DNA of 64,000 nucleotides from Candidatus Woesearchaeota archaeon CG_4_10_14_0_2_um_filter_33_13. Lineage in GTDB: Archaea; Nanobdellota; Nanobdellia; Woesearchaeales; GW2011-AR9. Below are positions 1 to 64,000 of this stretch, in pieces. Position 1 is the stretch's first letter, and every line of letters begins with the position of its first letter. The position numbers were made by a program, and so were the translations under genes. The DNA is taken from assembly GCA_002792115.1 (NCBI GenBank), contig PFNQ01000013.1, forward strand, positions 7,236-71,235. Direction: 5' to 3'. The notes under the pieces were generated by a model that made no database searches, had not been told where the DNA came from, and saw nothing but the letters and a program-made list of their open reading frames with translations.

Positions 1-106
1 AAACAACTGTGGATCAAACAAATAGCGTAATTCAGAAACTAGTTAAAGAGGATGGGTTGTTTAAACTTACACACTCAACAAATGAGTTTGTTCTCTTCAA
101 AGTAAT

Positions 107-1195
107 ATGAAAATAGTTTTATTTGGCTTAAATGGACGAGGGGGAATGCTTCATTATACCTCTCAATATGCTAACGCTTTGTCAAAGAAAGTAGATGTTT
201 ATGTAATATTACCATCTTATTCAGATACAAGTTTATTTGATTCTTCAGTAAAGTTAATCAAGATAAATGCTCCTTTATCTGTTGTCAGAACACTGTTTTC
301 TTCTATCAATATAATTCAACATTTACAGTTAATTAGAACAATAAATGAACTCAATCCTTCAATAGTTCAATTTATGGATAATCATCCTTGGTACCTGCCT
401 TATGTTTATATGTTAAAAAGATATAAGATTTTTGTTACTCAACATGATCCTCAACTTCACTCTGGTGAAGCAAGGGGAATAAGATCATTTTTGATTAGCA
501 TAACTAACAAAGTTCTTAGAAATAAAGCAGATCGAGTAATTGTGCATGGTGAAGGATTAAAGAAAGTCTTATTAAAATATGGGGTTTCAGATAGAAAAAT
601 TTTGGTTGTTCCACACGGAGATTATTCTTTTTTCACTAAATATAGTCTCCCTAATATTAGAACAGAACCCTATACTATTTTACAATTTGGTAGGATTGTT
701 AAGTATAAAGGCGTAGATACTTTACTTAAAGCAATACCCTTGGTTAAGAAAAAGATTCCCCTGATTAAAGTTATTATCGCCGGAGAAGGAGATTTTTCCC
801 CTTATCGACAGTATTTAACAAAAGACATTAAAGAAAATGTTAAAATAATCAATCGTTATGTTCCTGATGAAGAAGTTGCTGAACTATTTCAAAAATGTTC
901 TTTTGTTGTTCTTCCTTATGATGATGCGACTCAGTCTGGGCCACTTCATGTTGCTTATTCGTTTAAGAAACCGGTAATTGTAACTGATGTTGGATGTTTG
1001 CCTGAGGTTGTTGATGATGGTAAGACTGGATTAATCATTAAGCCAAAAGACCCAGAAATTCTAGCAGAAGCTATAATCTCGATGTTTCATAAAGATTTAA
1101 AAGCCATGGGTGAGAATGGGTATATAAAAATGAAAGAATTAATGAATTGGGATAAAATCGCAGATATAATCCTTGTCAGCTTAAAACGCCTTTAA
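107..1195 (+). CDS. Glycosyltransferase, GT4 family (GT-B fold)
   Basis: C-terminal Glycos_transf_1-like region (KGVDTLLKAIPLV...IIAGEG... PVIVTDVGCLPEVVDDGKTG); start of sugar-modification island. Confidence 0.65.
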   Translation: MKIVLFGLNGRGGMLHYTSQYANALSKKVDVYVILPSYSDTSLFDSSVKLIKINAPLSVVRTLFSSINIIQHLQLIRTINELNPSIVQFMDNHPWYLPYVYMLKRYKIFVTQHDPQLHSGEARGIRSFLISITNKVLRNKADRVIVHGEGLKKVLLKYGVSDRKILVVPHGDYSFFTKYSLPNIRTEPYTILQFGRIVKYKGVDTLLKAIPLVKKKIPLIKVIIAGEGDFSPYRQYLTKDIKENVKIINRYVPDEEVAELFQKCSFVVLPYDDATQSGPLHVAYSFKKPVIVTDVGCLPEVVDDGKTGLIIKPKDPEILAEAIISMFHKDLKAMGENGYIKMKELMNWDKIADIILVSLKRL

Positions 1196-1228
1196 GCAGA
1201 TATTGTTCAGAGGAGTTGAATTACAAAA

Positions 1229-2377
1229 ATGGTGAGAAAAGTGTTTATTCAAAATGTTTCAAGTCCTTATTTTGGAACCTTAGGGATGCGTAAAAAGGAG
1301 GATTGTGTAGCTTTGTCTGCGAATATTATGGCAGAGAATGGATATCAATCTATTATTGTCGCAATTGACGTTCTTAAACTTGGTAATCTTAAACACCCAA
1401 AAGAAAAAAACACTATTCCTGAAGTAAAAATTTATAATTTTAAGAGAGTCTTAAATTATTTTATGTTTGCAAGGAAATATAACTCCGCAACTTTTTTTGG
1501 AAATGCAAGGACTATAGTGGGTTTAACAACTTGTTTTTTTGGGGAGTACAGGATTTTTATGAGTCATACTTGTAATCTCCCTACTCATTGGTTGGAAAGA
1601 AAGATATTATCTTTTTTTTTAAAGCGATTTGATGCTATCAAAGTTGAAAGTTATGCTGAAAAGAGGTTGCTTGAGAAACTCGGAATTAACTCCCACCGAA
1701 TTTTTGTAATTCCCATTCCTATCGATTTTGATTATTTTTCTCAAAAACCGAATTCAAATTTGCTTAAGGAGTTAAAGAGTAAATATTTTATAGCTAAAGA
1801 TGAAGTGATACTGATTTTCCTTGCAGCATTGAGGGAGCAAAAACGTGCTGATACCGTGTTAAAGGCAATCAAAGTCTTGAAAGACAGGGGGATCAAAGTA
1901 AAATTATTACAAGTTGGACAAGATTTACTTAAAGAAAGATTAGGCAAAAGTTTTGTTGAATTAGCAACAGAGATTGGCGTAAAAGAAAACATAATCTGCG
2001 CCGGAAGAGTTAAAGATGAAGAATTAAGGGCTTTAATACATTTATCTCAAATTGGTATTCAAAGTTCAGAGGTTGAAGGACAATGTATTGTTGCATTTGA
2101 ATTTGCTGCAGCAGGGATTCCAGAGTGTCTTTCAAATATTCCTTCCTTCGAGGTGTTTGGAGGAAATGTTTTAAGACATAATCCCAGCGATTATCAGAAA
2201 CTTGCTTTTAATATTGAGTTTTACTTAAACAACCCAAATATTGCAAAAAAACATGTTAATGAAAACAAAAGATTAGTCCAAGAAAAGTATGATTATGAAA
2301 CAGTAAAGTTAGAAATGAAAAAATTGTTGATTAATAAGAAAGAATGTCTTAAACGGAAAAAAAGGTGGTTTAAATGA
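1229..2377 (+). CDS. Glycosyltransferase, GT4-like (GT-B fold)
   Basis: Two-domain GT-B layout; C-terminal EGQCIVAFEFAAAGIP motif resembling GT4 EX7E region; TGA stop overlaps next ATG (ATGA). Confidence 0.5.
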   Translation: MVRKVFIQNVSSPYFGTLGMRKKEDCVALSANIMAENGYQSIIVAIDVLKLGNLKHPKEKNTIPEVKIYNFKRVLNYFMFARKYNSATFFGNARTIVGLTTCFFGEYRIFMSHTCNLPTHWLERKILSFFLKRFDAIKVESYAEKRLLEKLGINSHRIFVIPIPIDFDYFSQKPNSNLLKELKSKYFIAKDEVILIFLAALREQKRADTVLKAIKVLKDRGIKVKLLQVGQDLLKERLGKSFVELATEIGVKENIICAGRVKDEELRALIHLSQIGIQSSEVEGQCIVAFEFAAAGIPECLSNIPSFEVFGGNVLRHNPSDYQKLAFNIEFYLNNPNIAKKHVNENKRLVQEKYDYETVKLEMKKLLINKKECLKRKKRWFK

Positions 2378-3141
2378 AATTTTCTGCTATGGTGCATCAA
2401 TTAAGAGTGTTGACTTATATTATCATAAAAATAAAAAATTGGCCTGAGTTTTTGTATGCCCATCTTAGAAAAAGTAAAAGATTAATGGTTGTAACCTTAA
2501 GGGGGGGATTAAAAGTTTTAGTTCGGCCTTATATGTCTGATGTTACTATGCTAATGGAAACGTGGGGTATGGAAGATTATACACCACCTGGCTTTAAGAT
2601 AAGATCGACTGACATTGTTTTTGATATTGGGGGACATATTGGTTCTTTTTCAATGTATGCTGCGATCAAGGCAACAAAAGGAAAGGTATATTCTTTTGAG
2701 CCATTACCTGAAAATTATCAGATTTTCAAAAGTAACATAGAACAAAACAAATTAAGTAATATTCATCTGGAACAAAAGGCTGTTTCTGATAAGGGGGGGG
2801 TTGGACAATTGTTTCTTTGCAAGGGAACTCATTCTGGAAGCAGCAGTTTGTTTTATCGTAATACAAAGGATACTGTTTCTATTAAAAGAATAACACTGAC
2901 AGATTTTTTTGAGAAATATAAAATTAGCAAGGTTGATTTTATGAAAATAGATTGTGAGGGGGCAGAGTATGATATTTTATTTAGCTTGCCTAAGAAACAA
3001 CTATCTAAAATCAAAAGAATATCTATGGAATATCATGATACTATAAATCATCACACTCATAGAGAATTAATCCATTTTTTTAAAAATAATGGGTTTAAGA
3101 CGAGGTTGAGTGGTGAAATGATTTATGCTATTCAAAAGTAA
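2374..3141 (+). CDS. FkbM-family SAM-dependent methyltransferase
   Basis: FDIGGHIGSFSMYAA...YSFEPLPENYQIF motif typical of Methyltransf_21/FkbM; translationally coupled to upstream GT. Confidence 0.6.
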   Translation: MKFSAMVHQLRVLTYIIIKIKNWPEFLYAHLRKSKRLMVVTLRGGLKVLVRPYMSDVTMLMETWGMEDYTPPGFKIRSTDIVFDIGGHIGSFSMYAAIKATKGKVYSFEPLPENYQIFKSNIEQNKLSNIHLEQKAVSDKGGVGQLFLCKGTHSGSSSLFYRNTKDTVSIKRITLTDFFEKYKISKVDFMKIDCEGAEYDILFSLPKKQLSKIKRISMEYHDTINHHTHRELIHFFKNNGFKTRLSGEMIYAIQK

Positions 3142-3246
3142 TAACCATCTAAATTAAAAGATTACACCCTTTCATTATTCCATAAACTGGTTAAATGTTT
3201 TTTTTAGAAAGATTATTCCACATTCTATGAATAAACAATCCTTTAA

Positions 3247-3855
3247 TTACAGTTGTTCTTTTTGTGGTTTATCCTCTTCAGTCATAACAGCAATAATTGC
3301 GTTTTTCACACAATGTGTGATAGCTAAGTGCAAATCCTCACAAATTTCCATGTTATTTATGTTTACATGAACCGATTTTGAAGCAATCTCTTTTATTTTC
3401 CCTCCTGAAAAACCACACAATGCGATAGTCAAAGCACCAACTTTATTGGCGTATATTAACGGTTTTACAATATTTGGAGAATTTCCACTACCAGAAATAC
3501 CAATGACCAAGTCATTTGGTTTTAAAAATACTTTCAAACTTTCAAGAAATATATCCTCGTAAGACAAGTCGTTTGCGATTGCCATCATCGCTGGAGAATT
3601 ATCATTAAGACAAATAGACTTGAATTTTCTATGCAATTGGCAAGACAATCCTTTTAAGATATCTCCACAAAAATGGGACGCATTCGCACCACTTCCTCCA
3701 TTACCAAAAATGTATATTGTGCCATCATTCTTATAAGTATTAATAATATCTTGCGCAAAAGAAACAATCTCTCCCTGATTTATTTTTCCTATCGCTTCTT
3801 GTAATTGAGTTAAATAGTTCTGTGTTTCTTCTTTAATTTTGTTCATGTTCATCAC
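3247..3855 (-). CDS. gmhA: D-sedoheptulose-7-phosphate isomerase (SIS domain, GmhA)
   Basis: FGNGGSGANASHFCGDI, NDxxYEDIF, IGISGSGNSPNIV and E..H....H motifs match GmhA. Confidence 0.75.
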   Translation of the reverse strand: MMNMNKIKEETQNYLTQLQEAIGKINQGEIVSFAQDIINTYKNDGTIYIFGNGGSGANASHFCGDILKGLSCQLHRKFKSICLNDNSPAMMAIANDLSYEDIFLESLKVFLKPNDLVIGISGSGNSPNIVKPLIYANKVGALTIALCGFSGGKIKEIASKSVHVNINNMEICEDLHLAITHCVKNAIIAVMTEEDKPQKEQL

Positions 3856-4828
3856 CCATGTAAATTATTCTAGATCCTTCATAATCAAATTTAAATTTCA
3901 TCTCCTTTAATTGGTGTAATGCCAATCTCAATTTTTCTCTATTTTCTTTTTCACAATAAAATAAAAGAAAACCCCCTCCCCCTGCACCTAAAAGTTTTCC
4001 TCCTACTGCTCCATTTTGTATCCCTTTTTCATACATTTCATTAATGAAAGGGGTTGTAATTTTTGATGCAAGCTTTTGTTTAAGTTGCCAATTTCGATGT
4101 AATATTTTTCCAAATTCTGTTAAATTGTTGTTACACAAAGCATCTTTTGCATCCCAAACCAACTCTACCATCTTTTTAAGAATCTCAACTTTTTCATCTT
4201 CTTTCATATTTTCATTCTGCTCTGACAAGATAGATGACGCTTCTCTTTGGTTTCCTAAATAAAACAAAATGAGATTATTTTGTAATCTCGTGTTGGTTTC
4301 TTCTGCAAGATTAATAGGTTCTACCTCTACTTTACCATTTGGATAGAATTTAATTATATTAAGTCCTCCAAATGAAGCAGCATATTGGTCTTGTTTGCCT
4401 ATTGGTTCTTTAAGAGTATCTATTTCTATCTCACATGCTTCTGATGCAAGTTGCTCTTTTGTAACATTTCTTCCAGAAAAAGTATGAAGATTATGTAACA
4501 TCCCAACAGTAAAAGACGATGATGAGCCCATTCCTGTACCAGAAGGGATATCAGCACCAGAACTGATTTCAATTGCTCCGTTCATATTAAATTTCTTTAA
4601 CACTTCTCTTGCTATTGGGTGCTGGATTTGATTTACAGAATCAACTGTTTCAGTTTTGGAGTATTTAATCCTAATTTTATTCTCATCAAAAAAACGATGA
4701 GAAGTGATATACATATATTTGTCAATACTTGTGCTGAGCACTGCACCTGGAGAATTCTGATAAAAACGTTTTAAATCTGAGCCCCCACCAACAAAACTAA
4801 TTCTGAACGGTGTTTTTGTGATTATCAT
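3833..4828 (-). CDS. GHMP-family sugar kinase, probable D-glycero-D-manno-heptose-7-phosphate kinase (HddA-like)
   Basis: GHMP ATP-binding motif ADIPSGTGMGSSSSF; located between gmhA and the hddC-gmhB fusion. Confidence 0.65.
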   Translation of the reverse strand: MIITKTPFRISFVGGGSDLKRFYQNSPGAVLSTSIDKYMYITSHRFFDENKIRIKYSKTETVDSVNQIQHPIAREVLKKFNMNGAIEISSGADIPSGTGMGSSSSFTVGMLHNLHTFSGRNVTKEQLASEACEIEIDTLKEPIGKQDQYAASFGGLNIIKFYPNGKVEVEPINLAEETNTRLQNNLILFYLGNQREASSILSEQNENMKEDEKVEILKKMVELVWDAKDALCNNNLTEFGKILHRNWQLKQKLASKITTPFINEMYEKGIQNGAVGGKLLGAGGGGFLLFYCEKENREKLRLALHQLKEMKFKFDYEGSRIIYMGDEHEQN

Positions 4829-4921
4829 GTTTATTTATTACCAAGATACTTCGTTAAATCACGCCAACATCCTTTATAAATTTTGTTAAGTGAAGTTCTC
4901 CTAAAGTAATCCAAAAGATAA

Positions 4922-6211
4922 TTAACTATTAGATATTTGGATTATAAAATTAACTGCCGCGTTTAAGTCTGGGAACAAATAATCTGGTTTTCCATTAATG
5001 CATCCCTCTCCAGTCTTAACACCAACTGTTTTAATCCCTGCGTTTTTCCCACAACTTATATCTCTAAGAGAGTCTCCTACAAAAAATGATTTTTTGAAAT
5101 CAATGTTAAAATATTCTTTTGCTTTAAGCAAAAGTCCAATATCTGGTTTTCGGCAGTTACATCTTACTTTATAAGTTATATTCTCTCCTTGATAACCTTT
5201 GTCTGGGTGGTGAGGGCAGTAATATATTGCATCGAACTTTGCTCCATTTTGTCCAAGCATGCTTTCCATCTTTTTGTGGATTTCTTCTAGTTCCTTAATT
5301 GAGCAAAGTCCTCTTGCAACAACCGGTTGGTTTGTAATTAAGATTGCAAGTAATTCAGTGTGGTTAATTTTTCTAATGGCTTCAGATACTCCAGGAATCA
5401 ACTCAAATTCATTTATATCATAAATGTGATCTTTTTTAACATTAATAGTTCCATCTCTATCTATAAATATCGCCCCTCTTTTATTTTGAGCATTTAACCT
5501 TTTTATCTTTCCATTTTCCAAATCTTTTTTAACTTCATCAAATCTTTCTTTTGTACCCATATCTTTTAAATATTCAGCAGTATTATACCCATACACCAGT
5601 AAACTTTGTGGTAGGCGGGGGAAAATATCTTTACCAAAATCTTCTTTTTTTCCTTTTTTAATATGTTTAAATATCTCTGTAGAAAATATATATATTCCGG
5701 CGTTAACTAGATTGTTATAATATGTTTTATTTTGATGTGGTTTAGGATGAAATGCAATAATTCTTCCTTCTTCATTAACTTCTAAAAGGTCACTATCATG
5801 GGGGTGGTCGTTTGGGTGAATAACTAGTGTGCATTTACTTGATTTCTGGTTATGAAACTGTATCAACTTATTTATGTTTATATCAAACATAATATCTCCA
5901 TATAATACTAAGAAGTCTTCAACTAATTTATTTTCAATTTCTTTCAATCCACCAGTTGTTCCAAGGGGAATTGTTTCTGTATAATATTCAATATTAACTC
6001 CAAATTCTTTTCCATCTTTGAAGTATTCTTCAATTACATTAGATAAATGCCCAGTAATTAGGATAATCTCCGAGATTCCATACCTTTTAAGGATGTTTAT
6101 TTGGTGTTCTAATATTGGTTTACTCCCTATTTGTATCATTGGTTTTGGAATTTCTTTTGATATATCTCCCATTCGAGTACCTTTCCCACCTGCAATTATT
6201 ACTGCTTTCAT
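4922..6211 (-). CDS. Bifunctional heptose-1-phosphate nucleotidyltransferase (HddC-like) / D,D-heptose-1,7-bisphosphate phosphatase (GmhB)
   Basis: N-term NTP_transferase (MKAVIIAGGKGTRMG...PKPMIQIG); C-term HAD GmhB signature FIDRDGTIN, YYCPHHP, CNCRKP, FVGDSLRD aligns closely with E. coli GmhB. Confidence 0.8.
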   Translation of the reverse strand: MKAVIIAGGKGTRMGDISKEIPKPMIQIGSKPILEHQINILKRYGISEIILITGHLSNVIEEYFKDGKEFGVNIEYYTETIPLGTTGGLKEIENKLVEDFLVLYGDIMFDININKLIQFHNQKSSKCTLVIHPNDHPHDSDLLEVNEEGRIIAFHPKPHQNKTYYNNLVNAGIYIFSTEIFKHIKKGKKEDFGKDIFPRLPQSLLVYGYNTAEYLKDMGTKERFDEVKKDLENGKIKRLNAQNKRGAIFIDRDGTINVKKDHIYDINEFELIPGVSEAIRKINHTELLAILITNQPVVARGLCSIKELEEIHKKMESMLGQNGAKFDAIYYCPHHPDKGYQGENITYKVRCNCRKPDIGLLLKAKEYFNIDFKKSFFVGDSLRDISCGKNAGIKTVGVKTGEGCINGKPDYLFPDLNAAVNFIIQISNS

Positions 6212-6244
6212 CTTCTCATAGTAAGAATTCTATTAAATACAATT

Positions 6245-7210
6245 TTATTTTTTCACAACCCATTGGTTTTCTTTGATCCATTTGATTGTTTTTTCTACAC
6301 ATTCCATTATGGAATATTTTGGAGCCCACCCCAAAGATTTTATTTTTAAAGTATCAAGATGAACAAAGGGGCTGTCTCCAATCCATCCTCTACTCCCACC
6401 AGTATATTGAAAAGAGACGTCTTTGAGAGATAGTACATCACAAATTTTTTTTGCAATTGTCTTTATTTCTACAAAATCATCATTCCCCAGGTTGTAAATG
6501 TTTATTTTTTCGTTTGATTTTTCAATGGATAAAAACATTGCATCTATTGCGTCAGTTACATACAAAAATGATTTCCTTTGTTTTCCATCTCCAAGAATTT
6601 CTAACTGGCGGGGGTTTTGTAATAGTTTTTTATAAAAATCAAATGCACACCCATGGCTGTACCTTTCTCCCATAAGCGAAACAAATCTGTATATATACAC
6701 ATTAAATCCATATCCATTAGCATAGGCTTCTAAGAGGCCCTCGCATGCAAATTTTGAAGCTCCATAAATAGATGTTTGAATTGGAGATGAAACATTTTCT
6801 GGTGTTGGAAACACGCTTGGTTCTCCATAGATGGCTCCTGATGAAGCAAAAGCAATGTTCTTCACTCCCCATCGTCTCATTGCTTCCAGAACATTGTTTG
6901 TTGCAATGGTATTTTGATTTAAACATTTTATTGGGTCTTTTAGATTATCTTTTATGTCCGCATTTGCCGCCATATGAAATACAAAATCAATGTTTTCCAT
7001 TGCTTTGTGTAATGCTTCTTTATCTAGAATATCTCCTTGAATGAGTTCTACTTTTTCTTTTAAATGATTCACAAATTCTTTTTTCCCAGTAGTAAGGTTA
7101 TCATAAATAATGACATTATTGTTTAGAGAAATTAAGCGTTCAACAATATGACTACCAATGAAACCAGCCCCACCTGTAACTAATACTCTTTTATTATTCA
7201 ACAAGATCAT
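6245..7210 (-). CDS. NAD-dependent sugar epimerase/dehydratase (extended SDR)
   Basis: Rossmann VLVTGGAGFIGSH and catalytic YGASK motif. Confidence 0.85.
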   Translation of the reverse strand: MILLNNKRVLVTGGAGFIGSHIVERLISLNNNVIIYDNLTTGKKEFVNHLKEKVELIQGDILDKEALHKAMENIDFVFHMAANADIKDNLKDPIKCLNQNTIATNNVLEAMRRWGVKNIAFASSGAIYGEPSVFPTPENVSSPIQTSIYGASKFACEGLLEAYANGYGFNVYIYRFVSLMGERYSHGCAFDFYKKLLQNPRQLEILGDGKQRKSFLYVTDAIDAMFLSIEKSNEKINIYNLGNDDFVEIKTIAKKICDVLSLKDVSFQYTGGSRGWIGDSPFVHLDTLKIKSLGWAPKYSIMECVEKTIKWIKENQWVVKK

Positions 7211-7398
7211 TTGCTACACTCCTCCCATTTTGCAAAAAACGTATTATGATTATGTTCTAATTATTAGTTATAAATTTTATGTAGTTAAAGATCAGACTAT
7301 CAACTCAGGGATATTAAATTGCCAGGGATTAAAGATAATTTCTGAGTAATGAACCAATAAGTGCCTAATAGTTCTCTGTATTTTTATTAATATTATTC

Positions 7399-8031
7399 TT
7401 AAATTTTCTCTAACTTCAAGATAGTTATTTCTCCCAATAGCCTACATCTTTTAATTGGCAAGTTAATATTAAGAATGGGTATGTGGGTTCTATTGTATAT
7501 TATGTTTATAATTTTAAACTTATCTTTAATCAACATCTTAATGGTGGCAGGGAATATTGGAGTGATATGGCCAGCACCAAGGTCTAAATAATCTTCTTTA
7601 TCAAAAAAATTTGCAAATTTCAGACTGAACAAGTACAATAATCGAGAGTACCAATTGGTAACATTTGGGGTTGTTAGTACAAGTTTTCCTCTTGGCTTTA
7701 AAACTCGATGAACTTCTCTAATGAACTGGTATGGGTTTTCTATGTGTTCAATTATTTCTATTGCAGTGACTAAATCAAAACTATTGTTCTCATATGGTAG
7801 AATGCCTTCATTTAGGTAAACTGAACAACAAGGTACATCTTTCAATTTAAATTTTTTACTAAATAATTCGCATGCTTTCCTTTCAAAATGCTCTTTATTT
7901 AAACTTGATAGAAATGCGCCAGATCCTGCAGCTATATCCAATATCTTCCCTCGCTCACCCTTTAATAATTCCCTAGCCGTTTCATGAACCCCTGGTGCTG
8001 CTCGAACCGGCAATTTAATTCTTTTTTCCAT
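7399..8031 (-). CDS. Class I SAM-dependent methyltransferase
   Basis: GKILDIAAGSGAF motif I; VLKPRGKLVLTTPN post-II region. Confidence 0.65.
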   Translation of the reverse strand: MEKRIKLPVRAAPGVHETARELLKGERGKILDIAAGSGAFLSSLNKEHFERKACELFSKKFKLKDVPCCSVYLNEGILPYENNSFDLVTAIEIIEHIENPYQFIREVHRVLKPRGKLVLTTPNVTNWYSRLLYLFSLKFANFFDKEDYLDLGAGHITPIFPATIKMLIKDKFKIINIIYNRTHIPILNINLPIKRCRLLGEITILKLEKI

Positions 8032-9061
8032 GTGTAATCCCCTTTTTTATTTGAGCATTCTTAATATTCAGTAGATGTTGTAAACAAACATTGTGTTCAC
8101 TATGTGTAGTGTGAACATATTGAGTACACTTTTTAATAAAACTTTCCCTAAATTTAACATTTTTAATTAACTTTAATGCCAGATTTGGAAGTTGAGAATT
8201 TTTTTTCTTAATTATTTCCCATTGGTCATTACAAACAACTGCAGTTCCACATGCCATCGCTTCTAATTCAACTAAACTTAAGACACCTTGCCAGAAGGAA
8301 CCTAGCACTAAGTCCGCAGAACGATACAACTTTGGAAGATCATTGCGTGGAAAGAAATTATGCCAGATGATATCGTCTTTATATGTTTCAAAGAAAGATT
8401 TATAACGGCCATATTGGCTAAACCTTTTTGGGTATTTAACCAAATGTAATTTAGCAGAAGGGCACTTTTCTTTTATTTTTGAAAATATCTTGAACCCGAA
8501 CTCTGGACTTTTGACTTTGTGCAAACGAGTTGGGAATAAGATAATTGGATTACCTTCTAATTGTATCTTTTCACCAGTTGGATTAAATATGTCCGTATTA
8601 ATTGGGTTTGGCAACCATTGCGCATCTTTTCTAATATATTTTAATGTTGGAAGAATACTAGGGATTGCAGCATAAACAATATCGTACTTTTTAACTGAAG
8701 AAATAATTTTATTCTCAACTATTCTATTTAATATTGTTCCAAAAAGATGACTAAAAAATTGACTATGTTTTAAAGAGTTCTTAGAATTAAGTCCAATTGA
8801 GAAACCATGCCAATGTGCAATCCCAACTTGCCTCTGGTTTGGTACCATATTAGTCATGTTTGACCACACATTACAATGTAAAATATCAAATCGAGACAAT
8901 TCGTCTTTTCTCATCTTTTTAAGATGAAGGTAATGGGTTATAAAGTCATAACGCCCACTCTTTGGTTGATAATAATAAAAATCCCATTCTTTCATATGTT
9001 TTTTAAAAGTGTCTAACAAAAAACCCGGACCAAATCCGTTCATAAAATATTTTCCCTTCAT
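8015..9061 (-). CDS. Glycosyltransferase, GT-B (GT4-like)
   Basis: C-terminal GSFWQGVLSLVELEAMACGTAVV resembling GT4 donor-binding EX7E/LEAMA.G.PV motif. Confidence 0.45.
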   Translation of the reverse strand: MKGKYFMNGFGPGFLLDTFKKHMKEWDFYYYQPKSGRYDFITHYLHLKKMRKDELSRFDILHCNVWSNMTNMVPNQRQVGIAHWHGFSIGLNSKNSLKHSQFFSHLFGTILNRIVENKIISSVKKYDIVYAAIPSILPTLKYIRKDAQWLPNPINTDIFNPTGEKIQLEGNPIILFPTRLHKVKSPEFGFKIFSKIKEKCPSAKLHLVKYPKRFSQYGRYKSFFETYKDDIIWHNFFPRNDLPKLYRSADLVLGSFWQGVLSLVELEAMACGTAVVCNDQWEIIKKKNSQLPNLALKLIKNVKFRESFIKKCTQYVHTTHSEHNVCLQHLLNIKNAQIKKGITHGKKN

Positions 9062-9197
9062 TTTTTAACTAATCTTGTAAACAGTTTATTTATTTTTCCA
9101 TATTCATTCTTCCTTTTAGGTATTCTTACTTATGAACTAGTAGTTTATACTCTAAACCACAGATAACCTTTTAAATCAGGAATAGTGGAGGAATTAA

Positions 9198-10358
9198 ATG
9201 ATTAGCATAGCTAAATATTTATCCGGGAAAGGTATAGACGTATCTAAGAAAAGCAGTCTTTCGGATGTTAAACATGTTTTCATCGTTCCCGATAATACCT
9301 ACAGAATAGTTGAAACAGAGTTAGATTTCATTTATAATGATGGTGTGATCAACCTTACTAAGTATTATCGCATATTATTAAAAGAATGGTTTTATGCGCT
9401 TAAAAAGGATGGAAAAATAATAATCAAGTTCATTGAATCAGATTGGTTTTCATCTGATTTTCTCAAAGAAGAAGTAGAACTCTTGTTTGGCGATAGCGTA
9501 TCGGTTATTTTTGAGAGAAAAGAGAATAAGAAAGATGGCGGGAGTTGTTTTTTGGTTCTTAATAAAAATATCTCTGGGCCGTATTATCCAGAAGGAATAA
9601 ATAATTGGTCTTTTGGAATAATTACCAATGGAAAGAAAATGGATGCCTTAGCTAAGATAATTGCATCTATTAGACACCAGAATATTCCTAATTATGAGAT
9701 TATTATTTGTGGAACTTATGGTGGTTTAATAGAAGAAGACACGAAATACATTCACTTTACAGAAAATGACCATCGGGGATGGATAACTAAAAAAAAAAAT
9801 TTGATTTGTGATAAAGCCAAATTTGAAAATTTGTTTGTTCTGCACGATAGGATTGTTCTTAATCCGGGATGGTTTGCAGGAATGAAAAAATACGGAAATA
9901 ACTTTGAAGTACTCTCTTGCAAAATAGATCATAAAACAATTAGGACTTATGATTGGATTACTTCTCGATACCCTTATAAAGATCCAAGAAGCCGACAATA
10001 TTTTGGTGGTTATTTAGAATATTCCGATTGGGACCAGTGGATTTACATTGATGGTGGGGCGATTATCCTAAAAAAAATAGTCTGGGAAAAAGTTAAATGG
10101 GATGAAAACCTATTTTGGAATGAAGCAGAAGATCTTAAGCTTAGTCATGATCAAACAGAGCACGGAATTTTAATTAGGTTCAATCCTTATTCAACGTGTG
10201 AATCATTAACCTGGAGACATCCATCAAGTAAACTTATTTTTAAAAAGAACAAAAAGAAACTTGGAAAACTAAGTGGTCCTTTTCATTATTTAATTGGAAA
10301 AAAGCTGCTTAATTATTCTGTCCTCGTGAAAAACAAGTTTAAAAATGAAAAATTATAA
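9198..10358 (+). CDS. Hypothetical two-domain protein (methyltransferase-like N-term, GT-A-like C-term?)
   Basis: ORF with weak similarity patterns only; embedded in glycosylation island. Confidence 0.3.
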   Translation: MISIAKYLSGKGIDVSKKSSLSDVKHVFIVPDNTYRIVETELDFIYNDGVINLTKYYRILLKEWFYALKKDGKIIIKFIESDWFSSDFLKEEVELLFGDSVSVIFERKENKKDGGSCFLVLNKNISGPYYPEGINNWSFGIITNGKKMDALAKIIASIRHQNIPNYEIIICGTYGGLIEEDTKYIHFTENDHRGWITKKKNLICDKAKFENLFVLHDRIVLNPGWFAGMKKYGNNFEVLSCKIDHKTIRTYDWITSRYPYKDPRSRQYFGGYLEYSDWDQWIYIDGGAIILKKIVWEKVKWDENLFWNEAEDLKLSHDQTEHGILIRFNPYSTCESLTWRHPSSKLIFKKNKKKLGKLSGPFHYLIGKKLLNYSVLVKNKFKNEKL

Positions 10359-11856
10359 TACTGATGTGGTGTTAATTAACCTCAATGGACCATTACATAT
10401 GACTTCTAATTATTTGCATGCTCTATTGAAACGTGAGGGAATTTTAGTTAAAACTATTCACTTTAGAGAATATGAGCCTCGGAGCGAACCTCCTACAAAT
10501 AATGAATTAGAAATACTCTCAAATTTGATTAAAGAGATTAATCCTAAAATAATTAACATTTCTGTAAATTCAATGAATTACTTTGATGCTAAGGATATTA
10601 CTGAAAAAATAAGAGGGGAACTTGGCATCCCTTTTATTTGGGGGGGCCCCCATACCCTTGTAATGCCTGAAGAAAGTATTAAAATCGCAGATTTCATTTG
10701 TCGTGGTGAGGGCGATGTTTATTTCCCAGAACTAATTAAGAAATTTATTGCAGGTGAGGATTGCAGTAAAGTTCCGAACATTTGGATTAAGAGGGGCCTA
10801 GAAGTAATAAAAAACGAATTTGGGCCTCTAGTTAAAGATTTGGACATGCTTCCATTTCCGGATTACTCTGATGTGGATAAATATTATCTGATTGATTCTC
10901 GGATAAGCACAAAGTATGAAATTCCTTCTAGAAAGTATGTTTATCAACTAATGACTTCTCGAGGGTGTCCTTTCAGGTGTAGTTATTGTATGAATTCTCT
11001 TATATTTAACTTATTCCATAACAAATTTCTTCGTAAACGGGGAGTTAATTCAGTAATAGAAGAGTTAGTCCAAGTAAAAAAGATGCATCCAAAATTAAAA
11101 ACAATTTATTTTTGGGATGACGTGTTTGTAATGGATCTTCCTTGGTTAAAAGAATTTGCCAAAGTATATAAAGAAAAGATTAATATCCCATTTTTTTGCT
11201 ATTGCCACCCAATGTTTGTAAAAGATGAAACAATTAAAATTCTTAAATGGATGGGTGTTAAGATGATCTTTATTGGGATTGAGAGTGGTTCTCCGCGGGT
11301 TAGAAGAGAAATTTACGATCGTCACGAAACTAACGACAAAATAATTGAAGCAGCAACAATTATTAACAAACATAAAATTAAGGTTCATTATGACATCATC
11401 ACTTCAAAATTTGACACTCTAAAGGACTTTGACGTTGCATTACATCTGTTACTAAACTTGCCTAAACCGTTTCATATAAATCATAATAATTTGGCATATT
11501 ATCCGGGATTTAAAATTACGAATTTGGCCCTCCAAGAAAAAATAATATCAAAGCAGGAAGTTGCGGGGTATTCAAGAAAGATTAGAACACAATATGCAAC
11601 AAAAAATGAATTTGAGAATAATCCTGAATTGGCATATTATTACCTCATTGGGAGAAAATTCATCCCCAACCAGTTTATTTTTTGGTTGTACTCACATGAA
11701 TCTCATCTCAAACATAAGAGTTTATTTGGCCATATCCCTTCTTTGTTTGAAAGCTTTGATAATAATTTACATGCTCTAAATTTGATGTTTAAGCTGTTGT
11801 CATATGGGGAATTTAAATTTGTATTTTTTGAACTTAAGAAACGATTCTTTAAGTGA
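10345..11856 (+). CDS. B12-binding-domain radical SAM protein (class B rSAM)
   Basis: CPFRCSYCMNS CxxxCxxC cluster after N-terminal B12-binding-like domain. Confidence 0.7.
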   Translation: MKNYNTDVVLINLNGPLHMTSNYLHALLKREGILVKTIHFREYEPRSEPPTNNELEILSNLIKEINPKIINISVNSMNYFDAKDITEKIRGELGIPFIWGGPHTLVMPEESIKIADFICRGEGDVYFPELIKKFIAGEDCSKVPNIWIKRGLEVIKNEFGPLVKDLDMLPFPDYSDVDKYYLIDSRISTKYEIPSRKYVYQLMTSRGCPFRCSYCMNSLIFNLFHNKFLRKRGVNSVIEELVQVKKMHPKLKTIYFWDDVFVMDLPWLKEFAKVYKEKINIPFFCYCHPMFVKDETIKILKWMGVKMIFIGIESGSPRVRREIYDRHETNDKIIEAATIINKHKIKVHYDIITSKFDTLKDFDVALHLLLNLPKPFHINHNNLAYYPGFKITNLALQEKIISKQEVAGYSRKIRTQYATKNEFENNPELAYYYLIGRKFIPNQFIFWLYSHESHLKHKSLFGHIPSLFESFDNNLHALNLMFKLLSYGEFKFVFFELKKRFFK

Positions 11857-11877
11857 GATACTTTAACATCTGTAAAA

Positions 11878-13500
11878 TTGTCAGAGATTCACAAACTTTA
11901 TATAAGCCCAGTTACACAGAATTTGTGGTGTACCCAAGTGATTCCTGATAACAAATATGTATTAGTTTTAAATTTAGGATTGAGGAGTATTAGAGCAATT
12001 GTTTTTGATCATACTGGTAAAAAGTTAACACATAGCTGGCTACCAGTAAGAACTTTTATTAAGGATGAGATGGTTGAACAAGATCCAAATGAGTGGTGGT
12101 CACTTGCCTTACGTGTAATTGACGAAGCTACTACTAGCCAAGAAATAAAAGATAATTTGGAATATATTACTGTTACAAGTTCATCTTGTAATCTGGTTCT
12201 TGTTGATGAAGATAAAAACTCGTTGGGTAATTCTTTAATGGTTTCTGACAAAAGGTCTTTAATACAGGCACAACAACTTTTTGAACATGAACCAATAAAA
12301 TATTTGTTTGATACACATAATATTCTTCCAGTTTCAAGTTTCTTAGCTCCAAAAATTCTTTGGATAAAAGATAAAGATCCAAATCGATTTTATCATACAA
12401 AACATTTTATTAGCTCTGATTCTTACCTTTTGATGAAACTAACTAATGGGATTATTGTTTCTGACCCTCTTAATGCTGAAAAAGCATTTTATTACATGCC
12501 TGAGAATAAATACCCTGCTCCATTATTAGAATATTTAGGTCTAACTGAAAAAAACTTTCCTCAAGTTAAGAATGTTGGAACAATTATTGGTAAAATTTCT
12601 CCTGAACTAAAAACTTTGTTTGCTTTTAACCAAAACGTTAGTGTGGTTCTTACAACTTATGATGCATTAGCTTCATTCTGGGGTTCGGGAGCACTAGAAG
12701 AAGGAGAAGCATGCATTGTTTGTGGAACGTGTTCTTCCATTAGAGTTTACTCTAAAGAAGGGCTAAAACAAAAAACTGCTGGATTATTATCTCAATATTT
12801 TGAAAATAAAAATGCTCATGTTGTTGGTGGATCAAATAATCTTGCAGGCGGTCTTTTAGAATGGGCTAAGGACGCATTTTATCAGGATGTTTATTCAGAT
12901 AATAATGACTATATCTTTGGTTTGATGGAGCAAGAAGCTAACACTAGTACTCTTGGAGCAAAAGGATTAATCTTTCTGCCATATCTTATTGGAGAAAGAA
13001 CCCCCTTCTTTGATTCTGAGGTTAGAGGTATGTTCTTTGGATTAGAAAGATCCCATAATAGAAAAGATATTATCAGATCAATCTACGAAGCCATTGGGTT
13101 TTTATCTTGGGATATTATCACATCTATGGAAAGAGGTGGGGTGTTAGTCAGAAATCTTCGCCTTTCTGGCGGCTTAGGAAAAAATGAGTTAATTTGTCAG
13201 ATTAAGGCTGATATTACTGGGAAAGAAGTTCATCTTTTGGATGAGGTTGAAACAACTGCTCTCGGATGTTTTATGCTTATTGCTTCTGCTTTAGGGGGTA
13301 ATGAAACACAGAAAGTTTTTCCCACAAATCTCTCTATCAGTAAAAGGTTCATTCCTAATTTAGATAACCATATCAAATATCAACAACTCTATCACCTTTT
13401 CAAAAAATTATACAAAGACAATAAAGAAAATTTTAAGTACAGAAATGAATTACTCAAAACAATTAATGAAAAGAGGAAATACGAAGTAAAAAACTTATAG
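11878..13500 (+). CDS. FGGY-family carbohydrate (pentulose/polyol) kinase
   Basis: FGGY N-terminal LVLNLGLRSIRAIVFD and C-terminal GGLGKNELICQIKADITG motifs. Confidence 0.6.
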   Translation: MSEIHKLYISPVTQNLWCTQVIPDNKYVLVLNLGLRSIRAIVFDHTGKKLTHSWLPVRTFIKDEMVEQDPNEWWSLALRVIDEATTSQEIKDNLEYITVTSSSCNLVLVDEDKNSLGNSLMVSDKRSLIQAQQLFEHEPIKYLFDTHNILPVSSFLAPKILWIKDKDPNRFYHTKHFISSDSYLLMKLTNGIIVSDPLNAEKAFYYMPENKYPAPLLEYLGLTEKNFPQVKNVGTIIGKISPELKTLFAFNQNVSVVLTTYDALASFWGSGALEEGEACIVCGTCSSIRVYSKEGLKQKTAGLLSQYFENKNAHVVGGSNNLAGGLLEWAKDAFYQDVYSDNNDYIFGLMEQEANTSTLGAKGLIFLPYLIGERTPFFDSEVRGMFFGLERSHNRKDIIRSIYEAIGFLSWDIITSMERGGVLVRNLRLSGGLGKNELICQIKADITGKEVHLLDEVETTALGCFMLIASALGGNETQKVFPTNLSISKRFIPNLDNHIKYQQLYHLFKKLYKDNKENFKYRNELLKTINEKRKYEVKNL

Positions 13501-13504
13501 AAAA

Positions 13505-14221
13505 ATGAAAGTATTAATCCCCCTCGCAGGACGTGGCTCACGCTTTATTGAAGCAGGTTATACCCTGCCAAAACCATTGGTTCTTATTATTAAAGAACCA
13601 ATGATTCGATGGGCAACTAAAAACCTTAACATTGAGGATAAAGATTTGATTTTTTTCATTCTCAAGATCCATATCGATAATTATCAATTAGATCAGAAAT
13701 TAAGAGAAATATTCTCCGCTAATATCAAAATTGTTGTTGTGGATAAAATTACCGAAGGGGCTCCAATAACTCTTCTTCAGGCAAAAGACATTATCGATAC
13801 CGAAGAAGAACTTTTAATATTTAATGGAGACCAGAACTTCAAAGAAAACATTATAGAAATGATTCGTAATCTTCCATTAAAGTATTCTGGGTTAATACCT
13901 GTGTTTCATTCAACACAAACAAAATTTAGTTACGCTCAAGTTGATAAGGGTATGGATGTTATAGAAGTGGCAGAAAAGATTCCAATTTCTAGTTATGCAA
14001 CTGCAGGAGTTTACTATTTCCGCCATGGAAAAGATTTTGTGTGGGCCACAGAACAAATGATATCTAAAGATATTAGAAGAGGGAATGAATTCTTTGTTTG
14101 TCCAGTATACAATGAATTGCTTGGACGCGGGGACAAAATAAAAGCCACCTTAATTGAAACTTTCTGGCCTTTAGGAACACCAGAAGATGTAGAACACTTT
14201 AAAAGGTATTATCATCCTTGA
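13505..14221 (+). CDS. Sugar-/alditol-phosphate nucleotidyltransferase (LicC/NTP_transferase-like), paralog 1
   Basis: MKVLIPLAGRGSRF...PKPLV N-term; paralog of 15478..16197 (shared ...CPVYNELL..G.KI...WPLGTPEDV...). Confidence 0.6.
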   Translation: MKVLIPLAGRGSRFIEAGYTLPKPLVLIIKEPMIRWATKNLNIEDKDLIFFILKIHIDNYQLDQKLREIFSANIKIVVVDKITEGAPITLLQAKDIIDTEEELLIFNGDQNFKENIIEMIRNLPLKYSGLIPVFHSTQTKFSYAQVDKGMDVIEVAEKIPISSYATAGVYYFRHGKDFVWATEQMISKDIRRGNEFFVCPVYNELLGRGDKIKATLIETFWPLGTPEDVEHFKRYYHP

Positions 14222-15047
14222 TGTGTTTATATAATTGTTTTAATTTATTGGGATAGTCAGTACAGATTCCATCAACATTCAATCTAATGAGGCGTTCCCA
14301 TACTTCTTCAAATCCTTCTTTTGATAGTGGGTGCTTAGGAATAGTATCTTTATGCAGTTCTGGTGAGATTGCGTAGACTAATTTGCCGTCATTATGGCAT
14401 TTATCAATAAACTCTTTGTTATATAATCCATGAACCCATTCATCTGCCCAGACAATTTCCCAACAATTCTCTTTAATGGCCTCTTGGTAGTTGTAGATTG
14501 TTGGATATCTTTTGTCCGGAAAGAGTATATTCTCTCCAATCGATAAAGATAGTTTAAGCTTAGGTTGGAGTTTTTGAAACTTTTTAGCAGAACTAATCAA
14601 AATGTCAAACACAAAAACACGTTTATAAATGTTAAAATCTGGAAAATCTTTTTCAAACTGGTCTAGTTCCTTAACTATCAATATTTCAATATCCTTTTCG
14701 GAACAATCTTTAACTTGAATTGCCAATTCAACCACAGGTAAGGATTTTGCTCTAAACAATTCTAATGTTTCTCTCAAGGAAGGAATTTTTCCAGTGTTAT
14801 TTACTCCAGTTGCTTTTATATAATTAATGCCAATTTTCTGAAGAGAATCAAAATTTATGTTAGTTATTTCTTTATCAATACTTGCTAGGCGTTTAAGATT
14901 AGAATCATGGATGACCACTAGTTTGCCATCTTTGGTACGGTGGATGTCAATCTCTAGACCAAACCCTTGTTCTAGGGCGTGTGTAAAAGATAAAATCGTA
15001 TTCTCTGGATAATTAAGCATTAATCCGCGATGAGCAAAAATTTTCAT
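14199..15047 (-). CDS. Glycerophosphodiester phosphodiesterase (GDPD family)
   Basis: FAHRG...ENT...E.D.H.TKDGKLVVIHD catalytic motif. Confidence 0.8.
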   Translation of the reverse strand: MKIFAHRGLMLNYPENTILSFTHALEQGFGLEIDIHRTKDGKLVVIHDSNLKRLASIDKEITNINFDSLQKIGINYIKATGVNNTGKIPSLRETLELFRAKSLPVVELAIQVKDCSEKDIEILIVKELDQFEKDFPDFNIYKRVFVFDILISSAKKFQKLQPKLKLSLSIGENILFPDKRYPTIYNYQEAIKENCWEIVWADEWVHGLYNKEFIDKCHNDGKLVYAISPELHKDTIPKHPLSKEGFEEVWERLIRLNVDGICTDYPNKLKQLYKHIKDDNTF

Positions 15048-15151
15048 ACTACTCTCCTTATAACTGTTTTTTATATTTTTTTCGCAAGAGATATAACTTT
15101 AGGTCGCTTTTTTTCATAATTATTATAAATAAAAAGCGTAACCTTTGTTCC

Positions 15152-15481
15152 ATGGAAAGGCAAGATTTTAAGGAAATGACTAAAGGGTGGTTTGTTGGAG
15201 ATTTTGAGCCAAGTGCATTAAAGACAGATAAAGCGGAAGTAGCGGTTAAAAGATATAAAAAGGATGATTTTGAAGAAAAACATCATCATAAAGTTGCTAC
15301 GGAAATAACTTTAATTATCTCTGGAAAAGTTGAGATGAATAATCAGTGTTATCAAACCAATGATATTATTATAATTCTTCCTGGAGAAAGTACTAACTTT
15401 AAAGTTCTTGAAGACACTATTACCGTGGTCGTAAAAGTTCCATGTGTGAAAGGAGATAAATATTTAGGTGATGCAAAATGA
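15152..15481 (+). CDS. Small cupin-fold protein
   Basis: 109 aa, beta-barrel-like pattern with HHH cluster; overlaps next start (ATGA). Confidence 0.35.
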   Translation: MERQDFKEMTKGWFVGDFEPSALKTDKAEVAVKRYKKDDFEEKHHHKVATEITLIISGKVEMNNQCYQTNDIIIILPGESTNFKVLEDTITVVVKVPCVKGDKYLGDAK

Positions 15482-16197
15482 AAATTGTTATGCCCATTGC
15501 GGGATTAGGTTCAAGATTTACTAAGGTGGGGATTGATACTCCAAAACCATTAATCAGTATTCTTAACAACCATATGGCAAAATGGTCTGCTAAATCCATT
15601 CCTTTTGCTAAACCGGAAGACTTTATTTTTATTCTCAGAAAAGAACATGTTAAATCTCATAATCTTGACAAGGAAATGCGGAAATTATTCCCCGAATGTA
15701 AAATCATTGAAATTGATTATGTTACTCAGGGAGCTGCATGTACTGTACTTTTAGCTAAAGAATTTATTAACAACGATGAACAACTAATAGTTACGGATTG
15801 TGACCATTTCTTTAGGAACACCCATTACAACTTTTTAGTAACTAGCAAGATTGATGACCTTAAAGGAATAATCCCTGTTTTTAAGGCTGATGGTGAGAAA
15901 TGGAGCTTTACAAAGTTTGATGAGAATAATGTAGTTTTACAAGTAGCAGAAAAGAAAAGGATTTCAGACTATGCTAATATTGGGGCGTACTATTTTCGAT
16001 ACGGGAAAGATTTCGTATGGGCTGCTGAAAAGATGATCAAAGAGAATAAACGGGTGAATAATGAATTTTATGTTGCTCCAGTTTATAATGAGTTGTTAGA
16101 AAGTGGCGCTAAGATTATGGCTGCCGTTTGTGACGAAGTATGGGGTTTGGGCACCCCAGAGGATGTTAAAATATTTGAAGAAAAGTTTATAAATTAA
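15478..16197 (+). CDS. Sugar-/alditol-phosphate nucleotidyltransferase, paralog 2
   Basis: MKIVMPIAGLGSRF...PKPLI; clear paralog of 13505..14221. Confidence 0.6.
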   Translation: MKIVMPIAGLGSRFTKVGIDTPKPLISILNNHMAKWSAKSIPFAKPEDFIFILRKEHVKSHNLDKEMRKLFPECKIIEIDYVTQGAACTVLLAKEFINNDEQLIVTDCDHFFRNTHYNFLVTSKIDDLKGIIPVFKADGEKWSFTKFDENNVVLQVAEKKRISDYANIGAYYFRYGKDFVWAAEKMIKENKRVNNEFYVAPVYNELLESGAKIMAAVCDEVWGLGTPEDVKIFEEKFIN

Positions 16198-16793
16198 ATA
16201 GTAACAATTTTGGAAGTATGGTCTTTCGGATTGATTAAAACAGCATAAACCTCTTCATTAGAAGGATTATAAGCTATTATTTCTGGTTCAGAACAGTTTT
16301 CAAAATACCTTTTTGTATTACGCATTACTCCCAAATGTGAAATCACTAAAATTACATCTTTTTTGTTTCCTTTGATTAACTTCTTCAAGAAATTAGCAAC
16401 GCGGGGATAAATAATGGCATAACTTTCTCCAGCTAATCCTTCATACTCTCCGGGATGAACAAAATTATATTTGTCCTTGTTTCTTGTTTGCCAAAGATTA
16501 TCTGCCTTTAACAAAGATTTTTTATGACCTTCCCATGAACCATAACACATCTCTTTCAAATTATTAATAATTGTAACTGGAATGTTGGATTCTTTTGCAA
16601 TGACTTTCGTCGTCTCTATACACCGAGTAGCAGGACTAGAGAAGATTTGGATTACATTTATGGTCTTAGCTAGTTTTGCTAGTTTTTTTGCTTGTTCTAT
16701 TCCTTTTTTTGTTAATGGAGAATCTGATATCCCTTGTAATCTACCTTCACAATTATATTCAGTTTCTCCATGCCGTGCAAAAACAATTAACAT
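16194..16793 (-). CDS. Histidine phosphatase family protein (PGM-like)
   Basis: N-terminal FARHGETEYN RHG motif. Confidence 0.8.
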   Translation of the reverse strand: MLIVFARHGETEYNCEGRLQGISDSPLTKKGIEQAKKLAKLAKTINVIQIFSSPATRCIETTKVIAKESNIPVTIINNLKEMCYGSWEGHKKSLLKADNLWQTRNKDKYNFVHPGEYEGLAGESYAIIYPRVANFLKKLIKGNKKDVILVISHLGVMRNTKRYFENCSEPEIIAYNPSNEEVYAVLINPKDHTSKIVTI

Positions 16794-16865
16794 GTTTATC
16801 TTTTGGAAGGGGTTATTTATAAATTAATTGATATATCTAAGTATTATTTTATACTACTAAATAAA

Positions 16866-18146
16866 TTAATTCTTTTTTTTAAGTGCGTAATAAAAGTAAA
16901 CTATCCCCAAACTAGTACTTAACAAAGTAGCCAATACTGCTCCGGTGATATAATATTTTGGTATCAGGATAACATTGAAGAGTATGTTACTTGCTGTTTG
17001 TAATATCATCCCATAAAAATAGTTCTTTGTTTTTCTTAAGCTTGTTGCAGTGAGTAATGACATATAAACCATGTTTATTGAAAGTAATGTTGATGCTAGG
17101 CAGAAGATGATCCATGAATTAATTAAAAAGGGGTAATCATATATTTTAACAACAATAATGTATGTGATTGGCAGGAGCACCATAAAAGCAAGAGGGGTAG
17201 AAAATAGCAATAGCTTGTTTATTTTCTTAAAAGCAGATCCTTTTTCTTTAAACTGGGTTATTGTTGGGAATAAAACATTAATGAACACACCCGTGATGGT
17301 TGCAATAATTATAGTTGAAGCTAAGAAATAAGCTTGATACATCCCCACACTTTCAGTTCCGTAAAAATAATTTAACATTATCTTGTCAACGTTGGCCAAA
17401 ACTATTCCAGAAACTGAAGCAAAAATAATAAATTGATTATATTGACTAATTTTATTAAATACTTTCTGATTAAAGGTGATCTTTATTTTAGGGATAATGT
17501 ATTTAGTAGTCAAAAAGAAACTAATGATATGTATACTAAATAATGGAAGCAAGATCAAATAAATGCCTCTCCCTGTGAAATATAAATACACAAATGTAAT
17601 AAACAATACACTATGTGATATTATTTGTATTGTAGACAACTCTTTGAACTTTAACAATGTTTTGAGAAAGTTATCAGAATAACTAGATAATGCGACTAGT
17701 AATGCGTAAAAAATACTCAAAATAATTGTACTTATTTCTACTTTAAAAACAATGCTTAACAAACCTTTTATCAAAAATAAAATTATTCCAGAGAAAATAA
17801 AAATTACAAAGTAGGAAATGGTTATTGTTGAGAGTAATTCTGTCTTTTTAACTTGGCTTTCTTCTTCTTGATAAAATTTAGTTAAGGCATTTCCCCCAGA
17901 AAAGATAATTATTGGTAGGCATAATATTGTTCCAATAGATATAATCAAGTTAACTTTACCATATATTGCTGGACCCAAAACTCTGCCACCAATTGTTTGG
18001 ACCATAAATAGTAATCCTTTGGCAAAAAGTGTTGCCAGTAAAACAAGGCCAACATTCTTAAGAAAAGCTTTCTCGCCAGAGCTAATCTCATTATTAAATA
18101 TTTTCTGGTGCAATTTATATATTAAGTTAAGTAATAATCTTTTCAT
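16866..18146 (-). CDS. Polysaccharide/oligosaccharide flippase (Wzx/MOP-like, multi-TM)
   Basis: 426 aa, roughly 12 hydrophobic helices, adjacent to GTs. Confidence 0.55.
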   Translation of the reverse strand: MKRLLLNLIYKLHQKIFNNEISSGEKAFLKNVGLVLLATLFAKGLLFMVQTIGGRVLGPAIYGKVNLIISIGTILCLPIIIFSGGNALTKFYQEEESQVKKTELLSTITISYFVIFIFSGIILFLIKGLLSIVFKVEISTIILSIFYALLVALSSYSDNFLKTLLKFKELSTIQIISHSVLFITFVYLYFTGRGIYLILLPLFSIHIISFFLTTKYIIPKIKITFNQKVFNKISQYNQFIIFASVSGIVLANVDKIMLNYFYGTESVGMYQAYFLASTIIIATITGVFINVLFPTITQFKEKGSAFKKINKLLLFSTPLAFMVLLPITYIIVVKIYDYPFLINSWIIFCLASTLLSINMVYMSLLTATSLRKTKNYFYGMILQTASNILFNVILIPKYYITGAVLATLLSTSLGIVYFYYALKKKN

Positions 18147-18147
18147 T

Positions 18148-19290
18148 TTAACTCAATCTTTTATAAAATTCTAACGTTCTTTTCCAGCTAAATCTATTTT
18201 TGATACGTTCTTTAATTATTTTTGATGATTTTCTGAACAAATAATTATCTTTAATAAATTGTTTAATTCTAATCTTTATCACTTCTGGTTGATTTGGAGT
18301 AATTAAGTTAATGGTGTTTCCTTCCCCAACAATTTCTTTAGTTCCCCCCACATTCGTAGCAATAATCGGCAGACCCATAGCAGCAGCTTCTAACACAGAA
18401 GTGGGCATCCCTTCAGAGTAAGAAGGGTTGACAAAAATGTCAGTTATTGAAAGCGATTCTATTACTCCTTTTTGATCTTTGTTACCAACAAAAAGCGCAT
18501 TGACTCTTTGTTCTTTAGCTAAGTTCTCTAATTCTTTGCGATAAGGACCATCTCCAACAATCAAAAGAGTTACACCAGAAATACCTTTACAAGCTAAAAT
18601 TAGATCCTGTACTCCTTTAGCATAAATTAATCGTCCAACAAAAGTAATTATTTTGTTTTCTTTTGGAATTCCTAATTTCTGTCTTAAATCTGTTTTAACT
18701 TTTTTGTATTTTGTAACATCAATAGAATTAGGGATGTAAACCACTTTTTTTGGATTTGCTCCCATTTTAATGGCAAAATCACAGCAAGGTTTACTTATGC
18801 CAATAACTTTCCACGCCGATTTAAAGATTAACCTTCCTAAACTTTGATCATAAATCCACGCAATTAATTGTATTAATTTGTTATCATGTTTTACAAAAAC
18901 ATTACCATGTTCCGTATGTATTAGTTTAATTTTATTTTTCTTAGCAAACCACCATCCTAACAGTGTGCTTAAAAAGAACCTTGTTTGTGTGTTAATATAA
19001 TCATATTTCTGATCACCTAATTCTTTTAACATTCTTTTTGTTTGCTTGTTCCATCTAGGAATAGAATAAGTCTTCCCTAAAACACTTTTTGATGGAATGC
19101 GGTATATGTTAATGCCTTGATAGTTCTCATAAGAAGGAAGCCTACCATAATTAAAAGTTAGGACATCGGCTTGTATGCCCCTTTTAATAAGACCCGTGCT
19201 TAGATTTAGGACATAATTTTCTAATCCTCCAGCATAAGGATAAAAATTAGTGGTAAAGAACAGTATCTTCATTTTTCTCTCTTTTCTCAC
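18148..19290 (-). CDS. Glycosyltransferase, GT4 family
   Basis: Canonical EGMPTSVLEAAAMGLPIIATNVGGTKEIV motif. Confidence 0.85.
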   Translation of the reverse strand: MRKERKMKILFFTTNFYPYAGGLENYVLNLSTGLIKRGIQADVLTFNYGRLPSYENYQGINIYRIPSKSVLGKTYSIPRWNKQTKRMLKELGDQKYDYINTQTRFFLSTLLGWWFAKKNKIKLIHTEHGNVFVKHDNKLIQLIAWIYDQSLGRLIFKSAWKVIGISKPCCDFAIKMGANPKKVVYIPNSIDVTKYKKVKTDLRQKLGIPKENKIITFVGRLIYAKGVQDLILACKGISGVTLLIVGDGPYRKELENLAKEQRVNALFVGNKDQKGVIESLSITDIFVNPSYSEGMPTSVLEAAAMGLPIIATNVGGTKEIVGEGNTINLITPNQPEVIKIRIKQFIKDNYLFRKSSKIIKERIKNRFSWKRTLEFYKRLS

Positions 19291-19613
19291 TTTTTCTCTA
19301 AAGCAATTTTTCTAACCATATCTTCCATCTTTAGTTGTAATCTTTTAATATTTGTATAATTATAAAAAGATAGGGCAATCAAGAAAAGTATTCCTAACAC
19401 CGTCAATAAATCAATCGGACGAGACAAAGACATTTTCCTGATGAAATAGTCCAATGTGTATGAGAATAGAGTTAAAAGCATAAAACTTATCCAAACCAAA
19501 AACCACCCGATCATTTCCTTAACAGTAAATTCGTTTTTTCTAAATTTTAAGTACGTAACGTAAAGCATAAAGACACCAAATAAAATTCCTACAATTTGAA
19601 TTGTCGATACCAT
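19287..19613 (-). CDS. Small 3-TM membrane protein (DUF2304-like, GT2-associated)
   Basis: 108 aa hydrophobic; overlaps GT4 stop and precedes GT2, typical DUF2304 arrangement. Confidence 0.4.
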   Translation of the reverse strand: MVSTIQIVGILFGVFMLYVTYLKFRKNEFTVKEMIGWFLVWISFMLLTLFSYTLDYFIRKMSLSRPIDLLTVLGILFLIALSFYNYTNIKRLQLKMEDMVRKIALEKK

Positions 19614-19614
19614 C

Positions 19615-20271
19615 TTATCTTCTTAACCTCCACACCAGCATATTAAAAGCAATTGTTATTCCATCTAAGAAGGTTGTACCTTTATAATTGTCATGGTATA
19701 TCGTTTGAATGGGGATTTGGGTATATTTCAACTTTGATCTACCAAGATTGGCAATCATTTCTGTTTCTACAGAATAATCACTGGATTGCCATCTGATTAA
19801 CTTATAAGTGTGATCAGTAAATGCCCTGTACCCAGATTGTGTGTCATCTAATTTAATTTTAAACAACAATCTTGTCCAGATATTAAGAAACCAGTTGCCA
19901 AATTTTAATATTAATGGCATGTTTTTTGATCTTTTTCTAACACCAAAAACAAGGTCATAAGTTTCTAAGAGTTTGACGAATGTAGGGATCTCTGCGGGGT
20001 CATGTTGCCCATCAGAGTCCATGACAATAATCTTTTTAGCCCCACACTTTATTGCATAATCACAGCCAGTTTTTAAAGCAGAACCTTTGCCTAAGTTAAT
20101 GATATGTTGTAAAGAATGGACATTTGGAATGGTTTTGATTAATCTGGAAGTATTATCTGTGCTTCCATCATCAATTACAATAATATTTTGGGCATATTTC
20201 TTTGTTTCTTCTAAAGTAAAAACTATCCTTCTTTCTTCATTATAAGCAGGAATAACAATCCATTCATTCAT
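19615..20271 (-). CDS. Dolichyl-phosphate hexose synthase-like glycosyltransferase, GT2
   Basis: IVIPAYNEERRI ... IIVIDDGSTDNT ... DSDGQH GT2 motifs; 218 aa soluble DPM/DPG-synthase type. Confidence 0.8.
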   Translation of the reverse strand: MNEWIVIPAYNEERRIVFTLEETKKYAQNIIVIDDGSTDNTSRLIKTIPNVHSLQHIINLGKGSALKTGCDYAIKCGAKKIIVMDSDGQHDPAEIPTFVKLLETYDLVFGVRKRSKNMPLILKFGNWFLNIWTRLLFKIKLDDTQSGYRAFTDHTYKLIRWQSSDYSVETEMIANLGRSKLKYTQIPIQTIYHDNYKGTTFLDGITIAFNMLVWRLRR

Positions 20272-20356
20272 AGATCATAACTCAAAATATTGCTTTATAA
20301 AGATTATGAACTATAAAACCTCTCTGAAGTAAGAAGATAATAAAAAATAACGTTTC

Positions 20357-23260
20357 CTAGCAGTTGTAATCAACGATCCACGTTGAAATTTTCCCGCCAG
20401 TAAACTGTTGTACTTCATCAAACTTTTCAAAGCACTTCGTTCCAAGACCATCAAAAAAGAATAACTTGGTAAAGGTGCTGTACGCCAGCGACGTGTCAGA
20501 TAACAACGCAGCATACCCATTACCATTTGGAATCAGAATTAAAGATGAACCGATAGTCTGACCATCAAATTTTTGTTCTTTTAACTCTTTTCCTTGTACA
20601 TAAACTAAAGATGCTGGGGAAACATTTTGTCCGTTATTAGTTCTAACTTTAGCAATGGCTTCATTTAAATTGATATCTAATGTAATGGATCCTTGCTGAG
20701 TATTGATCTGGCAGGTTACATTTGCTGAACTACTATTCTGACATTGATTTAACCCAGAATGATAGCTTGGCCATGAAGCAATCCATTGATCGGCATCTGT
20801 GGTTTGTATTTCATAACGAATCCTGTCTGCTTCATCTTCAGTTAAGGAGAAATTTTTAGTTAAATAATTAATTGCATCATCTTTTTTCATATTTTTTGTA
20901 TTTTGATACATAACTGCTTTATCAAAATCCCAGCTTCCAAAATGTCCCCAAACTCCTGCTTTACCCACCATATCTTCTGAGGTGATGTAATAATCGGTTG
21001 GTGCTTCGCAGTGTGTGTATTGAATAACGGAAGCCACTTGATTAGCATTTAATCCATAATCATTTAAGGTTTCAATCGCAGCTTCTTTCTTTTCTACGAT
21101 TATTTTGTTGATTATCTTAATCTCTTTTGGCGTGTCATTGAAAATATTATCTAACTCTATGAATGCACTGTTTTGCCCGCAATTTAACATTCTGATTATG
21201 CCTACTGTTGTTTTTTCATCGCTTGTCAAAAGTGATTTCCCGACCCAATGGGCATCCCATCCAACTTGCATACCTCCATCAAAGGTTGTTGGTCGCTCAG
21301 CTATCGCCATAAACCAGTATCCAAAATCCCACCACGAAGTTATCACTGCTTCAGCGGGAGCTTCGCTATTGATCTTAGTTAAAGTGTTATGCCAAGCATC
21401 ATTCATCGCTGGTACAGAATTGTATGCAGTTGAATATCCTGCCATGCTTGGTTGAATTAATAGCACTCCTAACAATAAAAATACAACCACCTTTGAAATA
21501 GTTAAATTAAGATTTAGTTCTTTATTAGTCCAATTACTAATATAACTCCAAGCTAATCCCAAGAATGCACCGAATAATATTGCCACTATCGGTGCAACCA
21601 TTAAAATAAACCTAACTCCCCTTGTTGTAGTATATAATGCTATAGCTAACCAAAAAGATAAAATTAATGCAATCATCAAATTATTGTTTGATTTATCTTT
21701 AACATTTCTTAACATCAATAAAATAATTCCTACTATCGCTAGAGTAAAAATTAGTTTTCCTCCTACTTGGCTGATTACTTGTGAGAATGGAGCAACATTA
21801 AGCTCTGCTACTGTAGTTAAGATATTTGGCCATAAGGAATCTATTGCTACTGCCTTTAAGTGGATTAATGAATTTATTGGTTCAAACAATCCGCTGTAAA
21901 AAGAGTTAAACGAACTAAATATAGAAACAAAAAGTCCTGAACTTATGAGGTAGGTTCCAAATAGGGACACATTTGAGAAAAAATCATCTTTCTTAATTAG
22001 AGTTTTAAGAGCCTTAGAATTTCTAATTAATTCATAAGCAAAGTATGAAAGCATAGATACTGCAAATATGGAAAAGAAATACCACCAAGCTCCCCACACA
22101 AAACTAAGTAATCCTGTTGCTAAACCAGCTAAGACAGTCCAACCTAATTTCTTCTTTAAATCCTTGCAAGTAATCGCTTCAATTAATAACCACAAAATCA
22201 GTATTGGAAAGAAGACAACGTAAACATCTGTGTCTGAACTTTCTCCGGTGGTTCTGGAAACAAAAAAAGCTGAGACTGCAATTAAAATAGCAACAAAAAA
22301 TCCACCAACATTATTTTTAGTGATTTTTTTACCGATAAAGAATGCAGGAATAACTGTTAATGCTGAGAAGATAGTTCCTATTAAAAAGAAACTAAACATC
22401 AATGGTACGTCTGAAAAAGAACTTAAAAATCGATGTAAAAATGCTCCAAACCAGGTGTGAAAATTTCCCCCTTCTGGTGAACCAGTTGGGTAGGCTCGAT
22501 AAGAATCATAATACTTTCCATCTTTTATTGAATTACCCGGATGACCATTTTCTAATCTATATTCTGTTTGTCTGTAAAAATAATAAGGGTCAATTCCTAA
22601 CAGATATAAAGTTCCCTGATCATCTCTAAACTGATCTTTATATTGTTGTGATACTTGCTTAATATCATTATTAACCTGGTCCTTGTTTTTCTCTTTTAAT
22701 TTTTGCAATTCATTCTGGACTAATGCATCTCTGTTTTGTTGTGGCAAGTTAGGATACTGTTGATTGATCTGGGCGGTAACTTGATTTTGATAAAAATTAT
22801 TAACTGTATTGTCGGCCCATTCATCGGTTATTGACATTCTTAATGGCATGGTTCGTAGATAAACAGAAGCAAACATAGCAATTAAAATAAATAATGCGGG
22901 GATGATCCATTTAGCATTAGTTTTAGCAAAAGTGGTAATTTTTGAAAAATCTACAGAAAGTTCGTCATCATTAACTTCTTTTTTGTGATGTTTATGTTCC
23001 GGATGGGAATGTTTATCTTTATCAGAAGAAGTTAAGCTTTTAAAAAATCGTTTAGCTTTATTTTTTATCTCAGAAAAATCTATTGATAAATCCTCATTAT
23101 CCTTATGAAACTCTTTTTTAACAACTTCTACTTTCCCAAGAGTGATCGTTTTTTTGTCACTATGATGTTGCAAAGTGTCTTCTGTTTTTGTTTCTTCCTG
23201 CTCCTCAGTATTAGAATCAATCTTAATATCTTTAGCCAATTTTCCACCCCAATAATCCAT
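20357..23260 (-). CDS. aglB: Archaeal oligosaccharyltransferase AglB (STT3 family)
   Basis: Polytopic N-terminal domain with EL1 motif GIDPYYFYRQTE and catalytic SWWDFGYW (WWDYG) motif plus large C-terminal globular domain. Confidence 0.85.
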   Translation of the reverse strand: MDYWGGKLAKDIKIDSNTEEQEETKTEDTLQHHSDKKTITLGKVEVVKKEFHKDNEDLSIDFSEIKNKAKRFFKSLTSSDKDKHSHPEHKHHKKEVNDDELSVDFSKITTFAKTNAKWIIPALFILIAMFASVYLRTMPLRMSITDEWADNTVNNFYQNQVTAQINQQYPNLPQQNRDALVQNELQKLKEKNKDQVNNDIKQVSQQYKDQFRDDQGTLYLLGIDPYYFYRQTEYRLENGHPGNSIKDGKYYDSYRAYPTGSPEGGNFHTWFGAFLHRFLSSFSDVPLMFSFFLIGTIFSALTVIPAFFIGKKITKNNVGGFFVAILIAVSAFFVSRTTGESSDTDVYVVFFPILILWLLIEAITCKDLKKKLGWTVLAGLATGLLSFVWGAWWYFFSIFAVSMLSYFAYELIRNSKALKTLIKKDDFFSNVSLFGTYLISSGLFVSIFSSFNSFYSGLFEPINSLIHLKAVAIDSLWPNILTTVAELNVAPFSQVISQVGGKLIFTLAIVGIILLMLRNVKDKSNNNLMIALILSFWLAIALYTTTRGVRFILMVAPIVAILFGAFLGLAWSYISNWTNKELNLNLTISKVVVFLLLGVLLIQPSMAGYSTAYNSVPAMNDAWHNTLTKINSEAPAEAVITSWWDFGYWFMAIAERPTTFDGGMQVGWDAHWVGKSLLTSDEKTTVGIIRMLNCGQNSAFIELDNIFNDTPKEIKIINKIIVEKKEAAIETLNDYGLNANQVASVIQYTHCEAPTDYYITSEDMVGKAGVWGHFGSWDFDKAVMYQNTKNMKKDDAINYLTKNFSLTEDEADRIRYEIQTTDADQWIASWPSYHSGLNQCQNSSSANVTCQINTQQGSITLDINLNEAIAKVRTNNGQNVSPASLVYVQGKELKEQKFDGQTIGSSLILIPNGNGYAALLSDTSLAYSTFTKLFFFDGLGTKCFEKFDEVQQFTGGKISTWIVDYNC

Positions 23261-23319
23261 AAGGGTAGCAAAACTGAGCTTTGTTTATAAAATTTATTAT
23301 CCTCAATAAGGTGCTACAT

Positions 23320-23339
23320 CCAATTTTTCTAGAAATTGG
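23320..23339. promoter_or_regulatory. Near-perfect 20-bp palindrome upstream of aglB TATA
   Basis: CCAATTTTTCTAGAAATTGG centred on TCTAGA, ~60-80 bp upstream of aglB ATG (23260); aglB TATA-like TTTTATAAA at ~23284-23292 (minus). Confidence 0.4.
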
Positions 23340-23363
23340 CACTGCACCATTATTGAGATCTTA

Positions 23364-23438
23364 AAAATGCGGTGTGTTGAAAATCGTTCTGTGATACTCT
23401 GTTCTTTGAGGCAGAATGGAACGATTTTACCGCATTTT
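23364..23438. repeat. Long interrupted inverted repeat in aglB-mbf1 divergent intergenic region
   Basis: AAAATGCGG..GAAAATCGTTC (23364-23389) and GAACGATTTTACCGCATTTT (23419-23438) can pair as ~19-bp two-part stem. Confidence 0.45.
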
Positions 23439-23477
23439 ATGATACTTGAAGCAGGTGTTCGCCGATAAGTTTTAATA

Positions 23478-23987
23478 TTGGTTAAATTTAAATCACTTAT
23501 GGCTGTTTGTGAAATGTGTGGAAAGGATGCGTATTTATCTAGTGTAAACGTTGAAGGGGTAGAACTAAAAGTTTGCCCTAATTGTAGTAAGTATGGTACC
23601 AAAAACCCTTCCCTTGAGCGTAGATTTAACTCGCGAGACCGATTTAAACAAGATAAGTCTTCAAATCGGCAAGAAGTTGAATGGAAGATCATTGAAAACT
23701 TCTCTATTTTACTTAAGAAAGCGAGAGATGAGAAACATTTTACTCAAGAACAATTTGCAAAGTTTATCAATGAACGGGAAAGCGTATTGCAAAAATGGGA
23801 GAATGGCGATCTTAAACCTAGAATTGATGTAGCAAGGAAACTAGAACAAATTTTAAATCTGAACTTAGTTGTTAAGGACAACAAAGACACTAGTGAAGGT
23901 GATGAAGACTTAACCTCAAATCAAAAGAATAAAAAGGCTGCAGAAGAGTTCACGTTAGGAGACTTTATCAAAATTCGTAAAAAGTAA
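23478..23987 (+). CDS. mbf1: Archaeal multiprotein bridging factor 1 (zinc ribbon + HTH_XRE)
   Basis: CEMCG...C.NCSKYG zinc ribbon then HTH (FTQEQFAKFINERESVLQKWENG); true start may be second ATG at 23499. Confidence 0.75.
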   Translation: MVKFKSLMAVCEMCGKDAYLSSVNVEGVELKVCPNCSKYGTKNPSLERRFNSRDRFKQDKSSNRQEVEWKIIENFSILLKKARDEKHFTQEQFAKFINERESVLQKWENGDLKPRIDVARKLEQILNLNLVVKDNKDTSEGDEDLTSNQKNKKAAEEFTLGDFIKIRKK

Positions 23988-24022
23988 TTTTCTGAATAAT
24001 TAGTTGAGAATTATTCGTTTCT

Positions 24023-24880
24023 TCATAAATATATGATTGATAAGGTTAATCCCACCCATATTGCCATCCCTATAACTAAAGGCTTATTTTTAAATACCCT
24101 TTCCGGATGTCTAGCAACATCAGAACCATTATTTATTAAGTTCAAGAATCCAAAGATTAAATAGATCCCTAAAGGGACAGTATAGATGAGAGTTGGGTGT
24201 TCACTAAGAAAGGAGTATAAACAATACGAAACAATTAATAATATCGTAGAGAAGTTCACTAATTGGTTCGTCAGCTGTTTGTTGTAATGTTCTAATATTG
24301 CTCTTGTTCTCTTACCATCGGTTTTCATTAAGCTTAAATCTGCCTGCCTTTTTCCTACAACCAAAAACAATGCTAAGAAAAAAGGGCACAAAATCAACCA
24401 CGGAGAAACCCAAACATCAACTGCTAAAGCTCCAGATAACGCTCGTAAGGCAAACAAACTAGCAATAGTCAGGATGTCTGCGAACAAAACATTCTTTAAG
24501 TAAAGAGTATAAATCTGCGTTAGTACAAATAACAAGATTACAATTAATAAAAATGTTAAGTTAATTGATTTTGCTATCAACAAACCGATTATTAGTAAAA
24601 GCAATAATGCCAAAATTGCTTTATTTAAGCCAATCTTTCCAGAAGCAAGAGGACGGTTTTTCTTCTCTGGGTGCAGGGCATCTTTTTTTCTGTCAACTAA
24701 ATCATTAATAATATATCCTGCCGAAGAAACAAAAGATAGTGAGAAGAAGGCTAAAATGGAAATTAAGAATAGTTCTCCATCAAAAAGTTTCTCAGAAAAG
24801 ATAATCGCCAGGAATACAACTAGGTTTTTGTACCATTGTCTGATTCGCATCAGGTTCAAATAATCTTTGATTTTAGTCAT
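24023..24880 (-). CDS. UbiA-family prenyltransferase (DPPR-synthase-like / DGGGP-synthase-like)
   Basis: YIINDLVDRKKDALHPEKKNRPLASG matches ND..D...D..HP.K..RP.A.G of polyprenyl-phosphate phosphoribosyltransferases; 8 TM. Confidence 0.6.
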   Translation of the reverse strand: MTKIKDYLNLMRIRQWYKNLVVFLAIIFSEKLFDGELFLISILAFFSLSFVSSAGYIINDLVDRKKDALHPEKKNRPLASGKIGLNKAILALLLLLIIGLLIAKSINLTFLLIVILLFVLTQIYTLYLKNVLFADILTIASLFALRALSGALAVDVWVSPWLILCPFFLALFLVVGKRQADLSLMKTDGKRTRAILEHYNKQLTNQLVNFSTILLIVSYCLYSFLSEHPTLIYTVPLGIYLIFGFLNLINNGSDVARHPERVFKNKPLVIGMAIWVGLTLSIIYL

Positions 24881-26309
24881 TTTCTAGAGGAAGATAAATC
24901 TTATAATTGCACGTTTTAATGGTTTTATTAAAGATTTCTTTGTTCTCAATCTCAATTTGGGCCAATAATTCTGCCTTTTCAGATACACATTCGTTATCCT
25001 TAGGCTTACAAATTAGATCACAATCATTGATAAAAATAAGTTGGTATGGTTCTTCTAATTTCCCGTAGATTTTTGCTGCAAATTCCATGCCGTCTAAAGT
25101 GATAATCTTATTATCTAAAAAAGAAACAAAAGATGGGTCTGACGAGACAATTGTTCCAGTAATATTTTTTTCGGTAATAATCTGTTGAATCTCTGTCCTG
25201 AAGGCCGGAGCACTTTCAAAACTAAGGTTAGCTGGCATTGGTACTAGTAATAGCAATAATACAACAAGCAAAAATGCTTTTGGTTTAATAAATGGCTTTT
25301 GCTGTTGTTTTAAATTCTCATAAATCATTAGAATTACTTTTACAGCAAAGAATGCTAAGAAGGGTATAATTATCACCAAGTATCGTGGCTCCTTTCTTGG
25401 AACAATAAAAATAAAATAAACTAGAGTGAGGATCGTTATTGTTAGCGTGATTATACTATGACCTGTTACATCTATTTTCCTCCTAAAGAAAAGATATCCA
25501 TAATAAATTGAGAATAGGAATATTGGGTTACTTAAAAAGAAATGTAAGAAGTAGTAACTCCAACCTTGGCCATATAACCAGGTTGCTGTTCCTACAATCA
25601 TTGATCCAGACAAGAATGGTTCCAAAATGTTTCCGTACTTATACTGATTTAAGATTAAGTATGGGATTAATGGTAATAAAAAACCAACGCCCAAAAAGAA
25701 GATATTTTTAGTCTTCCCCCATAACGTTTCTTTGTTGAATAAAAGAACAATTGCTACTCCTGCAATGTACGTCCAAAGCGTAAATTTAGTTAAGAAAGCC
25801 AAACTTAATAATACTCCAGCGAGAAATATCTTTGTTTTATGTTGATGACCTAATAACAAATAAAGGCCAAGTAACCCAAAAGTCATCGCCAATGGTTCAG
25901 TAAGAATCATTCCGGTATGCATCAGGAATATAGGAGTTACACTAAAGATTAATGATGAGAAGAATGCGGTTTTCTTGTCAGAGACCTGTTTAACAATCTT
26001 GTAAAAAGCAGCAATTGCGATTAGAGAAAATAATAGGTCCAAAATTTTTCCAAAAGCAATTGGGTTTAACCCTAGTTTCCAAATTAAACCGATTAAGAAT
26101 GGATGGATCAACGGACGAAATGATTCCCAAATTCCAATTTCTCCTCCAGTGAAGATATATTTGCCCATACCAATATACACGTGGGCGTCCCACCACAATG
26201 GCCAATTAATTGATAAGTAAAAGATTCTGATCAGAAAACTAAATACTAGAACAAAAAAAAAAGGCTTTTGTTTAATTAGGTTAAACATTCTTTGCAAGTA
26301 TTGTTTCAT
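24873..26309 (-). CDS. GT-C fold membrane glycosyltransferase (PMT_2/ArnT-like)
   Basis: Polytopic, N-terminal loop WPLWWDAHVYIGMGKYI; overlaps UbiA gene by 8 bp. Confidence 0.5.
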   Translation of the reverse strand: MKQYLQRMFNLIKQKPFFFVLVFSFLIRIFYLSINWPLWWDAHVYIGMGKYIFTGGEIGIWESFRPLIHPFLIGLIWKLGLNPIAFGKILDLLFSLIAIAAFYKIVKQVSDKKTAFFSSLIFSVTPIFLMHTGMILTEPLAMTFGLLGLYLLLGHQHKTKIFLAGVLLSLAFLTKFTLWTYIAGVAIVLLFNKETLWGKTKNIFFLGVGFLLPLIPYLILNQYKYGNILEPFLSGSMIVGTATWLYGQGWSYYFLHFFLSNPIFLFSIYYGYLFFRRKIDVTGHSIITLTITILTLVYFIFIVPRKEPRYLVIIIPFLAFFAVKVILMIYENLKQQQKPFIKPKAFLLVVLLLLLVPMPANLSFESAPAFRTEIQQIITEKNITGTIVSSDPSFVSFLDNKIITLDGMEFAAKIYGKLEEPYQLIFINDCDLICKPKDNECVSEKAELLAQIEIENKEIFNKTIKTCNYKIYLPLEND

Positions 26310-26312
26310 TAT

Positions 26313-27050
26313 TTAATTTTCTTCTGTTAGACAGATCTCAGAGTTTTCTAGTGAGTTACAGATCTGTTCTTGTAACTGTTCTTTACTTACAACACCTTCA
26401 AACTTTCTGTTATCAATGATTAGGGTGGGATATTTCTTAACAGTAAATTGTTCCATTACAATATCTACCATTGGTTCACTGTTCTTTAAATCAACATTAA
26501 TTGGAAAGACTAATACTTGTTCCCCAAATTTTTTCTTGAAGTATGTAAGTATGGTTCCTTGGTTTGGACAAGAAGGACAGTCAGCGGAGTAGAAGTAAAT
26601 AATTGGTACAATATCTAAATTACATTTTTTCTTACTTTCTAAGGCTAATAACCAGTAACGGAGGTTGTCGATGGCATAACGCCGCATGATAATGGTTTTT
26701 CTGGCATCAGAAACTTTTTGTTCTTCTTCATAAGCAACAACCTCACTAAGTGATTCAGAAAGGTCGACAACGGCCTCCTTAAGAGTTGTAGATAAGATTG
26801 GACAATTATCGGCATTATTAAATGCGTTGAGATAAAGATATTGCATCTGTAAACTTAAGTATTTAGTTTCTTGTGCTAAATTAACGTCTTCTATTAAGTT
26901 ATATCTATAATCATCTAAAACAAACCCTAATGTTATTCCTAATGAGAATATTAACAAAGTTATCACTCCTGCGATAATATACTTATCCTTACTTATTCTT
27001 CTAAAATTATTTTGATCATTAGTTTTGTCTTGTTTTTTTTCACTTACCAT
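26313..27050 (-). CDS. Membrane-anchored thioredoxin-fold protein
   Basis: N-terminal TM then CPSCP (CxxC) thioredoxin-like motif. Confidence 0.45.
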   Translation of the reverse strand: MVSEKKQDKTNDQNNFRRISKDKYIIAGVITLLIFSLGITLGFVLDDYRYNLIEDVNLAQETKYLSLQMQYLYLNAFNNADNCPILSTTLKEAVVDLSESLSEVVAYEEEQKVSDARKTIIMRRYAIDNLRYWLLALESKKKCNLDIVPIIYFYSADCPSCPNQGTILTYFKKKFGEQVLVFPINVDLKNSEPMVDIVMEQFTVKKYPTLIIDNRKFEGVVSKEQLQEQICNSLENSEICLTEEN

Positions 27051-28333
27051 TTTAGTTTTTTACCTCTAGCAAATTCAAATAGTGATAATAGTAATATCAC
27101 TCCTTTAAGCAAATAATAAAAAAAGAAATAGGGGATTAAAGGAATAAATCCAAACTTAGTCATTCTTTCATTAGCATTTTTATGGGCTAAATAAAAAAAA
27201 GATGCACCAACGACAAAAATAAAGATAATTAAAAAACTGCGCCTAAAATCCATCTGCAAGAAATTAATCAAGTTAAATTTGAAACTTAATGTTTTAAGAT
27301 AAGGTATTATGTTAAATTTTATTGCAATCAAATTCTTTACTCGATTAATCATTGGCAAGAAGATTAAATAAACCGCAATAGTTATCCCTGTTATTGCCAA
27401 TATGTATCCCGCAACATTCTTAATCATCTGCATCATGCCGAAATCACCGTACTTTTTATTGGCGATTAATTCCTTGTATTGGTTAACACAAATTATACTC
27501 CCCAAATACCATCTCCTTCTTTGTCGGTAAAAGGGTTTAACTTCTTTTGGTGCAGTAGTATGAACATAACCATCAAAACATTGCTTTATTTTGTAATGAT
27601 GTTTTTGTAGTCTATAAGCAATCTCCTGATCTTCAGTTATGCTTTTAACATCAAATCCTCCTAATTCTCGGATGATCTTTGTTCTGTATAATGAGAATGG
27701 GCCTGGTGCCACATATAAAGAATCTAATCTGCTAGAAAGTCTTGCAATCAAGATAATTACTAAGTACTCTAACCACTGCACACGTTGTAGTAAATTCTTT
27801 GGTTTGTCAACTTTCATTGCGGGGGTAACAATAGCTAATTTGGGATCATTTTCTTGATCATAGATATTTAACATTTTTCTTAATGTCTGTGGATCTACAA
27901 AAGAATCGGCGTCCAGACAAGCAAAAAAATCTCCCTTCGTTAATTCTAAGGCCTTGTTCATAGATGCAGCCTTTCCTATGTTTTTGTGAGAGATTAACTG
28001 AAAATGTTTTTTATTTTGAATGTATTCCGCGATTATTTTTTTTGTATCGTCCTTAGAACCATCATCAATAACAATAACCTCTAATTTATCTTTTGGGTAT
28101 TCTATTTCATTGATTGATTGTAGTGTTCTCAGTATTGTTTTCTCTTCATTGTACGCAGGGACAAGAATAGAGACAAATGGAAATTTGTTTATTTGAGTGG
28201 AAGATTTTTCTTTTTTGAAAAATTCTCGATTATCCAGATAAACCAATAATAAGAATATTGAAAAGTACAATGATATAGCATACACAATCCATAATAGCAT
28301 ATTTACAAATATATTCATCAGTTTGTACTCCAA
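27044..28333 (-). CDS. Processive GT2 glycosyltransferase (CESA/chitin-synthase-like), membrane integrated
   Basis: ILVPAYNEE, VIDDGSKDDT, DADS and QRRRW (QxxRW) motifs plus flanking TM helices. Confidence 0.75.
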   Translation of the reverse strand: MEYKLMNIFVNMLLWIVYAISLYFSIFLLLVYLDNREFFKKEKSSTQINKFPFVSILVPAYNEEKTILRTLQSINEIEYPKDKLEVIVIDDGSKDDTKKIIAEYIQNKKHFQLISHKNIGKAASMNKALELTKGDFFACLDADSFVDPQTLRKMLNIYDQENDPKLAIVTPAMKVDKPKNLLQRVQWLEYLVIILIARLSSRLDSLYVAPGPFSLYRTKIIRELGGFDVKSITEDQEIAYRLQKHHYKIKQCFDGYVHTTAPKEVKPFYRQRRRWYLGSIICVNQYKELIANKKYGDFGMMQMIKNVAGYILAITGITIAVYLIFLPMINRVKNLIAIKFNIIPYLKTLSFKFNLINFLQMDFRRSFLIIFIFVVGASFFYLAHKNANERMTKFGFIPLIPYFFFYYLLKGVILLLSLFEFARGKKLKW

Positions 28334-28344
28334 AAGTTTTAAGC

Positions 28345-29751
28345 TTAGTCAGCTTTCCCAAACACCCACACCTCAGAATCTTCGTTGGAATGGACTAATT
28401 TAAATCTTTCGTTTTTAAGTAAGAAAAGCAGACCTTGTTCTTTGGGCAAGATTTCTTTCATATATTTGTTAACATATATAATAGAAATGTTGTGTTCTTC
28501 AAGTATTGGAAAAAGTTCGGTAATATACAATGATGCTAATGCTTTATACGTTAGATCTAAGGAAGAAGAATCTTTTTGTTTAAACAACGTTTCCCTTCCA
28601 GAAAAATAATTGATAATAAATGTATTCTCCGGCAAAGATAAGACCTTGCCTTCTTGAGGTATGTTTTGCTGAACCCAATACAAAGATTCTATGTCTCCAG
28701 CAGTTGGTCCATTTTCTTTGACTCTATCTAAATATGTTATTGTGGAGAAAAGCAGACCTAACACTAATAACAAAAACGTGAACTTTTTAAGAGAAATTAA
28801 GTTCCAATCTCGTTGAAATAGTTTTATAATTCCTGTGGCTGCAAAGAAAGAAGTTAACAGGCTTAAATGAAAAATTGCTTGGCTGTTTAACAAATATGCT
28901 CCCAAGGCGAGAGGTAAGAAAAGGTAGAAAATGTAAAAATTTTTCTTCTTCCAAGTTGTGGTTAAACCAATTAACGCTAAGGCTAAGGTAAATATTTTTA
29001 TGCCACTAACACTACCAAAGTCAGATATTAAACTGGCAATCTTCATCTGAAAGTTGAAAGGACCTAGAATGAATGGAATCTTTAAAACCAAATAATTAAA
29101 TAAAGCAATTATTGTAATTGAAGAGATAATCACATAGCCCTGCAAACTAAAATCTTTTTTTATCAAATATAAGTAGCAAGCTAAAATCAGAATCATAAAT
29201 ATGCTACTATATAGGTCAAAAAAAGTTGCCAAAAGAAAAGGAATTATTGATAAATGGTGTTGCCAATTTTCCTTTTGGTAAAAGTAAAATCCTAATAATA
29301 CAAGAGTAATGTAAAAGGAATATGCTGATAATGTACTAAATGTGTAAATAAATGTTGGAGATAGTGATACCATTAACAAAAAGAAGAAAATAACTTTATC
29401 TGAGATAGTTGTTTTTTCAGTTATTTTGAAGAAAAGCCATAATGAAACGATGGCTAGTCCTAATGGCAGTAATATTAACAAGCTCGTGGAAAATAATTCT
29501 GTCGCCAACTGTAACGGCAGATAATAAAATGTGTTAATGTCCCAAGATTGTGCCTTTAAGAGATGGTAATAACTTTCTTCTCCCATCAATATTGGTTTGC
29601 CCAATGAATGATTATACAGTGAAGGAAGTAACAAGACTACTAAAAATAAACATATGAAAAATGTTCTTTGGTTTTTTAGAAAAAAATTGAATATTTTATT
29701 GTTACTGCTAATAATGGTTTGTTCAATTTTAGTATCTTCGGTTTGACTCAT
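28345..29751 (-). CDS. STT3/AglB-like GT-C membrane protein with degenerate catalytic motif (paralog A)
   Basis: EL1-like EESYYHLL; C-terminal region VLSLPENTFIINYFSGRET aligns to the WWDYG region but lacks WWD. Confidence 0.45.
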   Translation of the reverse strand: MSQTEDTKIEQTIISSNNKIFNFFLKNQRTFFICLFLVVLLLPSLYNHSLGKPILMGEESYYHLLKAQSWDINTFYYLPLQLATELFSTSLLILLPLGLAIVSLWLFFKITEKTTISDKVIFFFLLMVSLSPTFIYTFSTLSAYSFYITLVLLGFYFYQKENWQHHLSIIPFLLATFFDLYSSIFMILILACYLYLIKKDFSLQGYVIISSITIIALFNYLVLKIPFILGPFNFQMKIASLISDFGSVSGIKIFTLALALIGLTTTWKKKNFYIFYLFLPLALGAYLLNSQAIFHLSLLTSFFAATGIIKLFQRDWNLISLKKFTFLLLVLGLLFSTITYLDRVKENGPTAGDIESLYWVQQNIPQEGKVLSLPENTFIINYFSGRETLFKQKDSSSLDLTYKALASLYITELFPILEEHNISIIYVNKYMKEILPKEQGLLFLLKNERFKLVHSNEDSEVWVFGKAD

Positions 29752-29752
29752 T

Positions 29753-31243
29753 TTATTTTCCGATCAATTTACATTTTATTAAATAAATTTTTGTTTCTTG
29801 ATTATAAATCAATTCAAAACAATTCTTATCTAAGTAAGGTAATTCTTCAATTCCATACCTCTGTTTTGATTTTGAGGTTATTACAATATAATTAATTCCA
29901 TACGCATCGTAAATGCTTAGGGCCTGTGTTTGGAATTTAGCAGTAAACAGAGCGTTCAAATTATCAAATCTTTGATTTACTTTTTTTATTAAATTAAACT
30001 GGTCATCCATCAAATTTTTTCTGTTTCCATAATAGCTTACCAAGCTGCCCTCTCTAAGATTAGATGCCACCACGCTTTTTTCAGGAGTATTTTGCTTTAA
30101 CCAGACAAAACTATTTACTTGTTCTGTTGTTGGAGTATCTTGATCAAGAGAAAAACTTAATGCTGGGGGAACAATTGTCAAAAGTAATATGATTGTTAAA
30201 ATTAAAGTTATCTTTTTAGTGTAATTGTAGAATTTTGTTTTTTTAATATAATCTGTAAGGTCAACATAAAATACTGAAAACAATATTGCTAAGATTATGG
30301 CAAAAAAACTTAATGATAATTTGAATTCTATTAGCTTTAACCATGATAATATCGTTGTTGAAATGACAAAACTAATCAATAAAAATGCCTTTTGATTTTT
30401 AAGATTAAACAAAGAATTATAGACCACATATATTCCTGTAACAAAGGGAATTATACCAACTAAAACTATTGCCTGTGCTAATGATAATTGTGGATAGTAT
30501 TGAGCTAGAATCTGTTGTGGGATGTTTTGCCAAATAAAGTTTATCCCTTCTGTCAATAATGTCTGTTTGTAAAATAGAAATTGCGTCCAAAGGTAAAGGA
30601 AAAAAGAGAAGATAATGACTTCTGTTTCAGCCCGGTTTATTCTTTTCTTTTCAATTGCTAACAAAACCAAATAGATTAGGTATCCTCCTAAAATTAAGAT
30701 TGTCCCAGAGCTGGTTAAGGAAAGGCAAAACATGGAAAAGATGTACAAATACAAGTAAAATTCTTCTTTAATATTTAAGAAGGCATAGATTGAAAGAAAC
30801 AGAAGCGGCAAAAATAGTGTTTGTGGCGTAAATGAATCTGTTGAGTATAATATTGGTAGGAATCCAGCTATTACGGCCGATAATATTGATGCTTGCTGGT
30901 TATCTGTTAATTTCTTGCTTATCAAATATACTAATGGAACAATTAAAGCGATTAACAAATTTGGTAAAATTTTGGCAACTAGTTCTAAAGGAAGGATTAG
31001 AGCAAAAAATGCTGCAAGATAGTGAAATAATGGTAGAAATACATTAGTTCTTCCTCCATAAGATAGAGGGTCATTGTATAAAGGCAATCCTGTTGAAGAA
31101 ATATGTTCCACCTGTCTAAGATGAAAGTAAGAATCGTATGTTAAGTTTGGCATAAAAAAAGCAAGGACTAATCTTATCGTTAAAGTTAGCATAAATATTG
31201 CCAATAACCAGTATTTGGTATTTTTACCCATAAACATTAACAA
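29753..31243 (-). CDS. STT3/AglB-like GT-C membrane protein with degenerate catalytic motif (paralog B)
   Basis: EL1-like TYDSYFHLRQVEH; VVASNLREGSLVSYYGNRKNLMDD aligns to V.SWWDFGYW....R.T..D of the canonical AglB. Confidence 0.45.
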   Translation of the reverse strand: MLMFMGKNTKYWLLAIFMLTLTIRLVLAFFMPNLTYDSYFHLRQVEHISSTGLPLYNDPLSYGGRTNVFLPLFHYLAAFFALILPLELVAKILPNLLIALIVPLVYLISKKLTDNQQASILSAVIAGFLPILYSTDSFTPQTLFLPLLFLSIYAFLNIKEEFYLYLYIFSMFCLSLTSSGTILILGGYLIYLVLLAIEKKRINRAETEVIIFSFFLYLWTQFLFYKQTLLTEGINFIWQNIPQQILAQYYPQLSLAQAIVLVGIIPFVTGIYVVYNSLFNLKNQKAFLLISFVISTTILSWLKLIEFKLSLSFFAIILAILFSVFYVDLTDYIKKTKFYNYTKKITLILTIILLLTIVPPALSFSLDQDTPTTEQVNSFVWLKQNTPEKSVVASNLREGSLVSYYGNRKNLMDDQFNLIKKVNQRFDNLNALFTAKFQTQALSIYDAYGINYIVITSKSKQRYGIEELPYLDKNCFELIYNQETKIYLIKCKLIGK

Positions 31244-31317
31244 AAAGACACTTTTTTTTATAAATGTGTATGTTCAAGCTCAGATATATTTATATCTTTT
31301 AAAATACTATTAATTTT

Positions 31318-31992
31318 ATGGAAAAACTATCCACCGGGGCATTATTCTTAGATCAACTCCTTAATGGGGGGTATGACCAAGATATTGTTACTACCATATA
31401 TGGTCCTTCCGGTTCTGGTAAAACTAATTTTTGTTTAATGGCTGCTGTTAAAGTAGCTGAAAATGGCAAAAAAGTTATTTTTGTTGATACTGAAGGGGGA
31501 ATTGCTGTTGAAAGAATAAAACAAATTTCTACCTCTTATAAAGATGCTTTAATTAATATGTTATTTTTTAACCCATTTAATTTTATTGAGCAAAATGAGA
31601 TAATGGACAAATTGAAAGAATTGATTAATGAAGATATTGGTTTGATTGTAGTTGATTCTATTTCTATGCTCTATCGTTTAGAATTGGGAAAAAGAGAGGA
31701 TGTTTATGATGTGAACATATCTTTAGGTAGACAAATCGCCACATTGGTGGAGATTACCAGAAAAAGAAAAATTCCTGTCTTGATTACAAATCAAGTTTAT
31801 TCTGATTTTGATGATCGTAATGAGGTTAAGATGGTGGGCGGAGATTTATTGAGGTATGGTTCAAAATGTTTAATTGAACTAAAGAGAAATAATAACTCTA
31901 GAGAGTTCATTTTACGAAAACATCGCTCCTTACCAGAAGGATTAGGCACTACCTTCAAAATTGTGCAATCGGGCTTAGAATCAATAAATTAA
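31318..31992 (+). CDS. radB: DNA repair/recombination protein RadB
   Basis: Short RecA-fold (224 aa) with Walker A GPSGSGKTNF and no N-terminal HhH domain. Confidence 0.8.
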   Translation: MEKLSTGALFLDQLLNGGYDQDIVTTIYGPSGSGKTNFCLMAAVKVAENGKKVIFVDTEGGIAVERIKQISTSYKDALINMLFFNPFNFIEQNEIMDKLKELINEDIGLIVVDSISMLYRLELGKREDVYDVNISLGRQIATLVEITRKRKIPVLITNQVYSDFDDRNEVKMVGGDLLRYGSKCLIELKRNNNSREFILRKHRSLPEGLGTTFKIVQSGLESIN

Positions 31993-32036
31993 AGCAAATC
32001 TTTATAAATAAGTCCACAAAACTTGTTTCTATAGCC

Positions 32037-32170
32037 GACGCTTATCTGTTATAGGATAAAGCATAACTGCGTGAGGCAAAAAAAATCGCAGTCAGTTAAT
32101 TCTGACTTCCATTTTTAGGCTTTACTACGCAAAGCAAAAAAAATCGCAGATAAGACTTATTCTTATCTGA
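32037..32170 (+). repeat. Tandem ~25-nt repeat units each followed by a perfect hairpin, upstream of rps2
   Basis: CTGCGTGAGGCAAAAAAAATCGCAG (32067-32091) + hairpin GTCAGttaattCTGAC; CTACGCAAAGCAAAAAAAATCGCAG (32125-32149) + hairpin CAGATAAGacttattCTTATCTG (32147-32169); extra CTTATCTG at 32041. Confidence 0.6.
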
Positions 32171-32188
32171 TTAATATGAGGCAATAAA

Positions 32189-32794
32189 ATGAGCGAAGAA
32201 CAAGAGAACTTGTTGATTGATTCCAAGGAATACCTTAAGTCTGGAATTCATATCGGAACTAAGTTTAAAACGAAGTATATGGCCAATTTTATCTATAAAA
32301 CCAGGCCAGACGGATTATCCGTATTGAACCTTAAAAAGATTGATGAAAGAGTAAAGTTAGCCGCAAATTTTTTATCAAACTATTCCCCTGAAGAAATATT
32401 AATTGTTTGTAGAAGAGAGAATGGTTGGAAGGCATTAAAGGTTTTAAGTAAAATAACTGGGATGAAAGTAATTGCTGGTAGATATCCTCCAGGAATATTA
32501 ACAAACCCAAATTTAGCAACATTTATCGAACCAAGAGTAATTATGGTTTGTGATCCTTGGCCAGACAAAAATGCAGTTGATGATGCCCGTCGTGTTGGTG
32601 TTCCAATAATTGCATTGTGTGATACTAATAATCAATCCAACAATGTTGATTTAGTTGTACCTTGTAACAATAAAGGTAAGAAATCTGTTGGTTTAGTATT
32701 TTATTTAATTGCAAGGGAATATCTTCATACAAAAGGAGATTTAAAGAGCAACGAAGAATTATCTGTTCCTATTGACGATTTTGTTGAGGAATAA
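32189..32794 (+). CDS. rps2: 30S ribosomal protein S2 (uS2)
   Basis: Full-length similarity pattern to archaeal uS2 (LLIDSKEYLKSGIHIGT...VIMVCDP...PIIALCDTN). Confidence 0.9.
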   Translation: MSEEQENLLIDSKEYLKSGIHIGTKFKTKYMANFIYKTRPDGLSVLNLKKIDERVKLAANFLSNYSPEEILIVCRRENGWKALKVLSKITGMKVIAGRYPPGILTNPNLATFIEPRVIMVCDPWPDKNAVDDARRVGVPIIALCDTNNQSNNVDLVVPCNNKGKKSVGLVFYLIAREYLHTKGDLKSNEELSVPIDDFVEE

Positions 32795-32913
32795 ACATAA
32801 GGTTCTCTGATTAAATTTTTATTTTTCTTAATTCTTTATTTTTTTAATTCTAACTTTCTTCACTAATCTATCTGCTTATTCCATAACCTTTAAAAACGAA
32901 ATTTTTCTTTACT

Positions 32914-33897
32914 TTGATTATGCGTAAAGTAGTTACTTTAGGTGGCGGAACTGGCAATTTTACTGTTCTAAGAGGACTTAAGAAATATGATCTTGATCTC
33001 TCTGCGATTGTTTCTATGGCTGACGATGGTGGTAGTACAGGGATATTGCGAGATGAATTAGGAGTCTTGCCTCCAGGAGATGTTCGTCAATGTTTAGTGG
33101 CGTTATCTGATTCTAGTAGGTTAATGCGTAGCTTGATGAACTATCGTTTTGAAAATGGTTGTTTGCAGGGCCATAGCTTTGGTAATTTATTATTATCTGC
33201 TTTAGAGAAGGTTACTGGTAGTTTTGAAAAGGCGGTGGAAGAAGCAGGAAAAATTCTTTCCATTAAAGGAAAAGTTATTCCCGTAACTACTAATCCCGTA
33301 AGGTTACAAATGCTTTTACCCAATGGTAAGATCTTAAGGGGAGAAAGTGAAATATTGATGTCGAAAAAATCCCTTGTTGGTTTTCAAAGTTTATATTTAG
33401 AACCATTTCCTAAAGCCAATCCTCATGCTATTGATGAAATACTTAACGCCGATTTAGTTGTTTTTGGTCCGGGTGGTTTGTATACTAGTTTAATTCCTTT
33501 ACTTTTAGTTGAAGGTGTGGGGAAGGCCCTGAGGGAAACTAAAGCCAAGAAAGTCTTTGTACTTAACCTGATGAATAAAAAAGCCCAGACTCCAAATTTT
33601 AAAGCAAACAGTTATTTGCAAGAAATTAAAAAATTTATGGGCAAAGATGTTTTTGATTACATTCTGATAAATAATGCTAGGCCAGATCAAGAGTTAATTT
33701 TCAAGTATTCAGAAGAGAGCGAATTTATTGATAATGATCTAGTTAAAGATTCTCGAGTCCTTGAAACAGATTTGATTGATAAAGAATCTGCGGAATATAG
33801 TTCTAGTGATGCCTTGGCAAAAACTAGAGCATTAATTCGTCATGATCCTAAAAAGCTTGCAATAGTGTTAATGAATATAATGGATGAGAAATGTTAA
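32914..33897 (+). CDS. YvcK/CofD-family (UPF0052) protein
   Basis: TLGGGTGNF ... SMADDGGSTGILRDELGVLPPGDVRQCLVAL matches YvcK/CofD signature. Confidence 0.75.
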   Translation: MIMRKVVTLGGGTGNFTVLRGLKKYDLDLSAIVSMADDGGSTGILRDELGVLPPGDVRQCLVALSDSSRLMRSLMNYRFENGCLQGHSFGNLLLSALEKVTGSFEKAVEEAGKILSIKGKVIPVTTNPVRLQMLLPNGKILRGESEILMSKKSLVGFQSLYLEPFPKANPHAIDEILNADLVVFGPGGLYTSLIPLLLVEGVGKALRETKAKKVFVLNLMNKKAQTPNFKANSYLQEIKKFMGKDVFDYILINNARPDQELIFKYSEESEFIDNDLVKDSRVLETDLIDKESAEYSSSDALAKTRALIRHDPKKLAIVLMNIMDEKC

Positions 33898-34585
33898 AAT
33901 GCTGATTATCTTAGACTTAGATGATACTTTGATTGATACTTCTGGGTATTATCTGCCTTTAAAACTGCGTCAGGCTTTAGATGCAATGATTAATTCTGGG
34001 TTGGAGACGGGGGATAAAAAAGAAGAGCAATTGTTTCAAGCATTGTTACAAATTGACACTAGTTCTCCTAATGGTAGAGAGACTATAAAGTCTTTCTTAA
34101 CTCAATATTCTGCAGGAAATAATTCTCGTCTTTTTGAGGTTGGAGAAGAAGCATATTATGGTCCATGTGCTGATGAGTTTAAAATTCCTTTGTTAGATCA
34201 TACCAACGAAGTCATTTCTTATTTAAAACAAAATGGTCACATTCTTGTTCTAGTAACTTATGGGATGAAATCTGAGCAGCATAAAAAGATCCTAACATCA
34301 GGCATTAGGAAAGAATTATTTGATCAGATCATAATTGTTGATTTTACCGAAGGATATGATAAAGGGCACGTTTATAAAAAACTATTAATGGAATATGGTC
34401 TCTCTGAGAAAGAGATCGTTGTTTGTGGGGATAAATACAGTAGTGATATCTTACCGGCAAAAAAATTAGGACTTAAGACTGTGCATTTTAGACATGGCCG
34501 TGGAAAAAATCACCGTTATAATCCCAACGAAGTTGATTATTCAATTGAGAATATTATTAAACTTAAAGAAATTGTTGAAAATTAA
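33884..34585 (+). CDS. HAD-superfamily hydrolase
   Basis: ILDLDDTLIDT motif I and later VCGDKYSSDI motif; overlaps upstream gene by 14 bp. Confidence 0.65.
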   Translation: MRNVKMLIILDLDDTLIDTSGYYLPLKLRQALDAMINSGLETGDKKEEQLFQALLQIDTSSPNGRETIKSFLTQYSAGNNSRLFEVGEEAYYGPCADEFKIPLLDHTNEVISYLKQNGHILVLVTYGMKSEQHKKILTSGIRKELFDQIIIVDFTEGYDKGHVYKKLLMEYGLSEKEIVVCGDKYSSDILPAKKLGLKTVHFRHGRGKNHRYNPNEVDYSIENIIKLKEIVEN

Positions 34586-34612
34586 TTAAAACTTAGCGAA
34601 AAAATTATTAAA

Positions 34613-35311
34613 ATGAAAGTTGTTATTTTAGCAGCAGGGAAAGGGACTAGAATGTTACCCTTAACAGAAACATTTCCCAAGGTATTGGTGCCGATAAATG
34701 GCAAACCATTTTTGTATTATCTGATGAGAAATCTGCAGAAAGCAGGTTATTCTGAGTTTTCTTTGGTGGTTGGTTACAAAAAAGATAAAATTCAGAGTTT
34801 TCTGAAGGAGTATGGTTTTGAAGCAGAATTGATAGAACAAAAAGAACAACTTGGAACAGGCCATGCCGTTTTACAAGCCAAAAATTTTGTTAATAATGAA
34901 GAGTTTATTGTTTTGGGTGGAGACAATCTGTGGGGTGTTGATGATTTAAAAGGTATTAATCAAAAGGACGAATTTAATTATATCAGTGGTTTGGAAGTAG
35001 AAAATCCAGAAAAGTATGGCGTTTTAGTTGAAGAAAAAGGTTTATTAAAAGACATTAAAGAAAAACCAAAACAGTTTGTTGGTTATCTGATTAATACTGG
35101 GCTATATAAGTTTAAGTCTGAAGTGTTTACATATTTAGAGAATGTTATTCCTTCTGTAAGGGGAGAGATAGAACTAACTAGTGCGATTGCTAAGATGGCA
35201 GAAAAGAATAAAGTTAAGGTTTTAAGGGTTTTAACTTATTGGAAGGATCTTGGTTGTATCAAAGATGTAGAACCATTAGAACATTTCTTGAAAGAAGTAT
35301 GGTCAGAATAA
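34613..35311 (+). CDS. Sugar-1-phosphate nucleotidyltransferase
   Basis: MKVVILAAGKGTRMLPLT...PKVLVPI, GTGHAV, GGDNL motifs. Confidence 0.75.
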   Translation: MKVVILAAGKGTRMLPLTETFPKVLVPINGKPFLYYLMRNLQKAGYSEFSLVVGYKKDKIQSFLKEYGFEAELIEQKEQLGTGHAVLQAKNFVNNEEFIVLGGDNLWGVDDLKGINQKDEFNYISGLEVENPEKYGVLVEEKGLLKDIKEKPKQFVGYLINTGLYKFKSEVFTYLENVIPSVRGEIELTSAIAKMAEKNKVKVLRVLTYWKDLGCIKDVEPLEHFLKEVWSE

Positions 35312-35377
35312 AAATAATAATAAAGTAACTTTTATAAATTCTGGGTTCTTAATTATGATTTAAAAGAGGTTGATAGA

Positions 35378-36856
35378 ATGAAATTTAAAGTAAAAGATAT
35401 GGATATCGCTACTGGCGGGATTCTTATAGTTATTCTTAATCACAATGATGCCACAAAACTAGATCTTCATTCTGGAGACCGGATTTTAGTAAAAGCAAAA
35501 AAAAGTTCTATTACCTGTATTTTAGATATTTCTGAAAGTGACGTGGCTGTTCCTGAGGGAAAGATTGGTCTTTTTGAAGAAGTTTTAGATCGTTTAGGGA
35601 TACATGAAGGCAATTTAGTTGAAGTTAGTTTTACTGGTAAGCCAGAGTCCGTAAAACATATTAGAGAAAAATTACACGGTAAAAGATTATCTTACAAACA
35701 ATTGTATCATATAATTGATGACATCACCCATGATCGATTAACAGATATTGAAAAAACTTACTTTGTTGCTGCAGGGTTTAGTAATGGTTGGAACATTGAA
35801 GAAATTGTCGATATGACTCAGGCAATGGTAGAAACCGGCACAAAGATGAAGTTTAAAGGGATAGTTTTAGATAAACATTGTATTGGTGGCGTGCCTGGAA
35901 ATAGGACTACGATGGTGGTTATTCCAATAATTGCGGCTGCAGGATTTGTTATTCCTAAAACCAGTTCTCGAGCTATAACTTCTCCAGCTGGAACGGCCGA
36001 TACTATGGAATGTTTAGCAAAGGTAGAATTGCCACAAGAAAAAATTAAAGAAATTGTTAAGAAAACCGGGGCGTGTATAGTTCATGGCGGATCAATGAAT
36101 CTTGCTCCAGCAGATGATAAGATTATTGATGTAGAAAATCCATTGTCAATAGATGCGGAAGGACAACTTTTAGCTTCTGTAATGGCCAAAAAGTATTCTG
36201 TTGGTGCCAACCATGTTTTAATAGATATTCCCATGGGTAAGAGCACTAAAGCTAACACCTGGGACAAGGCAAAAAGATTGCGAAAGTTGTTTGAAAAGAT
36301 TGGTAAACGTTTGGATATGAATGTTAAAGTCATAATTACCGACGGTACGCATCCAATTGGAAACGGTGTTGGACCGGTATTGGAGGCCGAGGATGTGATG
36401 GCCGTCCTGAGAAACGAAATTCTTGCTCCTTCCGATTTAAGGAAAAAAGCTCTTTATATGGCAGGAATACTTTTTGAGATGACTGGCAAGTGTAAGAAAG
36501 GGAAGGGTTACCAAATGGCCACAGAAATCCTTGACAACGGCAGAGCGTATAAAAAGATGTTAGATATCATTAAAGAGCAAGGTAAACAACCCATGCCAAA
36601 GTTGGGTGAGGAAAAGTACTATGTCAAAGCCAAGAAGTTTGGCCACGTAACCGAAATAAATAATGAGATTATTGCTAAAGTTGCTAGGATTGCTGGTGCT
36701 CCCACAGACAAGGGTGCGGGTTTGTACCTTAACAAGAAACCACATGATGTAGTAAAAAAAGGTGAGTTGTTGTATACTATTTATGCCGAGAGTAAATTTA
36801 AATTAGATTTAGCAGTTAATTTCATTAAAAAGAATAGTGGGTTTGTGATTAAGTAA
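35378..36856 (+). CDS. AMP phosphorylase (archaeal thymidine-phosphorylase-family enzyme with N-terminal extension)
   Basis: ~490 aa, N-terminal extension domain plus pyrimidine-nucleoside-phosphorylase core (GGVPGNRTTM..., TSSRAITSPAGTADT). Confidence 0.75.
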   Translation: MKFKVKDMDIATGGILIVILNHNDATKLDLHSGDRILVKAKKSSITCILDISESDVAVPEGKIGLFEEVLDRLGIHEGNLVEVSFTGKPESVKHIREKLHGKRLSYKQLYHIIDDITHDRLTDIEKTYFVAAGFSNGWNIEEIVDMTQAMVETGTKMKFKGIVLDKHCIGGVPGNRTTMVVIPIIAAAGFVIPKTSSRAITSPAGTADTMECLAKVELPQEKIKEIVKKTGACIVHGGSMNLAPADDKIIDVENPLSIDAEGQLLASVMAKKYSVGANHVLIDIPMGKSTKANTWDKAKRLRKLFEKIGKRLDMNVKVIITDGTHPIGNGVGPVLEAEDVMAVLRNEILAPSDLRKKALYMAGILFEMTGKCKKGKGYQMATEILDNGRAYKKMLDIIKEQGKQPMPKLGEEKYYVKAKKFGHVTEINNEIIAKVARIAGAPTDKGAGLYLNKKPHDVVKKGELLYTIYAESKFKLDLAVNFIKKNSGFVIK

Positions 36857-36876
36857 TCAATCCAATAATCAATCCA

Positions 36877-37392
36877 ATGAAACAAAAAGTAAAGAAGGTT
36901 TCAGTTGTATCTATGATTAACACAGATAGGCCTAAAGGAACTTCTTCAGAGATTTTGAATATTTTTACAAAAGAAATTAAGAAGGTTGAACAATCCTTAA
37001 AGAGAATTGAGGAGATTTACACTAAAGATTTGAGATGGTTTGAAAGATTATCAGATAAGATTGCAGAAGTTGGTGGAAGTTGGAAATTTATTGTTAGTTT
37101 CTTATTGTTTATCCTTGTATGGATGATTATAAACATTTTTGTTCTTGCCACTAAACCTTTTGATCCTTATCCGTTTATACTTCTCAATTTGTGTTTATCT
37201 TGTTTAGCAGCGATACAGGCCCCAGTAATATTAATGAGTCAAAGTAGGGCAGCAAAAAGAGATCAAGCAAGAGCAGAAATGGATCTTGAAAAAGATTTGA
37301 GAGACCTTAAAATTGACCAGAGTTCCCATAGAATATTATTGGACTTGCAGAAGGACATCGCAGAAATTAAACTTGAATTAAAGTTAAAGTAG
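36877..37392 (+). CDS. DUF1003-family membrane protein
   Basis: Two TM helices and conserved QSRAAKRDQARAE region. Confidence 0.5.
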   Translation: MKQKVKKVSVVSMINTDRPKGTSSEILNIFTKEIKKVEQSLKRIEEIYTKDLRWFERLSDKIAEVGGSWKFIVSFLLFILVWMIINIFVLATKPFDPYPFILLNLCLSCLAAIQAPVILMSQSRAAKRDQARAEMDLEKDLRDLKIDQSSHRILLDLQKDIAEIKLELKLK

Positions 37393-37413
37393 TTTTTAAT
37401 TGTTATTAAAAAA

Positions 37414-37851
37414 TCATCTTAACCCCGTGCTGCCAAAACCGCCCCTATCAGAATTTTCTATTTCTTCAATCTCATTCCACATATCTCGTTCATACTTTAC
37501 TAAAAATGCGTTAGCAATCCTATCTCCGCGATTGATAGTTATGTTTTTATCAGTCATATTATACAGAGAGATTTTGATCTCATCTTTTGGTCCTCGATAA
37601 TCAGAATCAATCAATCCTATCCCATTAGCTAATATTAAACCGGGATAATTTTTTGCTAAACTGCTTCTCGCACTTATAATTAATCCTTGTCCGTGCGGAA
37701 TTTCCATAATTATATTACTTGGAGCTAAAGCCCAACCTTTTGCAGGTATGACTATTTCTTCTCTGCTATAAAGATCAAATGCCGCAGATCCGGAGGTTTT
37801 GTATTCTGGTAAGGGTAAAGTTTGATCAATCCTTTTAATCTTGATTGGCAT
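37414..37851 (-). CDS. dut: dUTP diphosphatase (trimeric dUTPase)
   Basis: Motifs AAFDLYS, GLIDSDYRG, RGGFGSTG. Confidence 0.9.
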   Translation of the reverse strand: MPIKIKRIDQTLPLPEYKTSGSAAFDLYSREEIVIPAKGWALAPSNIIMEIPHGQGLIISARSSLAKNYPGLILANGIGLIDSDYRGPKDEIKISLYNMTDKNITINRGDRIANAFLVKYERDMWNEIEEIENSDRGGFGSTGLR

Positions 37852-37866
37852 TTTATTGTTTCCGAT

Positions 37867-38661
37867 TCAAAATCTGCGACAGAATATTAAAAATCCCGTG
37901 TGGCCCAACATTTGGAATTCCGGACGCATAATCTTATCTTCAATTTTCCATTCTCTCTCTAAGATTTCTATAATTTGTAGAACTTTGATCCTGGTTTTAT
38001 TTGTTGAGTCAATAAAGGTTTTAACTTGTGTTAGGTTTGGAAGATATACTACTAAATGACCGCCTGTTTTTAATGATTTTTCCGCATGTTCTATAACTTG
38101 CCATGGTTCTGGTAGGTCTAAAGTCAATAAGTCAATATTTTTCTCTTTAATCCCTTTGTAAATATCCTCTTGTTTAAGTTTTAAATTTTTAACTCCAAAC
38201 ATCTCTATGTTTTTTCTAATAACATCAAGGTGTTCAGGATTAATTTCATAGACTATTATTTCTTTACATATATTTGCTAAAGAGAGACATAATGAACCAG
38301 AACCTCCACCGGCATCTACTACAAAAGTGGTTTTATTTATCCCAGTTTTAGCTATAATCAAACCAATGTCTTTTTGAATCATAACTTGCGGGCCCCGCTG
38401 TAATGATTCCCATAAGTCTGCAAAATTTGGTTCTAGTAACAAAAATCTCTTTCCTTTATTAGATATGATCACTTCTTTATCCGAGCGTAAATCCTCACTG
38501 GATATTACTCCAGAAGAGGTATGAAAATTATCTTCTAGCTCTTTAACAAAATATTTTTTGTAAGTTCTTTCTTCAATTAATATCTTTTTTATGTTACGCA
38601 TTTTATTCTCCGAAAAGTCTAAACTATTTAAACCAATTAAACTAATATCAATTAAAAACAA
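37867..38661 (-). CDS. trmI: tRNA (adenine-N1)-methyltransferase TrmI
   Basis: VVDAGGGSGSL, DLPEPW, VVYLPNLTQV motifs of GCD14/TrmI. Confidence 0.8.
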   Translation of the reverse strand: MFLIDISLIGLNSLDFSENKMRNIKKILIEERTYKKYFVKELEDNFHTSSGVISSEDLRSDKEVIISNKGKRFLLLEPNFADLWESLQRGPQVMIQKDIGLIIAKTGINKTTFVVDAGGGSGSLCLSLANICKEIIVYEINPEHLDVIRKNIEMFGVKNLKLKQEDIYKGIKEKNIDLLTLDLPEPWQVIEHAEKSLKTGGHLVVYLPNLTQVKTFIDSTNKTRIKVLQIIEILEREWKIEDKIMRPEFQMLGHTGFLIFCRRF

Positions 38662-38774
38662 AATAGTACTTTATATTATTTTTGCTCTTTTTCTAATCAT
38701 CGTCCATTAGTTTAAAAAGAAATAACAAATAAGAAAAGATAAGAAAAAACAAGAAAAGAAATGAGAATCTCCCG

Positions 38775-41700
38775 TTAACGTCTTTTTCTTTTTAAGGAAA
38801 CAATCAGGCCCATCAACACAGCAATAAATACTAATGCTACCATTATTGTTAATAATGATGTGTATGCAGTAGTATCCCTAAAAGAAGCTATTGTTTTCTG
38901 GCTTTGCACCTTCCTTACATCTAACTCATTTTGCAACTGCAAAGCTAACTGATCTTTGTTAACATATTGGTTAACCGCTTGTGTGGTTGAACTTTGTGCG
39001 TAACAATCTGTTAACTCTAATGTTACATCAGTACTATCTTCCAATATGTCATTATCCCTGTAAACCTTTACTGTAAGTGGATATGATCCCGCTTTAGCAT
39101 CTTCCAAATTAAGATTGAACGTGGCTTTGTAATCGTTGTCGCCACTGGAGTACTTTTCCAAGTCTATAGCAGTTTTACTCAAACTTAAGTCTAAAGCAGA
39201 GTTTTCTACAACAATCTTAACATCATCTTCATTACTCTTTCCAATATTCTCAACCATTACTTGCATAGTGGTTTGTCTTAAACATTGTAAAGTGCTAGAG
39301 GACAAGGAAGCAGAGTTGATGATAACTTGGTGTGTCTCTAAATCTACATCTACAGTTTTAATTTCTGTTGTAGTATGTGTAGACCCATCATCTGCTTCTC
39401 CTTCTATAGTTAGTTCTAATGTGTAAGTATCTTCATCAATGGTTTCTCCTTTAAGGTCAAAATCAACTGTAAAGGTTTCACTGTCTCCATCTCTAATATC
39501 ATTTTCATCAGATTCTTCTTCAAGGTCTTCTCCGTCAACATCTAGAATCTTAACCATCACAAACACATTATTAATGTCTTCACTATACTCATTGTTAACT
39601 TTAATTTCTATCTCATTTAGGTCTTGCAATGAAAGTTTTCCAGAGGATTTGCCATTAATCTTGATGTTATCAACTGTTAAGTAACTTTTTGGACTTAAGT
39701 AAATATCTTGCTCACTTGAATCCTCGTTGCTAGTAACATTTATTCTTCCAATCTGATGTTGTCCAGAATCTTCTCCTTCAGGAACGTAAAAGTTAAAGGT
39801 TAAGGAAAATTGTTGTCCTGCACTCAAACTTACTGGAACGCTTCCAGAAAAATTTGCTTTGTACTTGCTATTAATATCAAGTAGTTCTACTGATAATCCT
39901 GTTAATGATTGGTAAGTTCCAGTATTCTTAATAGTAACTTGAACACTTCCACTTTTTCCTTTATCAACGTTGCTTATAACGATCGGCGATATATCTATTG
40001 TAGCAGGTTGGTCTTCTACAACAAGATATGTAGAAAAACCTGTTACTGTAAAGATTATTTGTCCATTACTGTTATTGGTTATAACACAAATGGATTCTGG
40101 ACAAGTACTAAATTCGCTAGCATCATTATCAAACCCTTCTGCACGAAGAATCCTCGGGTTAGTAAATGATTTTTTTATAGTAATTGTTGCTGGAACATTT
40201 AATTCTGGTGCAGCATTATCACTAGTGTCGACTGAAACTTTATTAACATTAACCACAATAACTTCATCTATATTCAAGATTCCCGTCAAATCTAGATTGC
40301 CGTCAAAAACAATCTTTGCAAAGTTATTCTCAATTGTGAACTCATCTACACTTGCAGGATCTCTTATCTTACCATCAAAACTACCATTCCAATAACCTTC
40401 TGGAATTAATCCAGATTCTGAAACCGGTTCATCAGTGACGATATAAGTCCAAACTTGGGTATACTCTCCATTTATTTCCGCGTAAACCTCAAATTCACCA
40501 ACTTGATCAAATGGCAAGGGGTAATTTACTCCTTGGTAAACAGCTTCATCATTTACATACCACATTACTCTTTGATCAAAACCATCCTCTGCTAAAGTGA
40601 CACTTAATTCATCATCTGGTTGTCCTAACCCTATAATCCAGGTGTCTTCTTCTGGAGCATATGATAATAAACAATTATTTCTTTTTACTGTTGTTGACAA
40701 CACATTACTATATGTGGAATCGTCTCTGTACAACCCTTTAACATAAATAGTGTTATCTCCTTCACTTAAATCTTCAGTTTTTATCCATATTTTTATTAGT
40801 GCAGCAGTTGCTGAATCTATGGCTGGAACTTCTTTAACAATCTCTAAATCTCCTGATTGAATCAGCAATTTAAGATCGTCCTCTGTGTTTTTGCCAAGAT
40901 TGGTATACTCAATATTTAACCAAGCCCCTCCCCGACAAGTTAATTCTGATTGTCCTAAAGTTACGGCATTAATGATAATATCTGCGGCATCTTTGCTAAC
41001 TTCTAAATTAAAATTAAATAAATCCTTTCTCAGAATGGATGGATTTTGATAATCCTTACCAGTTATGATCAAATCAACGTTAAACACCTGCTCTACTGCT
41101 ACTAATGGTACATCAAAATCGATTGAAATAGTTTTTGTTTCTCCTGGATTTAAATTTGTGTTAAATTCATTTTCAACAACTGCACCATTTACATCCAATT
41201 TGTAAGCCAGTCCAGTTAACTTATAATTTAGGTGATTATTAACTTCAACACTAAGAGTTACATGGTCCAGTGGTTTTAACTCTTGGGCTAAATCTCCTGA
41301 ATTGACAGTTTCTCCATTTACTTTAAGAGATTTGATCTCCAGTGCGGGGGTAACAGATATATTAACTGTTTTTTGTACAACACCACCATAACTATCATCA
41401 ACAGAGATGGTGCAGCTTGCGTCCTTTTTCCAGTTTACACCTAACTTTAATTGTAATTGTTCATTTGTAATAACCTTACACAAAACTCCGCCCTTTTGGG
41501 AAATTTTTGTATAAATCAAATCGTCTCCGTCAGCATCAGAGAATAAGTCAGTAAGTTCTAGGATTATTAATTCATTATTTACTTCTGCTAAGTTCTGGGA
41601 TAGAATTGATCCAACAGGTTTTCTATTATTTGCAGAATTTTTTGTCGCTTCATTAGATATAATCCATTCTATATTGCCGTCATGGATACGAGAAATAAGT

Positions 41701-42119
41701 TCGTCTGTTAATAGAGTATCTGTGTGTGTTGCAATGGCTGCATGAGTGTAATCTCCGTAAGTAAGGGCGTCAATGAAACCAGACGGAGAATTCTTAAGAA
41801 CAATTTTGTCCCCAGAATCAGTTAGTTTATTATTTAATTCTAAAATTAGGTGACTATGTCCATTAATTTTTCCAGTAATGACGGTATCTCCTAAGTTGGT
41901 TCTAATAAATCCAGTACCTAAGGCATCATAATCAACAGAATCTACTCCGGTATTGTATAACTCGATCCATTCATTTCCTGTGCTTGGGTCAACCATTATT
42001 TCGTTAATGACCACGTCAGTATCCATACCTAATGCTGCTTTGGTTGTTAATATCAAAGCAACAATTACAAAAAGAATTGTTAGAATTTTAGTTTGTTTCA
42101 TTTTGTTTTTATACCTCAA
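38775..42119 (-). CDS. Large secreted surface (S-layer-like) protein with N-terminal lamin-tail domain and C-terminal TM anchor
   Basis: Signal peptide; LTD signature VVINEIMVDPSTGNEWIELYNTG; many N-x-S/T sequons; C-term hydrophobic helix + KRKRR. Confidence 0.6.
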   Translation of the reverse strand: MRYKNKMKQTKILTILFVIVALILTTKAALGMDTDVVINEIMVDPSTGNEWIELYNTGVDSVDYDALGTGFIRTNLGDTVITGKINGHSHLILELNNKLTDSGDKIVLKNSPSGFIDALTYGDYTHAAIATHTDTLLTDELISRIHDGNIEWIISNEATKNSANNRKPVGSILSQNLAEVNNELIILELTDLFSDADGDDLIYTKISQKGGVLCKVITNEQLQLKLGVNWKKDASCTISVDDSYGGVVQKTVNISVTPALEIKSLKVNGETVNSGDLAQELKPLDHVTLSVEVNNHLNYKLTGLAYKLDVNGAVVENEFNTNLNPGETKTISIDFDVPLVAVEQVFNVDLIITGKDYQNPSILRKDLFNFNLEVSKDAADIIINAVTLGQSELTCRGGAWLNIEYTNLGKNTEDDLKLLIQSGDLEIVKEVPAIDSATAALIKIWIKTEDLSEGDNTIYVKGLYRDDSTYSNVLSTTVKRNNCLLSYAPEEDTWIIGLGQPDDELSVTLAEDGFDQRVMWYVNDEAVYQGVNYPLPFDQVGEFEVYAEINGEYTQVWTYIVTDEPVSESGLIPEGYWNGSFDGKIRDPASVDEFTIENNFAKIVFDGNLDLTGILNIDEVIVVNVNKVSVDTSDNAAPELNVPATITIKKSFTNPRILRAEGFDNDASEFSTCPESICVITNNSNGQIIFTVTGFSTYLVVEDQPATIDISPIVISNVDKGKSGSVQVTIKNTGTYQSLTGLSVELLDINSKYKANFSGSVPVSLSAGQQFSLTFNFYVPEGEDSGQHQIGRINVTSNEDSSEQDIYLSPKSYLTVDNIKINGKSSGKLSLQDLNEIEIKVNNEYSEDINNVFVMVKILDVDGEDLEEESDENDIRDGDSETFTVDFDLKGETIDEDTYTLELTIEGEADDGSTHTTTEIKTVDVDLETHQVIINSASLSSSTLQCLRQTTMQVMVENIGKSNEDDVKIVVENSALDLSLSKTAIDLEKYSSGDNDYKATFNLNLEDAKAGSYPLTVKVYRDNDILEDSTDVTLELTDCYAQSSTTQAVNQYVNKDQLALQLQNELDVRKVQSQKTIASFRDTTAYTSLLTIMVALVFIAVLMGLIVSLKRKRR

Positions 42120-42202
42120 GTTTGATGATTACACAAATCTCATGTTTAAACATCAATCACACAGAACAATCAAATAAAAAATAAAAAAGATTAACTTAAT
42201 AC

Positions 42203-43585
42203 TTATTTGAGTAACACCACCAAAAAGACAATAATCAATGCTACTACTAAAATAATTGCAATGATTATTGCTCCCACAAGGAAATCATTTGCGGAGTAAG
42301 AGTGTTCTGTGGTGGAAACAACAGTAGTTGAAGACGTTGGTTGATTACTCGTTGGGGTGTTTGTGTTACTTGCAGTAGTTTGATTCAACACTGTAACGAT
42401 AACTTCAGAGTCATCTGCAGTAGTTGGTGTGGTGGGGTTTATTGTTACTTGACATTTTCCAACATTTAAAGAAACTCTTTCATAATCAGCATTTTCATCT
42501 AAGTCAATGTAAGCGTTTATATCAAAATCGTATTTCCCCTCTTTAACTCCCACTAACGGAATGGTAACTGTTTTCTTCCAAGTGTTAACTTTATCACTAA
42601 ACTCGTTAATGACCAAGTTCTTAATGTTTTCATTAATTTTTAAAGCTTGGTTGTAAATAGCAACAGCAGCAGCTTTTTGATCATCAGTGCCATAGTTTGT
42701 TACTTCTACAGTTAAGAAAACTTCTTCATCACAAGTTGTAACTGTTTCAGGTTGAAATTCAGCTTTGACTATTCTTAAATCGTCTCTAACTCGATCGACT
42801 TCAATAGTTAAAGTCTTTTCAATCTTGTATTCTACATTTTTTTCATCTATTGCAACCAAAGTAATGTCTAATTCATACTTCCCTTCATCAACATCTTCAT
42901 CAGGTGTGAAAGAGATTTCAAATGAATCATCTGTATCTGCGTCTAAAGCATCTAAATCCCAAGAATCATCAATGTCCTGGCTCAGGTCATCATTATCATC
43001 AATAGTTAAAGTAATATCATCAAACGTTCCATATTTATATTTGTCATTAAATGAATTTGCGTATTTAAATGTGAATGTAATTTCTTCCCCAGCAAGAACT
43101 GTTTGATCTAAGTCCCAAGAACTTTCTTCATCATTACCATCAAACTTATCTGTTTCACTTCCATCTTCACTTTTGTAATCTACTTCTAATCTATCAAAGT
43201 CTAGCATCATGGCAGTGTTTTGTTCTAAACTAGCACTATCTGTATTGGCAGCATTACCTTTTTCTTCAACTTTTAAAGTCCCGATATTTTCAGTTCCTGC
43301 GTCTTTATCATGAGGAACCTTTATGGTATAAGAAACAGCCTGGGTGGAGTTGGCCGCAATAACAACTTCTTTTGTGTCTGCAACATATTTTGTGCTAGGT
43401 AAACCACTTGCTGAAACTACAATCGTTAAATTGCTTGCATCCGGATTGTTGACAGTAAAACTTGCTTGTCCTAAAACATAATCTTTATAATCACCATCAT
43501 CAAAATCCTGATAATCCACACTTAGATTAACTTTGTCTTCAACAATGTTCAAAGCAGAAACAACATTAACAACTAGTAAAAGCAT
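42203..43585 (-). CDS. Secreted acidic surface protein with Thr/Ser-rich stalk and C-terminal TM anchor
   Basis: N-terminal hydrophobic signal, Asp-rich repeats, TTPTTADDS...TSNQPTSSTTVVSTT linker then AIIIAIILVVALIIVFLVVLLK. Confidence 0.5.
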   Translation of the reverse strand: MLLLVVNVVSALNIVEDKVNLSVDYQDFDDGDYKDYVLGQASFTVNNPDASNLTIVVSASGLPSTKYVADTKEVVIAANSTQAVSYTIKVPHDKDAGTENIGTLKVEEKGNAANTDSASLEQNTAMMLDFDRLEVDYKSEDGSETDKFDGNDEESSWDLDQTVLAGEEITFTFKYANSFNDKYKYGTFDDITLTIDDNDDLSQDIDDSWDLDALDADTDDSFEISFTPDEDVDEGKYELDITLVAIDEKNVEYKIEKTLTIEVDRVRDDLRIVKAEFQPETVTTCDEEVFLTVEVTNYGTDDQKAAAVAIYNQALKINENIKNLVINEFSDKVNTWKKTVTIPLVGVKEGKYDFDINAYIDLDENADYERVSLNVGKCQVTINPTTPTTADDSEVIVTVLNQTTASNTNTPTSNQPTSSTTVVSTTEHSYSANDFLVGAIIIAIILVVALIIVFLVVLLK

Positions 43586-43762
43586 TAATATTCCTAATAA
43601 TATTTTAGTTTTAATTTTAACCCACCCCAGATAGTTTTTATTATTGAGTAGTCAATTTGTTTTTTAAAGATTTATATACTACAGAATATAGTTTAAAGTT
43701 TATCTGGGTTTTCGTCAATAAATAGTGACTAAAACTATAAAAAAGAAAAAAGGGGGAGTGAT

Positions 43763-44278
43763 TTATTTATGTCCCATGTAAAAGAACTTTTCTATTGACA
43801 CATCAGAATCTACATAATTCCCTGATCTTGGGTGGGAACCATCTTGTTTTTGGGCTGCTCCTTGAGTTACCTGAGATTGTGCAGGCTGGGATTGTGTTTT
43901 AAGTTCTCCAGTGTTAATATCTCTGGCTGGGCCGGTAGCATATGGTCTATTCTTAAGATTAGTAATGTCTTTTTCTAAAGATTCAATTTTATCTTGAAAT
44001 TCCTTAAATTTTTTAATCACAAAAGCAGTATTTTTCTCTAGAATATCTTTGATTTGGTCTTGTGATAAATTATTCATGCCGGCCGGGTGGGGATTATCTA
44101 TAGTAGGAACTTCTTCCATTCTTTGTCTAATTTGTGCATAATCGTCTACATCTCTATTTCGAAAAATTGTTTCTGCTTTAGCAACGGCTTCTTCTCTGTC
44201 AGCGGCTAAACCTTGTCGCATTAAGTCTAGAGCAAGATTATTTACTTTTTGAATTCTTTCTACATCCATATTAATCAA
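43763..44278 (-). CDS. Hypothetical protein (helical N-term, Gln-rich linker)
   Basis: ORF with slightly higher GC; no recognisable motif. Confidence 0.3.
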   Translation of the reverse strand: MINMDVERIQKVNNLALDLMRQGLAADREEAVAKAETIFRNRDVDDYAQIRQRMEEVPTIDNPHPAGMNNLSQDQIKDILEKNTAFVIKKFKEFQDKIESLEKDITNLKNRPYATGPARDINTGELKTQSQPAQSQVTQGAAQKQDGSHPRSGNYVDSDVSIEKFFYMGHK

Positions 44279-44390
44279 CCTCTCTTTTGATGGTCAAACT
44301 TAACAAGAAGTTAGTTATAACGTTTTCTATTCTAGTAGATATAGTTAGTACTACTTAGACAAAATAAAAGTTAAAAGAATTAGTTTAATT

Positions 44391-44534
44391 TTATCCACAT
44401 ACAGCAGGTATCTTAAATGGAATAATGCCTTTTGTTCCCAAAAACACTAAAACAAAAGCAATAATTATACCAATAAGCAGACCAACTATAAAATATTTGA
44501 GTTCAATAATCCCTAATTGTCCTCTTTTTTGCAT
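44391..44534 (-). CDS. Small (47 aa) single-TM protein with class-III (prepilin-like) signal features
   Basis: MQKRG|QLGIIELKYFIVGLLIGIIIAFVLVF; TATA-like ATTTATATA about 25-30 nt upstream (44558-44566); not in ORF track (below size cutoff). Confidence 0.35.
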   Translation of the reverse strand: MQKRGQLGIIELKYFIVGLLIGIIIAFVLVFLGTKGIIPFKIPAVCG

Positions 44535-44619
44535 AGTCTAAAAGCATTCCTTTTGAGTATATAAATGTTTCCTTTGCTTGTCTTAAAGCAAAACATTTAT
44601 AAACTATGAGCTTGGTTAG

Positions 44620-44627
44620 TATTTAAA
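44620..44627 (+). promoter_or_regulatory. TATA box for tfb; GGAGG Shine-Dalgarno at 44659-44663
   Basis: TATTTAAA 45 nt upstream of ATG, GGAGG 8 nt upstream of ATG. Confidence 0.45.
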
Positions 44628-44671
44628 CTTAACTATTAGGTAGTGGTTCTTATGGTTAGGAGGTTTTCAAG

Positions 44672-45592
44672 ATGATAAGAAAAACCTTAAAGGAATGTCC
44701 GGAATGTGCAAGCAAGAATATTTATCGTGATCAAGATAAAGGGGAAACCATTTGTCGGGATTGTGGATTAGTTATTGAAGATAGGATGGTTGACTTTTCT
44801 CAAGAATGGAGAGAATTTGACGATGATGGTGCCAGTAAAAGAAGGACTGGTGCACCGACCTCCGAAACGTCTTTTGATCGTGGTTTAGGCACCGAGGTGG
44901 GAAGTACTTCTGATTTTTATAAGTTAGGTTCTGAAAGAGAAAGAGATAGATTCTTTAGATTAAGAAAATGGAACATTAGAATTAGTACCGCTATTGAAAG
45001 AAACTTGAAAGTTGCCTTGGCTGAGCTCAAAAGAGTGAGTTCGTTTTTAAAATTACCTAAATCAGTTGAAGAAGAAGCAGCAAGAATTTATCGCTTGGCT
45101 GTACAGAAAGGATTAGTTCGTGGAAGAAGTATGGAATCTGTTGTGGCTGGAGCGTTGTATGCTGCTTGCAGAAGACACGAAGTTCCTAGAACTTTAGATG
45201 AGATGGGTGAAGCTTCAGGTATTGAAAAGAAGGAAATTGGTAGAACCTATCGTTTTGTTACTAGAGAACTTGAGATTAGTATCAAACCAAGTAATCCTGC
45301 TGATTATATTCCAAGATTTGCTTCTGCTTTGAAATTAAGTCCAGAAACTCAATCAAAGTCTGTCGAGATTCTTGAACAAGCAAGAGATATTGAGCTGACT
45401 TCAGGAAGAGGACCAACTGGAATTGCTGCTGCTGCTCTTTACGTAGCTTCTTTAATCCATGGTGAGAAAAGAACTCAAAGAGAAGTTGCTGACGTAGCTG
45501 GAGTAACGGAAGTTACTATCAGAAATCGTTACAAGGAACTGATTAAGAAACTTAAACTTGGCAAGGACGTTGAGAAAAGCAAGAAGAAATAA
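44672..45592 (+). CDS. tfb: Transcription initiation factor IIB (TFB)
   Basis: N-terminal Zn ribbon CPECAS...CRDCG, two cyclin-fold repeats, C-terminal HTH. Confidence 0.9.
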   Translation: MIRKTLKECPECASKNIYRDQDKGETICRDCGLVIEDRMVDFSQEWREFDDDGASKRRTGAPTSETSFDRGLGTEVGSTSDFYKLGSERERDRFFRLRKWNIRISTAIERNLKVALAELKRVSSFLKLPKSVEEEAARIYRLAVQKGLVRGRSMESVVAGALYAACRRHEVPRTLDEMGEASGIEKKEIGRTYRFVTRELEISIKPSNPADYIPRFASALKLSPETQSKSVEILEQARDIELTSGRGPTGIAAAALYVASLIHGEKRTQREVADVAGVTEVTIRNRYKELIKKLKLGKDVEKSKKK

Positions 45593-45619
45593 ATTTTATT
45601 TTTTAAGTTCTGGTTTTGA

Positions 45620-46192
45620 TTGGTGTTTATAGGAAAGACCGTTTGTAATATGAGACTAGAAGATTTATTGTCAGAAAAAGAATTAATGCTAAATGAATTT
45701 ATGGATAGATTTGGCAATGCCGTTGCGGGTTTGGTTTCCCACACAGAATTCTTACTGGTCGCGACAGGTAATGGAGAAGTCATTGTCCCCTCTTATAGAC
45801 TGCCTGATTACGCAAATTATGCCCCCTGGTTTAAAGTAGAAAAAATAACGGATTTATTAACAGAATATGCTGTACTTAAAGGTATTGTTGACTACCAATA
45901 TAAAGAAAAAAACCAACATAGCAAACATTTTCAATGGGTTAAGAGTTTGGTTGATCAAATCTCAGAACCATTAGTATCCTTAAGACAATGCTCTGAGATT
46001 ACTCCAGAAACAGCAGCAGTCTTAAGACTAAATGAATTGGGGGCAGAAGTAAAGCAATTGTATGGCTTACTATTAGAAGTGAACCGAGCCATAGAATTAT
46101 ATTACACAGTAGTTTCTCAGGATGTTGGAAGAGCTCATTTTTTAGATAAACATCCAGATGTTGCTGTAAGATATGGAAAACGAAAAGTATAA
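45620..46192 (+). CDS. Hypothetical protein
   Basis: ORF only; likely start at 45650 (MRLEDLL). Confidence 0.3.
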   Translation: MVFIGKTVCNMRLEDLLSEKELMLNEFMDRFGNAVAGLVSHTEFLLVATGNGEVIVPSYRLPDYANYAPWFKVEKITDLLTEYAVLKGIVDYQYKEKNQHSKHFQWVKSLVDQISEPLVSLRQCSEITPETAAVLRLNELGAEVKQLYGLLLEVNRAIELYYTVVSQDVGRAHFLDKHPDVAVRYGKRKV

Positions 46193-46218
46193 ATTTTACT
46201 ACAAAACTTAAAGTAAAA

Positions 46219-47322
46219 ATGCAATTAACCCCAGAAATAAAGCAACAGTTAGCTGAACAAAAGAAGCAATGTGTTTTTTGTAAATTAATTTCTGGTGAGA
46301 TGCAGGCCAAAACAGTTTTTGAAGATAATAAAACGATGGCTTTATTGGATATTTATCCTGCTATTAAAGGGCATACTTTGTTTATGACTAAAGAGCATTA
46401 TCCGATTATGCCTTATCTTCCACCGGATGAGTTTCAACAACTATTTGGTTTAGTACCACAATTATGTAATGCAGTAAAGAAAGCTAGGGTTGCAACAGGA
46501 GTTAATCTATTCATTGCTAATGGCGGTGTTGCCGGACAACAAGCCCCACATTTTTTGATACATTTATTTCCTAGAGAAACTGGAGATGGATTCTTTAATT
46601 TTTTATTTAAAGAGAAACAAACTTTAGAAGAAGAGAAAGTCCAGATCCTTTTGCATAACTTCCCTTTAATGATGCAAAACCATTTTGCCAGAACTCCAGG
46701 TTCTTGGCATAGTGGAAATGGAGAAAGATCAATTTTTTTGCAGAGTAAAGTTGCTGCTGGCCAAGTCATTTATGAAGACGAAAAAGTGCTTTGTCTTTTA
46801 TCAAATAAAGGAGTGGTTAAAGGCCACATTAAGATTTACAGTAAAGTTGAAGCAAAAGATATTGAAAAATTATCTAGTGAAGATTCTGCACATTTATTTT
46901 ATGTTGCTTCTTATGCTGCAACATTATTATTTGAAGGATTAAAAGTTCAAGGAACAAATATTATTCTGAAATCTGGAGTTTCTGACGATAATCTTGACGG
47001 AGAGTTATGTTTACATGTTCTACCAAGAATGCCCGAAGACGGATTAAATAAAACATTGTTGTGGGAACCTAAACAGCCCAGTTATAATCTTGACGATATT
47101 TTGGGGAAGTTAAAAGATAAAACATGGAGTATTAAATATAAAGAAATTAAAAAGGATATAGACACAAAAACAAAGAAAGAACCATTTTTTGTAAAATCAG
47201 AAGTTGTTAGGTTGTCTAATTCTCAGCAAGGAGATGAAGATGTTGATAAACAGTATGGTGATTCTCAAGAAGAATCTTCTGAAGAAGAAATAAAGAAAGC
47301 TATAGAAAAAGTAAAAAATTAG
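46219..47322 (+). CDS. Tandem HIT-like domain protein with acidic C-terminal tail
   Basis: Hint-like N-term (QCVFCKLISGE...PHFLIHLFP, degenerate HxHxH) and second HIT-like half (ELCLHVLPR). Confidence 0.5.
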   Translation: MQLTPEIKQQLAEQKKQCVFCKLISGEMQAKTVFEDNKTMALLDIYPAIKGHTLFMTKEHYPIMPYLPPDEFQQLFGLVPQLCNAVKKARVATGVNLFIANGGVAGQQAPHFLIHLFPRETGDGFFNFLFKEKQTLEEEKVQILLHNFPLMMQNHFARTPGSWHSGNGERSIFLQSKVAAGQVIYEDEKVLCLLSNKGVVKGHIKIYSKVEAKDIEKLSSEDSAHLFYVASYAATLLFEGLKVQGTNIILKSGVSDDNLDGELCLHVLPRMPEDGLNKTLLWEPKQPSYNLDDILGKLKDKTWSIKYKEIKKDIDTKTKKEPFFVKSEVVRLSNSQQGDEDVDKQYGDSQEESSEEEIKKAIEKVKN

Positions 47323-47324
47323 AA

Positions 47325-47846
47325 TTATTCTCCTTTAAACTCAACTAAAGTGAAGATATCATAACCTTGCAACTTTTCTTTTCCTTTTAATTCATGGAGG
47401 CCTATTACAAATGCTACACTAACAACTTTTCCACCTAACTTTTCCACTAATTTACAGGCAGCACAAATAGTTCCGCCGGTGGCAATCAAATCATCAATAA
47501 CCAGAACATTATCTCCTTCATTAATGGCATTCTTATGGATTTCTATTTGATCTGTTCCGTATTCTAACTCATATTTTTGAGAAATTGTTTCTCCAGGTAA
47601 TTTTCCTTTCTTACGAATTAACACTAATGGTAACTTTAATTCACGAGCCAAAGCAGCACCAAAAATAAATCCTCTAGATTCAATAGCCGCAATTTTTGTA
47701 ATTTCCTTATTTTGGTATTGTTCTTTAAATATTTCAATACACTGATTGAATGCTTCTGGATTCTCTATTAATGAAGTAATGTCTCTAAACATTATTCCTG
47801 GCTTAGGCCAATTTGGAATTGTTCTAATTGATTCTTTAAGATTCAT
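47325..47846 (-). CDS. apt: Adenine phosphoribosyltransferase
   Basis: PRTase motif VLVIDDLIATGGT; start trimmed to MNLKESIRTIPNWPKPGIMFRDIT. Confidence 0.85.
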   Translation of the reverse strand: MNLKESIRTIPNWPKPGIMFRDITSLIENPEAFNQCIEIFKEQYQNKEITKIAAIESRGFIFGAALARELKLPLVLIRKKGKLPGETISQKYELEYGTDQIEIHKNAINEGDNVLVIDDLIATGGTICAACKLVEKLGGKVVSVAFVIGLHELKGKEKLQGYDIFTLVEFKGE

Positions 47847-47847
47847 T

Positions 47848-48609
47848 TTAATTCTCTTTAATTCTTGGTATCGTATTAACCAAAAGGTTAACCACCTTAC
47901 CAACATTTTCTTTAAAAACTTTCAAAACTTCTTCCCAAGTAACTGGGACAACATCATTAAATAAACAATCATAATCTGTACTCATTGCTATCGTGGCGTA
48001 AGGAATATCAATTTCATTGGCGAGGATACATTCTGGTGCAATGGACATGTTAATAACATTTGCCCCCCATAATGAGAACATTCTTGATTCCGCTTTTGTG
48101 CTGAAACGTGGACCTTCAATAGTTATTACCGTCCCTTTTGGATGATGTTTTAAATTTAATTCTTGACAAGTGTTGATCAAAAGGTTCCTTAACTCATTGT
48201 TAAATGGTGTAGCCATTGAGGTATGTATCATCTTTCCTGGTTCAAACGAATCATAAAAACTCAATTTTCTTAATCTAGTGAAGTCAATAAACTGATCCAA
48301 GATTACTAAATCACCACGTTCAATTTCTTTTTTTAAAGAACCACAAGCAGTTGTAGATAAAATGTGTGTGCAACCAATATCTTTAAGTGCTTGGATATTA
48401 GCTTGATTATTAACCTGTGTTGGCGGGAGATTATGGTCTCTTCCGTGTCTTGCTAGTAAAACAACATCTACCCCTTTTATCTTTCCACATTTTAATTGAG
48501 AAGAAGGTTTGCCAAATTTTGTTTCAACATCAACATCTTTTGCTTCTTGTAATATCTCTGGGTTATCTAATCCTGAGCCGCCAATAATTCCAATTTTAAT
48601 CATGTGCAA
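47848..48609 (-). CDS. mtnP: 5'-methylthioadenosine/purine nucleoside phosphorylase
   Basis: IGIIGGSGL, LLARHGRDHNLPPTQVNNQANIQALK motifs. Confidence 0.85.
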   Translation of the reverse strand: MHMIKIGIIGGSGLDNPEILQEAKDVDVETKFGKPSSQLKCGKIKGVDVVLLARHGRDHNLPPTQVNNQANIQALKDIGCTHILSTTACGSLKKEIERGDLVILDQFIDFTRLRKLSFYDSFEPGKMIHTSMATPFNNELRNLLINTCQELNLKHHPKGTVITIEGPRFSTKAESRMFSLWGANVINMSIAPECILANEIDIPYATIAMSTDYDCLFNDVVPVTWEEVLKVFKENVGKVVNLLVNTIPRIKEN

Positions 48610-49606
48610 TCTCCCTTTTTAATTCTTGACCATTAATATTTTTTAAATCAACCCCTTTTTGTGCAACAACCTTTGAAGCAAGCAAAGAACCCAATCTTCC
48701 TGCTTTTTCTAAATGCCAATTGTTGCAGTAACCATAAAGAAATCCAGCTGCGTAACTATCTCCTGCTCCCGTGGTGTCAATACATTGTGCTGGGAAGCAC
48801 GGGATTTTTGTAATAACTTCATTATAATAAATTAGTGATCCTTCTTTACCTATTTTCACGATTGCAATTTTACAATGTTTGCCTAATTCTTTAGCTGCTT
48901 CTGCTTCTTCCAAACCAGTAAACTCTTTTGCTTCTTTTTCATTAACAAAAACTATGTCTGCATGTTTCATTACTAATTCTTTGAGGAATTCTTTGTTTCT
49001 TCTAATTAATCCGGGATCTGCTAAATCAATAGAAACTAAAGTGTTATGCTTTTTTGCTAAAGCAATTGCGTGAAGAAGAGTTTCTCTAGTTGGTCCTTCT
49101 ATTTGATATCCTTCTAAGTGTAATACTTTACTTTTTTGAATATCTTCCTCTAAAACATCTTCTTTTTTTAATTGGATTGCTGCTCCCAAATGTACTGAAA
49201 AAGTTCTTTCAGAATCTGGAGTGATAAAAGTTAGTGCATGGCCTGTTATTGAAGAGTGTTTATTGATTCTTGCAATAACTCCATGTTTTTCAATCTCTTG
49301 CACATAGATCTCTCCATGTTTATCGTTTCCAACTTTTCCACAAAGTAAAGCGTTTCCACCTAATAAAGCAATTCCTTTCAATGTATTTGCAGAACTGCCT
49401 CCAGGTATGGCCTCTATCTTTAGTTGTTGTTGATTGATTTTTTCTAGAATAAGTTTAGCCTTTTCTTCTTCTACTAAATGCATCTCTCCCTTCTTTAAAT
49501 CAAATTCTAACAATTTATTATCTTCTACTTCAATCAAGAGATCCATCAAAGCATTTCCTAAACCAATTACATCGTTTGTTTTTATGGCTGTATTTTCTTC
49601 CATCAT
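48596..49606 (-). CDS. PfkB-family kinase (adenosine/ribo-kinase-like)
   Basis: DTTGAGDSYAAGFLYG motif; context between MTAP and SAHH. Confidence 0.7.
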   Translation of the reverse strand: MMEENTAIKTNDVIGLGNALMDLLIEVEDNKLLEFDLKKGEMHLVEEEKAKLILEKINQQQLKIEAIPGGSSANTLKGIALLGGNALLCGKVGNDKHGEIYVQEIEKHGVIARINKHSSITGHALTFITPDSERTFSVHLGAAIQLKKEDVLEEDIQKSKVLHLEGYQIEGPTRETLLHAIALAKKHNTLVSIDLADPGLIRRNKEFLKELVMKHADIVFVNEKEAKEFTGLEEAEAAKELGKHCKIAIVKIGKEGSLIYYNEVITKIPCFPAQCIDTTGAGDSYAAGFLYGYCNNWHLEKAGRLGSLLASKVVAQKGVDLKNINGQELKREIAHD

Positions 49607-49607
49607 T

Positions 49608-51068
49608 TTAATATCTGTAATGGTCCGCTTTGTACGGGCCTTCTTTTTTAATTCCCAAATAAGCAGCTTGTTTATCAGTTAACTCATCCATCTGTACTCC
49701 CAATTTCTTTAGATGTAACCTGGCAACTTCTTCATCTAACGCTTTTGGTAACATATGAACTCCAAGTGCGTATTTCTTATTCCACAATTCTAACTGTGCT
49801 AAAACTTGATTAGTAAAGCTTGCCGACATCACAAAACTAGGATGTCCAGTAGCACAACCTAAATTAACTAATCTTCCTTCTGCAAGAACATAAAGCTCTT
49901 TTCCGTTCGGGAAAACATATTTATCATATTGTGGCTTAATCTGTTCTTTCTTTGCACCAGACTTTTTGTTCAACCAGCCCATATCAATCTCATTGTCAAA
50001 ATGACCAATATTACAAACAATAGCCTGATCTTTCATAGCCAAGAAATGCTTTTCTACGATTATATCGGTGTTTCCGGTGGTAGTCACAAAAATGTCTCCC
50101 TCTTTAATTGCATCATCCATTCTCTTTACTTCGTAACCTTCCATCGTAGCCTGAAGAGCATTGATTGGGTCTATTTCTGTAATTAAAACTCTGCATCCAT
50201 ATCCTTTTAAAGATTGGGCACAACCTTTTCCAACATCACCGTAGCCAGCAACGACTGCAATTTTTCCTGCCAACATTACATCGGTTGCTCTTTTGATGCC
50301 ATCTACTAAAGATTCTCTACAACCATAGAGATTATCAAATTTTGATTTCGTAACGGAATCATTAACATTAATTGCTGGAAACAACAATTTTTTCTCTGTA
50401 GCCATTTGATACAAACGATGTACTCCCGTAGTTGTTTCTTCAGAAACTCCTTTGACCTCTTTAGCCACTCTGGTCCAAATATTTTGATTTTTTGCATAAA
50501 GTTCTTTGAGGATGTTCATTAACTCCTGAAAATCTTCTCCTTCTTGGGAATAATCTTTTTCTAGAACCGAAGAATTTTCTTCAATTTCAACACCTTTATG
50601 AATCATTAACGTAGCGTCTCCACCATCATCAACAATTATTTGTGGCCCTTGCCAGTCTCCAAAATCTAGTGCTTTCATTGTGCACCACCAATATTCCTTA
50701 AGCGATTCACCCTTCCAAGCAAAGACCGGAATGCCAGCAGCAGCTATTGCGGCAGCTGCATGATCTTGAGTGGAGAATATATTACAACTGCACCACCTTA
50801 CATCTGCACCCAGTTCTTTTAATGTTTCAATTAACACTGCCGTTTGAATGGTCATATGTAAAGAACCGGTAATTCTTGCTCCTTGTAACGGTTTTTGATC
50901 TTTAAACTTTTCTCTTAAAGCCATTAATCCTGGCATTTCTTTCTCTGCAATCTGAATTTCTTTTCTGCCCCATTCAGCTAAAAAAATATCTTTAACTTTG
51001 TAATCATTATTTTTTGTTTGTTCCATTAAAAACACCCCATCGTTTAAGTTAATATTTTCACGAAACAT
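49608..51068 (-). CDS. ahcY: S-adenosyl-L-homocysteine hydrolase (long form)
   Basis: NAD-binding [10 protein letters not shown], overall SAHH pattern; 486 aa. Confidence 0.9.
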
Positions 51069-51079
51069 AATATATATAA

Positions 51080-52399
51080 ATGTTTAGAAATTATAGTCCT
51101 ACTATGGTTAAAGTTGGAGACAAGATTAAAGTATTAACAGAAAGTGGAGAAGAGCAAGGTATAATGATGCCTAGTCCTGATCTTGATGTAGTTATCATCA
51201 AATTATCTAATGGTTACAACATTGGTTTTGATAAAAAAAATATTAAAAAAACAACGTTAATTGAAGAGTTAAAACCTATTTCTAAGGAAAAAAAAGAAAT
51301 AGTCTCTCCAAAAGACGGGTTAAAAACAATTTCAATTTTACATTGCGGTGGAACAATTGCTAGCAAGGTTGATTATCAAACCGGGGCAGTTAAAGCACAG
51401 TTTTCTCCTGAAGAATTATTGGAAATGTTTCCAGAATTAAGTACAATTGTTAATTTACGTAGCAAACTGATTTCTAATATGCTATCGGAAAATATGGTTT
51501 TTGCTCATTACAATCTTATCGCTAAAGAAATTGAAAAAGAAATCAAGGCCGGGTCGCAAGGAATTATTTTGACTCATGGCACAGATACACTTCACTATAC
51601 TGCTGCAGCACTATCCTTTATTTTAGAAGGATTAAATGTTCCTGTATTGTTGGTTGGAGCACAAAGAAGTTCTGATCGTGGTAGTAGTGATGCATTTATG
51701 AACCTTAGATGTGCAGCCCATTTTATTGCACAAACTAATTTTGCTGAAGTGGCTATTTGTATGCATGCATCGGCAGGAGATGAGCAATGTGCGATTATTT
51801 CCGGTACACGGGCTAGAAAATTACATTCTTCTCGTCGAGACGCGTTTAAATCAATCAATTCTGATCCTTTTGCATTTATTGATAACAACGGCAAAGTGGA
51901 GTGGCAAAGAAAAGATTTTGCAGTAACAGCAAAAAGAGATCTTAAATTAAAGTTGATGCATGAAAAAATTAGGGTTGGCATCTTACGTTCACATCCACAA
52001 ATGTATCATGAAGAGATAGAGTTTTATGAAAAGTTTGATGGATTAATCTTGGAAGGAACAGGCCTAGGTCATTTTCCGGTAGAGAAATACGATCCATTTA
52101 CTGGTGAAAATGAAGTTATTTATCACGCACTTGGTAAATTAGCAAAAAAAATGCCTGTTGTAATGACTTTACAGACTATTTTTGGTGGGGTTAATATGAA
52201 TGTGTATACTCCTGGAAGAATGTTACAATCTGTTGGTATTTTAGGTAATGGTTTTGATATTACTGTTGAAACGGCTTTCATTAAGTTGGCTTGGTTACTA
52301 AGTAACTATGAAAGGAAAGACATAAAAGACCTATGGTCAAAAAATTTCCGAGGAGAGTTTTCAAAAACTGTTGGTTACCAACCAAACTTTTTAAAATAA
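51080..52399 (+). CDS. gatD: Glu-tRNA(Gln) amidotransferase subunit D (asparaginase-like)
   Basis: GatD N-terminal domain then asparaginase motifs [20 protein letters not shown]. Confidence 0.85.
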
Positions 52400-52452
52400 T
52401 ATTACTCATTTAAATTTAAATACTTAATTGACAAAGAAAAGAGGGAAATAAA

Positions 52453-52716
52453 ATGAAAAAAGTAATTGGTGTGATGTTTGTCTTATTAACTTTTTTAATA
52501 GTTGGTTGTTCTAGTGTTGATGAAGAATTAGTTTGTACTAAAGATGTTGATTGTGTCCCTAATCAATGTTGTCATGCTGACGGGGCATTAAATAAAGAGT
52601 TTGGACCAAATTGTTTAGGGCAACTTTGTACAATGGAATGCGTTCCCGGAACGATTGACTGTGGCCAAGGTGAGATTAAATGTTTAAATGAGCAGTGCCA
52701 AGTTGTGTTTAAATAA
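52453..52716 (+). CDS. Small secreted Cys-rich (lipo)protein
   Basis: Signal peptide ending LIVGC (lipobox-like) and 13 Cys in ~65 aa mature region. Confidence 0.45.
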   Translation: MKKVIGVMFVLLTFLIVGCSSVDEELVCTKDVDCVPNQCCHADGALNKEFGPNCLGQLCTMECVPGTIDCGQGEIKCLNEQCQVVFK

Positions 52717-52795
52717 ACCAATTTTTTGTCAAGTGTTTCATTTTTCTTATTTTTGTGTCAAAGGATATATATCTCCCTTTTAGTTACTAATTATT

Positions 52796-53050
52796 ATGGC
52801 ATTATTAGACTTGGATTTACCTGATCTGGAAGTTCCTTTAGAGATTATCATTGATCAAGAAAGGAGAAGGAGGGAACGTCCTTCTGAAGGTGTACCTTTA
52901 TATCTTCCAGTTCCAGATTATTTTCCTATCCCTAAAGATCAAAGAGATGATCATCCATCATCGCGGGGAGTGTTGATTATTGATCCAGAAGATTCAGATC
53001 GAGGATCTGGTGTGGTAATAGAAATGTCTGGTCAAAAATATTTCTCTTAA
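52796..53050 (+). CDS. Hypothetical acidic protein
   Basis: ORF only. Confidence 0.2.
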   Translation: MALLDLDLPDLEVPLEIIIDQERRRRERPSEGVPLYLPVPDYFPIPKDQRDDHPSSRGVLIIDPEDSDRGSGVVIEMSGQKYFS

Positions 53051-53060
53051 TTTTCTTAAC

Positions 53061-53714
53061 TTATTTTAATTCTTGTTCTATTCTTAATTCTTCCCTTCTA
53101 AGCTCTACAAAACCAAGACCTATTCTTTTTAACTCTTTTAGATCTGTTGTTTCCTGTTCAAAGATTTGATGATATATCGCAGATACAATACAATAATGAA
53201 CCATCGCGTCCATCCAAAATGTAAAAGCATTGCGTTGTAATGGTTCAGAGCTAGTTTCATGCCAATTTTTAAATGTTTTATATTCTAACAAGAAATCATT
53301 TGGATCAGAATACATTTGTGGTAAATAATCAGAGATTATCTGTGTCACTGCTGGTTCCGCTAGGGTAATTACTGCACCCAAATTTTCTCCTACCCTAAAT
53401 TTGTGATATCTTGCTAATTCAAATGCAATCGCTGCATAGGTCATCGGAAATTCATTTTTAGTAAACTCCTTTGAATCAGAAACATAAAAATCTGAGATAA
53501 TTTCTTCTTCATCAAGAGGATCGAATAATGTTTGTTTAGTTTGTAGGATAGTTTTTTCAAGTTTACTTCCTTTGATTGCAGAACCATCTCTAATTGCGTT
53601 GTATAAAACATCAACTGTGGCGCGTATTCCTTCTAAATGTTCATGCAATTGTAATGTGTATTCTTCTAGTGCAGTAACCATAATTACCTGTTTTTTGTAT
53701 TTTATTATAAACAT
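53061..53714 (-). CDS. Hypothetical protein
   Basis: ORF only. Confidence 0.3.
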   Translation of the reverse strand: MFIIKYKKQVIMVTALEEYTLQLHEHLEGIRATVDVLYNAIRDGSAIKGSKLEKTILQTKQTLFDPLDEEEIISDFYVSDSKEFTKNEFPMTYAAIAFELARYHKFRVGENLGAVITLAEPAVTQIISDYLPQMYSDPNDFLLEYKTFKNWHETSSEPLQRNAFTFWMDAMVHYCIVSAIYHQIFEQETTDLKELKRIGLGFVELRREELRIEQELK

Positions 53715-53866
53715 TTGTTGACTGAGAAAACTATCTTTGACTAGTCATTTAATTATTAAGACTTAATGATCTCAACAAATTGAATGTTTAGTTGTAATTT
53801 TAAACTAAAGGTTTATTTATCAGTTTTTGTTATGGCCATTCTATTAATAAAAAAGGTGTATTAAAG

Positions 53867-54499
53867 ATGGAATACTTAGAATTAATCTTACGTTTTATAC
53901 TTACATTTGTTGCTGCTCTTTTATTTGGTTTAGAAAGACAACGGTCACACAAACCAATTGGTTTTGGTACATTTATTTTTGTATCTATTGGTGCATGTGC
54001 ATTATCAATTGTTGCTGTTATTATTGTTCCGGAAAATCCTCTGCCATTACTTGGTGCGATTGTAACCGGAATTGGTTTCTTAGGAGCTGGCGCGTTAATT
54101 AAAACAACAGATAAAATTTTTGGGTTTACCACTGCAGCAGCTATTTGGTCTTTCGCCATTTTAGGTTTGATTATTGGAGTTGGCCAATATTTTATTGCTG
54201 GATTAGTCTATTTTTTTATCTGGATAATAATTATAGTAGACAATATTCTAAAAAAAAAGGGCATTGGTTCTTATCAACGTAGAATGATTCTCACTACTAA
54301 CAAGATTATCAACAATAACCATATTAAGGAAGTTTTTGATAAAAATTTTGTTACTTACAAAGTAATTGAATACTTCATTGATCGCACAGCTAAGACTCTT
54401 TCTTTTACTTTATTGGTAGAAGGGAGGAAAGAAAATATTAATCATCTGCCACAAGACTTATTGAAAGAAGAATGGCTTAATACTTGTAGGATTGAATAA
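53867..54499 (+). CDS. MgtC/SapB-family membrane protein
   Basis: AALLFGLERQRSHKPIGFGTFIFVSIGACAL matches MgtC domain. Confidence 0.7.
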   Translation: MEYLELILRFILTFVAALLFGLERQRSHKPIGFGTFIFVSIGACALSIVAVIIVPENPLPLLGAIVTGIGFLGAGALIKTTDKIFGFTTAAAIWSFAILGLIIGVGQYFIAGLVYFFIWIIIIVDNILKKKGIGSYQRRMILTTNKIINNNHIKEVFDKNFVTYKVIEYFIDRTAKTLSFTLLVEGRKENINHLPQDLLKEEWLNTCRIE

Positions 54500-54504
54500 T
54501 TCAT

Positions 54505-55224
54505 CTATTTGTCTTCATTAACTTCATAATAAAGACGATCTAATTCTACTTTAACATTACTCATTGCTCGACCAAGCCCTTTCAACCTTAATGTACATTC
54601 CTCTTTGAATGCAGCCCCATATTTTGATAAGACAAATAGTCCTAGCCCTCCAACTAAAGATATCCCTATATTCGTTAATGCTGGAGCCAATTCCCATTCG
54701 GTACAACAGCTATAAGTTGTATATCCTCCAGCATAAGCGACAGATAATTTTGCAGAAAGGCCGAAAAATGTTTCCGTTGCTTTTGCTCCCCACTTCATGT
54801 TGTCAAGTTCAGTCTCTTGTTGTTTCATTGCCCTTAATCTTTCTTCCAACTGATCTATTCTGTCCATCCTTTTTTGATTTGGTTTATAATCTCTTGTAGA
54901 AGGGCCTTTTGCAGTAGTTTTGGAGCGATTAGCGCGTTGTTCCCAGAATGCGTTGTCTCTAGCCTCAAACTCTTCAACTGACATCCGTATAATCTCTAAT
55001 AAAGATAATGGTTGATATTCACGGGAAAGATCATATACTGTTTTTTTCCTGTCGTCTCCTAATACCTCATATGCTTCATTGAGTTCTATTAGTATTGCTT
55101 CAGATTGAGGATTATTTGGATCTCTATCCGGATGATATTGTAAGGCTAATCTTCGATAAGCTGATTTAATCTCTGCATGTGTTGCTGATGGATCAACTTC
55201 AAGAGTAGTGTAATAATCTTTCAT
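54505..55224 (-). CDS. J-domain (DnaJ-like) protein with C-terminal membrane segment
   Basis: N-terminal J domain with HPD (YYTTLEV...YRRLALQYHPDR); hydrophobic segment LTNIGISLVGGLGLFVLS. Confidence 0.75.
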   Translation of the reverse strand: MKDYYTTLEVDPSATHAEIKSAYRRLALQYHPDRDPNNPQSEAILIELNEAYEVLGDDRKKTVYDLSREYQPLSLLEIIRMSVEEFEARDNAFWEQRANRSKTTAKGPSTRDYKPNQKRMDRIDQLEERLRAMKQQETELDNMKWGAKATETFFGLSAKLSVAYAGGYTTYSCCTEWELAPALTNIGISLVGGLGLFVLSKYGAAFKEECTLRLKGLGRAMSNVKVELDRLYYEVNEDK

Positions 55225-55312
55225 TTTGGGATTCTCGGGGGGGAGTTTATAAATTTTTTGACAAGGAACTATTGCAGGGGAGTAACATAATGGTTAAATC
55301 AGGTAGTTAATT

Positions 55313-55320
55313 TTTTAAAT
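55313..55320 (+). promoter_or_regulatory. TATA box of tRNA-Leu promoter
   Basis: TTTTAAAT centred ~28 nt upstream of tRNA 5' end. Confidence 0.5.
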
Positions 55321-55343
55321 CACCCTCTTATCCCAACTTTCAT

Positions 55344-55441
55344 GCGAGGGTTGGAGAGCGGTCAAATCCGCTACCTTGAGGTTATTAAAGCAAAAGGGTA
55401 GTCCCTTAGTGGGTACGCGTGTTCAAATCACGTCCCTCGCA
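55344..55441 (+). tRNA. tRNA-Leu (anticodon probably GAG) with ~14-nt intron 3' of position 37
   Basis: Acceptor GCGAGGG/CCCTCGC, T-arm GCGTG-TTCAAAT-CACGT, 3-bp D-stem with long D-loop, variable arm CCC/GGG, anticodon stem CTACC/GGTAG interrupted by TTATTAAAGCAAAA; no encoded CCA; followed by T6. Confidence 0.7.
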
Positions 55442-55448
55442 TTTTTTC
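55442..55448 (+). terminator. Oligo-T archaeal terminator after tRNA
   Basis: TTTTTT directly after discriminator base. Confidence 0.4.
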
Positions 55449-55681
55449 ATGTACTTTTCAAGAAAGATTTTTATATTCCAACAAATTAATTAATTTTAAT
55501 GAAACAAATTCAATTCAACGCTTTTGGTTTTAGCTTTTTCTAGACTTAAATTTCAATCAAGATAAATTCTCTTTTTGCTTGGATCCGAAAAATCTTTTGC
55601 GTCGGGGATGAAACTTGATTGCATGGCAAACAACAACCCAACATCTTTATTCTTATTTTAATCAAGGTAATGGAGGATAAA

Positions 55682-55942
55682 ATGAAAATTATAGTTCAAA
55701 TCTTAAATTTATTATTCTTGCCTAACTGTCCAAAGGAAGAAGCGGAAAGACCTGACTACTTCAAACAATGGGTTCGAACAAAATACGGAGTTTATCGAAA
55801 AGTAGAAGAACAACTTTTGTTAAATCCCGGTGACCTTGTTCTTTGCAGAAGCTATGCAAAACTTGAAGCTCAGATCAGAAATCGTTTCCCTAATGAATTA
55901 AGGGACAAGAATCTTGAAGAAGTTGTTATAAACTACCTTTAA
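55682..55942 (+). CDS. Hypothetical small protein
   Basis: ORF with GGAGG SD 7 nt upstream of ATG at 55682 (track start 55619 probably too long). Confidence 0.35.
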   Translation: MKIIVQILNLLFLPNCPKEEAERPDYFKQWVRTKYGVYRKVEEQLLLNPGDLVLCRSYAKLEAQIRNRFPNELRDKNLEEVVINYL

Positions 55943-56008
55943 TTCTTATTTTTTTATTTCTTTTCCCTCACCCAAACATATTTAAACAACTAAATTCTTT
56001 GCTTCTCC

Positions 56009-56815
56009 ATGGAATCCACTTGGCAAATAACTCAAGAAACAAAAGTTTTACCGAAATTAAACAAACCCATTTTTATTGAAGGTTTACCTGGAATTGGAAA
56101 TGTTGGTAAGATTGCAGTTGATTATCTTGTTGAAGGGTTAAAAGCAAAGAGAATATATTCTTTTTTTTCTTACAAATTTCCCCATTCTGTTTTTGTTTCA
56201 GAAAAAAATTTAATAGAAATGCCCCGGATTGAAATTTTTTACAAAAAATCTACCGGCAAGGGAAGAGACTTTTTATTTTTAGTCGGGGACATTCAACCAA
56301 TTGATGAAGACAGTTGTTACTCTTTTTGTAATGAAATTTTAACTATCATAAAACAGTACAATTGTTCGGAGGTAATAACTACCGGCGGGATTGGTTTACA
56401 AACTATTCCAGATACCCCCAAAATATATTGTACTAGTAACGATGCTGAACTCTTAAAACAATATCACCAAAAAAGCAAGATTCTAGAAAAAGAAATATTT
56501 GGTGTAGTTGGTCCAATTGTTGGTGTTTCCGGAGTATTGTTGGGATTTGGTCAAAGGCAAGGAGTTAAAGGTGTTGCTTTACTAGCAGAGACTTATGGTC
56601 ATCCATTATATTTGGGAATAAAAGGGGCTAAAGAAATATTAAAAATCATTGATAAAAGATTTTCTTTAAAGATTAATCTGCAAAAAGTTGATAAAGATAT
56701 TCTTAGTTTGGAAAAAGAATTGTTAAAGAAGACTGCTGAGCTTTCCTCTGAGATATTGCATTCAACATCAGCTGGTGCAAAAGCAAGAGATAAAGATGTT
56801 AATTATATTGGTTAA
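56009..56815 (+). CDS. PAC2-family proteasome assembly chaperone homologue (PbaA/PbaB-like)
   Basis: IFIEGLPGIGNVGKIAVDYL N-terminal signature of archaeal PAC2 proteins. Confidence 0.7.
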   Translation: MESTWQITQETKVLPKLNKPIFIEGLPGIGNVGKIAVDYLVEGLKAKRIYSFFSYKFPHSVFVSEKNLIEMPRIEIFYKKSTGKGRDFLFLVGDIQPIDEDSCYSFCNEILTIIKQYNCSEVITTGGIGLQTIPDTPKIYCTSNDAELLKQYHQKSKILEKEIFGVVGPIVGVSGVLLGFGQRQGVKGVALLAETYGHPLYLGIKGAKEILKIIDKRFSLKINLQKVDKDILSLEKELLKKTAELSSEILHSTSAGAKARDKDVNYIG

Positions 56816-56954
56816 ATGCAATCCTACATTTTTTTAATTAAAACTCACACTTCTCAATTTAGCAAACTTAATGTATTTATTTGTTTTTTTAAGACGACAT
56901 TCTTCAAGTTAAGGTAACACAAGCTTTATAAATAAATATAATATACTTTAATCA

Positions 56955-58955
56955 ATGCCAAAAAAGAGGTTGGGATGTGGTTTATTTAGTTTTCTTCCTA
57001 TTAGCTCAGGCTCTGGGCGAAGCTCTAAAAGAGGGCAAATCACTGTTTTTATTATTCTGGGCATTTTAATGTTGTTGGCATTGGTTTTAGTTATCGCTTT
57101 AAAATCAGAAATTTTTGCTTTTAAAACGGATGAAATCGCTCCTACAGAAAAAGGCAAAGTTGAAAATTATATTGTTGCGTGTATGGATAGACTTGGAGAA
57201 GAAGCTTTATTTAAAATTGGTCTTCAAAGCGGATACATTGAAGTACCTACCCAAATTGCTAAAGATAATCAACAAAGTTTGAGACTTTCTCCTATGAATG
57301 TAGTTCCCTATTGGGCGGTTGGGCCAAATATCTTTGTTCCCTCATTACAAGAGATAAAAGAACGGATTGATCTTTACATGGAAGAAAATATGCGCGATTG
57401 TCTTTTCTCTACTCAAGCTTTTACAGAACAATACGACCTAATCGAGAAAAGTGAAATTACTGCAGATACAAATATTGCTGAGAATCAAGTTATCTTTAAT
57501 ATTCATTGGGACATTGAAGTTAATAATAAAGCAGGAGAAGTTGTTAGTGAAGTTATCAACCATATTACTGAGTCTCCTGTGAAATTAAAGAAAGTTTATA
57601 CTATGGCAGTAAAGATTCTTGAGAATGAGATGCAATCATTAAAGGTGGAAGATATTACTCAAGACCTTATTGCTTTAGAACATCCTAAAGTGCCGGTAGC
57701 TGGAATTGAATTAAGATGTAGTAAAAAAACATGGGATGTTAAAGAAGCGGAGAGTACTTTGCTAAAGATGTTACGTATCAACATCCGAGAATTAAAAATT
57801 AAAGGGACCGATTTTTTAGAGTTTCCTGAAGAATTACCTTACTATGATAATCATTATGTTTGGGACATTGGAGAAGATATTTCTGAAAGAAAAGTTAGTG
57901 TAATGTTTAACTTTGATGAGACTTATCCACATGTTTTTGCAGTTACTCCTTTATCCGGCACAAAAATGGCTAGTTCTCAATTAGGTGGTACTGATCAAAT
58001 TTCTTTCTTATGTATTCAAACGTGGAAATTTACTTACGATTTGGTTTACCCGGTACTGGTAAGAGTGAGGGATGAAACAACCAATTATGAATTTAATATG
58101 GCCTTTACAGTTCATTTAATTCAGAACACTCCTAACAAAGGCGATCCTGTCGCTAGAGCTTCGTTGCAATTTCCTACAATAAATGCTGATGGGTATTGTA
58201 CTTCTGCTAATGTTCCAATGAGTATAAAAACTTATGAACTAGTAGAAAATGGTGAGGGAGTAAGTTATAACGAAGATTTGGGAGATGTTAACCTCAGCTT
58301 TACTTGTTTAAGATACAAATGTGACTTGGGCCAAAGTAAATACGACTACGCAGGTTTGGGTTTCTCTGGAATAAGTTTGAATGTGCCGTATTGTGTTGGA
58401 GGAATTTTAAGGGGAACTAAACCAGGATATAAAGAATCTTGGCAGAGAGTAGTTACAACGGCCGGCAAGGAAGCCGAGTTAAGCTTGACTCCAGTTATTA
58501 ATATTCCTCTCAATAAAATTAAGGTGGTTAAACATGATTTTACTGAAGTTAATGGAGTTAAAAATATTGGTCCTGCTCAAGAAGGTGCAGTTGAGGAGAC
58601 TACATTAATCAAACTTAAGTTTATTAAATCAAATCTTACCGAAACAAATTTAGAACATGAGGCTACTGTTGCAGTATCAAAACAGATGGACAAAAAAATA
58701 TTTGAAGAAGAGAAATTAGAATTGTTGGCTAAAGCCGATTTTACCTATTATTTGGAAGTGATGGTTTTCAGAGAAGAAGAGTTTATTGGAGGATATAAAG
58801 GTGAAGTAACCTTACCTTGGAGCCAATTAAAAGATGCTAGTCAATTAATCTTCCACATTTTATCCAGTAAAACAACTAATGAGGAAGAAATGTTTGCATT
58901 TATGACAAACATTGAAGAGCTGAGCAAAGAAATACCTGCTTTAGAAATAAAATAA
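56955..58955 (+). CDS. Membrane-anchored (signal-anchor) 666-aa protein of unknown function
   Basis: Basic N-term then TM (ITVFIILGILMLLALVLVIAL), large extracytoplasmic domain; TATA-like 25 nt upstream; 31 bp before giant ORF. Confidence 0.5.
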   Translation: MPKKRLGCGLFSFLPISSGSGRSSKRGQITVFIILGILMLLALVLVIALKSEIFAFKTDEIAPTEKGKVENYIVACMDRLGEEALFKIGLQSGYIEVPTQIAKDNQQSLRLSPMNVVPYWAVGPNIFVPSLQEIKERIDLYMEENMRDCLFSTQAFTEQYDLIEKSEITADTNIAENQVIFNIHWDIEVNNKAGEVVSEVINHITESPVKLKKVYTMAVKILENEMQSLKVEDITQDLIALEHPKVPVAGIELRCSKKTWDVKEAESTLLKMLRINIRELKIKGTDFLEFPEELPYYDNHYVWDIGEDISERKVSVMFNFDETYPHVFAVTPLSGTKMASSQLGGTDQISFLCIQTWKFTYDLVYPVLVRVRDETTNYEFNMAFTVHLIQNTPNKGDPVARASLQFPTINADGYCTSANVPMSIKTYELVENGEGVSYNEDLGDVNLSFTCLRYKCDLGQSKYDYAGLGFSGISLNVPYCVGGILRGTKPGYKESWQRVVTTAGKEAELSLTPVINIPLNKIKVVKHDFTEVNGVKNIGPAQEGAVEETTLIKLKFIKSNLTETNLEHEATVAVSKQMDKKIFEEEKLELLAKADFTYYLEVMVFREEEFIGGYKGEVTLPWSQLKDASQLIFHILSSKTTNEEEMFAFMTNIEELSKEIPALEIK

Positions 58956-58986
58956 TTTCAGTTTAAGAAATGATGTATCATTAAAC

Positions 58987-64000: not shown

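What the first reader, a model, noticed from the sequence alone, without database searches (positions are those of the whole stretch)
56955..64000. Two-gene module: signal-anchored 666-aa protein plus giant Cys-rich membrane/surface protein missing from the ORF track
A continuous frame-1 ORF runs from 58987 to the window end (>1,670 aa). It begins only 31 bp after a 666-aa TM-anchored protein with no recognisable domain, so the two are probably co-transcribed.

Features seen directly in the translation:
- An N-terminal FN3-like domain.
- Internal hydrophobic helices.
- A Cys-rich region (CSGTPDCVSGNSGQCINNKC, GCDCIH, a GGGGG run).

In a small-genome, probably host-associated archaeon, such giant surface proteins are prime candidates for host attachment or a fusogen/adhesin role. 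This is the most likely undescribed system in the window.
Basis: seen in the sequence. Interest (0 to 1): 0.8.

Follow-up and report, generated by a model that had tools for sequence, protein, structure and literature searches.

The report
Pilin-linked giant protein, wall-hydrolase operon
The two genes are real and belong to a larger operon, conserved across many Woesearchaeota-type (DPANN) archaea: two pilin-like proteins, a 2,118-residue disulfide-rich secreted protein of unknown fold, and a swappable set of enzymes that often cut bacterial cell walls, which suggests an apparatus for attaching to or feeding on bacteria.

Summary
The giant frame continues past the window and is 2,118 aa in full. 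Independent groundwater assemblies show no indels.

It is not a two-gene module. In 80 related loci the order is A (666-aa type) – B (giant) – C (~190 aa). A is present in 71/71 loci with room, and C in 67/69.

- **A and C:** both have strongly conserved class III (type IV pilin-like) N-termini. The genome encodes a prepilin peptidase, a pilus ATPase and platform proteins.
- **B:** it has a Sec signal peptide, FN3/Ig-like domains and a ~1,400-aa core with about 36 invariant cysteines. No transmembrane anchor was found, and no sequence or fold match to anything known.
- **Fourth gene:** a variable secreted enzyme cassette. In 14 of 30 sampled loci it carries recognised murein-cleaving domains (SLT, amidase, M23, M15, lysozyme-like). 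Here it is an SGNH esterase + GH23-like + metallophosphoesterase protein.
- **Own wall:** no murein polymerisation genes were found in this genome.
- **Range:** the family is confined to Nanobdellota, in about 309 of 788 genera.

Best reading (about 50%): a pilin-anchored surface complex that binds and locally opens bacterial cell walls. A fusogen role is not supported. The core is undescribed; murein hydrolases in these archaea are already known.

The parts
56829..56835 (+). T7 run 14 nt after the stop of the upstream PAC2 gene. It is a likely archaeal oligo-T terminator that separates PAC2 from the operon.
   Evidence: Read directly from the sequence. The terminator role is inferred from general knowledge of archaeal oligo-T termination.
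56925..56932 (+). TATA-like box TTTATAAA centred about 26-27 nt upstream of the ATG of gene A. This fits a leaderless archaeal transcript.
   Evidence: Read directly from the sequence. This is inference only, because AT-rich spacers contain many such strings.
56955..58955 (+). Gene A (P0001, 666 aa): a large pilin-like protein.
   Evidence: ORF. No Pfam or NCBIfam match. More than 120 homologous clusters at 48-68% identity. Model mean pLDDT 82.
56955..57104 (+). A residues 1-50: basic leader ending K-R-G, then Q-I-T-V-F-I-I-L-G and a hydrophobic helix (class III signal-like).
   Evidence: In 63 homologues the motif is K-[GA]-Q-[VI]-T-x-F-I-I-x-G, with Q+1, T+3, I+6, I+7 and G+9 in 63/63. Only 14 of 1,507 ORFs in the genome have such an N-terminus.
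57147..58154 (+). A residues 65-400: alpha/beta globular region with no clear structural match. It is shared with a paralog on contig C15.
58203..58952 (+). A residues 417-666: three beta-sandwich domains. The first is transthyretin/CnaB-like.
58987..64000 (+). Gene B (P0003), first 1,671 of 2,118 codons: a giant secreted Cys-rich protein. It continues to window-equivalent 65343 (L002:8579).
   Evidence: Independent assemblies show no indels.
58987..59079 (+). B residues 1-31: Sec-type signal peptide, with basic residues, a hydrophobic core and I-S-A before L-E.
   Evidence: Hydrophobic segment 13-31. The pattern ...NLP-[IV]-[IV]-SAL-E-I-S is conserved in homologues. The cleavage site is inferred.
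59086..59334 (+). B residues 34-116: FN3-like domain (purple acid phosphatase N-terminal type).
   Evidence: PF16656 25.6 bits (cut-off 30) and fn3 15.4 bits. PF16656 is precomputed on most homologues.
59464..59766 (+). B residues about 160-260: acidic, Asn/Ser/Thr-rich variable linker. Some homologues carry a transglutaminase-core insert here.
   Evidence: Column conservation 0.04-0.18. Coverage dips. PF01841 is recorded on 5 homologues, and P0135 has about 200 extra residues at this point.
59779..60546 (+). B residues 265-520: Ig-like beta-sandwich domains. This is where the conserved core begins.
   Evidence: Weak Glucodextran_B hit. PF09136, PF17936 and PF19077 occur on many homologues. 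Covered by 105-120 of 120 homologues.
60547..64000 (+). B residues 521-1671 (core runs to about 1905): conserved disulfide-rich core. It contains a cadherin-like beta-sandwich (525-692), a 63-residue helix (701-763), a helical bundle (about 1209-1336) with a low-confidence Gly-rich loop (1248-1293), and then beta-rich domains.
62188..62247 (+). It is a lineage-variable insertion, not part of the conserved framework.
   Evidence: These Cys are conserved in only 23-27% of 56 homologues.

Best explanation
The finding is the front end of an operon whose core is three genes, conserved across Woesearchaeota-type Nanobdellota.

**Components**
- A: a 666-aa protein with a class III (type IV pilin-like) N-terminus and a bulky globular plus beta-sandwich body.
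- B: a 2,118-aa Sec-exported protein stapled by about 18 or more conserved disulfides.
- C: a ~190-aa small pilin-like protein.
- D: a variable cassette of secreted enzymes that follows the core. Here it is P0005 (SGNH esterase + GH23-like lysozyme domain + metallophosphoesterase), then a small anchored protein, then a DUF218 protein.

**Proposed mechanism.** Shown steps are marked S and inferred steps I.
1. A and C carry prepilin-type signals (S: motif conservation).
2. They are cut by the genome's A24 prepilin peptidase and handled by its type IV filament ATPase and platform (S: the genes are present; I: that they act on A and C).
3. B is exported by Sec, folds outside the cell into a rigid disulfide-rich body, and is held at the surface or at a filament tip by A and C. 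This is the way bacterial minor pilins hold the large non-pilin PilY1 (I).
4. The complex engages a chemically conserved ligand on another cell, most likely bacterial murein (I).
5. The co-encoded secreted enzymes de-esterify and cut the wall locally, for attachment, access or feeding (S: the domains are present in about half of cassettes; I: the activity and the coupling).

In this genome B also ends in a bacterial SH3 domain, a type commonly used for wall binding.
For: **Module.** The order A-B-C is on one strand in 80 related loci. A is present in 71/71 and C in 67/69 loci with room. A lies within 5 kb of B in 105/195, 33/54, 30/33 and 12/15 carriers by likeness band, against 6/300 at random. 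In this genome the B-C and C-D spacers are 1 nt, and D-E and E-F overlap.

**Pilin-like signals.**
- A motif: K-[GA]-Q-[VI]-T-x-F-I-I-x-G, invariant at five positions in 63/63.
- C: a 5-residue leader (M-N-K-K-G type), a hydrophobic helix, frequent Glu at +5 and a conserved T-S-A.
- Only 14 of 1,507 ORFs in the genome look like this, and two of them are in this operon.

**Machinery.** Peptidase_A24 is on C28, and a T2SSE ATPase plus two T2SSF platform domains are on C20. A24 is present in 67/71 module carriers in the order.

**B is extracellular and rigid.** It has a signal peptide and no transmembrane anchor. About 36 Cys are invariant.

**Murein link.**
- Fourth-gene Pfam tallies in 58 loci: SLT 14, DUF2272 10, M23 4, Amidase_2 3, M15_4 3, Hydrolase_2 3, Phage_lysozyme2 3, Polysacc_deac_1 2, Glucosaminidase 2.
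- In a systematic half-sample, 14/30 carry a murein-cleaving domain at E <= 1e-3. Nine of these score above the Pfam cut-off. Only 3/30 have no cassette.
- SLT lies within 10 kb of B in 27/300 carriers against 3 at random.
- The middle domain of P0005 hits only goose-type GH23 lysozymes, over the catalytic-Glu motif, and that Glu is invariant (weak, E about 0.1).
- SH3_3 at B residues 2060-2107 scores 27.8-29.2 bits against a cut-off of 27.

**Not autolysins.** No PBP transpeptidase, no FtsW/RodA, and a single Mur-ligase domain in a 92%-complete genome.

**Literature.** Large extracellular murein transglycosylases and a predicted bacterial association have been proposed for these lineages (PMC8204110, PMC9723730, PMC12352652).
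Against: - There is no expression or protein evidence of any kind.
- The B core has no recognisable binding or catalytic fold, so its role is inferred only from its neighbours.
- Only about half of the cassettes have a recognised murein-cleaving domain. Others carry only GDSL/DUF218, FGE-sulfatase or DUF2272 domains, whose substrates are unknown.
- SLT linkage is low in distant carriers: 12/195 and 3/54.
- SH3_3 occurs in only 1 of 20 B tails examined, and most B proteins end a few residues after the core.
- No Pfam or NCBIfam pilin model matches A or C.
- Peptidase_A24 is near-universal in the order (116/121). Its presence therefore does not discriminate.
- The high sequence conservation, the single copy and the stable housekeeping synteny (PAC2, GatD, enolase, RelA) would also suit a cell-intrinsic structural role.
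- Disulfide formation in an anoxic groundwater archaeon needs an oxidising system, which I did not look for.
Confidence: 0.5

Rival explanations
1. Non-contact scavenging or secretion apparatus. A and C form a short pseudopilus or a bindosome-like surface assembly. That assembly exports or displays B and the enzymes so the cell can harvest amino sugars and peptides from free murein fragments and dead bacteria, without attaching to living hosts.
For: The same pilin-like signals and machinery apply. The cassettes mix esterases, deacetylases, phosphoesterases and nucleases (Exo_endo_phos), as a general necromass-degrading set would. One paper proposes that related archaea use peptidoglycan from dead bacteria (PMC11537232).
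Against: It does not explain why a 2,118-aa rigid protein with an invariant cysteine framework is the most conserved element. The enzymes carry their own signal peptides and would not need a pseudopilus in a cell without an outer membrane.
Confidence: 0.2
2. Cell-intrinsic envelope component. B, with A and C as membrane anchors, is a structural part of the archaeon's own surface (an S-layer-associated scaffold or cell-shape element). The neighbouring enzymes are functionally unrelated passengers in a conserved syntenic block.
For: Unusually high conservation for a host-interaction protein: 38-68% identity over 1,200 aa. It is single-copy in nearly all carriers. It is embedded between housekeeping genes in conserved order. 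The disulfide-rich rigid architecture also fits.
Against: It was found in only 71/121 sampled families of the order, 61/99 among high-quality genomes, so it is not a universal envelope part. The enzyme cassette follows C with a 1-nt spacer here and is present in 27/30 sampled loci despite changing content. The invariant pilin-type motif goes beyond what an anchor needs. The window holds better S-layer candidates: 1,114-aa and 460-aa proteins with C-terminal anchors and a CARDB domain.
Confidence: 0.15
3. One reading: B is a membrane fusogen (fusexin/HAP2-like), or a teneurin/Rhs-type toxin shell, acting on the host membrane.
For: It has a long central helix, a helical bundle and a low-confidence Gly-rich loop. 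It is a large extracellular protein in a probable symbiont.
Against: No C-terminal or internal transmembrane anchor. No RHS/YD or fusion-protein family was detected by Pfam. No class II fusion, HAP2 or teneurin shell appears among the best Foldseek or VIA matches; the only teneurin match is a generic transthyretin-like domain in A.
Confidence: 0.03
4. A mobile-element or virus-derived module, for example tail fibre, baseplate and lysin genes of an integrated archaeal virus.
Against: No PHROG family matches A, B or C. No viral fold match. The chromosomal position next to PAC2/GatD is the same across distant genomes. There is no composition shift. No integrase or capsid genes were seen nearby.
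Confidence: 0.02

Closest known systems
PilY1/PilC with minor pilins at the tip of bacterial type IVa pili (own knowledge of the fimU-pilVWXY1E operon)
   Same: A very large Sec-exported non-pilin protein is encoded inside a cluster of pilin-like genes. It is thought to be presented by those pilins for adhesion.
   Different: No sequence or fold similarity: no PilY1 beta-propeller or Neisseria_PilC family hit. There are only two pilin-like genes. B is twice as large and disulfide-rich. The organism is an archaeon, and an enzyme cassette is attached.
Modular type IV pilins with grafted adhesive modules, e.g. Streptococcus sanguinis PilB/PilC (own knowledge)
   Same: A combines a pilin-type N-terminal signal and helix with a bulky C-terminal body of more than 600 residues. 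Such a body would fit only at a filament tip.
   Different: The body of A is a new alpha/beta domain plus three beta-sandwiches. No homology was detected, and cleavage and assembly are untested.
Sulfolobus bindosome: class III-signal substrate-binding proteins assembled at the surface (background in PMC6098224, PMC13705601)
   Same: It is an archaeal use of prepilin-type signals on non-filament surface proteins involved in nutrient capture.
   Different: Bindosome proteins are ABC-type solute-binding proteins. A and C match no such family, and the partner here is a giant protein plus hydrolases.
[quoted passage not shown]
   Same: The lineage, the extracellular location and the proposed target (bacterial cell walls) are all the same. 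The cassette gene in many related loci carries the same SLT/GH23 domain.
   Different: Those reports concern the enzyme itself. The invariant A-B-C core next to it, the pilin-like signals and the variable nature of the cassette are not described in the papers I could search. B has no SLT domain.
Type IV pilus-dependent prey invasion with wall hydrolases in Bdellovibrio-like predators (title and abstract of PMC5430801)
   Same: The functional analogy is pilins plus murein-modifying enzymes used together against a bacterial envelope.
   Different: That is a bacterial predator with dispersed genes, and there is no counterpart of B. The analogy is functional only.

Membership tests
Type IV pilin / archaeal class III signal peptide proteins (for A and C) | Short basic leader ending in Gly/Ala, followed directly by a ~20-residue hydrophobic helix | tested here: met
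   A: K-[GA] then Q-[VI]-T-x-F-I-I-x-G in 63 of 70 by a strict pattern, and the other 7 differ only at position -1/-2. C: M-N-K-K-G type leader of about 5 residues followed by a hydrophobic helix.
Type IV pilin / archaeal class III signal peptide proteins (for A and C) | Glu at +5 of the mature protein (bacterial-type pilins; not required in archaeal pilins) | tested here: inconclusive
   C: Glu at +5 in 27/72 by a strict pattern. Many others visibly have Glu or Gln at that place, and a few have Gly. A: Phe at +5 in 60/63.
Type IV pilin / archaeal class III signal peptide proteins (for A and C) | Match to a curated pilin or class III signal model | tested here: not met
   No Pfam or NCBIfam family at E <= 0.1 for P0001 or P0004. 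I therefore call them pilin-like, not members.
Type IV pilin / archaeal class III signal peptide proteins (for A and C) | Cognate prepilin peptidase and assembly ATPase/platform in the genome | tested here: met
   Peptidase_A24 (55 bits), T2SSE (118 bits) and two T2SSF domains (64 and 54 bits). A24 is present in 67/71 carriers but also in 49/50 non-carriers.
Type IV pilin / archaeal class III signal peptide proteins (for A and C) | Actual cleavage after the Gly/Ala and incorporation into a filament | not testable with these tools
   Needs N-terminal proteomics or an in vitro peptidase assay, plus imaging.
Murein (peptidoglycan) hydrolases (for the fourth gene) | Recognised catalytic domain (GH23/SLT, amidase, M23, M15, lysozyme-like) | tested here: inconclusive
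   For this window's P0005: the Pfam SLT model does not match, and Glucosaminidase gives E 0.064. A 5-sequence profile hits only goose-type GH23 lysozymes at E 0.09-0.14, across the catalytic-Glu motif. For related loci the feature is met in 14/30 sampled.
Bacterial SH3 (SH3b) wall-binding domain (B C-terminus) | Pfam SH3_3 match above the gathering score | tested here: met
   27.8 bits on the whole protein and 29.2 bits on the tail alone, against a cut-off of 27. This is marginal, and the domain is present in 1 of 20 tails. Binding to murein was not tested.
Fusexin / HAP2 class II fusogens | C-terminal transmembrane anchor | tested here: not met
   No hydrophobic segment after residue 746, and the C-terminus is a Ser/Thr-rich linker plus SH3.
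Fusexin / HAP2 class II fusogens | Three-domain class II beta fold | tested here: inconclusive
   It is not among the best 50 Foldseek (PDB, viral) or VIA-wide matches for residues 521-1720. Residues 1-520 and 1721-2118 were not folded.
Teneurin / Rhs YD-shell proteins | RHS/YD repeats | tested here: not met
S-layer protein of the lineage | Present in essentially all members of the lineage that share the envelope type | tested here: not met
   The core was found in 71/121 genomes of the order, 61/99 among high-quality genomes. This is a single-query sample: 'not found in those searched', not proven absent.
Phage tail / baseplate proteins | Match to a phage protein family or viral fold | tested here: not met
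   No PHROG family at E <= 0.01 for A, B or C. No BFVD match at E <= 1e-3.

The most novel reading that the evidence does not exclude
The A-B-C core is a new kind of archaeal surface organelle, confined to Nanobdellota. In this reading, a disulfide-stapled giant protein of novel fold is mounted on pilin-like subunits and physically engages and breaches the bacterial sacculus, with interchangeable enzyme 'warheads' encoded behind it. It would be the first dedicated apparatus by which archaea parasitise or prey on bacteria. The second module in the same genome (an A paralog plus a 1,141-aa Cys-rich helical protein on contig C15) would be a sister system with another target.
Probability: 0.3. Interest if true: 0.85.

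Novelty: new variant of a known kind. Interest (0 to 1): 0.68.

Why it matters
**Open question.** Woesearchaeota and relatives are among the most widespread uncultured archaea. Who their hosts are, and in particular whether they associate with bacteria rather than archaea, is unresolved. It has so far been argued only from scattered murein hydrolase genes.

**What this locus adds.** It ties those enzymes to an invariant three-gene core found in about 40% of Nanobdellota genera, with two pilin-like proteins and a giant protein of unknown fold. That gives concrete, testable handles:
- bind-and-cut assays on bacterial sacculi;
- antibodies or tags for imaging contact sites in enrichments;
- a genomic marker for predicting which lineages target bacteria.

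**Annotation.** It also defines three sizeable protein families (612 representatives at 50% clustering for B alone) that are currently annotated only as hypothetical or 'FN3 domain-containing' proteins.

Tried and rejected
- **Complex prediction of A (28-666) with C (28-223):** no verdict, score 0.00. This is not evidence either way.
- **Expression:** no RNA holder is listed for the stretch. All holders are groundwater or aquifer DNA metagenomes.
- **Sequence searches with no usable result:**
  - Pfam and NCBIfam for A and C.
  - PDB profile searches for the A and B families, best E 1.7-1.9.
  - phmmer of P0005 against PDB.
  - PHROGs.
  - ESM Atlas: A returns only its own unnamed Nanobdellota clusters, and the B core gives no usable named hit.
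- **Is the 1,141-aa neighbour of the A paralog on C15 a relative of B?**
  - BLAST gives E 0.004 over 58 residues with four Cys aligned.
  - The B-core HMM does not find it.
  - hhalign gives probability 9.5%, E 0.0034 over 64 columns.
  - Left as an unproven lead.
- **Prepilin peptidase co-occurrence as a test of the pilin idea:** not discriminating, because A24 is in 116/121 genomes.
- **Bacterial-type promoter/terminator scan:** not above shuffled expectation, and not suited to archaea.
- **Rfam:** no RNA family in the window.
- **B C-terminal tails as a guide to the target:** 19 of 73 B proteins have tails of 90 aa or more. Most tails are an unnamed ~100-aa Cys module. SH3_3 occurs only here, and one tail is lectin-like.
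Full report
**1. The observation**

ORFs at 56955-58955 (666 aa, A/P0001) and 58987-window end (1,671 aa, open) are as described, 31 bp apart. The window is contig C19:7236-71235 of a 1.33-Mb, 92%-complete genome in 57 contigs.

Fetching the rest of the contig (L002; L002 position + 56764 = window coordinate) closes the giant frame at 2,118 aa (B/P0003, L002:2223-8579).

Contigs from an independent groundwater sample cover 57582-59628 and 59690-63968 with three substitutions each and no indels. Seven of ten variants across samples are synonymous. The frame is real and under purifying selection.

Upstream genes (TFB, GatD, PAC2) show the organism is an archaeon.

**2. It is an operon, not a pair**

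Four more genes follow B on the same strand:

| Gene | L002 coordinates | Description | Junction |
|---|---|---|---|
| C (P0004) | true start at the ATG at 8581, to 9186 | ~200 aa, small pilin-like | 1 nt after B |
| D (P0005) | 9188-11827 | 879 aa enzyme | 1 nt after C |
| E (P0006) | 11820-12443 | 207 aa | overlaps D |
| F (P0007) | 12433 to contig end | DUF218 | overlaps E |

Ahead of A there is a T7 run after the PAC2 stop, and a TATA-like TTTATAAA about 26 nt before the ATG. This suggests a separate, leaderless transcript (inference).

**3. Conservation and range**

- A has more than 120 homologous clusters at 48-68% identity. The B core (521-1720) has more than 120 at 38-68%. All named ones are Woesearchaeota or Nanoarchaeota.
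- A profile of the B core finds 612 representatives at 50% clustering.
- Across one genome per genus, the B core occurs in about 309 of 788 Nanobdellota genera and essentially nowhere else.
- Within the order it occurs in 71 of 121 sampled families, nearly always once per genome and inside a 1,000-2,500-aa frame.
- In 80 related loci my gene calls give the order A-B-C, with A in 71/71 and C in 67/69 loci that have room.
- A lies within 5 kb of B in 105/195, 33/54, 30/33 and 12/15 carriers by likeness band, against 6/300 at random.

**4. Anatomy of A and C**

A:
- It has no curated family.
- Its N-terminus is a basic leader ending K-R-G, followed by Q-I-T-V-F-I-I-L-G and a hydrophobic helix. 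Across homologues, Q+1, T+3, I+6, I+7 and G+9 are kept in 63/63. That is far more than a membrane anchor requires, and it fits the archaeal class III signal pattern.

C:
- It has a five-residue leader of the M-N-K-K-G type, a hydrophobic helix with frequent Glu at +5, and a conserved T-S-A. This is the classical type IV pilin signature.

Genome context:
- Only 14 of 1,507 ORFs in the genome have such N-termini.
- The genome encodes Peptidase_A24, a T2SSE ATPase and two T2SSF platform domains.
- A24 is in 116/121 genomes of the order. The necessary condition is therefore met, but it does not discriminate.

**5. Anatomy of B**

- Sec-type signal peptide (1-31).
- FN3-like domain (34-116, sub-threshold here but recorded on most homologues).
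- A variable acidic linker (about 160-260). Some homologues carry a transglutaminase-core domain here.
- Ig-like domains (265-520).
- A conserved core to about residue 1905.

All 56 Cys lie in residues 522-2114, and about 36 are invariant in 56 homologues.

The model of 521-1720 (pLDDT 75) contains a cadherin-like sandwich, a 63-residue helix, a helical bundle with a low-confidence Gly-rich loop, and beta-rich domains.

Nothing known matches it:
- PDB by profile;
- Foldseek PDB and viral libraries;
- ESM Atlas;
- PHROGs.

The only internal hydrophobic stretch is marginal, and there is no C-terminal anchor. B is best read as a secreted, disulfide-stapled protein.

Its tail is variable. Most homologues end just after the core. 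This one has a Cys-containing module plus a marginal bacterial SH3 domain, which is unique among the 20 tails examined.

**6. The clue to function: the fourth gene**

Pfam tallies over 58 loci:

| Domain | Loci |
|---|---|
| SLT | 14 |
| GDSL | 14 |
| FGE-sulfatase | 13 |
| DUF2272 | 10 |
| Metallophos | 6 |
| Peptidase_M23 | 4 |
| DUF218 | 4 |
| Peptidase_M15_4 | 3 |
| Amidase_2 | 3 |
| Phage_lysozyme2 | 3 |
| Hydrolase_2 | 3 |
| Polysacc_deac_1 | 2 |
| Glucosaminidase | 2 |

Per-protein architectures for a half-sample of 30 loci:
- 14 have a murein-cleaving domain at E <= 1e-3, and 9 of these are above the Pfam cut-off.
- 1 has only a polysaccharide deacetylase.
- 5 have only DUF2272, with or without FGE.
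- 4 have only GDSL, DUF218 or phosphatase domains.
- 1 has only FGE.
- 2 have no family.
- 3 loci have no cassette; the next gene there is enolase or an unrelated gene.

SLT lies within 10 kb of B in 27/300 carriers against 3 at random. By band the counts are 12/195, 3/54, 9/33 and 3/15.

In this genome D is SGNH-like + a middle domain + Metallophos. A small profile of the middle domain hits only goose-type GH23 lysozymes over the catalytic-Glu motif. The hits are weak (E about 0.1), and that Glu is invariant.

The genome shows no PBP, no FtsW/RodA and a single Mur-ligase domain. The enzymes are therefore unlikely to remodel a wall of its own.

**7. Interpretation**

The best-supported reading is a surface complex in which pilin-like A and C hold Sec-exported B, working together with secreted wall-active enzymes against bacterial murein. 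The closest functional analogue is the minor-pilin/PilY1 tip complex. There is no homology to it.

The high conservation of B fits a chemically invariant ligand such as murein. It equally fits a cell-intrinsic structural role, which remains the main conceptual rival together with non-contact scavenging. Fusogen and viral-origin readings have no support.

Murein transglycosylases in these archaea, and the idea that they target bacteria, are already published (PMC8204110, PMC9723730, PMC12352652). The invariant A-B-C core, its pilin-like signals and the cassette-like variability are not described in the papers I could search.

**8. A second module**

The A-family HMM finds a 774-aa paralog on contig C15 (E = 3e-34) with the same type of N-terminus. 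It sits directly upstream of a 1,141-aa Sec-signal protein with Ig-like domains and a Cys-rich helical C-terminus.

Similarity of that protein to B is only suggestive. The repeated architecture, a large pilin-like protein followed by a big secreted Cys-rich protein, is nonetheless notable.

**9. Limits**

- There are no expression data.
- The complex prediction gave no verdict.
- Only part of B was folded, and as one large model.
- Cassette annotation rests on Pfam.
- Gene calls in related loci are my own simple ORF calls.

Noticed in passing
L011 (G000:C15) 8717-11041 and 11069-14494, + strand: This is a second, paralogous module in the same genome. A 774-aa protein with the same K-K-G-Q-V-T-V-F-I-I type N-terminus (A-family HMM E = 3e-34) sits directly upstream of a 1,141-aa Sec-signal protein. 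That protein has Ig-like domains and a Cys-rich helical C-terminal region with 13 invariant Cys in 38 homologues, all Woesearchaeota/Nanoarchaeota.
   Followed up: partly
L092 (G000:C37) 907-9141, + strand: A 2,744-aa protein with a pilin-like N-terminus (K-R-G-V-V-A-L...) and 11 NosD/right-handed beta-helix repeats. It is another giant surface protein that apparently uses a class III-type signal.
   Followed up: partly
L093 (G000:C57) 4052-7195, + strand: A 1,047-aa protein whose N-terminus (...K-A-Q-I-T-I-F-M-I-V-G...) matches the A-family HMM only over the signal/helix part (E = 3e-5). It has no Pfam family. This suggests that several large proteins in this genome share the Q-x-T-x-F-x-I-x-G signal.
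   Followed up: partly
window 38775-42119 (-) and 42203-43585 (-): Two adjacent surface proteins (1,114 and 460 aa) with signal peptides and C-terminal transmembrane anchors. The larger one has Lamin-tail, Big_9 and CARDB domains, plus an unexpected match to the Nup98-96 autopeptidase S59 domain (31.5 bits, cut-off 28.4). They are better S-layer or envelope candidates than B.
   Followed up: partly
L002 11820-12443 (window-equivalent 68584-69207): E (P0006, 207 aa) has a signal peptide, two D-x-D-G-D type acidic loops about 35 residues apart (EF-hand/dockerin-like by eye) and a C-terminal anchor. It has no Pfam match. The assembly has a short run of N inside this gene. A counterpart exists in only a few related loci.
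   Followed up: no
window 52453-52716 (+): An 87-aa protein with a lipoprotein-like signal (...L-I-V-G-C-S-S) and about 10 Cys. A gene of the same size follows GatD in distant relatives (L003, L004), so it is conserved in position.
   Followed up: no
L012, L015, L018 and about 30 other loci: Many public MAG records that carry this Nanobdellota-restricted module are titled 'uncultured Methanosarcinales archaeon'. Given the census, those organism labels are probably wrong.
   Followed up: no
order-level sample; G000:C20:36014-38501 and C28:35268-35618: Peptidase_A24 is present in 116 of 121 genomes of this DPANN order, and this genome has an ATPase plus platform locus. That is at odds with statements in some papers that type IV filament systems are largely missing from DPANN.
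   Followed up: partly
homologues P0135, P0141, P0142, P0150, P0151: Some B homologues carry a transglutaminase-core (PF01841) domain inserted where this protein has its acidic linker. This fold class includes proteases and pseudomurein endoisopeptidases, and it could be a built-in enzymatic head.
   Followed up: no
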